From Eledone cirrhosa (lineage: Eukaryota): DNA of 64,000 nt. The stretch lies in the NCBI GenBank assembly GCA_964016885.1, contig OZ024740.1:88412001-88476000 (forward strand). The letters run 5' to 3'. Position 1 is the stretch's first letter. Each line of letters starts with the position of its first letter. A program made the translations under genes and the position numbers. The notes under the pieces are model-generated. The model was not told where the DNA came from, ran no database searches, and was given only the letters and a program-made list of their open reading frames with translations. Below are positions 1-64,000 of this stretch, piece after piece.

Positions 1-619
1 TACAAACTTTTAGTTATGCAGACATTCAATATTTCAATGTTATTATTTGCTGTCATTTCATCAGAATAATATTACTGAGGACCTATTTAGTTTTTATAGA
101 GAATATTAGGAGGGAGGGGTGAAGTTGTTAGAAGAATAGTTGAAGGAGTGGTTTTTCGATAGCAGTGAGAATTCTTGGTGGCAGTGAGTAATTAGATTCC
201 CATCTGTTGTTTTGACATTTTTTATAGAATATATTATTGGTTATTTTTCTAAATCTATAGAAGGATTAGAGATAGTGAAGATATGCGTGGTTGGTTTTGT
301 GTTTGCACTTAATTAACATTCAGACTTAAATTTTTCTTTCAAGTGTACGTATCCTTTCACCCACGCATTCACACACAAATATATTTGCACACCTCTACAA
401 AATACATATACACACAATTCACATATTCATACTTACATATATATACACATGCATACACATATATACACACATGTATTTATGTACATACATACGCGCTCAT
501 GTGTATACATTTTCATACTCAACTTATCTTTATATACACACGTATAGACACACACATATATACATACATACTCTAGTCCATGTGTACACACATACACATA
601 CATACACATCCATATACAC

Positions 620-652
<33 letters not shown>

Positions 653-653
653 C

Positions 654-710
<57 letters not shown>

Positions 711-1232
711 CACACACATACATACATATACACACATATACATATATATATATATATAAGCACTTTAATACATGAATACACTTACATCTAACTATACACA
801 TCAAACATATATATATATTTACTTATTTATATACATTTTCACATATATATACATACTTATGGACGTTTTTAGACACATTCATTATCGCATATTTGTACCT
901 ATTCTCATCAGCATATCTGTTCAATATTAGTATGGTAATTTAAGGTTATTAATATATGTTGAGAAGAGATTGTTTTTATATTTTTCTAACTAGATTAAGG
1001 TTTATATAGTTGGGGGATGTCCCTCTTTTATGTAATATTCGGCTTGTAGTGGGAAAAAAGGGTTTTAGTTCTGTGACGGCAGAATAATGTTCGTTCAATT
1101 CTGTTATTCAGCAGTTTCTTCTTGTGTGTGATTATGTAATAAATCTCAAGATTACACAATTTGCAGAAATTTTGGCTCCTGGAAAAGCTTTGGGTTTTAG
1201 CTAATTTTTCCCATTTTAGGGTAAACTTTTGA
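1..1232 (-). mobile_element. Penelope-like element 3' fragment (GIY-YIG C-terminus plus 3' UTR/pLTR)
   Basis: 1028-1232 on the minus strand reads FTLKWEKLAK...CKLCNLEIYYII...LLNNRIERTLFCRHRTK, matching the W..CxLC..E..LLNxRxE..CRH tail of PLE GIY-YIG endonucleases. A CTGATGA..GAAA motif lies near 30-65 on the same strand. Confidence 0.65.
343..900. repeat. Degenerate (TA)n/(CA)n/(TACA)n microsatellite
   Basis: Visible dinucleotide tracts; source of the YIYI/HTHT ORFs. Confidence 0.95.
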
Positions 1233-1234
1233 TC

Positions 1235-2169
<935 letters not shown>

Positions 2170-2320
2170 TTTCTCTCTTTCTATCTATTGCAGGTAAGAT
2201 AATAATTTTCTTTTCTTATGCCCATGTTTAAATTTACCAATTATTACATTAACTCAGCACCATAACATGCATTGAAAATACGATTTAAGATACCTGTCAT
2301 TTGTGCCCTGTCACCAGCAG

Positions 2321-2407
<87 letters not shown>

Positions 2408-2746
2408 GAAAGGTATAGAAAGTATTGTAGCAAGAAGCCAACAGTATTCCATAATATATAAGTGACTATAGCGTCAAAATGGGAAAATAGTTAACGTAAG
2501 ATGTGGGAAAAATAATTCAAACTCAATTCAAAAGCACAAATACAGCAATCCACTGCTGACAGAAATCTTAAAAGGGCATCTGGAAACGGAACTGTCTTCT
2601 CAGCTGTTAGACACGCAGTGACTAATAATAGAATGTTTTAAGTCTGCGTGTCTGACATGACATACATGCGTAGCTTGTGAATAAAAAATTCAAGGGGTAT
2701 CGCTGGCCGTGGTGGTCCCTGCCAAACATATTTTGTAATGTATTGC

Positions 2747-2967
2747 CTTATTGGCTAATTTCATCGTCTTATTGGCTAATCAACCAACGAGAGTAATTGT
2801 TGCTCAAAAGCATCCGCCATTTTATTTGCACGTTTATTTATCGTTTCGCCTTTGAATCTTCCTCTAGTATTTCGTCTTTTACCATCAAAATATTTTTCTC
2901 GTTTTGGTAAGTTATATTGTTAATATATATATGATTTTTTAAATTTATATTAACTATTTTTTTTCAG
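2747..2967 (+). promoter_or_regulatory. Candidate Pol II promoter with short first exon and 61-nt intron
   Basis: Duplicated CTTATTGGCTAAT (CCAAT boxes at 2750 and 2771), YY1-type CCGCCATTTT at 2814-2823, donor GTAAGT at 2907, acceptor TTTTTTTTCAG ending at 2967. Confidence 0.4.
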
Positions 2968-3334
2968 TTCGTTATAACATGCTTATAATATTGGTTGTAT
3001 CATATTTACTTGTATATTTGTCCATATTATTGTTCGTTTTATGTTAGATTATTTTATTATTATTATGTTAGACTATTTGTTGGTAATATTTAATTTTTAT
3101 TAATTCAACTATAACAATTATTATGTAAAATATATTTATTTAATACTGATTGTTTTTTGTAGTTGTTTATATTAAAAGTATGAAAATATTTTTATACATC
3201 TTACAATAATATTTATAAGATCATTTATAAAATAACAATTATATAATCTAATTACATTACAACGATAATTTTTTTTATTAATATATATCATGTTTAACTA
3301 GAGTTATTACAAGCGTTGCCTTAAACAATATTAA

Positions 3335-3780
3335 ACTAGACCTGAAAAATGCGCAAGCTCAAAAGAGCCACAGAATGTTATAATAAACCTCCAAACGTGT
3401 GGGATTAGAGTTGTTGCTCAAAAATATTGTAATCATAATCTATCGTACACTCTGTGGTATCCTTTTATAAAAAAGAGACTCATAACGAACTCAAGACGAC
3501 ACGATAATTATTTAAGTGAATTTATAATATAGAATTAGGTTTAAGTGCATTTCGTATTAATCATTACTAAACATCTAATATGAGATATTGAACATTAGCT
3601 TAAATAATTATCGTGTCGTCTTGAGTTCGTTATGAGTCTATTTTTTATAAAAGGTTGCCACAGAATGTACGATAGATAATGATTACAATATTTTTGAGCA
3701 ACAACTCAAGTCCCACACTTTTGAAGGTTTATTATAACAGTCTGTGGCTCTTTTGAGCTTGCGCATTTTTCAGGTCTAGT
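3335..3780. mobile_element. MITE/foldback element with 182-bp terminal inverted repeats
   Basis: Arm 3335-3516 (ACTAGACCTG...) is the near-perfect reverse complement of 3599-3780 (...CAGGTCTAGT), with an 82-bp spacer. No clear TSD. Confidence 0.85.
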
Positions 3781-4039
3781 ACAACATATTTAAATACATA
3801 TTATTGGGTGTGTTTTTCTGAGACGTTTAATTCAATTACATATCTATAATGTCATGGTAGGTTGTTACTTTAAGTCAGCAACGTCTATTAGGTCTCATGT
3901 GATCGATGTGACCACCACAAAACAAAATAGTGGAAATATGTTGTGCTTTTTTAATGTGGCCAGAGGCCGTATATAATCCCAATTACTTACCGAGTGAGGT
4001 GAAACTCGTCTTATTAGACCAAGGAAACAATGCAACTTC

Positions 4040-4169
4040 TAGTAGAAAGAAACAACGTGAAATAAAGCGTCTTACACAAGAATACAACGTATCTCCTGGA
4101 TCAGAAATTGAATTTATATCCTCACGATTGTGAATCTAAATCCCTAGCTACTAAACCACGAGCATTCAC
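4040..4169 (-). mobile_element. Decayed tRNA-derived CORE-type SINE
   Basis: Minus strand shows an A-box-like CGTGGTTTAGTAGCTAGG, a decayed B box and a CORE-like GTTGTATTCTTGTGTAAGACGCTTTATTTCAC. Confidence 0.5.
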
Positions 4170-4474
4170 GTATACAATACACCTGTGTTTATTTCTTTAT
4201 GAAAAGATTTAGTTCTCCTGATACAAAATATCTTATCATGTCCCAAATTGGAATAATATATAACTCAATCAATTTATTTAAAAACTTCGTGTCCTGTACA
4301 GTTTGTAGTATACTAAGGCGCCGCTTGTCTATAACAATAATTAGGGTACGACTTCAGTTATTTCACACCCAAAGTCTACTGGTGACAGCCGTCATAAACA
4401 GACGTCTAGAAACGGTACTGTCTTGGCACGTTTTCAACGTGTTATTGGTGTTGTATCATATACAGATGTTTAAT

Positions 4475-4725
4475 TCACACACATGCACACACATTCACAC
4501 ACCCACCCACACACACACACATACACAGACACACACACACAGACACACATACACACACACACACACGCATACACATGCACACACATACACACACACACTA
4601 ATAAATTCAGATGACGCAGCAAAAATACATTCCATTTTCCCTTGTCAATTTTTCCACTCACCACCACAATGTCATAGATTTTCACACCCATCCCTACGTA
4701 AGTAATGAAATATACAGACAGACAG

Positions 4726-4759
<34 letters not shown>

Positions 4760-4840
4760 ACGCACACGCACACACACACACACACACACACATGCACACA
4801 CACACACACATGCACATGCACAGGCACACGCGTGCACACA
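4475..4840. repeat. Two (CA)n microsatellite blocks
   Basis: Visible repeats. Confidence 0.95.
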
Positions 4841-5110
4841 GAAACAACCACTCTCGGAAAAATATTAAAATATATATAAAAAATAAAAAATACGAACAAT
4901 TTATTCTAAAACGTTTCTTTAACAACCTATAAAGAGCCATTACCCTTCTATGGACATCTTATCTATTTACCGACAGCTCGCTCACCTAAGCCACGCCCTT
5001 GACGAGATGACGATTCCACTGCAGGTAGTTTTGTTAACAGGCTAGAATTAGCCGTCGAAACGACAAGAATTCAGCAGTTGGGAATCGACACTTTGTAATA
5101 TATATATATA

Positions 5111-5300
5111 TTAATATAGAAGAGCTTCTACAGGACTAGAACTGTTTCATTAGTGAGAAATCATCAGGAGCTTCCTGATGATTTATCACGAATGAAACAG
5201 TTCTAGTCCTCTAGAAGCTCTTCTATATTAACACATTTATACTCTGCTATGTATTGAGTATCTTACTTACTGTGGTTACCTCCGATTCAACCTGGAATAA
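5111..5300 (+). mobile_element. Short PLE-like repeat with a 121-bp palindrome (5111-5231); second copy at 24401-24545
   Basis: Palindrome centred near 5171. CCTGATGATTT..AATGAAACAGTTCTAGTCCT..ACTCTGCT.TGTATTGAGTA..GGTTACC is shared with 24419-24530, and both copies are flanked by (TA)n. Confidence 0.6.
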
Positions 5301-5301
5301 C

Positions 5302-5452
<151 letters not shown>

Positions 5453-5460
5453 TATCATTA

Positions 5461-6250
5461 TTATTATTACTTTCAAAGTAAAGGGTGTCATGGATGATAC
5501 AAAATCAAACATATATCTTGTCTCTAAAAACACCTCAAGATAGAATTCAGAGAATAAAATCGAGCCTTAATCATTATAAGAAAGTGATTGAAATATATTC
5601 ATACACAGATAAGTGTACACTAAGACATATCAAAACATAGAACTAGAGACAATCTACACTGAAAGTAAGACTACATAATTCGTTGAGCATCTTATTAAAT
5701 CTAATAAAAAATTTAAAACAAAATACCTGATAACGATCAAATATATTTCCCTCATATGTATTCTCCACAAAATCAGAATACATTTCACCAAATAACAGCG
5801 AAATTAGATATTTTGAAACGGATCATCAGTGAGGGAATTTCAAAATAATCTAATCTCACTCAATGCAGGGTTGAAAGTGGCTAAACGTACATGGTATCAA
5901 CACATGAAATTTAGCACTCGCAACGACATGGAGGGTTCTCGTTCGCTAGAAATAGCAGTCCAACCTCTCAACATAAACAGCTCACCACACAAGGAGCAGA
6001 CATATTATTATTATTGCTTTCAAAGTAAAGGGTGTCCTGAATTACAAAAATCAAACATATGTCTTGTCTCTAAAAACAGCTCAAGATAGAATTCAGAGAA
6101 TAAAATCGAGCCTTAATCATTATAAGAAAGTGATTGAAATATATTCATACACAGATAAGTGTACACTAAGACATATCAACACATAGAACTAGAGACAATC
6201 TACACTGAAAGTAAGACTACATAATTCGTTGAGTATCTTATTAAATCTAA
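5461..6250. repeat. ~1.45 units of a ~547-bp tandem repeat
   Basis: 5470-5704 is repeated at 6017-6250 with high identity. Confidence 0.9.
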
Positions 6251-6649
6251 TAATAATAATAATAATAAAAAAAATATATATATATTTTGAGTATATGTTT
6301 GTTGTTTATCACACACACAAATTCTTCTGAACATAGCAGGAGCAAACCAAAGCTGACCCTTAACACCACTACCACTACCAACACAATGGAGGTGGTCAGC
6401 TTAACAAAAACAACCACAACAGATTGTCTTGTCTCAGAAAAATTTCTATAGACTTTTGACTGAGGAATGTTCTCACAACTGACCAATGGGATGAGAGAGT
6501 GTCCTATGACGCCGAAATTCGTTTGTTCGAATTCATATGATTCCAGTTCCTCAGAGAAATAACAACCCAACCAAGAGCTGAACATATCGGAGTATTGACG
6601 GAGTAAAACACTTCAACAACATGTGTACCTGTCTCTACCACACCAATTC

Positions 6650-6712
6650 GGACTGCCTGAAGAGGTCACAGCCAGCCATGGATGGCTGTCACCAAAATAT
6701 ATATATCAGTAC
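6650..6712 (+). ncRNA. Decayed type I hammerhead ribozyme motif (PLE pLTR type)
   Basis: GGACTGC-CTGAAGA-stem II GGTCACAGCCA/TGGCTGTCACC-AAAA (GAAA mutated)-palindromic TATATA-TA-TCAGTAC, followed by AATAAA. Confidence 0.6.
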
Positions 6713-6753
6713 ATCTTTAATAAACGAAGCCAAATTTTAAATATTAAGTTAAT

Positions 6754-6805
<52 letters not shown>

Positions 6806-9229
6806 ATGTATGTATATGTGCGCGCGCGCGTGTGTGAGTGAGAGAGAGTAAACGAGAGACAGTGTTTCTGTGTTTAAGCCTCCTCTTGAAACAATACTTA
6901 TACATCATATTTTGTTGGCTATATTTCTAATAATATTTATTAGGTTCTTGCCAATTGATAGTAATTTCAATTGAAGTCTGACAATTAGTTAAACATAAGT
7001 ATCAATAAATCACCAATTGGATTTTACATGAATGAGATTTCCCAGTAAATTTCTGTACCGGTGAATTTATAATTGCATAACGATGAAGAACTGAACTTAT
7101 ATGACGGAATACTGGAGTAGACAGCAATATTAAAGAATCCAGCTTACATAATGTATTTAGAGGTAATCTGTGTTTATTTCATTGCTGTTGTAATTATCCC
7201 TTAAGACGCTGTGTAAACTAATGATGACAAAGTAATACTTTATTGTTGTTCATTACGTTGAGAAACGTGTTGAAGTACTATTAGAAAGAAGACAGACAGT
7301 GGAAGGTGACGTGTGATTATATCGTTTCGGCGAATGAACTGCTGATCAGAATAACATCTTTAGATTCATAGAAGGAGAGAAAGTGAGTATATAGACAAAG
7401 AAAAGGAAGTTATGAAAAGCAGTTTGCCCGAAGCTGACGAACAAATGAAGAGCTTGGACAAATTGCAATTATTTGACAAGGGCCACAGAAGACAATAACG
7501 TTCTAAATATTCCCATTGGCTATTATTTAATGAACAGCTGAGTAAAACACTCTTAGAAACTTTCAGTATAGACATGGAGAGCTTATTGAGAAAATCTCAT
7601 ACCTTAGAGACAATCAACTGAATGTGAATACAGAGATAAAGCGTTAATAAGATGTAAGGTATAGTTAAAGAAATATGCACCAGAATGTCTGCTTACATAG
7701 TATTTTATGTATGAAAATTATTCAACCTGACCAGGAAGTGGGGAATAAGCAAACGGATATTGTCTCATCAAAACGCACCTTACGTTGGCAGTAAGAGTAA
7801 ATGTGGGAAAAGGAAATGAAAATAAGAATAATTAAGCGTGTTATCATTTTATGGTATTTTAAATTTTAAATGATTAAAGATTTGGCATGAAGCTTTGTAT
7901 TTCTTCTGTGTTGCTATATAAGTGAGAAAGGACTTTATCATCATTAGGTCAACAGCGTGCCAAAAGAAAGTTAGATACACAAGGAAAGCTGTCAAATCTT
8001 ACAAAATTTGTAAGGGAAAGTGCAGAGAATTTGAAAAGAAGGGTCACAAACTGATGGAGAAAACGAACACTAAGTGGACATCGTTGTAAAATACCTTTCC
8101 TCACAAAATTTATAGGTTTTATGTATATTTTGAAATGACTTTACGAATTTGTTAACAGAAGAACCGAAGAGACTGTTTACGTGGGATATATAAACACATT
8201 ATTTTAACGATGAAATAATGGCAATAATGGCATACGTGCAGTAACTACACTAAATGGTTGTAAATACACTAAATAATTAGATGAGGTGATTGTACGAATG
8301 ATGGGAAATTTTTACGCATCGATTATTTCCATTGAATAAAATATACACATAACATTGCACAGAAAGTGATATTTTAAAACAATAGTAGTGGGTGTGGTTA
8401 CGCGATGGATTAGTTGGGCTCACACACCAGCCGCTGGCTAAGTTGATTTTCTCTGTCATGTTTTTTGTTTTCACAGTGGCCACTGGTTCTCGGATCTTCT
8501 CCATATTCAGGTAACATATGTATGGCAATGAAAACGTACTATTAGATAAATACTGATGACATATAGTTGTGTCATGCTTGTAGGAGTCATCTTTTCCAAG
8601 TTTACGACATGGCTGTAAATTGGTTCAACCATGAAATGAACCTGCTAGGCTGGAGGGAGTCATATCGTACACTGTAGGCTTCAATTTTACTCTCATTATG
8701 CTAGAAACAACAGTAAAATATCCCTCAATTACAACTACGTAACTTATATCAACCAAGATACCTAGGTAATGCAATCCTATAAATAGTCAGTGGATGAAGG
8801 TAATTGGAATGCGTTTGATCAAACTTTTGTTCAATAAAGTTGTTTCAAAAGGCTAAACAACAACAAAAAGCCCCGCGGTGTCTGTAAGAACTATTTATTG
8901 GAATAAAAGAAGAATTCAAACATTGAAACATAATGCAAGATATCTAAGATTTCCAAAAACATAATTTTATCAGAGTTAGAGTGGAGATGTTGGCCCATAT
9001 CCTTTTAAAATCGTACACAAGACTGGGTGAAGCGGATTATTAAAGAAATGATTAAGGTTACCGAAAAGGGAGCTCGTAAATATTGAAGAAGTATTCTATT
9101 AAATGTGCATAATGCCATACCCATATATTGCTTTTACAGCACACAGTGCTACTGTTATTCTGAGATAGCTCTTGAAACTAGTGATTGTCCAGCACCCCCA
9201 AACTAGTCCTATGTTAAAGTTCATTACAG

Positions 9230-9328
9230 GTTGACTTTGCCTTCCATCCTTACGGGGTCGATAAAATAAAGTACCAGTAATGCACTGGGTAATTGCTGGC
9301 CTTGTGCCTAAAGTAGAAACAATTATTA
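9230..9328 (+). mobile_element. 5'-truncated MetaSINE-like SINE
   Basis: GACTTTGCCTTCCATCCTTACGGGGTCGATAAAATAAAGTACCAG core plus TGGCCTTGTGCC..GAAACAATTATT tail; same family as 31066, 43664, 50076 and 61199. Confidence 0.8.
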
Positions 9329-10145
9329 GTAAGAAAAATCCATTCGCTAATCATACATCGACAACAATCCATAGAAAGTCAATTTTGATTTGTTTAATTT
9401 GTGGAAATCTACACGGAAACCATTTTCTAATTATTGTTCAGATATCTTGGCAGCCATTGAACAGAGCCTGTTTTAATGATGTCAGACATGACCGAAATAT
9501 ATCTGAAGTTGTTACCATGAATTTTCCTGTTTCACTCACTCTGCATATCTCCGTTTGATTTTTGGTTCATTGAAATTCGGCGAGTTACTGAGAAACGTTT
9601 CGTCTTATTAGGGTTAAAATCTCTCTTAATTGGAAAAAAAATTTACCTGAAGTATAATAGCCTGAACTTTACTATTTGTTATTCAAGCAGGAGCTACTAT
9701 TGGAGAATTTTCCATTGTCAATACGCCAATAGCGGTTTGTATGTGGTATTCATTTTATTAACACTAGATGTAAGTCGAGCCGGGATACAAAACAAAGTAA
9801 GAGGAAATCAAACACTGCAAATCATTGCATAAAGCCGGTCACTGTTTCTTCTCTTTACAAATTCTTGAATTGGCACACTTGCTCGGAAAGACATCGGATA
9901 TAGTCAATTGAATTGACACAATACTAGACATATCCAAGGAAAAGGCGACGATAATTGTTATTTGAATTGGCACATTTGCTGGAAGAAGGGTGATATCGTT
10001 GTCAATTGAATTTACTTCAGTACATGATTGATACTTACGTCATCAAGCACCAATGGACGAAAAACAGTCGACTATATCGTGAATCACATATATAACTAGA
10101 AACGGAAATATACTTAGTTCGTGATAACCAACTATCCTCCACCTC

Positions 10146-10176
<31 letters not shown>

Positions 10177-10438
10177 AACTACTACTGCTGCTACTACTAC
10201 AATTATTATTATTATTATTATTATTGACGAAAGTGGATGTACGTTTTTTGAAGCTCCGTGAGTAAGCAATTTTTGAGGATTAATTGTAGAGAATTGTTTA
10301 TTTTTTTGTACCGCTGAAGCATTATAAGACATTAATTTGTATCCTGTGAAGGAATAACTCATAATATTTGGGCCTTTTGGCCCAAATATTTGAACTTTAT
10401 TTTGAAAAAAAAAATAATAATTTTTTTCTCAAAAAAAC

Positions 10439-12349
10439 ATGGCGGAGCCACGCCCCCTAGAGGCGGGTCTGCTGTCGTGCAACGGCGACTTGAGCGTTGA
10501 GAGGAGAGGTGAGGCGAGGAGCGCCACCAGCACGAATGTGAGCAGCGACAGTGCCAGCACCAACGGGCCGAGCGGCGCGGAAGGTGGTAACAGCGACAAC
10601 ACCAACACCAACAAGCCGAACAGCGCAGAAGGTGGTAATAGCGAGAGCACCAACAAAACGAACAGCACAGAGAGTAATAGTAGCGACAGCAGCAGCACCA
10701 ACAAGGCCAACAGCACAGAAGGTAACCACGACACAGGGGAGAACAACAACAGCAATAGCAGCAGCAACACCAACAAGAACAACAACAGTGACAACACCAA
10801 CAAGAACACTTTCGCTGCTGTGGCAGCGGCTAAAAGGAGACCATGCTACAGCATCGACTTAACCAACAGAGAGGAAAAGTTGGCCCAGGCCTGGAAAATC
10901 ATAAATCAAGAGCAGACCTGGGCAAACTTAACTGTCCCGGCAGAAGCCATTGAGGCAGTGGAAAAAAGAACGGTGCATTTCAGATGCATCTCAGTAGAGA
11001 CAAAGAGGGCAGCGATAATCGCCCAAGCTGACATAGAAGCCGCACTGAAATACATCAGAGAGGACACAGACTTCATAGAGAGGGGCAGGCAATACGGCAC
11101 CGTTTCGGTGCTGTTCAAGTCTGAAGCCCTCGCTGTGAAGCATTCAATGACCCCTTGCAAAACCAGCAAGGTCATAATGTACCCCTCCCACATGGGAAAA
11201 CGAATAGCACGTGTGCGCATTCCCAGGATTCCACCAGGACTTGATATGTGGTGGCTCCTGGGTTGCGTAATCGTGGAAGGAACGGATACAGTCCCGGTAG
11301 AGGCAACGAGAACTGCCAGGGACGACTGGTCCGGGGTTGATCTGGAGATACTGCTCCAAATCAGACCCGAAAACGTAAAAACAATCCCGGACCACATCCG
11401 CCTCCAAAACGGGAGGGTGTTGCATATAATGACTGAGGGCAAAAGGCCGCATTGTTTCCTTTGTGGGGAAACGACACACTTGCGAGCCTTCTGCCCTCAA
11501 CTGCCGAAAAGCGCAAGGGGTCGAAAGATTCCACTGCTGGCGACGCCGGGACAAGGACCACCAGCAACACCGTCAACAATGGAACCACCAAAATTGCACA
11601 CCCAGGGGGGAAACGAGGAAAGCTCTCCCATTCCCCCTCCCCCCCAAAATACACACACGAACAAGAACATAAACACTCACTCAGACACAAACACGCTCAC
11701 AGCCACAGACCCCTCATCCTCCAGCAGTGAAGATGAGGGAAAACCAAAGTCCCCCAAAATACAAAAAACAAAACACAAAAAAAAAAGAAATCCACAAAGC
11801 ACAAACACCCCCACAAAAAAAAATACACACACCACCCACACAAACATTTTCCCCACAGCATCACCAACACAACCACCAAAATCCCCCAAACGCAAACAAG
11901 CTAAACAGACACAAGAACAAATAGACACACAAACATCAGAAACTACAGACACCCCACCCACAACAAACGCAGACACAATAGAAACAACACTAACAAAGCT
12001 ATCACCACCACAATCACACGAACAAATAAAACCCGAGCAACAAAACATTAAAAACTTCGTGCTTGCCAGAAGGGCCAACAAGGAATTGATGGCCCATGTA
12101 GCACGAAGCACAAACATCGAAAAAGACGGGGAAACATTTGAAGCGAGCACATTTCGCGTACCAGATAATTTGCTTCTGATGCGAATGTCGCTCGCTTCAT
12201 ACAAAGAAATTCGAAAGAGCTTTCCTCGGGATGTGGGAACCCCGAACGTAAAACCCACGTCAAGACTATTAAAGGGGTTCCCAAAAGAAACCCCACAAAC
12301 CATGGAGGTCGAACCACCCGACCTTCACAAGACCCCGGAAGGTAAGTAA
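10439..12349 (+). CDS. Tx1 ORF1 protein (636 aa), nucleic-acid binding, CCHC zinc knuckle
   Basis: Intact ORF with an N/S/T-rich repetitive N-terminus, an RRM-like middle, CFLCGETTHLRAFC (CX2CX4HX4C) and a P/T/K-rich linker. Confidence 0.88.
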   Translation: MAEPRPLEAGLLSCNGDLSVERRGEARSATSTNVSSDSASTNGPSGAEGGNSDNTNTNKPNSAEGGNSESTNKTNSTESNSSDSSSTNKANSTEGNHDTGENNNSNSSSNTNKNNNSDNTNKNTFAAVAAAKRRPCYSIDLTNREEKLAQAWKIINQEQTWANLTVPAEAIEAVEKRTVHFRCISVETKRAAIIAQADIEAALKYIREDTDFIERGRQYGTVSVLFKSEALAVKHSMTPCKTSKVIMYPSHMGKRIARVRIPRIPPGLDMWWLLGCVIVEGTDTVPVEATRTARDDWSGVDLEILLQIRPENVKTIPDHIRLQNGRVLHIMTEGKRPHCFLCGETTHLRAFCPQLPKSARGRKIPLLATPGQGPPATPSTMEPPKLHTQGGNEESSPIPPPPQNTHTNKNINTHSDTNTLTATDPSSSSSEDEGKPKSPKIQKTKHKKKRNPQSTNTPTKKNTHTTHTNIFPTASPTQPPKSPKRKQAKQTQEQIDTQTSETTDTPPTTNADTIETTLTKLSPPQSHEQIKPEQQNIKNFVLARRANKELMAHVARSTNIEKDGETFEASTFRVPDNLLLMRMSLASYKEIRKSFPRDVGTPNVKPTSRLLKGFPKETPQTMEVEPPDLHKTPEGK

Positions 12350-12378
12350 ACCTTTCCTCTCCCATTCATCCTGCCAGC

Positions 12379-15300
12379 ATGGCCATAAGAGTAGGAAGTT
12401 TAAATGTTCGTGGCCTGGGGTCGCCCTGGAAGCAAGGTCACTTGCTCAACGACCTCAGGTCACTAGGAATGGATGTAATTGCCATCAGCGAGACCAGAAT
12501 TTCCGACACACGCGCACTGGCGCCGATTTTCGACGATTATCAGATCTTTGCATCTGTTAGTCGGCCGGGAATGGGAGGTGGAGTGGCTGTGCTGTTTAGG
12601 AAATGTCTGGATCTCGAGGTAAGGTCAATCTTCCGGGATCCTGACGGAAAGTTGGTGGTCCTGGACGTGAGCAATAGCGAAGGTGGTGCCTTTAGACTGG
12701 TGGCCGTCTACGCCCCTACTGGGGCCGGTCGGCCGGACTTCTTTAGGCGCCTGGAAAACTTTCTGCTTACGTCTCGCCCTTTACTGTTAATAGGGGATTG
12801 GAATGGCATCTTAGAAGCACGCTGGGATTGTGTGGGAGTATCTGATAGGAGCGGGGGGTGCAAAAGCCTCAAGTACCTGATCAGCCAGTTTCAACTGTCT
12901 GACAGGTACCGACTAGATTTCCCTAATGCGCCAGTATGGACCTGGACCAATCGCATAGGGTCATCTAGATCGTACATAGATAGGATTTTCATTAGGAAAA
13001 GAGATAGAAATAGTGTAGGATGTCCACATTTTAAAACGGTTGCCTATTCAGATCACAAGCTTGTGATCTGTATGGTCGACCTAGATAAGACACGTAGGTT
13101 AGGACCTAGCTACTGGAAGCTAAACATGTCGTTTCCGGCACGTAAAGCTTACAGGGACCGGGTCAACAACTTAGTTAAGCAAAAGTTGACAGGGGGGGTT
13201 GTCAACAACAGGTGGTGGGGGGCACTCAAAAGAGAGATTAGAGCAACCTCGATAGGATTTAGCAAAGAAGTAGCAATAGAGAAAAATAGAAAGGAGGAGG
13301 GGCTGATAGCTAAGTTAGACGAGGCTATTTGTAGTGGCATTGCAACAGACGTGCTAGCGGCGAGAATGGCACTAGACCATTTCTTCAATGCGAAACACGA
13401 AGGTTGCATTGTCAGAGCTAAGGCGCGTGCTCTGAGGAACGAGGGAACCAAAGCTGCCCGATGGGCTCGCTTTGCAGAGACGCAGCGTGGAAATAAAACC
13501 ACAATTCGGTCTTTGACGGATCGAGATGGACACGAACTGAGCGATTCCAAGCAGATGTGTGAGGCCTTTCGCCAGCACTTTGCTCGATTGTTCGGGAGGA
13601 TGGGTGAGTCGGAGACGGCGGCGGACTTCAGTCCCTACCTCGACGGCTTGCCACGCCTCTCGACGGCCGACGCTGAGCGCTGCGAAGAGCCGATAACATC
13701 AGCCGAAATTCAGGACGCCCTTGTCGGCTGCTCGAGTCGCAAGTCACCCGGTTTGGATGGTCTGCCCTACGAGCTTTACGTAAATATGCCAGACTTGTTC
13801 TCCGATCTCCTCGAAGCGCTCTACTGCAACTGGCAGCAGAACGGGAGCATTCCCAGTTCTGTGAGCCGTGGCGTAGTGACGCTGATAAGGAAAGACGAGA
13901 ACAAGAGGGACACACTAGATAATTTCAGGCCCATAACCCTGCTCAACACAGAGTTTAAGATTTTGGCCAAGGTGTTAGCGAAAAGGTTGGCGCTTGTCGT
14001 CAAAGATTTGGTTGGGGAGGCGCAAACTTGCGCAATCCCGACCAGGTCCATACACGACAACCTCCACCTCATGCGATACATCATAGAGAGGGTTGGGTGC
14101 AAACCTGGCTTCGGTGGGGCTCTGATCAATTTAGATCAATCGAAAGCATTCGATAGGGTCGACCATCGGTACTTGGAGGCTGTCCTCGAGGCGGCTGGCT
14201 TCGGCCCCGTCTTCAGAAGCTGGATCGCTGCAATGTACAGCGGCATCCGCTCGGTGGTCAAAGTTAATGGCCACCTCTCGGAACCGTTTCAGATCTCTCG
14301 ATCGGTCCGTCAAGGGTGCCCTCTCTCCTCCCTTCTGTACGTATTGACTCTTGAGCCTCTACTGCGGAAGCTGGAGTTGTTGCAGGGCATCCCGCTCGAA
14401 CCGGGACGTAGAAAGGCTGCGTCCGCTTATGCGGACGACATCACCGTGATGGTGTCGGACACCTCGGAAATCGAGGTGATCCGCACCCATTTGGAGGAAT
14501 ATGAAAGGTTGACGGGAGCAAAACTTAACCCGGAAAAGTCGGTGGGCTTGCAGCTCGGCACCTGGAGAGGCAAGTCCATGCCGTCCAACAGCGTCGTTGG
14601 GCGCTGGACAGACGGACCGGTAAAGTTGCTCGGGGTTTGGTTCGGACCAGACCTCCAGGTGGATAAGAATTGGGACGAGGTGACGAGCAGGATAGCCAAC
14701 CTCACCCAGAAATGGGCTGAGAGAAAGCTATCACTGAAAGGGCGGGCGGAGGTGGCGAACGCGTACATCGCGTCCGTCATCTACTACCGCCTGACCGTCG
14801 TGCCTTGCCCCCGTCCACGCCTCGCCAATTTGGAACGGCTCCTTTTCAAATTTTTGTGGAGGGGACGGGTCCCGTTGGTGAGGCGGTCCATCTGCTGCCA
14901 GCACCCTCTTCGTGGAGGGCTGGGCATGCCGTGGCTAATGATGCGCAGACATGCGCTGAGGCTGCGACATCTCCAGATATTTTGCCTAAACGGTGAATAG
15001 GTGTGGTCGCCGTTTGTTAGACGGGCCTTTCCGCAGCTCATCTCTTTGACTGAGCTGCAGTCCTGGGTCAAGAAGAGACCGAGACTGGGCGACTGGCATC
15101 TGGAATGTTGCCAGGCGCTCACTGCACTCTGCAAGGTGGGCAATGCGGTCAGTGGAACTTCCACTCAAGATTTCTATAGAGGATTAGTGGAGGGCAAGTG
15201 CGATGACGTACTAGGAGAGGCTCTGGGCGTCAACGAAGTAGAACTGACCAGTATGTTCCGGAGGACTTTCGAGCCGGGGACGATGGATAACTTCCAGAAA

Positions 15301-15798
15301 TCCCTCGCTTGGCAGTGCTACCGGGGGGCGCTGCCGGTTCGGGATAAACTCTACAGGCACGGAAGTGCTGTCAGACGAACCTGCCCGAGATGCGCGCAGA
15401 GCGACGAAACCGTTCTGCACGCACTCGTCCAGTGTCCGTGCATTGCTGACTTGTGGGGTTATGTCGAACAGCTATTGTCGCGTGTAGAACGGATCCGGCT
15501 ATCGTCCGAGTCCATAGTGAAGATTGACCCGCCGCCTTCTTTTGGTCAGGAAGGGCAGGCAATTTTCCTCTGCCTGGTGGCAGTAGCGAAAGAGGTTGCA
15601 TGGTGGACCAGGTTGAAAGGACTGAAGACAGACACTTTTCTCTTCGGCCAATCCCTCATCAACTTCTTCAAGTTTCACTTGGAAAGGAAGGTGAGGGTGG
15701 AGAGAGAAGTGCTGCCCCCCAGTACATTTACTGAAAGGTGGGTGAATGTGGCGAGAATGGCCCGCGTGAGTGGGCCTACTCTGATCATGCGCCTGTAG
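12379..15798 (+). pseudogene. Tx1 ORF2 (APE endonuclease + RT + C-terminal zinc knuckle) with one in-frame TAG at 14998-15000
   Basis: EN motifs SLNVRGL, SET, VYAP, GDWN, IDR, SDH; RT motifs KSPGLDG, FRPITLLN, KAFDRV, RQGCPLS, YADD; C-terminal CPRC..ETVLH..C. The frame continues after the stop. Confidence 0.93.
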
Positions 15799-17225
15799 GC
15801 TGGTGAATTCGAGAAGGAGAGGGGTGCCCTTCCCGGGTGCCCTAGGAGCGTCGGGTGGCTCAGGACTGGTGGGGTGCTTGAGTCAACCCTGGGTGGTGAT
15901 CCCTCTTATTGGGGAACTTTCATTGTTGTATTTTTATTGTTATTTTGTTTTTGTTTTTTTGTTATTTATACTTACTCGATCTCTATGTAAACCCCCACTG
16001 TCCCTGTCTATTGTGTTGTCCCCTATATGTCGGCCCTTGTGGCCAATAAATGAAATCATTATTATTATTATTATTAATAATAATATTACTTTTATTGATA
16101 TTAATGCTACTCATGATTTCTAACCAGGCAGAACTTGCTTCTTAATCCTTTCATGGGTAAAATCTGCGAAAATGAAATTTACGAGGCAAGACAGTTCTTA
16201 GAGGCAAGCATTGTATATAATGTTCTATGGTAAAAAGCTTTCAGAAAATTGATCCGACCAACAATCTTCTGAATAAAATATTCTGTTGATTTCACATCGA
16301 CACTCTAGACATACCCTACCCTAACTAAGTTGATTGAATCAAGGAAAAAGAGAAAAAAATAATCAATGAACCACACAAGGACAAAGTTCAATTATTTTAT
16401 CAGTTTTAAGAAATGGTTCCAAGATTTATGCCCTAACTATCGATTTTTTCGGTCCAATAATGAATAAAGCTTAAAATACAGTTAGTGAACCTACACGAAG
16501 GGTTAATCTTATTTGAACTAAGAACCACGTAGTATGTTGGTTGGACGATGCTATAGTAAGTGAGCTAGGAATAACCCTTGTCCGTACGCAACGTACTAAA
16601 CTACTGCCTTTCTCTTTACAGTCTGTCAACAACTATTAAATATAATGTGTAGCCAAATCTTCAATAAGATAGGAATAGCTGTCATATTTATGCAATTCCA
16701 TCTTGCTATGGTATTACTAAATCAATAATTCGAACACGCTATCAGATATCGAAGAAGTAGATTAACCTTTGCTTTTCCATCTCCGTTTTATCATCAATGA
16801 AGATAAAGTTGCAGAAGTAATTATCCCACAAGTAATTTACAACTGAATTCCTGTTGCATAGTTAATTCATACAGAATTATGTATTTTTAATGCCAGTTCA
16901 ACCCAGTTTATGAATATACTTTAATTCATTCATTCCCCCCCCCCCCCAAAAAAAAAAGGATTGTTTAAAAGAAAGCTAAACCCTCCTCAAACAAACAGAT
17001 TGTTTAATATATTTTCAAAAATCATACATGGTAGATGTTTAGGAGTAAAAAAATAAAAAGGAGCTGACGAAAGGAAATCACGGCATAGTATTTCTTCATC
17101 TTCATCTTATCTTTCAATGCATACCTCATTTCCCTTTTCACACAATATCTTTATTATTCTGTATCAGATTATATTGGAATAATGCAGAATATCTTCGATT
17201 TGTATGAGATGATAATGAAAAACAC

Positions 17226-17342
17226 CTGATTATCATCTATATTAGATTTTGCATAATATAAATCCATTGCAAATACTTTAGCAACAAGGCTAATAAACAA
17301 GCTTAGATACGCAATGAAATGTACAGTGTTATGAAAGTCCAT
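17226..17342 (-). CDS. Possible signal-peptide-encoding first exon of an unidentified host gene
   Basis: TATAAAG 37 nt before the ATG, then MDFHNTVHFIAYLSLFISLVAKVFA-MDLYY..NQ followed by CAG|GTGTTT. No phase-compatible next exon found. Confidence 0.25.
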
Positions 17343-18039
17343 GTTCGCATCCTTCCGGTACTCGCTTGACCTCTTTATACTCCGAAATAGACAAATTAAG
17401 TAACATAATTCTAACAAGGTAAATGTTTGTGTATGTGGGAAAAGGCTTAAAATAAAAGAATATATTATATAAAGGCAGTTAGGCTTATCAGTTCTATTAT
17501 AACTTTTCAGTGTTTATATCGATGGTAGATGTGGAGTCAGAACACTGAAAACTTCCCAACGATAACACTAAGTTGGCAGTTTTCGATCGGGTACTCAGGG
17601 CAAGAGACGATGTGTCGAGGTCTAAATAAGATTGGTCAGTTAATTAAACTACTTGTCAGGAATACAGACAAAGGAAAATGATTATTTGATTTCTGATATT
17701 GGCACATATCATCTAATATAATTTATAGATGTCTAAATTAAATCTGAAGAAGAGAACAATAAATGTTCAAAATACCTAATATATTCTGTTTTGCCAACGT
17801 GCATAATTTGTGTTTCATTATTTTTCTTTAGTTATTTATCAACCTCGATATTAGCTATCACATCATTCCACACTAGCAACATTTCTGCAGGCTATACTAA
17901 TTTAAACAAATCATACTGCACAAGATATGACTCCCTAACTACACGAATATTAATGCTCAACACAAAATTAATCATATAAGACACTATAACAATCACATCA
18001 AGCCACACTAACTATAAAACTGCATATTTCATATCACAA

Positions 18040-18378
18040 GAAGCGGCGATTTAGCAGAGTCATTAGAGTATAAGACAACATGCCTTGCGCTATTTGTTCT
18101 GGCTCTCGACTTCAGCGGGACTCGAACAATCACGTAGATAGCCGGATAAAACTCTGCAATACATTTAAAATGAAAGACAAATTTCACATCGGTGGTGTTG
18201 GACCCAGCCCATGCTTTGCTTTTTATATTTTCTGAGATGATAAATTTAAGTACCAGACGAGATTGTCTTGTGGTATTTGTTCCAGCTCTTAATATGATAA
18301 ACGTAATCAAAGCTATTGGAAAGCATTCGATCATACATCCGCTCGATTAAGGCTGAACTGAGGTTAAACAACAACAAC
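18040..18378 (+). mobile_element. Decayed tRNA-derived SINE(s) with (AAC)n tail
   Basis: Head GGCGATTTAGCAGAGTCATTAG, GATAAATTTAAGTACCAG core and a TAAACAACAACAAC tail. Similar tails end near 8865, 18735 and 26870. Confidence 0.45.
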
Positions 18379-20256
18379 CATAACTATCAAAGTTATTCGA
18401 AGAGAAGTTAAGTTTTGGAGTTTACCTAGGTTTTCCTACAAGAGCATTTGAACACATGACATGATTTATAGATCTGATAGTATTTGCAAAAAAAAAAAAA
18501 AAGAAAAAAAAAGTCATATAAAATGCTGGTACATAATGACAGCCCATGATGAAGTATCTATGTAGTTCCTCACACTGCTAGAAACAACGAATTTTCCTTA
18601 AATCACGCCCTTCTTTTAGAAAAGTCACATTGGATTAAGTGATCTTAGGCACACTGCGACTAGGAAATTAATGTTTACATTGTCTTTCATCCCATGCCTG
18701 CTAAATGAGCGTTGCCTAGAGACTAAACAACAACATGATTACACCAGAATCAATTGATTCATTCTGACCACGAACTCGACATTCTGATGGAGATACGATC
18801 TTGCTACTAAATCTTTGCTACGTTAACCACCCTGCAGATAGCAGGGTGGTTATCGATTGTGTTCATAATATTGATTTCCATCATGGAGACAAGCTCAAAT
18901 ATTTGGGGAGATGAGTGTAGTCAAATATATCGACAACGACGTTAGTACATAAGTGGTATATTATTTTGTAGACGTCGGGCACATTTGACACCAGGTGAAT
19001 CTAAACTCAACAGATAAACACCACATGGTATTTTGTTCGTCACTAATAGTTCTGCTAATCGAGCCTCTAATCTGAAAATATATTGCAAAGGTGAATTAAC
19101 GATATCTTACAATGTATCTCATGCATTATTTCAAATATAAATGAATTTCATATACAGGAAGCGAGATAAAGGAAGAGTTTTCTGCTAACAGTTTATCTTG
19201 AATTCGATGAATAACAGCCCTTATTATTTTCTAGATGACATAAATTAATGAAGAGAATGTATAGTAGATTGAATTAAATTCCAAGGAAGAGTATAGTAGT
19301 TTGCCTCAACTTGATTGGAATAAAATTCGCCACGTTAAGGGAAATTAAACACAGTAAATACGTTAACCCTGCACTCTATCATATCCGCTACTCCATCATA
19401 TTGAAACCGATAATAAAATGTTAACGTGATCTTGTATACTATAAGTAATTTTAATTTTATTTCTATGCTAACTTCTTGAATATATTACAATTATTGCTTT
19501 AATAAACATCAAGAAGAATAAATGTATTTGACATTCTATCTATCTATCTATCTATTTTGTATCTCGTTCTCTGTATATATACGTCTATGTTTTCTGCCTA
19601 CATATTGTTATATCATTTGTTTGGATAATTCAATTATAGAAGCTTTTATATATCCATTGACTAAATTATTTTAATCATCATCCAAGATGGCACCTTACTT
19701 TTACTTATAGCCTTTCTTGGAAAGTTTGAAATCTAATGGCTCTTTGCATAATTTGATTTCAGCTTTAAATCAAAAGTTTGATATTTACTTTAGCAGATGA
19801 GAAATTGAACGATATTAAATACTATATGTTCGCCTGTGCCATATATTTTATCCCCGTGTCGAGCAAAATTGACAAATAGATAAATAGATGCACAAATGTA
19901 GACCGATAAATAGATAGAGTAAAATATATTGATTAATATATAAATAAATCTACGTAGATCTTGAAATTTAAATAACAAAATTCTTTTTTAAAAATGATAT
20001 AGCACTTTGGATTTGATTCAATAGATCTTAGCCAAATGGAACACTGTAATGAAATTTAAAATAATTTCTACTTTCAGCTTTATCATATTTTAAAATTCAT
20101 ACATATCAGAATTAACAATTCTCTTCAAAATACTTTGACACATACCAATGTATATAGCGGCCGATGGCAACTTCTTTTTCCGTCTTTAAGGTTCTTCACC
20201 CGATTTTATAAGTTATTTTATAACATTCTCACGCATGAGCAGATCAGGAGACCACG

Positions 20257-20315
<59 letters not shown>

Positions 20316-20374
20316 TGCATATATATAAGTGCATATAAAGATATATATATATATGCACTTATACATTTCCCGAA

Positions 20375-20495
20375 TACCAAATTTTACTCACAATGAGGCT
20401 ATGTTAGAAGACACTGGCCTAAGAAGTCGCACAGATTGAACCTGGAGCCACGTACTGGTGAAAAGACTTCATTAAACCTACAACCACGCTCCGCA
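20375..20495 (-). mobile_element. Decayed CORE-type tRNA SINE
   Basis: Plus strand GAGGCTATGTTAGAAGACACTGGCCTAAG..TTGAACC is the reverse of a CORE/B-box arrangement. Confidence 0.4.
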
Positions 20496-20778
20496 TGTGT
20501 TTGTAAATAATTTATACTGTTTTCTCTAACTTTCGTCATTATTAATCCGCCCTCATCAACGTCAACTTCAATGACATCATCGTCTCTGTCATTCTTGTTA
20601 TCATCAATTTGAATTTCATATATATTGCAATTATCTACGTAAATACATAAACAAACCAGAGGCAGACTTTATTTAGCTAATACTATTATGTATTTTTTTA
20701 GAGATACGATTGTAAATAGAGCTATGAAATTTAAATAATGAATAAAATGTTAAACTGATGTTGTCCGTTTTCTCTTTG

Positions 20779-20865
<87 letters not shown>

Positions 20866-23035
20866 TGTATATATATATATTTATCACACACTATATATAT
20901 TATATAGTATGTAGTTTTATGGAAATGTATGGATATTTAGGGTAAGATAGGTTGTTACAATTATGTACAAAATATGTAACCTTTACAAAACCTTAAACTA
21001 TTTAAATATTTTACAGTTCTTGGACAAGCGATCACGAAAAAAAAAAAGAAAAAGAAAATTGCTCCATCTTACAGTAATGACGAAACTTATTTTGCCAATA
21101 ATGGGATTGAGATTGGCGATGATGGGATTGAGATTGACGTTTAAGAGTTTGAGGTTGATCATGAAGAGTTTGATGTGAACTCCCTGTACACACAGTGGGC
21201 TTGAAAAGGGTGTTGAGAGGGAAGGGCTCATGTGTGGATAGTGCTGGATTAATTCGAGTACCTCTAAATAAGAATTTTCTTAATTGCCAGATAGCAGCAG
21301 AGTTATTACAAATGTTAGCGAACAGTTCTAAATAATTTATTATATCAAACTCAAGTTTAAGCATGTTTGATATAAAATCATCCTGGGGTTGTTATTACAT
21401 CTGATTGCTTCACAATTGTTATTTTAAATAGTTGATTATTGGTGCATCTTGCCTATAGGAAAAGAAAGAAATGAAACGAATTAATTCTCAAAATTACTTC
21501 TGTGCGTAATTTCCCACACCATAGGGGTATTTGGGCTATACATTTGACTTACCCTATTTTTGTGTGGCACCACATATCTAGACCTTCAGTATAAGTTCTA
21601 GACCATCCCCTAATAATACCTGAGGGAGATCTGAAAATATTTATGGAGAATATATATCAATCATCTAATTGATGAACCATGTCTCAAAACGCTTTCAGTT
21701 CTGGGAAGAGATTGTTCGTTTTTATGTTTATGGCGCCTCGGAGAGATTAGACTCCTGTTACGCTGTCTACTCGCTCAGTTACGTTAAAAGCAGCAACAAG
21801 ATGAATGAGTTATTCGCTATAGTTGCAAATAAAATGTTCTAAAATCTAATTCAAACTATATTGTTTGTTATGTTCAGTATCATTAATCTTTAACTTCAGC
21901 TTGTACTTCATTAAATTTTCTTAGGTATTTTGTCAATTTAAATGTAGCTTCTGCATTGTTTATTATTTTCAATGTCATATCGTTAACCTTTATCTTAAAA
22001 TGCTATAAAACGTAATTTTTCATATTTCCAAATCCATTTCAATATAATTTATATCACCCGGCTCAACAATGCCGCTTTATTGTATTTACAATGCTTATTT
22101 GGCAGAACATTTTAGACAGCAAATATTGTTCGGAAAACGCGGTTCGCATATTGACTTATAACACCGAAAATTATATAGATGATGAACATGAGGGTGTTGA
22201 TGATGATGATAGTAGTGGTGGGGGTGGCGGTGGTGATGATGATGATCTTGACGATAATGATGATGCTGAGAAGGTGGATAGTGAATGTGATGGTGTTGGA
22301 AATACATCCAGTATGTAAAATTATTTCGTAACCATATATAAATTTATAATTTCTTTAATGTCAAGGACGTTTCCAATATTTCTGATACTCTGGAGCTATT
22401 CCTTAGTGAATATGATTAGTGTGGAGAAATAGCCGCCCTATCGTATCCTAACCTGTTTAATTTTCAGCGTTACCACACCCAACTGAGTTAAGACGAAGGA
22501 CGTTATGTATGATTGCCACAGTATCTTGTTGTTCACCTTGCATATTTCACTCAATGTGGGAAAGGCGAAAGCATAGTGATTGGTTAAATTTGAACCTCAT
22601 GACAAAATTTCAAATGAAACATAAACCCAGAATATATACAGAAACGATATCTCGTCTGTCGCCGTAACATTTCGGTTAACTCACGGCTCTTAACTTGTAC
22701 TTTGTAATGCATTGAGGATAACATATTTTTGAATGCCAAATTTAGCTAATGCTTAGAAAAATCAGGCAAAAATATTATATACACTTAAAGCTTAAAACTT
22801 ACATTTTTTGTTATACAGCAACTGCTGGCGATATTCGCTTTATTGTCATTATTAAAACCACGCTCTTGGCATATATAAATGGTTGGATAGATTGCCGAAA
22901 GTGTTCGGTTCCATGTTGTCTTTCTCCACATGTACTTTATTCAAATTATTCAACTCTTAGTTATTGTTGCTATTTGTTATTTATAGTTATTTATATTGAG
23001 GCTACCTTATTTCAAAATCCTCCAATGCTTCATGT

Positions 23036-23068
<33 letters not shown>

Positions 23069-23079
23069 CACACACACAT

Positions 23080-23116
<37 letters not shown>

Positions 23117-23160
23117 AAAATACATGCACACAGGCACACATATATAATATATATATATAT

Positions 23161-23944
23161 CAACTAGAAATTGATTGACATATATATATCTAAAATAAAC
23201 ATATGAAACAATCACAGAGGATAATTTGTAAAAGTGTGTAGCACACATAGCTAGGTAGGTAACTAAATAAAGTTTAACTTGAACTTTAAAAATAGATACC
23301 TTATGAATTGATTAATCTTCCTTGTATATATTTCATTAAAGAAATATATTTCACCATCAATCGATTGGTAAACGACAGTAGCCAGATCCTGGATTTTCAA
23401 CAAGGAAGAGGGCTAACCATCTGTGTTTACGCATCACATTCAACTCAGTGACTCGCCAGTAACACGTGCTGTATTTACTAAAAATACACACATCGTACCA
23501 GCTTCGTCCCAGTGGCGTGAATAGAGTTATCGACAACTAGAAATAGCAGTCAAGTCCTTTCAACTGAGTTAGCTCTACAATTAAGGGGCCGTATTTATAT
23601 ATATCCAAAATTAAGTTAAATTAAGGGTGTCATGTCAGATAGACATGCACCATATCACCCGTAAAATATGCTCCAAGATTCCAATGAATAGATCCGAGCA
23701 TTTTACGTCAACTAGAAATTGATTGACATATGAATATATCTAAAATAAACATATGAAACAATCACAGGGGATAATTTGTAAAAGTGTGTAAGCACACATA
23801 GCTAGGTAGGTAACTAAATAAAGTTTAACTAGAACTTCAAAAATATATACCTTATACATTTATTAATCTTCCTTATATATATTCCATTAAAGAAATATAT
23901 TTCACCAATTAATCGATTGGTAAACGACAGTAGCCAGATCCTGG
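23161..23944. repeat. ~1.4 units of a ~550-bp tandem repeat, related to 5461-6250
   Basis: 23161-23392 is repeated at 23709-23944. Confidence 0.9.
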
Positions 23945-23950
23945 CTTTAA

Positions 23951-24256
23951 AAGTCAAATATATTGTATATATAATCAACGGAAAAAGCAACTATGCTAAA
24001 CACCAACATTTTGTGCACTTGTTATAAAGTCTCCTATTTTTTATACATATACAATGTTTTCTTTTATTATCTTTTTCCTTATACAACGTGATCTGCATAG
24101 AACGTTTTCTAACGTCCACACTTTTGTCAATATATATATATATAAAAAATGTATATATATGGATATATAATAGGATACTTTATAACAAGTACACAACATG
24201 TTGGTGTTTAGCATAGTTGCTTTTTCCGTTGATTATATATACAATATATTTGACCT
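23951..24256. mobile_element. Non-autonomous DNA transposon, Kolobok-like MITE
   Basis: About 100-bp TIRs (AAGTCAAATATATTG.../...CAATATATTTGACCT) with TTAA on both sides (23947-23950 and 24257-24260) and purine-purine termini. Confidence 0.75.
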
Positions 24257-24575
24257 TTAAATATTTGACTTATTTATTTTATTTTACATTACTCCGGAGT
24301 AACCAAACCAGCCTGCGCACTTCGTCGAGTGCTCCATCTGCATACTGAGGTGTCGGCAAACAACCAACATATACTCAAAATATATATAATATATACAAAT
24401 GGAAATCATCAGGTCTTTCCTGATGATTTCCTTCGAATGAAACAGTTCTAGTCCTGTAGATGACGTTTCTATATTAAATATATATACTCTGCTCTGTATT
24501 GAGTACCACACTTACTGCGGTTACCCCCGATTGTACATGGGATACATAATATATCTATATATATCTATATATATA

Positions 24576-25153
24576 TCCTTATCTATAAACTGCAGATTGT
24601 TGTTGTTGTGTGTGTGTGTGCATGTTCCATGTTTATACATTTGCACAATTTCAAACCAATTCAATTCAATTCACTGTCTGTAAGAATGTTGTAAATGGTT
24701 TAACTTAAGTCAACGACTATTTACCTTTTTCCAACTCAACCCCAAGATAAAACTAAATACATGACGCTTTACCCCTCTAATACAATCTTATGACCTCTCT
24801 CTACTCCCCTTAAACATCGACAAAACTACATACATGCTGCAACTTTCTCTTATATACGCTTAAACCCGCACCTTACCAACTTCCTTTAGGAACGCGGAAG
24901 AAAGAAGAGAGAAAGAAATGAAGGAGACACACATTAGACAACCACCCCTAATGAATAGACAGGATATCAAACTGATTCGACTAAAAGTCGGTAAGAATGT
25001 TGTAAATGTTCTAACTTAAGTCAACGACTATTTATCTTTTCCAACTCACTCCCAATTACATTTTGTGTATAACATATTTAAACGTTTATTGATTGAAAAC
25101 AGAAACAACATAGAGATTTTTTTACCCCGAGCAACGCTGGTCTTTAATGCTAG
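24576..25153 (+). mobile_element. Non-autonomous Helitron
   Basis: 5' A|TCCTTATCTATAAAC followed by a GT-rich tract; 3' CCCGAGCAACGCTGG hairpin then GCTAG|T; internal ~65-bp direct repeat (24680 and 24991). Confidence 0.7.
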
Positions 25154-25351
25154 TATATATATATATATGTATATACATATGCGGTCGGTTTTCTTGGTGT
25201 CACAATTTATAACTGTGTGTTTACTTTGGACCTAATGATTTTAACTTTCGATCCATTGAATGCTTTGGAATTGCATTCATTAAAACATATAGTACTTGCT
25301 GTACAACAGTTAAAACTTCACAACTATTACACACACACGCACAAACCCTTA

Positions 25352-25458
25352 TATATCAATCATCAGTCTGAGGAGCAGATCGATACTGGAGTCGGGTCCA
25401 TTACTCGTATGGGTCCCTTGAGCCAATCCTCTGCGAAACGCGCGAAACATGACGATAT
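25352..25458 (+). ncRNA. Decayed hammerhead motif with long stem-II insertion
   Basis: CTGAGGA-GCAGA-(~50 nt)-TCTGC-GAAA-CGCG; flanks ATATC..TCAT and ATGA..GATAT can pair as stem I; UH site lost. Confidence 0.5.
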
Positions 25459-25689
25459 GCAATAGATATTTTTCATATGTAAACCAAACTTCCGATTTTC
25501 TTTTCTATTATATATGTATATATATATATAGGAACGAGTAGGACCCCGACGGCTGAGCTCAAGCCGTTTTGACGGCTAATTCTCGACTAATTACTACCCT
25601 AAGTATTGAGTACTTTGGTGCGTTATGGTCCACCTGGTTCCTTACCACATTTCCTTCGTTATATATATATATATATATATATACAGCAA

Positions 25690-26315
25690 GAAATGACCTT
25701 GTCAATCATGTTTTATGGAGGGGTTTGACCACATCTATTACAGTCTTGCTGGTCGCTGATGAGAGAGAGACATAGGACATACAGACTTAGCTGCAGTGAC
25801 TGCAAGGGAAACTCAGCTCTGGCTTCATGATGCTGTGTCACGTGTCACGTTCGTCCACCGGACTTTTCCTGTCTCCACATCAACCCTGCGATCATCATCA
25901 AAGGAGCAAGATTCATGTGTCACCAGGTTAAAAGTTCAGAGGCCACATCGGGCCAATGGCGATGGATAAGGTGAAACGCTTGAAAGGATTTCTTCAGATA
26001 TTCATTGTACATTTTGCGGTATCCCTCTGTTACGGTAGATAGAATAATGTTCGTCATACAGTGAGATATTGTGAAAGCGATGATGCCCCATCCATAAAAC
26101 ATGCCATTCCCAGCACATCAGTGTCTTTCCACAAGGCCGTGATACAACTAGGCCCTCAATGATCAAGGCCCTCAATGCTGGTAACAAAGTCACTCCAGCA
26201 GTATGGAGAATAGTGATTATGCAGTGCTGGTGGAAACACTCAACGAGTCGTGGGTAATGCTGATGTGTGACGCATGACTCGGCCTATACAGAGAGGGAGG
26301 GTTCAGTACAACGGC
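25690..26315 (-). mobile_element. Decayed RTE (BovB-like) LINE 3' fragment
   Basis: Frameshifted LMCWEWHVLWMGHHRFH..LY..RG.P / EYLKKSFQAFHL..W resembles the RTE LRWAGHV-RM..RLPK..YKD.LK region. Confidence 0.65.
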
Positions 26316-26319
26316 TCTC

Positions 26320-26364
<45 letters not shown>

Positions 26365-28059
26365 ACACATATTTATATGTATATAGATATGTGTGCGTGT
26401 ATATACACGCACACATATCTATTTCTATTTTCCTTTTCATGTCATTTTAGTCTCACTGTATTAATATCACTTTTAACTTAACCCACTCGAGTTTCTAGTT
26501 TATCTATATAATTCTCTTGAGCCCTTTTCCTCATAAACATGTTCAATCTGATGTAGATTTGAGTTGCAGTACTTTAGCTAAATTAATGTACTTTCAATAT
26601 TTTCATATATAATCAAATATCTTGACATGTAACAAAAACACAAAACCGGGAATCTAGGAAATGGATGGGTCAAATCATTTACATTGACCTCAGTATTCTC
26701 AAAATAACCTTATATCGTGAGTCTCCTTGTCAGAAATAGCTGTGAATTCTTCCTGAAATGATATCCTTCTGTCTTACATAAAGTAAAGTGGCGCATAGGG
26801 TAATATAAATTGATTCTCATCATAGCCCTGTTAGATCAGTGTTTACCGCCGGCTAATCATCATCAACAACAACTATTACTTTCATTGGCACTATATGGTA
26901 GAAACGTTCAAATCAAATCGGTGGGATTACAGTCCAGAACTCGTACGTTCCATAATATATTGTAACCGCCATTTTATCGATTTTAACAAACTTCTGATTT
27001 ACATAATTTAAAATGACTATTTGTAGCGTAGAGGACCACAAATATAGGTAGAATTATAGTCGATTAAATCAACCCTGTTCTTGGCTGGTGCTTTATCTCA
27101 TCAACACCAGAAAAGGCATTACTGACCGGAATGTGATTTTGAACTCACAAATAAAGAGATATAAGTAACTAACGAAAGGATCATGTGGAACGCGATGCTC
27201 TATTCATCCTGCGAAATCACCCTCCTTATAACATTTCCTCTACTAATGCTATGAATGTCTTGATGCTCGTTCAGACGTTTAATTCACACTTGGAATCATT
27301 TAATCTCACATCTGTTGTTACAGAGATTAAATCGCACCTCTGTATTTGATTTGTCGCCTGTTCAGATTCATTGGAAAATAAACTATAGATAAAACACTAT
27401 TTTCGACTCAGTACACATTTTCTCAATATTTCAGCAATTTGCTTTGTACCTGAGTTGCGAAAAACAGTATGTTGTTTTTACATAAAATGTAATTTCGAAA
27501 TCTGCAAGCCAAACCAAACAATACTTTTACATATTTCGTTTTCTCCATAATTACAAATGCTGCAAGAGATAACTTTAAATTGCCTCTACTCAAACTCTAT
27601 GATATGAGAAACAATACTATACTACGGATGATTCCAGTTAGCAATTCCTCTACTGTAAAAAACTTGTTTCTATACCTACAAAATAAATATTTCCCTAACA
27701 TCTTAGAATTAATATTGATATAAAAGATATTGTAATATGAGGAAACATTCAAGTTGAATGCTAAAACTGACTTCACTTATTCAGTTGAATAAAGCTTGAA
27801 CTTCACAACCTCACACCTCGTATTTTTCCCCCATAAAATATCAATCTTATGCAATTAATGTTTCCGTAAAGTAATTATTTCTGACTATCAAATAATTAAT
27901 TATCTTTGAAATGTTAAAAAACGAATAGACAATAACATTGCTTAGTGAGATCATTAGTTCAGTTATGTTATATTTTCACAATGCTATTTTGTTTTCTTTA
28001 TGTAAACATAAGGTTTCCGACAATAGTAAAATATTTCATTTATCACCACTTCAGCAACT

Positions 28060-28790
28060 ATTAGGAGGCTACGCCTCACGGAGAAGATCAGAATATGTCT
28101 AATCTATTTGGAAGACTGTTGGATGACATGTATCTGAATTTCATAAAGCTAAATTTATCACACATTATGTCATATAGAATCTTTCAGGGAACAATATCAC
28201 GGATAGAAATATGTGTGATTACCTGAAGGATTCTCTGAAGGTCGACTTCAACACCGAAACATGGGAAAATACTGCAACAGACACAGCACACTGGCGAAAT
28301 CTGAATGCTACCCATGTTAATGAATCTATAAAAAAGCAGAGAGCCTATGCTAAGGTGAAGCTAGCAGCTAAATATATGGGGGGTGTTAATCCACTCCCAG
28401 AACGGGGTTCGAAAGAGACTCATGACTATAAATGATCCGGAGGTGAATGATATCAAAGGCTGAGCATCAAAGGCATAGCAGGCATTCAGAGAAATGATAC
28501 CTTTGAGTACCACACACATCTTGAGTTTGCATGTGACATCTGTACCAAAGTAGGTAACTCTAGAGGCAGACTAACATGGCACAACAAAGCATATCACCCC
28601 ATTCAAACTCAAGCAGGTGGAAAACTTGCACAATGTGTGGTAAGGTATGTAAGTCACTTCCAGGTTTGACGAACCCTCTATGGCGATATAAGTACAGAAA
28701 TATCAATAACAAGTTTTTGACAATGTATTGTTTTCTAAGAATTTGTTGTACTCAGGGACGAGATGGCTTCCACTACTATGTATATATGTA
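28060..28790 (+). mobile_element. Decayed RTE LINE 3' fragment with C2H2 zinc-finger relics
   Basis: DYLKDSLK..ETWENTATD..WR, CDICTK and CTMCGKVCKSLPGL; ends TACTC..ACGAGATGGCTTCCAC plus a TATG-like tail. Confidence 0.65.
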
Positions 28791-29114
28791 TGAATGTTTG
28801 TATGTATGTTCTTCTGGTTTTATAATTTCACAAATTTTTGCCAACAGAGAGAGAGAGAGAGAATCGGTTTCTAACATAGATACAAGACTCTCTCAATGGA
28901 ATTTACACAACATCAACTAGGTAGATATGTCTGCATGTCTGCATGCATGCATGTGTTCTGGTATGGATGTTATTGTATGTGTGGATGTGTATATTTTGAG
29001 TTGTATGTGTGCATGTGAATATACTGTACAAGTGTATATGCAGTTATTAGATGCAGAATGTTTGGAATGTTTTACCTATTTTTACTGTTCCATTAATGGA
29101 TTCTACTTGTAATT

Positions 29115-30116
29115 TCCTAACTAGTCCTGTTCTTTGTTTCCCAGCTTCTCAGGGTCCCAATAATCGCATGCATAAATTGAAGGTATAGTCAGGGTGGAAT
29201 ATCTGCAGATTTCTCATTAGTTCTGCATAGATATTCTCATTTTCACTAATCTTTGATATTATATTGGCATCTGCTGGGCAGCTAACTTCCACTACTGTGC
29301 ATGCCTTCTTTTCCCTGTCCCATATCATTATATGTTGTCTGTTATGCCTGCACTCTTTCATATTATGTATATATATGTCTTCTACATTGCTGTAGCCTTT
29401 AATGTGTTTATTATCGGGGTTATCTTTTCTAGGTATTGCATTGTACTGTGTTTTGGCCACTACACCATGCCTCATAGCTAGATAGTACCGCGATGACATC
29501 TTTGGACAGTTGATTAGGACATGCTTCGATGTTAATTCTGCCGAGTCTGCACTTGTCACATCAAGGTGTTTTGCCTGCATCCCTATCTCTTTTGTGAATC
29601 AGGTCTTTTGTGCTGATTTCCTGTTCTTAGAATACAAAAGCGTATCCTTGAAAGTGGGAGCCAATATAGCGGTTGTTGGTTCAAGAGAGACTACTTTATT
29701 TATCTATATTACACTCACTCTGGAGCTTCCTGGCAACATATCCATGCTTTATTTTTTGCTGATAAGCATGCAGCTTTTCATCCATGGATTCACTGAGGTA
29801 CTGCTGGGCAACTTCCCTGGGTGTGAGTTTTTGATTATCATGCAGGGAATATCTCTCAAGGAGTTCCTTCCCAATTCTCATGATCTTAATTGTCTCATGC
29901 ATGGGCTCGATAGACGGGCTCCTATGCTTCGTGGTACGTAAATGTTGTCGGAGAGATATGATGCGACATTCAAATGCTATCTGGACTGATGTTACGCCTC
30001 TGCCTCCCTGCTTACGTTTCAAGTAAAGGCGGTCTATATCACTGTTGATGTGGAAGTTTCCGGTGTTGTTTAGTATTTTTCGAGTCCTCATATCAATTAC
30101 GCGGATTTCGTCTATC
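29115..30116 (-). mobile_element. Decayed Dong/R4 (RLE) fragment, family D
   Basis: SDIDRLYLKRKQGGRG, KHVLINC..RH, VEVSCP motifs in broken frames. Confidence 0.8.
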
Positions 30117-30149
30117 GTCTATGTATGTATGTATGCATGTATGTATTAT

Positions 30150-31980
30150 GTCAGGTCACCAGTTGGTGCTACTAGTAACATGTATCCCACTACAACCTGT
30201 CTCATGGTCGGGTCGTTGGCGACTAAACTGGCAACCCCACCAAGGTTTCTTGGTGAGGAGGGTGACTTTGGACATCCTGCAGGACTAAAAACAAAACCTG
30301 TCAAAGGACAAAGGAGCTCTTAAGAGTCAATGACCATCCAAAATCACCGAGAGAGATGATCCCTTAGCCTTTGTCAAGGCAGAATTCTAGGAGAAGGAAA
30401 ACTCTGATATAACACCTGCAACCCTGATGGTATCCAATGATGTTGACTTGTTCTTCTTTTTGGTAAATATCATCTTGGTTAAGAGAGTAGGACTGGCTTT
30501 GTGCAGTGCCTTTGCTCACTATAAAAGCTTCACGGCACAAGCATTGCTTTATATCTGGAGATCTCTCTGCACTTGTCGTCACATGGTACCATGGGCCCAG
30601 CACTATGTGTGAATAATTGTCACAAGTGTAGTGTTTGTACCAGAGCTTTCAAGTCGCTGGCTGGACTAAAAAGTCACACTCGTTCAGCGCATCGGTAGGG
30701 GTTCACCTACATGGATATAAAGTAGTGGTCGTACTCGAATACGAGTTGGCAGCCACCAAGTATGTATGTATGTATGTATGTATGTATGTATGTATGTATG
30801 TATGTATGTACCGTGCGGTTAAACCACTGGGAGTGAAGGACCCCTAGCCTTTGTCAGGGCATTCTTCTGGGAGAAGGCAACCAGGGAACTGGGATAACTC
30901 CGATACAAAACCTGCGGCTCTGTAGTAACCGATGATGTTGATCTTTTCTTCTTTTCAGGTTATAGCTACTGTCGCTCAGAGAGTGGGATTGGCTCAGTGC
31001 ACAGTCTTTCCTCACTTTAAAAAATATCTTCACGCACAGGCATTGCACGATAGAATTAATTAATTGCTTCTATTTTTGGCACAGGGCTAGCAATTAACAA
31101 GTACATTACTGGTACTTTATTTTATCGACACCGTAAGGATGAAAGGCAAAGTTAACATCGAAGGGATTTGAACTCAGATCATAAAGGGACGTAACTCTAT
31201 GCTTCAAAGCATGGTGTCCGACTCTCTACCGACACTGCCAATCCACCGCCCTTACGATAGAATTAATTAATTATTATTAATAATGGTATATCATGCAATA
31301 GCCATACTCGATAACGAGGGGGCAGCCATCATGTATGTATGCATGTATGTATGTATGTATGTATGTATGTATGTATGTATGTATGTATGTATGTATGTAT
31401 GTATGTATCACAGTACAACCTGTCTCATGGTCGGGTCGTTGGCGACTAAACTGGCAACCCCACGAAGGTTTCTTGGTGAGGAGGGTGACTTTGGACATCC
31501 TGCAGGACTAAAAACAAAACCTGTCAAAGGGCAAAGGAGCTCTTAAGAGTCAATGGCCATCCAAAATCACTGGGAGAGATGACCCCTTAGCCTTTGTCAA
31601 GGCAGAATTCTAGGAGAAGGAAAACTCTGATATAACACCTGCAACCCTGATGGTATCCAATGATGTTGACTTGTTCTTCTTTTTGGTAAATATCATCTTG
31701 GTTAAGAGAGTGGGACTGGCTTTGTGCAGTGCCTTTGCTCACTATAAAAGCTTCACGGCACAGGCATTGCTTTATATCTGGAGATCTCTCTGCACTTGTC
31801 GTCACATGGTACCATGGGCCCAGCACTATGTGTCAATAATTGTTACAGGTGTAGTGTTTGTACCAGAGTTTTCAAGTTGCTGGCTGGACTAAAAAGTCAC
31901 ACTCGTTCAGTGCATCGGTAGGGGTTCTCCTACATGGATATAAAGTAGTGGCCGTACTCGAAAACGAGTTGGCAGCCACC
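30150..31980 (+). mobile_element. Three tandem bipartite non-autonomous RTE derivatives (30150-30759, 30811-31331, ~31409-31980) separated by (TATG)n
   Basis: RTE-5'UTR-like CTAGGAGAAGGAAAACTCTGA body fused to an RTE C-terminal finger HKCSVCTRAFKSLAGLKSHTRSAH* (30621-30698) and the tail TACTCG..ACGAG.TGGCAGCCAC(TATG)n. Copies 1 and 3 are nearly identical. Confidence 0.75.
31066..31253 (-). mobile_element. Full-length tRNA-derived MetaSINE-like SINE with 19-bp TSD
   Basis: A box TGGCAGTGTCGG, B box GAGTTCAAATCC and GCCTTTCATCC..GTCGATAAAATAAAGTACCAG core. TSD ACGATAGAATTAATTAATT at 31047-31065 and 31254-31272. Confidence 0.9.
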
Positions 31981-32019
31981 ATGTATGTATGTATGTATGT
32001 ATGTATGTATGTATGTATG

Positions 32020-32050
<31 letters not shown>

Positions 32051-32571
32051 GTATCTATCTATCTATCTATATATATATATATGTCTGTATGTCCGTCTGT
32101 CTGTCTGTCTATGAGTACGAAAGCATGTTTAACTGAACAGAACACTATCCTTGAGAATTAAAAGAAAACATATTTATTTATGATAACTTGCAGATGGTAT
32201 GAGGTGTCTTCTAGAGAGTTCTAGACGAAAAGGTGAATGTACGGTGGCACATTAACTTTCGATGGATAACTTTCTTGAAGAACAGTTTACTGGCATCAAT
32301 ACGCTGCAGATCTTCGCTAGACTACATTGATGTCAAGTTTCATTATTAATTTCCACTCACTAACATTTTTAGTAGTATTTGGACACGCATATATGATGAA
32401 TTTGTAAACAACATATTCTATCGGGTTTATTACATTCTAAAGTCTATTCTGGATCTTGAATGGATTAATATAACATTGAATCGTTCTCAGACAGTCATTT
32501 TGACTTATCAAGTAAACATACATGACAATCTAATTGGTGTTACATACATATTGACATACCTAGAAGTATAT

Positions 32572-32648
<77 letters not shown>

Positions 32649-32649
32649 A

Positions 32650-32935
32650 AACCTATTTGTATGTATGTATAAATGTATGTCTATAATGGTAATTAAATTG
32701 TCGTATAAGTTGAAATAGTTGACCTAATACACACGTGCTATTCTTCACACAATTTCCCCCTTGCTTCCTCTTCTCACTCTCTATCCTTTTATTTCTCGTT
32801 CTATCTTCTGGCGAAGGAATAGTATCCGAAACGTAAAACATCTTTTCCTACTATATCAAGCATTCAACTAAAATATTTCTTCATCGTATTATGTTATTTC
32901 CTTTGTTGTTTCCGTTTAATTCATAGACATATACC

Positions 32936-32970
<35 letters not shown>

Positions 32971-32974
32971 TATC

Positions 32975-33006
<32 letters not shown>

Positions 33007-33275
33007 GATAACCGATTTGAATGTATGTAACGGTTACTAAATTGTCATATATGTTTACTTAATAAGTTGTAATGGTCGACTGTACACACGTGCTTTTTCT
33101 CAAAAAAGTCTTTTCTCTTCTATCCTCCAGTTTCATTTCAACTTTTATTTTTTCACTCTATCTTCAGGTGAAGGATTAGTGTCCGAAACCTAAACAATAT
33201 TTTCTTACTATATCAAACGTTAAAATAATATATTTCTCCGTTATATTGTGTTGTTTCCTTTTTTGTTTCCGAATA
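32650..33275 (+). mobile_element. Two diverged PLE-pLTR-like repeats, each with a decayed minimal hammerhead
   Basis: CTGGCGA-AGGA..TCC-GAAA-CG-TA (32808-32835) and CAGGTGA-AGGA..TCC-GAAA-CC-TA (33165-33192) in alignable ~270-bp units separated by (TA)n. Confidence 0.55.
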
Positions 33276-34644
33276 TATATATATATACATGTGTGCGTGT
33301 GTTTTCTGTGTATGTGTGTGCGTGTGTGTGTGTGTATGCATCTGTGTGTGTTCAATATGAATAAATACTTCACTTCTTTTTTAGCTTTTACTCAACGAAG
33401 AATATGCGGCTATAAACTACCTTTTCAGATCTCAGAAATAATCGTTTACAAATAGGACTAAAAATTTTAAACATATATACTTCCAATAATGACTCAATAT
33501 TTATAAATTCCATTGAAACTGCATATACGCAATATTTCTGGCATAATATTTTCTGGCACATCAACACATTTACAAATCATAGTCCTTCATACATGCGTAC
33601 GAATAATCACGGTTACATACACACAGACAAACGCGTACAGGTAAGTAGAAAACCTAAAATAGACACGTCTTTCACATCAAACCGTGAACAGCTTTCTCTC
33701 ATCATGTTTGTTGCACCTTCTTCAATGGTGTGCATTAAAAAAGTTCCAATCCATATGACTTTATAGAAACTAGAGTAGAGTATATTCTCATATCATCTGC
33801 CTACGATTTTCTGATTTTAGCGGATAAATTTAGCACAGCAGAAAGCAAGCTTAACATATTACTAATGCTAAAAATGTTGATTGCAGTCTGATTTGATATG
33901 TCACCGATTCCATTCTCCCACACTGACTCTCATTCTTATCAAATCATAGGAAACTCGATTATTTCTTTGTACGTATGCTGCAAAGATTACTGAAATACTG
34001 TTATCAATAATGTATCACATTGACTGACTGTTTCCATTATCCTTGACCAATCGCCAATGTTCTACTCGTTATTTTCTTCTCATGAATTATTGAATTCATC
34101 TCTAATACAGATTCTTGTTTTGTTGAACACACAGAAGACGTTAATGTCGCAATAGAATTAGTTTTGTTTTTTATTTTTTTCTTCCATGTTTCAAATGATA
34201 TTTTCCCCTGAATATTTTTACTTTGCAGAACAAAAATTACATTTTCTATTCTTGATATTTTTTTGTTCAGTTTTTTTAAATTTTGTTTTGTTTTGTTGCG
34301 TTTTATTTCTTCTAATATCGAGGTTATAATGATACGGTGTTCGTTTTCATAAATTTCTCCATTATATTTTATAATCAACAGACTGTGACAGACAGACATT
34401 CTATTCGAGTCCCTGTTTCAAGTCATTTACATCCTTCTAGCTCGAAGCATCCATCAATGTTACGTCTACAAGCTTCAGACAAAAAGTAATTATCAATACC
34501 TCTAGGTTGATTCTTAAACTTCAAATTAGTTTCCGAACTTTTAGAAGCAATTCTAGAACAGATGCTATTGAGAATATCATCAAGATTGACAACTACAGTG
34601 AAATTATTTGATATGGTGATAATAATAATAATAATAATAATAAT

Positions 34645-36913
34645 GCTTTCTTTATTAACCACAAGGGTCTACATAAAGTAGACATTAAGGACAGTACAGG
34701 ACAATACAGGGCTGTACAAATGGGCATTTCTGCGTGTAAAAAACAAGAAACAGAGGATGTAATAATAGAACAATGAAAAAATTCCCCAATAGAGGGGAGA
34801 CTTCCGAGGGACATTCGTGGCGAAAGCCCATTAAAAAGCCACAGTGACTCTGAACACCAGGGCAAGTGCCATCTCCCAGCTTTCCACCTTTAATTTACAG
34901 ACAAATACTCAGAGTAGGCCCATTCACTCTGGCCATTGTTGCCTTTCTCACCCATATTTCAACAAAATGCTGGGAAGAGAGCACTTCCCTTTCTACCCTG
35001 ATTTTCCTTTTTTAATGAAAATTGAAAAAGTTAATCAGGGCATCACCGAAGAGGTAAGTGCTCGTCTTCAGCCCTTTCAACCGTGTCCACCATACTATCT
35101 CTTTCGCCATGGCCACCAGACAGATAAAAACTGCCTACACTTCCCGGCTAAAGGAAGAGGGCGGGGCAATCCTCACGATGGGCTCGGCTGATAGCTGGAT
35201 CCGTCCTACACGCGACAGCAGGTGTTCGACATAAACCCACAAGTCAGCAATGCTCGGGCACTGGGCGAGTGCGTGCAGGACGGTTTCGTCGCCCTGTGCG
35301 CAACTCGGACATGCCCGGCTGACGGCACCTCCATGCCTGTAGAGTTTATCCCGAAATGGCAAAGCTCCTCGGTAGCACTGCCAGGCCAGGGATTTCTGGA
35401 AGTTGTCCATAGGCCCCGGCCCGAAAGTTCTTCCGAAGAGATTGGCTAGTTGATTTTCGTCGACGCCTAGAGGTTCCCCATGTACGTCGACGCTCTTCCC
35501 CTCCACTAATCCTCAATAGAACGCCAAGGTGGAGTTTCCACCGATCACATTGCCCGATTGGTCGAGGGCTGTGAGCGCCTGAAGACATTCCAGTCTCCAA
35601 GCGCTCTCTCTCGGTCTTCGCTTGACCCGGGACTGCAGCTCCGTCAAGGAGACGAGCTGGGCAAAGCCGCGTCTAGCAAACGGAGACCACAGCTGATCAG
35701 CGTCGTGGAAGAGGTGGAGAAGTCGTAGCCTGAGCGCGTGTCTGCGCATCGTCAGCCACGGCATTCCCAGCCTTCCACGTAGCGGGTGTTGACAGCAAAT
35801 GGACCGCCTGAACATCGGTGTGCGTTCCTTCCACAAAAAGCGAAAGAGCAAACGCTCCAGCGCAGTCAGGCGGGGCTTAGGACAAGGTACGACGGTCAGG
35901 CGGTAGTAGATGACGGACGCGATGTACGCGTTAGCCACCTCCGCTTCACCTTTCAGGGATAGCTTCCTCTCCGCCCATTTCTGGGTGAGAGAAGCCAACC
36001 TGCTCGTCACCTCGTCCCAGTTTTTGTCCGTCTGGAGATCCGGACCGAACCAGACACCGAGCAATTTAACTGGTCCGTCCAGCGCTCGACGACACTGTTG
36101 GACGGCATGGACCTGCCTCTCCAAGTGCCGAGCTGCAGGCCCACTGACTTTTCCTGGTTGATCATTGCTCCTGTCACCGCTTCGTATTCTCTTAGTGTAG
36201 TGCCGATCGCCTCGATGAGTTTGGCTTTCGACACCACTACAGTGACATCTTCCGCATATGCTGAAATGGATCTTTCGCATCCTAGTTCGCGCCGGACCCC
36301 CTCAACGTCTCCAGTTTGTGCAGTAATGTCTCGAGAGTCAATACGTACAAGAGGGACGAGATGGGACATCCTTGGTGGACCGAGCACATGATGTTGAACG
36401 GTTCCGAAAGATGACGGTTCACTCTCACCACAGAGCAGAAGTCGCTGTGCATGGCAGTGATCTAGCCTCTGAAGACGGGCCCAAAGCCAGCCGCCCTCAG
36501 GACTGCCGCTAGGTAACGATGGTCGACCCTATCGAAAGCTTTCGACTGATCTAAATTGATCAAGGACCCACCCGTGCTAGGTTCCCTAGCTACCCTCTCT
36601 ACGATGTATTGCATGAGGTGGAGGTTGTCGTGGATGGATCTGTCGGGAATGGAGCATGTCTGCGCCTCTCCCACTAGACCACCAACGTCAAGCGCCAACC
36701 TCTTTGCTAGCACCTTGGCCAAAATCTTGAACTCTGTGTTTAGCAGAGTTATGGGCCTAAAATTATCTATGTTATCCCCCTTGTTCGGATCCTTTCTCAG
36801 CAGCGCCACAGCTCTTCGGCTCATAGAACTGGGAATTCTCCCGTTCTGTTGCCAGTTGCAGTAGACGTCCGCCAAGAGGGCTCACGATAATACGATTTCC
36901 TACATAGGTCGCC
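34645..36913 (-). mobile_element. Tx1 family 2, internally deleted copy retaining the exact 5' end
   Basis: RT and C-terminal fragments plus 3' UTR; 36879-36913 matches the first ~35 nt of the 55410 copy; (AAT)n on both sides. Confidence 0.92.
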
Positions 36914-36960
<47 letters not shown>

Positions 36961-36963
<3 letters not shown>

Positions 36964-38900
36964 ATATCCCCCGTTGTCAGGAGGTTTTTGTCATTCAGCA
37001 TGAAGACATGGAAAACGACACTCCTTTTGAATAGTGAAACAAAATCACTGGAAGCTGGAGAAGTTAATATTAATTGTTGAATTTTTCAGGGTGACTCTTT
37101 ATCACCGCTTTTATTCTGCATCGCATTTATACAATTAAATAAAATGCTCAATGAAACAAAACATGGATATAAAGTCTATGACAAAACCATTAATCACTTG
37201 TTCTACATGGATGACCTGAAACTATTTGCAAAAAATGATGAACAATTGCAAGGGCTATTATCCATTGTGGAGCAGTTCAGTGATGACATTAAAATGGAGT
37301 TTGGACTAGATAAATGCGCCAAAGCAACGTTCACCAGAGGAAAGCTGCTGAAGAGTTCAGACATTAATCTTGATCGGGGGAACGTGATAAGAGAACTTGA
37401 TCAAGAAAAAACTTACAAATATCTAGGTGTTTTTGAAGGAGACGGAATCAAGCACTCGACAATGAGGGAAAGGATAAGGAAGGAATGTTACCGCAGAGTA
37501 AGAGCAATCTTAAGAACGGAATTGAATGCAAGGAATAGGATCGATGCCATAAACACGCTTGCCATACCAGTAGTAACCTACAGTTACAATGTCATCAACT
37601 GGTCAAGCACAGAGATCCGTAGGCTCGATACAAAAATTCGAAAATTCTTAACCATGCACAGAATGCATCACTCTAAGGCAGATATAGATAGAATATATCT
37701 CCCTAGGAAAGAAGGAGGACGTGGGTTAATCCAGTTAGACATTGCGTTGAAAACGGCAACAATTGGATTATCTACATATCTAAGGGAATCACATAATTGG
37801 ATGATCAAACTCGTTTTGAAACACGAAAGCATCAAAAGATCATATTCCATTACAAAAGATGCACAAAGATACAGTAATGGACTACAAATTTCAGAAGTCC
37901 CATTTACTGCTGAAATGGAAAACACAGAAAAAGCAAAGCAGGTAAAAGTAACTGCAAAGAAAGAACTGCTACAGAAACTGGCTACGAAATGGCAAGAAAA
38001 GCCTCTGTATGGAAAATACCCAGAGCGAGCTAACAATCCTGATGTTGACAAAACTTTAACCCATCAGTGGTTGGCATCCTCTGGACTGAAATCGGAGACT
38101 GAAGGACTGATTATATCAGCACAAGATCTGTGTCTGCCAACAAAAAATTACCAAGCCAACATAATAAAAAAATGGATGCAGCTCATTATGCCGTGTATGC
38201 AAAAAACAACCAGAGACCATTGACCATATAATTTCAATGTGCAGTCCTATAGCTCCAACCGAATACCTAAACAGGCATGACAGAGCTGCACAATACATAC
38301 ATTGGATAATGTGTAAGCATTTTGACCTGCCCCATCAAAAGAATTGGTGGGAGCATCAACCACCTCCCATACTTGAAAAAGATCACATCTCAATCTTGTG
38401 GAACTTTAGCATCTAAACAGACCGAAAAATAGATGCAAATAGACCTGATATAATATTGAAGGACTTTAAAAAGAGGGTATGCCTGCTAATTGATATGTCT
38501 GTTCCAATAGACAAGAATGTATCTATAAAAACATTTGAAAAATTGAGCAAGTATAAGGACCTAGAGATAGAAATTGGAAAAATCTGGAAATTGAGAACTG
38601 AAACAATACCAGCCGTTGTAGGCGCTCTGGGAATGATACCTAAGGGGTCTAATGATTACTTATCGCAAATCACAGGAAACCCGCGTATAGGAGAAATACA
38701 AAAGATAGTACTAATGGGAACTGCTCATATACTAAGGAAGATTCTGTCAATATAAGTACATCACAAGTCTAAACACTAAAGATGCATGTGTGAGTATGTA
38801 TGTTCTTCCTTGAACATGGCGGACCTTGTTGTCTCTTGAGGTCACTGGTTGTGACTTAGTTAATAACTCGTATGAACATAAAGCAAGATAAATGCAACTG
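36961..38900 (+). mobile_element. Dong/R4 family A, 5'-truncated
   Basis: QGDSLSP, FYMDDLK, RIYLPRKEGGRG and RLE tail; near-identical to 46050-47985; (AAT)n flanks. Confidence 0.93.
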
Positions 38901-38917
38901 TAATAATAATAATAATA

Positions 38918-39211
38918 AACTAAAACAATACCAGTGGTTGTAGGCGCTCTAGGAATGATACCTAAGGGGTCTAATGATTATTTATCGCAAATCCCAGTAT
39001 AGGAGAAATACGAAAGATAGTACTAATGGGAACTGCCCATATACTAAGGAAGATTCTGTCAATATAAGTACATCACAAGTCTAAACATCTAAACATGCAT
39101 GTGTGAGTATGTATGTTCTTTCTTGAACATGGCGGAACTTGTTGTCTCTTGAGGTCACTGGTTGTGACTTGGTGATAACTCGTATGAACATAAAGCAAGA
39201 TAAATGCAGCT

Positions 39212-39212
<1 letters not shown>
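38918..39212 (+). mobile_element. Dong/R4 family A, short 3' fragment
   Basis: Repeats the last ~300 bp of family A between (AAT)n tracts. Confidence 0.9.
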
Positions 39213-39263
<51 letters not shown>

Positions 39264-39264
<1 letters not shown>

Positions 39265-39585
39265 CACGAGAGTGCAAGAGAAGGAGAGGGAGAAAATTAA
39301 CCGATACCAGGACCTAAAGTGGGAGGTGAAAAGGATTTGGAACTGCCATGAAGTCAAAGTGATTCCGATTGTCATAGGCGCACTGGGGACTATCTCCAAA
39401 GGTTTCCAGGGATGGTTAAAGAAAATCGGCCCCTTCACGCTTTTTGGAACGCTTCAAAAGGCATGCTTGCTTGGAACGGCAAGAACCCTCCGATACGTCC
39501 TGAATATCTGAGGCTGCAGGTAGTGGCTTGATATTCAATCCAACGGACTTTCCAGTTAACCAACATCAATGACTGAGATTCAAGG
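39264..39585 (+). mobile_element. Dong/R4 family B, short 3' fragment
   Basis: Near-identical to the 3' end of 50465-54325. Confidence 0.9.
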
Positions 39586-39623
39586 AATAACAATAACAAT
39601 AATAATAATAATAATAATAATAA

Positions 39624-40684
39624 TACAACATGTTCCACAAGAGGAGTGATGTCGATAGACTCTACCTAAGGAGATCTGAGGGTGGAAGAGGTCTTATCAG
39701 CATAGAGGACTGTGTTCAGATGGAGAAAAACAACCTATACAAATACGTGACCTATAGTAAGGAGCCAATGCTCAGAACTGTACTGAAGGAGGGGACAGTA
39801 GACCAGGGGATGCCCAAGGAGGAAATAACATCAAGGAGGAAGAGCAGCCTTAAGGGAAAATCCCTTCATAGTACCTTCTTTGAGAAAACTGAATTTAGAG
39901 ATCCACAGACATGGAACTGGTTGAGAAGAGGAGACCTCAAAAAGGCTACAGAAGGAATGTTAATGGCTGCGCAGGAGCAGGCCCTCAAAACGAAGTGGTT
40001 GAAGCACCATATTTACAGGGAGGAGGCTAGCCCACTGTGCAGGATCTGTGGAGAGAGAGAGGAGACTGTGGCTCACATTGTGTCCGAGTGTAAACACCTA
40101 GCCCAGACCCACTATAAGGGCTGGAGACACGATGTGATGGGCAGGGTGATCCACTGGCACCTGTGCAAAGTAAACAATTTACCACATTCTGAGAAATGGT
40201 ATGAACATAGGCCAGAGGCGGTGATGGAGAACAATCAGGTGACGGTGCTGTGGGATTTTAGGATACGGACGGACAAAAAACTGGAACACAATAGACCTGA
40301 CCTGGTGGTTGTGGACAAAGAAAAAAGATCGTGTCTGATTGTGGATGTGGCCTGCCCTTTCGACACGAGAGTGCAAGAGAAGGAGAGGGAGCAAATTAAC
40401 CGATACCAGGTCCTAAAGTGGGAGGTGAAAAGGATTTGGAACTGCCATGAAGTCAAAGTGATCCCGATTGTCATAGGCGCACTGGGGACTATCTCCAAAA
40501 GTTTCCAAGGATGGTTAAAGAAAATCGGCCCCTTCACGCTTTTTGGAACGCTTCAAAAGGCATGCTTGCTGGGAACAGCAAGAACCCTCCGATACGTCCT
40601 GAATATCTGAGGCTGCAGGTAGTGGCTTGATATTCATTCCAACGGACTTTCCAGTTAACCAACATCAATGACTGAGATTCAAGG
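39624..40684 (+). mobile_element. Dong/R4 family B, 5'-truncated (zinc knuckle + RLE)
   Basis: ORF 39630-40610 is almost identical to the C-terminal 326 aa of the 1130-aa ORF. Confidence 0.93.
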
Positions 40685-40693
40685 AATAACAAC

Positions 40694-40762
<69 letters not shown>

Positions 40763-40847
40763 AAGAAGAAAAAGAAGAAGAAAGGGGGAGGAGGAGGAGG
40801 AGGAGGAGGAGGGGGAGGAGGAGGAGGAGAAGAAGAAGAAGAAGAAG
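40685..40847. repeat. Compound trinucleotide tract (AAT)n-(AAG)n-(GAG)n-(AAG)n
   Basis: Visible repeats. Confidence 0.95.
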
Positions 40848-43600
40848 ATATGGACTGTCTTCTAGAGAAACAATAGATTCAACAAAAGAATCTCTGAAAC
40901 AAAAAGTCCAAGTAAAAGCCCAACGAATTCGTAGATTCGAGAAGCGAAACAACTCCTACAGGCAAAATAAGTTGTTCTTATCCAGTGCCAAGTCATTTTA
41001 TAGAGAAGTAGGTAAGAAAACTTCTGGAGTAAGATTTGGTGTGATGAAAAGACATATAATAGTAATGTAGATTGGATTAGTCGCCTGGAAATATTCTACA
41101 CAATTTAGAACAGGCGTGGGAAGACATCTCTATAGCGGACTTAAGGACAGCGCTCAATAAATCTCATTAATGGAAATCTCCTGGTAGAGACAGGGTGCCA
41201 AATTTCTGGCTTTCTTCACTCCCGTGCACTCACAATATATTAGTCAATCTGTTTAATGGAATATGAAAGATCCAAAAAATACACTTGATTGGACAGCAAG
41301 TGACATTACCTACCTTCTACCAAAGAACAACGAAACCAAAGATCCACAAAACTATCGGCCCATAACATGCTTGTCCACCACTTATAAACTATTAACCTCT
41401 ATTCTCATGGAAAAAGCATACGTGTTTTTGGAGGAGAACAATCTTTTTCCCATTGAACAAAAAGAGTGCCGACGAGATTCATATGGTTGCAAAGATCAAC
41501 TTTTGATTAATCGTATGATCCTTGAGAACTGTCATAATAAATACAGAAATCTCAGTTCTGCATGGATCGATGATAAAAAAGCCTTTGACAACATACCACA
41601 CTCATGGATTCTGAAATCACTGGACATCTTCAAAATCTCACCTGCGATCTCAAATTTCCTGAAGCACAATATGTCATTATGGAACACAATTCTCCAATTG
41701 TCTCATTCCACTGGGGTACTGTGCTCTAGGAATATAAACATCAACTGTGGTATATTCCAGGGTGACTCACTTTCACCCATGCTTTTCTGAATAGCTTTAA
41801 TACCCCTTACACCCGAGCTTAATAGAACAGGGTACGGTTATAGAATTGACAACCAAAGAATAAGCCACCTATTTTATATGGATGATTTGAAGCTATATTA
41901 CAAAGATAATGACGAACTGGAAGGCCTTTTCGGACAGTGAAAACGTTTAGCGATGAGATCAGGATGCAGTTTGGACTTGACAAGTGTGCAAAAGCCACTT
42001 TCAAGAAGGGGAAGCTTGTCAACTCAGACTCAGTTGAATTGGATGCTGAAACAATCATAAAGGAACTTGAGCAGGAACAAACCTATAAATACTTAGGGAT
42101 TAATGAAGGCTCTGGCATACAGCATGCAAGTATAAAAGAGAGGATAAGGAAAGAATGTTACAGGAGAGTACGTGCAGTTCTGAGAACAGAACTAAACGCT
42201 CGTTACAAGGTGCTAGCCATAAATTCCTTGGCAGTCCCAGTTGTCACTTATAGCTTCGGTGTGTTGAACTGGAATATGAGTGAAATCAAAAGAATCGACA
42301 CCAAAATCCGTAAGCTACTGACCTGTAATAGGATGCATCACCCAAAAGCAGATGTGGATCGCCTTTACCTTCCTAGAACTCAGGGAGGCCGTGGCCTGAT
42401 CCAATTTGAACTTGCTTACAAGACCACCATCATTGGACTTGAATCAACTAACGACTGTATGCTGGAACTTGTTGAAAAGCATGAGAGAAGTTAGAAGCTT
42501 CATTCTATCTTGAAGGAGAGCAAAAAATATGCTGCTGTTCTCCTGCTTGATACCCAGGCTGGACAGACTAAAGAAACTGTTGCAACTGATGCTGCTAGGC
42601 ACATAAAATCACTGGCAAAAGCAAAAGGGCAGGTACAATTGGCATCAAATTGGGAGCAGAAACCACTGCATGGCAAATATGTGGTCCGTAGCAAACAAGC
42701 TGATGTTGACCAAAAGCTCACTCATCAGTGGCTACGTAGTTCAGAGCTGAAGGCGGAGAGTGCAGGCTTCATCTTAGCTGCCCAAGATCAAAGCTTATTG
42801 ACTCGTAATTACCAGGCCAATGTGATGAGAAATGGAATAAACCAAATGTGCCGATTCTGCAATGCTGGGTTGAAACAGTGGATCACTTAGTCTCTGGATG
42901 TAAAGTTTTAGCACCAGTAGAATACAAATATAAACATAACAGAGTTGGCCAATATCTACACTGGGTAATATGTCGGCATTACAAAATCAAAGCTGAAGAC
43001 AAGTGGTACAACCATCACCCTGAGGCTGTAACAGAAGGAGAAAAAGTAACAATTCTCTCGGACTTTCCTGAAGATACTGACAGGACCATAAAAGCAAATA
43101 GACCTGAAATCATTATAAAAGATCAACATAACAAGGTCTGTTTGTTGATAGATATGAGCATCCCATGTGATCACAATATCGTGGCAAAAGAATTTGACAA
43201 GCTACGAAAATATAAAGATCTGCTTATTGAAATTGAGAAAATGTGGCACCTCAAGGCCGTTACAATACCAGTGATTGTGGGATGAATCGGAATGATCAAG
43301 AAAGGAACAGAACAATATTTGCGAATGATTCCTGGTTTACCCTCTCTGCAAAAAATTGTTTTGACTGGTACTGCGCACGTATTGAGAAGAGCACTATCTC
43401 TTTAAGATTGATATCCCTCCTTGTATTTACACAAGCATATGCACATGTGTATATATGTATATGTTTTTTTTTTGTTTTTTTTTTATTATAATCAATGTGC
43501 TGTATTAATTGACTTACCAATGCAGAGTGTGAATGTATTTGCCGTAGGTGTCAGGAAGACACTCGGCATATATCTCAGAAACAATAATGAAAGAAAATAA
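40848..43600 (+). mobile_element. Dong/R4 family C, truncated and frameshifted
   Basis: YRPITCL, QGDSLSP, YMDD, RLYLPRTQGGRG, CRFC, IDMSIP pieces; AAT tail. Confidence 0.9.
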
Positions 43601-43663
43601 AAATGATAATAATAATAATAATATAAACAATAACAACAACTATAATAATAATTATTACTATTA

Positions 43664-43775
43664 TGAGTTCAAATCCCGCCGAGGTAAACTTTGCCTTTCA
43701 TCCTTACGGGGTCGATAAAATAAAGTACCAGTAATGCAGTGGATAATTGCTGGCCTTGTGCCAAAGTATAAACAA
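43664..43775 (+). mobile_element. 5'-truncated MetaSINE-like SINE
   Basis: B box GAGTTCAAATCC, core, TGGCCTTGTGCCA hairpin and (ATT)n tail. Confidence 0.85.
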
Positions 43776-43808
43776 TTATTATTATTATTATCATTATTAT
43801 TATTATTG

Positions 43809-45984
43809 TTCTTTGAGTCTCAGTCATTGATGTTATTTAACTGGAAAGTTTGTTGAAATGAATATCAAGCCACTACCTGCAGCCTTAGATATTCAGGACG
43901 TATCGGAGGGTTCTTGCTGTTCCCAGCAAGCATGCCTTTGGAAGTGTTCCAAAAAGCGGGGCGGGACAAATTTTCTTTAACCATCCTTGGAAACTCTTTG
44001 AGAGAGTACCTAGTGCGCCTATGACAATCGGGACCACTTTGACTTCATGGCAGTTCCAAATCCTTTTTACCTCCCACTATAAGTCCTGGTATCGGTTAAT
44101 TTTCTCCCTCTCCTTCTCTTGCACTCTTGTGTCGAATGGGCAGGCTACATCCACAATCAGGCACAATCTTTTTTCCTTGTCCAAAACCACCAGGTCAGGT
44201 CTATTGTGTTCCAGTTTCTTGTCCGTCTGTATCCTAAAATCCCACAGCACCGTCACCTGATCGTTTTCTATCACCGACTCTGGTTTATGCTCATACCACT
44301 TCTCAGAATGTGGTAAATTGTTTACTTTGCATAGGTGCCAGTAGATCACCCTGCCCATCACATCATGTCTCCAGCCTTTATAGTGAGTCTGGGCTAGGTG
44401 TTTACGCTCGATTACAATGTGATCCACAGTCTCCTCTCTCTCTCAACAGATCCTACACAGGCTAGCCTCCTCCTTGTAAATATGGTGTTTCACCCACTTC
44501 GTTCTGAGGGCCTGCTCTTGCGCAGCCATTAACATTCCTTCTGTAGCCATTTTAAGGTCTCCTCTTTTTAACCAGTTCCATGTCTGTGGATCTCTAAATT
44601 CAGTTTTCTCAAAGAAGGTACTATGAAGGGATTTTTCATGAAGGTTGCTCTTTCTCCTTGTTGTTATTTCCTCCTTGGACATCCTCTGGTCTATTGTCCT
44701 CTCCTTCAGTACAAGTCTGAGCATTGGCTCCCTACTATCAGTCACGTATTTGTGAAGGTTGTTTTCCTCCATCTTAACACAGTCCTCTATGCTGATAAGC
44801 CCTCTTCCACCTTCAGATCTCCTTAAGTAAAGTCTATCGACATCACTCCTCTTGTGGAACATGTTGTAGATAGTCAATAGCTTCCCAGTCTTCCTATCCA
44901 TTTATTTTTGTTCAGCAACATTCCATCTCAGAATTCCCGCACTGTACCTAATAATAGACACAGCTCGGGAATTTACTGCACTTATGGCATTCCTACTGTT
45001 CAGATGTGACTTCAATACGCTCCTTACTCTCCGAATGTATACAGATCTTATCAATTCGTTCATTTGTTTGTTCTTTATGCCATCAGCCTCCAGAACACCT
45101 AAATATTTGTATCCTTTCTTCAGTGTCAATTTCCTTTATCATCTCACCTGTTGGTACCTGGATTCCGTTACTTCTGCTCAATTTACCCCTCTTCATCACA
45201 AGGACTCCACACTTAGTAATACCAAATTGCATACATATATCATTGCTGACAGTGTCAACAAGCACATCCAACTCCTTCTCACCCTTCCCGAAGAGCTTAA
45301 GATCGTCCATGAAGAAGAGGTGATTGATGGTAAGCTTTCCCTTTCCCAACTTGTAACCTACTCTCACTTTTCGCAGTATAATGGTAAGGGGCATCAGAGC
45401 AAGGACAAATAGCAGAGGGGACAAACTATCTCCCTGGAAGATACCTCTCTTGATCTTCACGCCTCCCAAGGATTCTCCAGCTGATGTTAACTCTGTTTTC
45501 CAGGACTTTATACTTTTGCTCAACAACTGTCTGATGTTATCTGCCACCTTGAAGATCTCTAGGCTTTTGGTGATCCAAGAATGAGGCACCATGTCAAATG
45601 CCTTTTTGTAGTCTATCCATCCCATGACAAGACCAGTGTGTCTCCTCTTGCAATTCCTCATTACCATCTTATCAATAAGTAACTGGTCCTTTGTACCACG
45701 GGACTTCTTTCGGCATCCTTTCTGTTCGTCCGGTAACAAGTTGTTTGTGTGGAGGTGATAGTAGATTTCTTCAGACACAATGCTTGCCAACAGTTTCCAC
45801 ATTACGGACAGACATGTGATAGGTCTATAGTTGGTAACATCATCACCCTTGATTCGGTCTTTCATTACCAGAACTGTGGTACATTTTGTCAAACACTCTG
45901 GTACCTCACTTGACATCAAGCAGTCATTGAACATAGTTGTCAGTTTCGGGTGGAGGGATGTTATATTTTTAATCCAATACCCCC
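43809..45984 (-). mobile_element. Dong/R4 family B sibling, 5'-truncated and frameshifted
   Basis: RT and RLE fragments similar to, but diverged from, the 1130-aa ORF; (ATT)n flanks. Confidence 0.92.
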
Positions 45985-46049
<65 letters not shown>

Positions 46050-46050
<1 letters not shown>

Positions 46051-49000
46051 AGTTGCATTTATCTTGCTTTATGTTCATACGAGTTATCACCAAGTCACAA
46101 CCAGTGACCTCAAGAGACAACAAGGTCCGCCATGTTCAAGAAAGAACATACATACTCACACATGCATCTTTAGTGTTTAGACTTGTGATGTACTTATATT
46201 GACAGAATCTTCCTTAGTATATGGGCAGTTCCCATTAGTACTATCTTTTGTATTTCTCCTATACGCGGGTTTCCTGTGATTTGCGATAAGTAATCATTAG
46301 ACCCCTTAGGTATCATTCCCAGAGCGCCTACAACTACTGGTATTGTTTTAGTTCTCAATGTCCACATTTTTCCAATTTCTATCTCCAGGTCCTTATACTT
46401 GCTCAATTTTTCAAATGTTTTCATAGATACATTCTTGTCTATTGGAAGAGACATATCAATTAGCAGGCATACCCTCTTTTTGAAGTCCTTCAATATTATA
46501 TCAGGTCTATTTGCATCTATTTTTCGGTCTGTTTGGATGCTAAAGTTCCACAATATTGAGATGTGATCTTTTTCAAGTATGGGAGGTGGTTGATCCTCCC
46601 ACCAATACTTTTGATGGGGCAGGTCAAAATGCTTACACATTATCCAATGTATGTATTGTGCAGCTCTGTCATGCATGTTTAGGTATTCGGTTTGAGCTAT
46701 AGGACTGCACATTGAAATTATATGGTCAATGGTCTCTGGTTGTTTTTTGCATACACGGCATAATGGGCTGCATCCATTTTTTATTATGTTGGCTTGGTAA
46801 TTTTTTGTTGGCAGACACTGATCTTGTGCTGATATAATCAGTCCTTCAGTCTCCGATTTCAGTCCAGAGGATGCCAACCACTGATGGGTTAAAGTTTTGT
46901 CAACATCAGGATTGTTAGCTCGCTCTGGGTATTTTCCATACAGAGGCTTTTCTTGCCATTTCTTAGCCAGTTTCTGTAGCAGTTCTTTCTTTGCAGTTAC
47001 TTTTACCTGCTTTGCTTTTTCTGTGTTTTCCATTTTAGCAGTAAATGGGACTTCTGAAATTTGTAGTCCATTACTGTATCTGTGTGCATCTTTTGTAATG
47101 GAATATGATCTTTTGATGCTTTCGTATTTCAAAACGAGTTTGATCATCCAATCATGTGATTCCCTTAGATATGTAGATAATCCAATTGTTGCCGTTTTCA
47201 ACGCAATGTCTAACTGGATTAACCCACGTCCTCCTTCTTTCCTAGGGAGATATATTCTATCTATATCTGCCTTAGGGTGATGCATTCTGTGCATGGTTAA
47301 GTGTTTTCGAATTTTTGTATCGAGCCTACGGATCTCTGTGCTTGACCAGTTGATGACATTGTAACTGTAGGTTACTACTGGTATGGAAAGCGTGTTTATG
47401 GCATCGATCATATTCCTTGCATTCAATTCCGTTCTTAAGATTGCTCTTACTCTGCGGTAACATTCCTTCTTTATCCTTTCCCTCATTGTCGAGTGCTTGA
47501 TTCCGTCTCCTTCACAAACACCTAGATATTTGTAAGTTTTTTCTTGTTCAAGTTCTCTTATCACGTTCCCCCGATCAAGATTAATGTCTGAACTCTTCAG
47601 CAGCTTTCCTCTGGTGAACGTTGCTTTGGCGCATTTATCTAGTCCAAACTCCATTTTAATGTCATCACTGAACTGCTCCACAGTGGATAATAGCCCTTGC
47701 AATTGTTCATCATTTTTTGCAAATAGTTTCAGGTCATCCATGTAGAACAAGTGATTAATGGTTTTGTCATAGACTTTATATCCATGTTTTGTTTCATTGA
47801 GCATTTTACGTAATGGTATAAGTGCGATGCAGAATAAAAGCGGTGATAAAGAGTCACCCTGAAAAATTCCACAATTAATATTAACTTCTCCAGCTTCCAG
47901 TGATTTTGTTTCACTATTCAAAAGGAGTGTCGTTTTCCATGTCTTCATACTGAATGACAAAAACCTCCTGACAACGGGGGATATTTTGAAAATCTTTAAA
48001 CATTTTTCAATCCAACTGTGTGGCAAACTATCGAATGCCTTTTTATAATCTATCCAAGCAATCGATAGATTTTTGTGTCTATTATGACAATCTTCCAGTA
48101 TCATTTTGTTAACCAAAAGCTGATCCTTACAGCCATATGAGGCTCGTTTACACCCTTTCTGCTCAATGGGAAATAGGTCATTTGTTATCAGGTGGTCATA
48201 TGTGTATTCAGCTAGGACTGATGTTCAAATTTTATACATTGTGGTCAAGAAAGCTATCGGTCTGTAATTTTTGGGATTGTTTGTCTCATTATTCTTCGGA
48301 AGCAGGAATTTAATGCCGTTAACTAGCCATGATGGTATCTTTTCTGGCTCCTTAACTATTTCATTGTAAAGTTGGGCTAACAGCTCATGAGACTCTGTGA
48401 AGGCATTTATCCAAAAATTTTGTATTTTGTCTTTTCCTGGGGATTTCCATTTGCTGGTTTTTCTTAGAGCCAAGTGCAACTGTTCAACTGTTATATTTTC
48501 CCATATTTGTTCCTCAAGGTGAGCTGTATCTTTCATTTGTCTGTCTATCCATGGGCATGTATGTTATGAACTTTTTCTTCGGCCCAGCTCTTTTCCCAAA
48601 ATTCTTGCACTTCCTCCTTGGGTGGTATGATTTAGCAGTTATTGTTGACTTACCAATTTTTCTGTAGAAGTTTCTTTGGTTGTTTTTGAACATATTATTG
48701 TCCTTATAGAATCTAGATCGTTTTTCAAAGCGCCTTATACGAGCAGCTTTGGCCGACACTTTTTGCTTGATTATTTCTATCAGCATGTCTATGTCACATG
48801 TTGATTTTATACTGTACTTTCTTTTCAATTTTCTAAGTTTAGTTTGTTTAACATGTTCACCTACTTTATAGTTTGTTAAAATTCTATGTCAGATCGGAGA
48901 AGGTTTATTTGGCGATTGATGTTCTCTTGCCAAGTAGATTTCTTGTGGGAATTACTTTGTTTTTTCATCTTCACTCCACATAAGTGAGTGGTGACTTTAG

Positions 49001-50020
49001 CCGATGCATAATAGAGATGATTTAAATCAGTAATGTTTAGTTTGTTTGTGATGATAATTTTTTTGAGAATTATGTTAGTCTTGTGTATTATCTTTTGGTT
49101 CTGTTTGGAGTTCTGGATCTTAGATGAGGGTGTCTCGTTGCCCCATGTCAGATTCTTTCAATTTCATCCATTCGATCATAATTTCATCCTTCAAGTTGGC
49201 AAGTTCATTCTCATTCATTTCTTTCGATCTCATTATTTTTATTTGGAGTTTCATCTTGAGCATGCACTCCCTCCACTTTTTCGATCCTTTCTTTAATTTG
49301 TTCTGTTGCTAGTGATTCCGCCCCAACCCTGGGATTCGAAGTGTTACAATTTACCTCGTTTTCACTGACACATGTTTCATTTTCCCTTTGTTGACTTTGT
49401 GCTAATAGCTTGATCTGATCAATTTCTATATCAGTTAGTAACTTTTTTCTTACAATATTTCTTCGTATATTGGCTAGTTTGTTACTGTCAACATAGCCTC
49501 TGTTTTCGGGATGTTTCTTTTTCCAGTTGATATATGTCTGTTCTGTATTCGATGTATTTGATGGGTAGTACATGGCAGTGTAGAAAGCCTCAAGGACTTC
49601 TTTATTATCTTCCCTTGACCATTTTTCTCTCTTTTTCTTTGGATTTCTTGGTGGTGAGCATGGAGGGTCAACTGTAGGAGTATTCCGGTTGTGGGAGGTC
49701 TCCAGCTCCGAAGTGATGGGAAGGTTTGAACCATTAGCTGATCTTTCGACCCCAGTCTGGTTCCTCTCTGAGGGACGCAGCCCTTTTTTACCCGGGTGAC
49801 GACCGATCCGGTATGAGATTTTATCATTAGACATTTACTTTATTTTGTCGCGTTTTATCCTTATCCGCCAAGGGGTAATCATTTCGTGTTACCACTTCTA
49901 GAACGAGTGTCAACCAAGACTAGAGGGGTCGTTCTCCCCTAGAGACACGGCTATTCCCCGCCGGCCGCCATCCCGGTATTTCTTGGTCACGGGGTTTTCT
50001 TTTTGTTGTTTTTTTTTAAA
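46050..50020 (-). mobile_element. Dong/R4 family A, near full length, frameshifted
   Basis: ORF pieces 49211-49834, 48514-48828, 48225-48536 and 46194-48116 cover the N-terminus, RT, CCHC and RLE; GC-rich 5' UTR at 49835-49995. Confidence 0.93.
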
Positions 50021-50075
50021 ATTGTTATTATCATGAGTGGTTCCTTAATGTGAGCATTGCGTGGCTTAAGAATGA

Positions 50076-50133
50076 AATTATTAATAATTGTCTCCACTCC
50101 AGGCACAAGGCCAGCAGTCACCCAGTGCATTAC
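50076..50133 (-). mobile_element. SINE 3' tail fragment
   Basis: Minus strand GTAATGCACTGGGTGACTGCTGGCCTTGTGCCTGGAGTGGAGACAATTATT matches 9277-9328. Confidence 0.75.
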
Positions 50134-50464
50134 AATAATATAATATACTTTTTGCTGAAGTTGCCTGTTATTGTTGTTGGCTATGTTGGTGGTGGTGCTG
50201 GGGCTTTTTATATTGTTGGTGAGGAAGGGGGGAGCCAGCAGTGCCATAGTTGTTGACGTTTGGCCGGTAGCCAGATCACTAAGTCAATCTATTTATATCT
50301 TTTGCTAGCCTCTCCCTTGTCTAGTGATACCGCCACCTTCCCCTTTCTTAAGTCAACAGGGGACTAGTGGTGGTAGCAATGAAGGAGTGGTGGCGGCGGT
50401 GATGGGATAGTGGTAGCAATGATGCATGGAGTTTATTATTATTATTATTATTGTTATTGTTATT

Positions 50465-53400
50465 CCTTGAATCTCAGTCATTGATGTTGGTTAACTGGAA
50501 AGTCCGTTGGATTGAATATCAAGCCACTACCTGCAGCCTCAGATATTCAGGACGTATCGGAGGGTTCTTGCCGTTCCAAGCAAGCATGCCTTTTGAAGCG
50601 TTCCAAAAAGCGTGAAGGGGCCGATTTTCTTTAACCATCCCTGGAAACCTTTGGAGATAGTCCCCAGTGCGCCTATGACAATCGGGATCACTTTGACTTC
50701 ATGGCAGTTCCAAATCCTTTTCACCTCCCACTTTAGGTCCTGGTATCGGTTAATTTTCTCCCTCTCCTTCTCTTGCACTCTCGTGTCGAACGGGCAGGCC
50801 ACATCCACAATCAGGCACGATCTTTTTTCTTTGTCCACAACCACCAGGTCAGGTCTATTGTGTTCCAGTTTTTTGTCCGTCTGTATCCTAAAATCCCACA
50901 GCACCTTCACCTGACTGTTCTCCATCACCGCCTCTGGCCTATGCTCATACCATTTCTCAGAATGTGGTAGATTGTTTACTTTGCACAGGTGCCAGTGGAT
51001 CACCCTGCCCATCACATCGTGTCTCCAGCCCTTATAGTGGGTCTGGGCTAGGTGTTTACACTCGGACACAATGTGGGCCACAGTCTCCTCTCTCTCTCCA
51101 CAGATCCTGCACAGTGGGCTAGCCTCCTCCTTGTAGATATGGTGCTTCAACCACTTCGTTTTGAGGGCCTGCTCCTGCGCAGCCATTAGCATTCCTTCTG
51201 TAGCCTTTTTGAGGTCTCCTCTTCTCAACCAGTTCCATGTCTGTGGATCTCTAAATTCAGTTTTCTCAAAGAAGGTACTATGAAGGGATTTTCCCTTAAG
51301 GCTGCTCTTCCTCCTTGATGTTATTTCCTCCTTGGATATCCCCTGGCCTACTGTCCCCTCCTTCAGTACAGCTCTGAGCATTGGCTCCTTACTATAGGTC
51401 ACGTATTTGTATAGGTTGTTTTTCTCCATCTGAACACAGTCCTCTATGCTGATAAGACCTCTTCCACCCTCAGATCTCCTTAGGTAGAGTCTATCGACAT
51501 CACTCCTCTTGTGGAACATGTTGTAGATAGTCAATAGCTTCCTAGTCTTCCTATCCATTTCTTTTTGTTCAGCAACATTCCATCTCAGAATTCCCGCACT
51601 GTACCTAATAATAGACACAGCTCGGGAATTTACTGCGCTTATGGCATTTCTGCTGTTCAGATGTGACTTCAATACGCTCCTTACTCTCCGAATGTATTCA
51701 GTTCTTAACAATTCCTTCATTTTTTTGTTCTTTATGCCATCAGCCTCCAGAACGCCCAAATACTTGTATCCTTCCTCAGAGTCAATTTCCTTTATCATCT
51801 CACCTGTTGGTATCTGGATCCCGTTACTTCTGCTCAACCTACCCCTCCTCATCACAATGACTCCACATTTACCAATACCAAACTGCATACATATATCACT
51901 GCTGAAAATACGGACAGTGTCAACAAGCACATCCAACTCCTTCTCACTTTTCCCGAAGAGCTTAAGATCGTCCATGAAGAGGAGGTGATTGATGGTAAGC
52001 TCTCCCCTTCCCAACTTGTATCCTGCTCTCACTTTTCGCAGCATAATGGTCAAGGGCATCAGGGCAAGGACAAACAACAGAGGGGACAGGCTATCTCCCT
52101 GGAAGATACCTCTCTTGATCTTCACGCTTCCCAAGGATACTCCAGTTGATGTCAACTCTGTCTCCCAGGACCCCATACTCCTGCCCAGCAACTGTCTGAT
52201 GTTATCTGCCACCCTGAAGATCTCCAGGCTTTTGGTGATCCAGGAATGAGGCACCATGTCAAATGCCTTTCTGTAGTCTATCCATCCCATGGCAAGATCA
52301 GTGTGTCTCCTCCTGCAATTCCCCATTACCATCTTATCAATAAGCAACTGGTCCTTTGTACCACGTGACTTCTTTCGGCATCCTTTCTGTTCGTCCGGTA
52401 ACAAGTTGTTTGTGTGGAGGTGATGGTAGATTTCCTCAGACACAATGCTCGTCAACAGTTTCCACATTACGGGCAGACATGTAATAGGTCTATAGTTGGT
52501 AACATCATTACCCTTGCTTCGGTCTTTCATTATCAGAACTGTGGTACCTTTTGTCAACCACTCTGGCACCTCACCCGACACCAAGCAGTCATTGAACATG
52601 GCCGTCAGCTTCGGGTGGAGGGATGTTAAATGTTTAATCCAATACCCCTGCACACCATCTGGGCCTGGTGATTTCCAGTTGGTTAGTTTTTTAGCTTGCC
52701 CCTTAAGAGTTTCAACTGTGATACTCAAATCAGTCTGTTGTTGTGCCTGCTCACCGATCTCCCTCTGTACTGTCTCAATCCACCCTGCCTGGGCATTGTG
52801 TCTAACATCCTGCTCCCATATTCCTCTCCAGAATGTTTTAGCTTGTTCCGCCCCAGGGATCAAGTCGTTGCCTCTTTCTTTCCCCTCAAGCTGTCCAAAC
52901 AGCATCTTCTGGTTGTTGTCGAACATGCGGTTCTGTTTATACTGACTGACTCTGTTCTCGTATCGCCTGATTTTGGCACTCTTTGCTACAATGCGTTGCT
53001 TCAATTCCTCTATGATAATATTTAGCTTTTTACTCCTAGTTTTGTATTTTATTTCCAGTCTATTTTTAGTGCCTATGTTTTTTAGTGTCCCATTCAGTAG
53101 TGACTCAAGCTTTCCTATGTCATTTCTCATTTCCCCGATTTGCCCACTCAGTCGCTTCTTCCACCACGGCTCTGCTCTTTCTTGTCTGTTGTTTCCTCTC
53201 GCTTTTATACCAAGTAGTTTCCTCACCGTATTTGCTGTTGCTTTGAGGATATTGTTGCACTGGTGAAGACTCCTCGCCTCAAGGTATGGGATGACTTTGT
53301 TTACCTTAGCTGTTGTTTCTTTTAACTTTTTCCTGTCTACAAATCTTAGGTTCATAGGTCTCCCACTATCATTGTTCAACTCATCTACCACTAAATTTAG

Positions 53401-54318
53401 GATGTCAACCGAATCTTGTCCTAGCCCGTCAGCATTCATCTCCTCAGTGGCCGTATCTCTGTTCCAGGTATTATTTATCTCAGTATTCAGATCATTGTCT
53501 GCTTCGGGTGGTTCCTCCGTTCTCAGGACCTCCTCACCTTCATTTCCCTCCGGCTCGCTTGTCTGGCATACTACACCCGCCATCTCCAAGCCATTCTCTC
53601 TGCTCAGTTCCTCCAGTTCCAGCTCGCTTATCCACCCATTAGTTCTTATTACCCGAGCCTGCCCGGCCAATTTTTGTTCATCTAATTTAAATAAACCAAT
53701 CTCGTTCCAGATGTTATGCATCCGTCTCCTGTAGCCCCTCTCCTTGGGGTTACTTTTCAGGTAGCATTGCATAACAGTTCTATTCAATTCTTTCGTCCAG
53801 TTGGTTCTGGCCCCTTTCCTTCTTCTTCTTCCTCCAACATCAGCAGTATTTGGTCGACAGTCAGGTTCCTGCTGCTGAGCCAGGGGGCACCTGTTGGGTG
53901 AGAGTCTGTCACATGACGTTCTAGTCTCCATTTCACCGTTATTCGAACTGTTTATGTTCGATATTTAAACACTCTTATCGAGGATTGGCGAACGTATGTT
54001 TACATAGCCATCTGTGGATCCGCCATCCCACTTGGCCATTGTGTGGCATTATCACCACGCTGTATACGGACACACATAAACAAACAAACACACGGGCAGA
54101 AAGGGCCCCAAAAATGAATAAGCATAAGTTTCATTGTAATGTAGTATTCGAATGTCTGACTTAGTTTTTGTTTTTTAAGTTTTACTTTTTCCCCCCTCTT
54201 CTCTGTCCGTCCGCCTGCTTCTCTCTTCATTCTTATTTTCTTTACGTTTTTGGGGTTTCTTCTTTTGTTTTTGTTTTTCTCTGTTTGTTTTTCTCGTTTT
54301 TTTTTGTTTTTTTTAATA

Positions 54319-54325
<7 letters not shown>
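50465..54325 (-). mobile_element. Full-length Dong/R4 family B element (~3.9 kb)
   Basis: Single intact ORF, ~390-nt 5' UTR, ~75-nt 3' UTR, (ATT)n on both sides. Confidence 0.95.
50539..53931 (-). CDS. R4/Dong-clade protein: RT + CCHC + restriction-like (PD-D/ExK) endonuclease, 1130 aa
   Basis: WKSPGPDG, YRPITCL, KAFDMVPH, QGDSLSP, FMDD, YKYLG, CRICGEREETVAHIVSEC, RHD, NRPD, VDVACP, EKINRY. Confidence 0.95.
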   Translation of the reverse strand: METRTSCDRLSPNRCPLAQQQEPDCRPNTADVGGRRRRKGARTNWTKELNRTVMQCYLKSNPKERGYRRRMHNIWNEIGLFKLDEQKLAGQARVIRTNGWISELELEELSRENGLEMAGVVCQTSEPEGNEGEEVLRTEEPPEADNDLNTEINNTWNRDTATEEMNADGLGQDSVDILNLVVDELNNDSGRPMNLRFVDRKKLKETTAKVNKVIPYLEARSLHQCNNILKATANTVRKLLGIKARGNNRQERAEPWWKKRLSGQIGEMRNDIGKLESLLNGTLKNIGTKNRLEIKYKTRSKKLNIIIEELKQRIVAKSAKIRRYENRVSQYKQNRMFDNNQKMLFGQLEGKERGNDLIPGAEQAKTFWRGIWEQDVRHNAQAGWIETVQREIGEQAQQQTDLSITVETLKGQAKKLTNWKSPGPDGVQGYWIKHLTSLHPKLTAMFNDCLVSGEVPEWLTKGTTVLIMKDRSKGNDVTNYRPITCLPVMWKLLTSIVSEEIYHHLHTNNLLPDEQKGCRKKSRGTKDQLLIDKMVMGNCRRRHTDLAMGWIDYRKAFDMVPHSWITKSLEIFRVADNIRQLLGRSMGSWETELTSTGVSLGSVKIKRGIFQGDSLSPLLFVLALMPLTIMLRKVRAGYKLGRGELTINHLLFMDDLKLFGKSEKELDVLVDTVRIFSSDICMQFGIGKCGVIVMRRGRLSRSNGIQIPTGEMIKEIDSEEGYKYLGVLEADGIKNKKMKELLRTEYIRRVRSVLKSHLNSRNAISAVNSRAVSIIRYSAGILRWNVAEQKEMDRKTRKLLTIYNMFHKRSDVDRLYLRRSEGGRGLISIEDCVQMEKNNLYKYVTYSKEPMLRAVLKEGTVGQGISKEEITSRRKSSLKGKSLHSTFFEKTEFRDPQTWNWLRRGDLKKATEGMLMAAQEQALKTKWLKHHIYKEEASPLCRICGEREETVAHIVSECKHLAQTHYKGWRHDVMGRVIHWHLCKVNNLPHSEKWYEHRPEAVMENSQVKVLWDFRIQTDKKLEHNRPDLVVVDKEKRSCLIVDVACPFDTRVQEKEREKINRYQDLKWEVKRIWNCHEVKVIPIVIGALGTISKGFQGWLKKIGPFTLFGTLQKACLLGTARTLRYVLNI

Positions 54326-54377
<52 letters not shown>

Positions 54378-54402
54378 ATTATTATTAATATTATTATTAT
54401 TA

Positions 54403-55363
54403 TCAAGCGAAGACCGAGAGGGAGCGATTGGAGACTGGAATGTCTTCAGGCGCTCACAGCCCTCGACCAATCGGGCAATGTGATCGGTGTAAACTCCACC
54501 TTGGCGTTCTATAGGGGATTAGTGGAGGGGAAGAGCGACGACGTACTTGGAGAAACTCTAGGCGTCGACGAAAATCAAATAGCCAATTTCTTCGGAAGGA
54601 CTTTCGGGCCGGGGCCTATGGACAACTTCCAGAAATCCCTGGCCTGGCAGTGCTACCGGGGAGCTTTGCCAGTTCGGGATAAACTCTACAGGCATGGAGG
54701 TGCCGTCAGCCGGGCATGTCCGAGATGCGCGCAGTGCGACGAAACCGTCCTGCACGCACTCGTCCAGTGTCCGAGCATTGCTGACTTGTGGGTTTATGTC
54801 GAACACCTGCTGTCACGTGTAGGACGGATCCAGCTATCAGCTGAGTCCATCGTGAGGATTGGCCCGCCCCCTTCCTTTAGCCGGGAAGGGCAGGCAGTTT
54901 TTATCTGTCTGGTGGCCATGGCGAAAGAGATAGTATGGTGGACACGTTTGAAAGGGCTGAAGACGAGCACTTACCTCTTCGGTGATGCCCTGATTAACTT
55001 TTTCAAATTTCATTTGAAAAGGAAAATCAGGGTAGAGAGGGAAATGCTCTCTTCCCAGCATTTTGTTGAAAGAAGCAAGTATGGCCCGAATGAATGGGCC
55101 TTCTCTGAGTATGTGTCTGTAAATTAAGGGTGGAAAACTGGGAGAGGGCACTTGCCCTGGTGGTCAGAGTCACTGTGGTCTTTTAATGGGCTTTCTCCAC
55201 AAATGTCCCTCGGAATTCTCCCCCCTATTGGGGAATTTTTATTTGTTATTTTATTTCATCCTCTGTTTTTTACACGCAGAAATGCCCATTTGTACCGTCC
55301 TGTATTGTCCTGTACTGTCCTTAATGTCTACTTTATGTAGACCCTTGTGGTTAATAAAGAAAA

Positions 55364-55364
<1 letters not shown>
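54403..55364 (+). mobile_element. Tx1 family 2, 5'-truncated
   Basis: ORF2 C-terminus plus 3' UTR between (ATT)n tracts. Confidence 0.92.
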
Positions 55365-55409
<45 letters not shown>

Positions 55410-58400
55410 GGCGACCTACGTAGTAAATCGTATTATCGTAAGCACGCAAATGTTTGTTATTTTCAGTTTATTAAAATTGCCATTTATGGAAATATTTTAT
55501 GGTTAACTGTATATAAGTGCACATACATTGTTTTCTGAAAAGGACACTCAAAAAGATTGGTGCCTTGAGCCCAAAATTTAAACTTTTATAAGTATCAAAC
55601 AAAGATTTTTCTTTGGAAAAAATCATGGACGACTCAAAGTCACACCTTCCTCACAAACTAATACCACACACCGACACCACCATTGTAAATATTGCTACGT
55701 TTTCCAACACTGGAATTGTAAGCAGTAGCAATATTTTAAATTTGTCTCAGGCAGACATTCATTTCACGCCATTACCAATGTCTGCAGGTGTTAAAGCCGC
55801 AAACCCCACCACCACAACAGAAACAAAAGAAAAAATAAATTCACTTGTGATATCGAAATGAATTCAACCAAAATGAACTCTTCCACACCGAACACCACTG
55901 ACGCCACCACCACCACAACTGAAACTAAAATTAACAATAACAAAAATAACGATAACAACAACAGCAACAATGAAATTAAGAAAACCACCCTGAGTTTTGC
56001 TTGAGTAGCAAACCAGTGCGAAGCATTCCAGGTAACTCAGAAGGAATTAGAAGAAGCCAAAAAAATGGTAAAGAAAGATGGGTACAGGGTCAGTCTCACC
56101 ACCCACCCACCCCCACCTAATAAAATGGAGCATCGGCGCCTATGCACCGTGTCTTATCGGACGATTAACATAAAATCGCGCCGAGTGGAACGGGCATCCG
56201 AGTCCCAAATCCCCAAAGCTTTGGGACATGTGTGGACAAAAAGAACCCACATCATTCGTGGGCAGAAATATGGTACCGTGGACGTAATCTTTGAAACATC
56301 ACAGGAGGCCAGAGAACACTCCATGGCCCCATTAAGAAGTGATAACTTCACACTCGTCCCAAGCTATTGTGGCCAGAGACTCGTGAAGATCAGGGTGACC
56401 CACATTCCACCGGCCATCGAAATTCCCTGGCTAATAGCTGCCGTTCTCGCCGGCATCGAAGCCAACACCAAGAAAAATCGAAATAGCGAAAGAAAAGCAG
56501 GAGAACTGGTCCGGATCTGGAATGGAGCTCCTGATCGAAGCGGACCAAAAAAGCATTGAGGAGATCCCAGAGGTAATAGACCTCACTGACGGCAGCCACC
56601 TCACCGTAATCGTTGATGGCAGAAGGCCTAGGTGTGTCGTTTGTGGTGAAGGAACCCACCTAAGGGCTTTCTGCCCTCAGGCTAAAAGGTTGAGGACACC
56701 TCTCCCACCCACCCCAGTGACTCAACCATCAACACCACCAGCAGCAGAGCTGGTAGCAACTACTGTAACAGCAACAACCCAGCAACAATAGCAAAACCAA
56801 CACCACCACCACCCAACGCGCCAGAACTAGCACCAGCGCCAACACCATCCACCACGCCACAACCAAAACCAACGCCTGTGGAGGATTTTCCACTCCCCGG
56901 CCTATCACAATTGGAGACAGATTGTGACGACGTGGAGTGGGAAACGGTATCAGGAAAAAGGAAAAAAAGAAACCAAAAAAGAAAGAATTATCTTCCCTCC
57001 CACTCCAAAAAAAAAATACAGAGGGAAACAAATAAACTATCAAACAAAAAAGTGAGCACAGATATGCTACCATCCACACCAGCATCACCAACCCCATCTC
57101 AACAAACACCAACACCATCACCAACACCACAAAAGTCACCAAAATGCGAAACAAACAAACCCACAACAAACGCAAACAAAACAAAACAACCAAAACGATA
57201 CACACTACACATCATTAAATTTGAACAACAACCAATTATTATACTACATCCAACACAACACCAGCATTACAGAAAAAGACTACAACAACCCAAAAGTTCA
57301 CACATACAAATCACTCGCATCACACTGAAAACGTACACGACACTAAAACAAAAATTCCCCAAAGACATCGGAGACTTTCGACAAGCACTCTCCAGGAGGA
57401 TTTATAAGGACATCCTTCCAGAGGAGGCCACAAGCAGTGAAAAGGATCGACAAACCAACCCTCCTCTACGAGAAGTAAGGTAAGTGGTCTTTCCCATCTT
57501 TTCCACTCCATTTCAACATGACCTCACTCAGAATAGGCAGCATAAATGCGCGTGGCTTGGGCTCGTCATGGAAGCAGGGCCACCGGCTCAATGACCTCAG
57601 GTCACTAAACATAGATGTAGTGGCCATCAGCGAGACCAGAATCTCCGAAGCACGGGCCTTCGCACCGATCTTCGATGTGTACGCATCTCCCAACCGTCCG
57701 GGATCGGGGGGAGGAGTTGCTGTGCTTTTCCGGAGAGGTTTGGATCTTGTCATACGGGCCATCTTCCTGGACCCAGAGGGTAAGTTGGTGGTGCTGGACC
57801 TGACCAGCGGAGACGGGCAAGCTTTCAAGCTAGTGGCCGTCTATGCCCCGACAGGAGCAGGGCGGCCTGATTTCTTCCGGCGTCTGGAGACCTTTCTTGG
57901 AACGGTCCGCTCTTTAGTATTAGTGGGCGACTGGAACGGGATCTTAGATGCACGCTGGGACTGTGTGGGATTATCGGTTAGGGGAGGAGGGTGCAAGAGC
58001 CTCACCAACCTGCTCAGGTGTTTTGAACTGTCTGACAGGTACCGATTGAATGTGCCAATGTGGACTTGGACAAATCGCATAGGGTCATCCAGATCATATC
58101 TAGATAGAGTATTTTGTAGGGAAATAGATAGGTCTAGCATAGGCTGTCCATAATTCAAGATAGTCAGCTACACGGACCACAAATTCGGATCTGTGTGCTT
58201 GACTTAGATAGGCTTCATAGACGAGGACCCGGCTACTGGAAGCTAAACGCGTCTTTAACAGCGCGCAAGGCCTACAGAGACCGGATTAGCGAACTTGTTT
58301 AAGCTGGCTTTGACGGGGGCCATCGTCAATAACAAGTGGTGGTTTGCTCTGAAAAGAGCGATTAGAATAGAGTCCATTAGGTTTAGTAAGGCTTTAGCAA

Positions 58401-61104
58401 TAGAGAAAAATAGAGCAGAGGGAGAACTAGTTAGAAAATTAGACGAGGCGCTTAGCAAAGGCATCGCGACCGACATACTTGCGGAGAAATTGGCCCTTGA
58501 CCAATTCTGCAATGCAAAGCTCGAAGGCTGCGTTGCCAGAGCTAGGGTGCGTTCTCTCAGACACGAGGGGACGAAAGCCGTTCAATGGGCCCGAGTTGCG
58601 GAGGCGCGCCGTGGCAACAAAGCCACGATCCGGTCTTTGGTGGACCACGACGGGCGCATGCTACTCGATCCCGGGCAAATGTGTGAAGCTTTCCAGCGAC
58701 ACTTCACGCAGCTGTTCGGGGGCAGCGACCGGCCGGATCGAGGGATGGACTTTAGTGTCCAACTCGACGGACTGCCCCGGCTCTCGGCCACTGAGGCGGA
58801 GTGTTGCGAAAAGCCGATAACAGCCGCTGAAGTACGCGAGGCAATGACTAGCTGCACAGGGGTAAATCGCCTGGTTTGGATGGTCTGCCCTATGAACTTT
58901 ACGTACAGATGCCACACTTGTTCGGAAGCCACTTGGCGGACGTCTACTGCAACTGGCAACAGAACGGGAGAATTCCTAGCTCTATGAGCCGAAGAGCTGT
59001 GGCGCTGCTGAGAAAGGATCCGAACAAGGGGGATAACATAGATAATTTGAGGCACATAACTCAGCTAAACATAGACTTCAAGATTTTGGCCAAGGTGCTA
59101 GCAAAGAGGTTGGCGCTTGTCGTTGGTGGTCTGGTGGGAGAGGTGCAGACGTGCGCCATTCCCGACAGATCTATCCACGACAATCTCCACCTCATGTGAT
59201 ACATCGTAGAGAGGGTATCTAGGGAACCTGGCACGGGTGGATCCTTGATCAATTTAGATCAGTCGAAAGCTTTCGATAGGGTCGACCATCGTTTCCTAGC
59301 GGCAGTCCTGAGGGTGGCCGGCTTTGGGCCCGTCTTCAGAGGCTGGATCGCTGCCATGCACAGCGACATCTGCTCTGTGGTGAGAGTGAACGATCACCTT
59401 TCGGAACCGTTCAACATCATGCCCTCGGTCGACTAAGGATGTTCCCTCTCGTCCCTCTTGTATGTATTGATTCCCGAGCCATTACTGCACAAACTGGAGA
59501 AATTGAGGGGCGTCTCGAGCGAACTACGATGCGGAAGATCCGTGTCAGCATATGCGGACGATGTCACCGTAATGGTGTCGAACGCCAAACACATCGAGGC
59601 GATCGGCACTACACTAAGAGAATACGAAGCGGTGACAGGAGCAATGATCAACCAGGAAAAGTCAGTGGGCCTGCAGCTCGGCACCTGGAGGGGCAGGTCC
59701 ATGCCGTCCAACAGCGTCGTCGGGCGCTGGACGGAAGGACGGGTTAAATTGCTAGGGGTCTGGTTAGGTCCGGACCTCCAGACGGACAAAAACTGGGACG
59801 TGGTGACGAGCAGGGTGGCTTCTCTCACCCAGAAATGGGCGGAGAGGAAGCTATCCCTGAAAGGTTGAGCGGAAGTGGCTAACGCGTACATCGCGTCCGT
59901 CATCTACTATCGCCTGACCGTCGTACCTTGTCCTAAGCCCCGCCCGACTGCGCTGGAGCGTTTGCTCTTTCGCTTTTTGTGGAAGGGACGCGCTCCGATG
60001 GTCAGGCGGTCCATCTGCTGTCAACACCCGCTACGTGGATGGCTGGGCATGCCATGGCTGATGGTGCGCAGACACGCGCTCAGGCTACGACATCTCCACC
60101 TCTTCCTCGACGGTGATCAGGTGTGGTCGCCGTTTGCTAGACGCGTCTTTGCCCAGCTCGTCTCCTTGACGGAGCTGCAATCCTGGGTCATGCGAAGACC
60201 GAGAGGAAGCGCTTGGAGACTGGAATGTCTTCAGGCGCTCACAGCCCTCGACAAATGGGCAATGTGATCGGTGGAAACTCCACCTTGGCGTTCTATAGAG
60301 GATTAGTGGAGCGAAAGAGCGACGACGTACTTGGGGGAAACTCTAGGTGTCGACGAAAATCTACTAGCCAATCTCTTCAGAAGAACTTTCGAGCCGGGGC
60401 CTATGGACAACTTCCAGAAATGCCTGGCCTGGCAGTGCTACCGAGGAGCTTTGCCAGTTCGGGAAACCCTCCTGCACGCACTCGTCCAGTGCCCGAGCAT
60501 TGCTGACTTGTGGGTTTATGTCGAACACCTTCTTTCGCGTGTAGGATGGATCTGGCTTTCAGCTGAGTCCATCGTGAGGATTCCACCGCCCTCTTCCTTT
60601 AGCCGGGAAGTGTAGGCAGTTTTTATCTGTCTGGTGGCCATGGCGAAAGAGATAGTATGGTGGACACGTTTGAAAGGGCTGAAGACGAGCACTCACCTCT
60701 TCAGTGATGCCCTGATTAACCTTTTCCAATTTCATTTGAAAAGGAAAATCAGGGTAGAGAGGGAAGTGCTCTCTTCCCAGCATTTTCTTGAAAGATGGGT
60801 GAGAGAGGCAAGAATGGCCCGAGTGAATGGGCCTACTCTGAGTATGTGTCTGTAAATTAAAGGTGGAAAACTGGGAGAGGGCACTTGCCCTGGTGGTCAG
60901 GTCACTGTGGCTTTTTAATGGGCTTTCTCCACCAATGTTCTTCGGAAGTCTCCCTCTATTGGGGAATTTTTTCATTATTCTATTATTACATCCACTGTTT
61001 TTTGTTTTTTTACACTCAGAAATGCCCTTTTGTACCGTCCTGTATTGTCCTGTACTATCCTTAATTTCTACTTTGTGTAAACCCTTGTGGTTAATAAAGA
61101 AAGC
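55410..61104 (+). mobile_element. Full-length but decayed Tx1 family 2 element
   Basis: Broken ORF1 (about 55625-57483, CVVCGEGTHLRAFC) and broken ORF2 (57518-60855, EN/RT motifs); starts GGCGACC right after (ATT)n. Confidence 0.93.
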
Positions 61105-61137
61105 ATTATTTTTCTTCTTCTTCTTCTTCTTCTTCTT

Positions 61138-61168
<31 letters not shown>

Positions 61169-61198
61169 TTATTATTATTATTACTATTATTATTATTA

Positions 61199-61362
61199 AG
61201 GGCGGTGGATTGGCAGTATCGGTATAGCTCCGGCACCTTGGTTTGTGGTAGAGAGTCACGGCTCTTTAAGTTCTGAGTTCAAATTCCGCCGAGGCTGTAA
61301 TGCTCTGGAGTCGATTTAATCGACTTTCCATTCCACTTCAAATTGCTGGCCTCGTGCAGCTA
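61199..61362 (+). mobile_element. tRNA-derived SINE lacking the central core
   Basis: GGCGGTGGATTGGCAGTATCGG head, GAGTTCAAATTCC B box, AATTGCTGGCCTCGTGC tail; sits directly after (ATT)n. Confidence 0.8.
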
Positions 61363-61779
61363 TTATCATTATTATCATCATCATCATCATTATACATATT
61401 GTTATTGATGTTGTTATTAATACCAGACGTTGCTTCCGAATGTTAATGAAAAATAGTTCTTTTTTGCTTTTCAATTATAAACTACAGGAATAACTAGAAA
61501 GGATTATGATTGGTGTGTAACGGATGCCAACTCTCTGATTGACATTTGTTTCTTGATACTTTGGTTTGCTGTAGTAATAAAGTTAAGGGATATTATGTTT
61601 TAACTATTTTCTGCCAGTCCTGGAAATAATCATTTAACGCATTGTGGAGATGGTTTGCAAATACTAGGATTCACATTTCCGAACACACGTCAATAACTAT
61701 ACTATATATATGATTATATTGTAATTCATAATAACGCTATTGTCATTTTGAGTCGTTATTTGTCAACTGCAAGTCGACG

Positions 61780-62030
61780 CTCTGTAAAAGTATGACATGA
61801 ACTGAAATGAGAAATGGTATGAACACCAGCCCGAAAGGATGGCTGAAAATGAACAGTATAAAATCTTGTTGGACATACAATCCAGTTCGATCATTTCATC
61901 GTGGCAAGAAAGCCTGACATTGTTGCAGAAAACAGCCTTGCTAGGAACAGCAAATATTTAAGAAAGGTGTGGGAAAGTTGAATGAGAAGGATTGACCTAA
62001 AGGACATTTGGGCATTGGCTATGGCTCGTT
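61780..62030 (+). mobile_element. Old Dong/R4 RLE relic
   Basis: KWYEHQPE..ENEQYKIL..IQFDH..ARKPDIV reading. Confidence 0.6.
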
Positions 62031-62078
62031 CTTTTGGTATAATATCGGTATAACAATTGCCAGAGCAAAAGCGTTATG

Positions 62079-62135
<57 letters not shown>

Positions 62136-62159
62136 AATAATAATAATAATAATAATAAT

Positions 62160-64000
62160 GTTTTCTTTATTAACCACAAGGGTTTATATAAAGTATACAT
62201 TAAGGACAGTACAGGACAATACAGGACAGTACAAATGGGCATTTCTGCGTGTAAAAAAAACAGAGGTTGAAATAAAATAACAAAGAAAAATTCCCCAATA
62301 GGGGGAAGACTTCCGAGGGACATTTGTGGAGAAAGCCCATTAAAAGACCACAGTGACCCTGACCACCAGGGCAAGTGCCCTCTCCCAGTTTCCCACCTTT
62401 AATTTACAGACACATACTCAGAATAGACCCATTCACTCGGGCCATTCTTGCCTCTCTCACCCATCTTTCAATAAAATGCGAGAAGAGAGCACTTCCCTTT
62501 CTACCCTGATTTTCCTTTTCAAATGAAATTTGAAAGAGTTAATCAGGGCATCACCGAAGAGGTAAGTGCTCGTCTTCAGCCCTTTCAAACGTGTCCACCA
62601 TACTATCTCTTTCGCCATGGCCACCAGACAGATAAAAACTGCCTACACTTCCCGGCTAAAGGAAGAGGGCGGGGCAATCCTCACGATGGACTCAGCTGAT
62701 AGCTGGATCCGTCCTACACGCGACAGCAGGTGTTCGACATAAACCCACAAGTCAGCAATGCTCGGACACTGGACGAGTGCGTGCAGAACGGTTTCGCCGC
62801 CCTGTGCGCATCTCGGACATGCCCGGCTGACGGCACCTCCATACCTGTAGAGTTTATCCCGAACTGGCAAAGCTCCTCAGTAGCACTGCCAGGCCAGGGA
62901 TTTCTGGAAGTTGTCCATAGGCCCCGGCCCGAAAGTTCTTCCGAAGAGATTGGCTAGTTGATTTTTGACATATGGGCCTGAAATTATCTATGTTATCCCC
63001 CTTGTTCGGATCCTTTCTCAGCAGCGCCACAGCTCCTCGGCTCACAGAGCTGGGAATTCTCCCGTTCAGTTGCAGTAGAGGTCCGCCAATAGGCCTCCGA
63101 ACAAGTCTGGCATCTGTACGTAAAGTTCATAGGGCAGACCATCCAAACCAGGCGATTTACCCCTTGTGCAGCTAGTCATTGCCTCCCGTACTTCAGCGGC
63201 TGTTATCGTCTTTTCGCAACACTCCCCGTCAGTGGTCGAGAGCCTCGGCAGTCCGTCGAGGTAGACACTAAAGTCCATCCCTCGATCCGGCCCGCCGCTG
63301 CCCCCGAACAACTGAGCGAAGTGTCGCTGAAAAGATTCACACATTTGCCCGGTATCGAGTAGCATGCACCTGTCGTGGTCCACCAAAGACCGGATCGTGG
63401 CTTTGTTGCCACGATGCGCCTCCGCCACTCGGGCCCATTGAACGGCTTTCGTCCCCTCGTGTCTCAGAGCACGCACCCTAGCTCTGACAACGCAGCCTTC
63501 GTGCTTTGCATTGCAGAATTGGTCAAGGGCCAATTTCGCCGCAAGTACGTGGGTCGCGATGCCTTTGCTAAGCGCCTCGTCTAATTTTCTAACTAATTCT
63601 CCCTCTGCTCTATTTTTCTCTATTGCTAAAACCTTACTAAACCTAATGGACTCTATTCTAATTGCTCTTTTCAGAGCAAAGCACCACTTGTTGTTGACGA
63701 TGGCCCCCGTCAACGCCCGCTTAACTAGTTTGCTAATCCGGTCTCTGTAGGCCTTGCGCGCTGGTAAGGACGCGTTTATGAAGCCTATCTAAGTCAAGTA
63801 CACAGATCACGAATTTGTGGTCCGTGTAGCTGACTGTCTTGAATTGTGGCAGACTATGCTAGACCTATCTATTTCTCTACAGAATACTCTATCTAGATAT
63901 GATCTGGATGACCCTATGCGATTTGTCCAAGTCCACATTGGCACATTCGGGAAATCCAATCGGTACCTGTCAAACAGTTCAAAACGCCTGAGCAGGTTGG
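62160..64000 (-). mobile_element. Tx1 family 2, internally deleted copy running off the window
   Basis: 3' UTR, ORF2 C-terminus and EN-linker region; RT core deleted at the junction near 62970; preceded by (AAC)n(AAT)n. Confidence 0.92.

Follow-up and report, generated by a model that had tools for sequence, protein, structure and literature searches.

The window analysed here, a stretch of 64,000 nucleotides from the 3.0 Gb genome of Eledone cirrhosa, is a cluster of retroelements nested within ATT/AAT arrays. It contains one full-length L1-group element, four copies of a further family of Tx1-like LINEs (family 2), several Dong/R4-like elements and five copies of a SINE. The Dong/R4-like elements (36964–40724, 41257–43285, 43775–48500, and 50433–53964) are in the opposite orientation to the Tx1-like elements. 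At least three Dong/R4-like families occupy the same ATT/AAT arrays in this reversed orientation, with (TAA)n at the end and with RT, CCHC, and restriction-like nuclease motifs, and the element at 50542–53964 (−) is an open frame of 1141 aa. The labels CR1, RTE, and Dong are based on Pfam hits and, in part, on motifs which we take to be diagnostic of these clades. RTE-like elements with a PHD finger directly behind the RT domain were also seen (loci L116, L122, L150, L161, L162, and L181).

The full-length element, family 1, is a LINE located at 10226–16057 (+) in an (ATT)n array, with ATT arrays on both sides. Its ORF1 (10421–12349, +; stop-to-stop frame) has a CCHC zinc knuckle visible in the translation and no Pfam match. 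ORF2 (12346–15798, +) possesses APE endonuclease (PF03372), reverse transcriptase (PF00078), and zf-RVT (PF13966) domains, and is interrupted in the window copy by a single in-frame stop (14998–15000). The best match of ORF2 among solved structures was human L1 ORF2p (E 1e-57), with R2 at 2e-22, and Argonauta hians supplied the one protein relative of the LINE that carries a name. With an APE endonuclease, a reverse transcriptase and L1 ORF2p as its nearest relative, family 1 is an L1 group non-LTR retrotransposon. The label Tx1 is presumed from the affinity to the L1 group, the specific target and the knuckle in ORF1. Membership of the Tx1 group is suggested by the L1 affinity and the targeting, in a comparison and tree without named Tx1 references, and the elements are accordingly referred to as Tx1-like.

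The target of family 1 is sequence-specific, all 20 of the full-length copies at the top of the genome match list being flanked by ATT arrays. All 144 scored genome matches were identical across the last 265 aa, most of them within an open frame of 1150 aa, which points to a very young family and a recent burst. In places, for example at C10:44.68–44.71 Mb and C4:311.43–311.45 Mb, up to six near-identical copies of 5.84 kb follow one another head to tail, every insertion recreating the target, and neighbouring tandem copies lie 15–21 bp apart in nine of ten junction rows.

The SINE copies of the window are mostly incomplete. Two are 5′ truncated, at 9228–9321 (+; hairpin 9297–9309 with a 3 bp stem, loop 9301) and, between ATT-type tracts, at 43664–43774 (+; hairpin 43751–43763, loop 43755). 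A third (50089–50133, −; loop 50109) is strongly truncated and retains the tail part only, and a fourth (61198–61361, +), located in the ATT tract that follows a family 2 tail, is internally deleted with a degenerate hairpin. The original prediction had put the copies at 43664, 50133, and 61199 behind ATT-type sequence in Tx1 polarity. The fifth copy (31065–31253, −), missed in that prediction, is full-length with one loop change and is flanked by an 18 bp target-site duplication (31254–31271 and 31047–31064); a paralogous site without the insertion, in which the duplicated bases occur once, confirms this duplication (L189:5053). The fifth copy sits inside another dispersed repeat (31047–31400, −).

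The family to which the five copies belong has the properties of a SINE, being short (~190 nt, 225 in a long form) and non-coding, with 5′ truncations, target-site duplications and a high copy number (~200,000 tails). A/B box-like motifs were found in its head by eye only, and ARAGORN and Rfam gave no match. A Meta domain was considered for the SINE core and set aside, as by eye it is unlike the bivalve Meta sequences in the part of the PMC4824008 supplement available to us. SINE copies were also observed stacked head-to-tail with one duplication between them, like Tx1 copies (L123, L179, and L185). An older second repeat combines the central domain of the SINE with a different 3′ part (L137, L155, L162, L181, and L186), possibly a tail swap to another partner.

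The 3′ terminal module of the LINEs and the SINE

Family 1 ends in a predicted hairpin (16032–16044, +) with a 4 bp stem (16032–35 and 16041–44) and a 5 nt loop (16036–40), whose predicted pair probabilities are 0.90–1.0 in contexts of 32–109 nt. An A-rich spacer (16045–16057, +), consisting of an AATAAA hexamer followed by GAAA and two bases, closes the element with the same layout in 10 Tx1 ends, and is followed by the (ATT)n target array and duplication (16058–16075, +). Family 2 tails are present at 55340–55364 (+; loop 55344) in a 5′ truncated element (54403–55364) and at 61080–61104 (+; loop 61084) in the element at 55410–61104. Two more, at 62160–62184 (−; loop 62180) and 34645–34669 (−; loop 34665), had been absent from the earlier list. 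The motif itself was found everywhere it had been predicted, that is, in family 1, in family 2 (55340 and 61080) and in the SINE (9297, 43751, and 50100 on the minus strand).

Further Tx1-like families were found by following ORF2 ends at other loci. Several of these target ATT and four target ATCT-type repeats, the latter forming one clade (support 97/100). This ATCT-type sister clade with the same tail module represents a target switch inside one lineage (L056, L057, L062, L072, L142, L187, L188, and L190). Common to all families is a module of a 3–4 bp stem, a 5 nt loop, AATAAA, GAAA, two bases and the target, with two ATCT families deviating in loop bases; in most Tx1 tails fold prediction adds a lower stem beneath the hairpin. 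The similarity between family 1, family 2 and the SINE stated in the original prediction, namely the same CTTGT loop at a similar distance from the tail, was borne out, the loop-to-ATT distance being 17 nt in family 1, 16 nt in family 2 and 15–16 nt in the SINE, with a profile match above chance (see below). The AATAAA hexamer of the Tx1 tail is missing from the SINE. Pattern searches of the whole genome gave 21,736 Tx1 tails and 214,015 SINE tails, with no match in reversed controls.

The comparison of the SINE tail with LINE 3′ ends used a profile made from 35 SINE tails only and a sample of 80 stretches of 10 kb from arbitrary places in the genome; the 35 training tails were selected by a pattern that holds the shared positions, which inflates the scores. 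With this profile, 10 of 10 Tx1 ends scored 8.6–22.9 bits, with the best score at offset 0, the last base of the element. Family 2 (8.6) and family 1 (9.5) were the weakest, and family 3 (16.9) and one ATCT family (22.9) the best. All eight other ends that could be located (two CR1-like, two RTE-like, three Dong-like, and one Penelope; two more RTE ends, whose position could not be established, are not included) scored −5.0 to −10.7 bits, and the best score in their last 100 nt was 5.5. The Tx1 ends therefore match the SINE tail and the sampled CR1-like, RTE-like, Dong-like, and Penelope ends do not, with a gap of ~14 bits, in a panel of eight rival families drawn from 0.8 Mb, outside which rare or extinct LINEs may fall. 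Among 398,400 positions of reversed sequence, 57 reached 8 bits and none 16, so that the score level of the Tx1 ends is attained by at most ~1e-4 of reversed positions. In a blind scan of 800 kb and the window, Tx1 ends were among the top non-SINE matches.

The SINE and the Tx1-like LINEs thus share a 3′ terminal sequence in register, as expected of a stringent SINE-LINE pair, and it is short (~25 nt); none of the sampled Tx1 tails matches the SINE beyond this length. A LINE with a tail identical to that of the SINE was not found among 224 SINE-type tails, 214 of which follow a SINE body, while the remaining 10 resemble truncated SINEs on visual inspection. Genome-wide, 572 tails had non-SINE upstream bases, and all 30 of those inspected were SINE derivatives. 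Near a SINE 5′ flank (L007) lies a degenerate tail whose left arm is SINE-like and whose right arm is Tx1-like, with no coding sequence evident upstream.

The hairpin is less well defined in the SINE. Its stem of 3–4 bp has three firm pairs and a fourth that is broken in ~4/10 tails (present in about 55%), and the lower stem predicted for most Tx1 tails is lacking. The hairpin alone is predicted at −3.0 to −4.4 kcal/mol, its pair probability ranges from 0.0 to 0.9 by context, and in several longer contexts competing folds beat it. Across 10 representative rows and four pairs, 92.5% of cells were paired, compared with 15–55% when the positions were slid. The covariation score of 0.55 was reached by none of 500 shuffles and by none of the slid controls, a result that is not a probability since the rows are related and the shuffle control ignores relatedness. 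Compensatory stem changes, as originally predicted, were therefore seen among the Tx1 families; between SINE and Tx1 they amount to just one pair (C-G to G-C), the fourth SINE pair often being broken, and the remaining covariation lies among the Tx1 families. The proposed covariation analysis in this way favours the stem among the Tx1 families, with a single compensatory pair for the SINE.

Insertion signature, target choice and persistence

In the SINE, the target-site duplication starts with the first base after the module and a tail proper is almost lacking; the ATT previously read as the tail of the SINE is mostly the start of this duplication. Duplications of at least 10 bp (median 13) were found in 16 of 40 near-full copies, compared with 2.7 such copies (maximum 7) for shuffled pairs, and a wider search, conducted without a control, gave 42 duplications with a median of 15.5, mostly of 11–20. 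In one case (L249) an insert of ~24 nt, comprising the hairpin and tail alone, has an 18 bp duplication. The majority of SINE tails (92 of 106) continue ATTA, and at the SINE targets ATTAT(T) gives way to ordinary sequence.

With respect to long arrays, 16,086 of 186,720 SINE tails (8.6%) abut (ATT)4. This exceeds background by a factor of at least nine, given that 0.98% of ATT sites have as many as three units, and is far below the 22 of 27 found for Tx1-ATT tails, the other five being older copies with just 2–3 ATT units. SINE and Tx1 insertions agree in their ATT start, polarity and length, again as expected of a stringent pair, with the SINE far less tied to long arrays. Only seven SINE tails are in ATCT register, compared with 186,720 in ATT, and since the ATCT families share the loop, the hairpin alone cannot select the partner.

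Divergence of SINE copies from their majority sequence was 5.4% at the median (quartiles 1.8–8.9%, 73 copies). This resembles families 2, 1b, and ATCT-a, whose copies are 89–97% alike, and is unlike the recent burst of family 1. Because most SINE copies are older than this burst and the family 1 tail is among the poorest matches, the family represented at 16032 is probably not the main driver of the SINE.

In contigs of three runs from three other organisms, the ORF2 end and the final 35 bases of the Tx1 stretch (including 9 ATT bases) are covered, and most of the Tx1 3′ UTR between them is uncovered; three contigs link the ORF2 end to the Tx1 tail with unlike sequence between. In the same runs the SINE core and tail were covered, with no frequent variant listed in the tail, and the head was uncovered. 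Coverage reached 80% or more for both tails in these three runs, and a fourth run had neither. Both tails have thus been kept while their neighbours changed, as would be expected of a functional end. The motif was missing in distant L1-group relatives from metagenome contigs (21–47% identity), with none found in the 19 examined among 80 loci (best score 8.7 bits, far from an evident end), and is thus restricted to a lineage.

Mobilisation of the SINE

The SINE and the Tx1-like LINEs have in common the module at the exact 3′ end and strand polarity, and the SINE has 11–20 bp duplications starting from ATT and 5′ truncations down to the module alone. The exact-end tail match, the signature of the duplications, the polarity of the target and the rejection of the sampled CR1-, RTE-, and Dong-like rivals make it likely that the ATT-targeting branch of Tx1-like LINEs mobilises the SINE. 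The fuller reading, in which one 25-base module closes both the SINE and the microsatellite-targeting Tx1-like LINEs, with the SINE being copied in trans by an ORF2 protein of the ATT branch through a putative hairpin mechanism, is in our view probable. That the hairpin is truly required and strictly recognised is only slightly favoured. The original prediction of a stringent L1-clade element mobilising the SINE can therefore be retained as to a Tx1-like mobiliser, on the evidence of tail match, duplications and polarity; the stringency is a matter of interpretation, which the ATCT sisters, the looser targeting and the weak hairpin make less firm.

Target-primed reverse transcription by L1-type enzymes is established. 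In the present case, ORF2p would bind the small CUUGU-loop hairpin ~16 nt before the priming point and the APE endonuclease would nick the strand opposite ATTAT. The read-through AUUAU end of the RNA could then pair with the freed DNA end and prime reverse transcription, and a second nick 11–20 nt on would give rise to the target-site duplication. In this scheme the hairpin would admit an RNA to the lineage as a whole, and the choice of the sister enzyme able to complete the reaction would depend on RNA-DNA pairing. An ancestral LINE of this group is the likely source of the SINE tail. Such a mechanism would explain the fixed spacing, the lack of poly(A), the ATT start of duplications and the exclusion from ATCT sites. 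The more general proposal of a two-key system in an animal L1-group lineage, in which ORF2p binds one minimal pentaloop hairpin common to all sister families and to the SINE with its ~200,000 copies, and microsatellite-end pairing chooses the target-specific enzyme, is put forward tentatively, at slightly less than even odds.

The same observations may be read with a more relaxed enzyme in mind. Tx1-ATT enzymes could move the SINE merely through pairing of its AUU-containing 3′ end with the nick, the module being a relic or being kept in the LINE for 3′ end processing (AATAAA) and not for binding by ORF2p. It would fit with this that the ATCT families have the same loop and almost no SINE insertions at their target, that the SINE fold is weak and context-dependent, and that the crocodilian SINEU has been assigned to Tx1 without a shared tail, according to the text available of PMC4494074. 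However, the SINE has lost AATAAA and retained the loop, stem, spacing and GAAA, its spacer variants differ in sequence while nearly all are 7 nt long, the module outlasts adjacent sequence across organisms, and the stems covary among Tx1 families, so that relaxed recognition is considered unlikely.

A partner that is extinct or was not sampled, most simply an older Tx1 relative with a looser ATTAT target, would account for SINE targets of ATTAT(T) followed by ordinary sequence, for a match to sampled Tx1 tails of no more than ~25 nt and for the five of 27 older Tx1 copies with 2–3 ATT units. Against this, no other family with such a tail was seen at ATT/ATTAT junctions in 1.3 Mb, the inspected tails with non-SINE upstream sequence (30 of the 572) were SINE derivatives, and a SINE with weaker targeting than its Tx1 partner has a precedent in the 13–23% described for SINEU-1 and -2 in the source as available; we regard such a partner as improbable. 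It is still less probable, to a degree that makes it hardly credible, that the short tails are alike by chance and that CR1-, RTE-, or Dong-like elements in ATT/AAT arrays move the SINE. The match is indeed just ~25 nt and one CR1-like family does end in (ATT)n on the same strand, but the CR1-, RTE-, and Dong-like ends score below zero, the CR1-like ATT family makes no comparable duplication and the Dong-like elements face the opposite way.

Tail sharing with a SINE is much rarer for L1-clade LINEs than for other LINEs, with three cases among more than 800 families, all of them plant or algal, in the part of PMC3747384 available to us, and only maize and Chlamydomonas pairs in the surveys of 2012–2013 as far as accessible (PMC3472496, PMC3747384). 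The maize/sorghum LINE1-1_ZM with ZmSINE2/3 and the Chlamydomonas L1-1_CR with SINEX-3_CR resemble the present pair in having an L1-clade LINE, a tRNA-type SINE (here putative) and a common 3′ end (PMC3472496, PMC3747384). From the same partial texts, these pairs also have a conserved loop with a variable, compensating stem, seen here chiefly among the Tx1 families, their stringency likewise being deduced from sequence. They share ~50–80 nt and are plant or algal, whereas the pair described here shares ~25 nt and is from an animal, with a target-specific APE element and no poly(A).

In crocodilians, SINEU and Tx1-Mar are similar to the present pair in that the Tx1 partner is assigned by a shared target and the preference of the SINE is weaker than that of the LINE, and differ in the snRNA heads and poly(A) tails of SINEU, which has no tail similarity to any LINE and has a Mariner element as its target (PMC4494074, in the portion available). 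In the accessible literature, this sole animal SINE-Tx1 link is based on the target only (PMC4494074). Kibi (TC)n, Koshi (TTC)n, and crocodilian (TTCC)n/(TTTC)n families are, as here, Tx1-type LINEs specific for microsatellites, whose sister families use different repeats; the available portion of that source mentions no SINE partner or tail hairpin for them, and the targets here are (ATT)n and (ATCT)n (PMC4494074). Zebrafish ZfL2-1 and ZfL2-2 provide the model for recognition of a general stem and a specific loop by ORF2p (PMC4176376, available in part). They belong to the L2 clade and their recognition was shown by assay, while the elements described here are of the L1 group, are known from sequence and have one loop across families with different targets.

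The partners named in the mollusc SINE papers, in the parts available, are CR1, L2, Nimb, or RTE, where any are given, and a Tx1 pair is not among them (PMC4758252, PMC4824008, PMC11481361, PMC5804259, PMC5786205), and the accessible part of the Octopus vulgaris repeat annotation likewise gives no SINE-Tx1 pair (PMC13282606). No report of a cephalopod SINE-Tx1 pair was found in the literature searched; repeat databases may contain the SINE. If the two-key reading is correct, no earlier tail-sharing SINE-Tx1 pair would be known from animals, and the system could serve as a living model of the stringent form from which the poly(A)-recognising L1 of mammals descends. An animal case with intact, near-identical LINE copies would make the proposed stringent-to-relaxed history of L1 testable, and the natural pair of ATT and ATCT branches could separate RNA recognition from target priming. 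A likely engine is also named for one of the commonest repeats of the genome.

The other LINEs of the sample were each considered as partner and rejected. The CR1-like (ATT)n family has a profile score below zero, and none of 24 copies with the 5′ end in view has such a duplication (29 of 30 loci oriented). A second CR1-like family has similar-looking GC hairpins 25–45 nt from its end, but its terminal repeat differs and its target is (AT)n, and the RTE-like, Dong-like, and Penelope ends gave no profile match. A very young CR1-like family was also encountered (L166:8724–9875 and L271–L285), in which 148 of 150 scored matches share the highest score and many frames of 1045 aa are open. It precedes (AT)n in 15 of the 15 loci read and is possibly a microsatellite-specific CR1.
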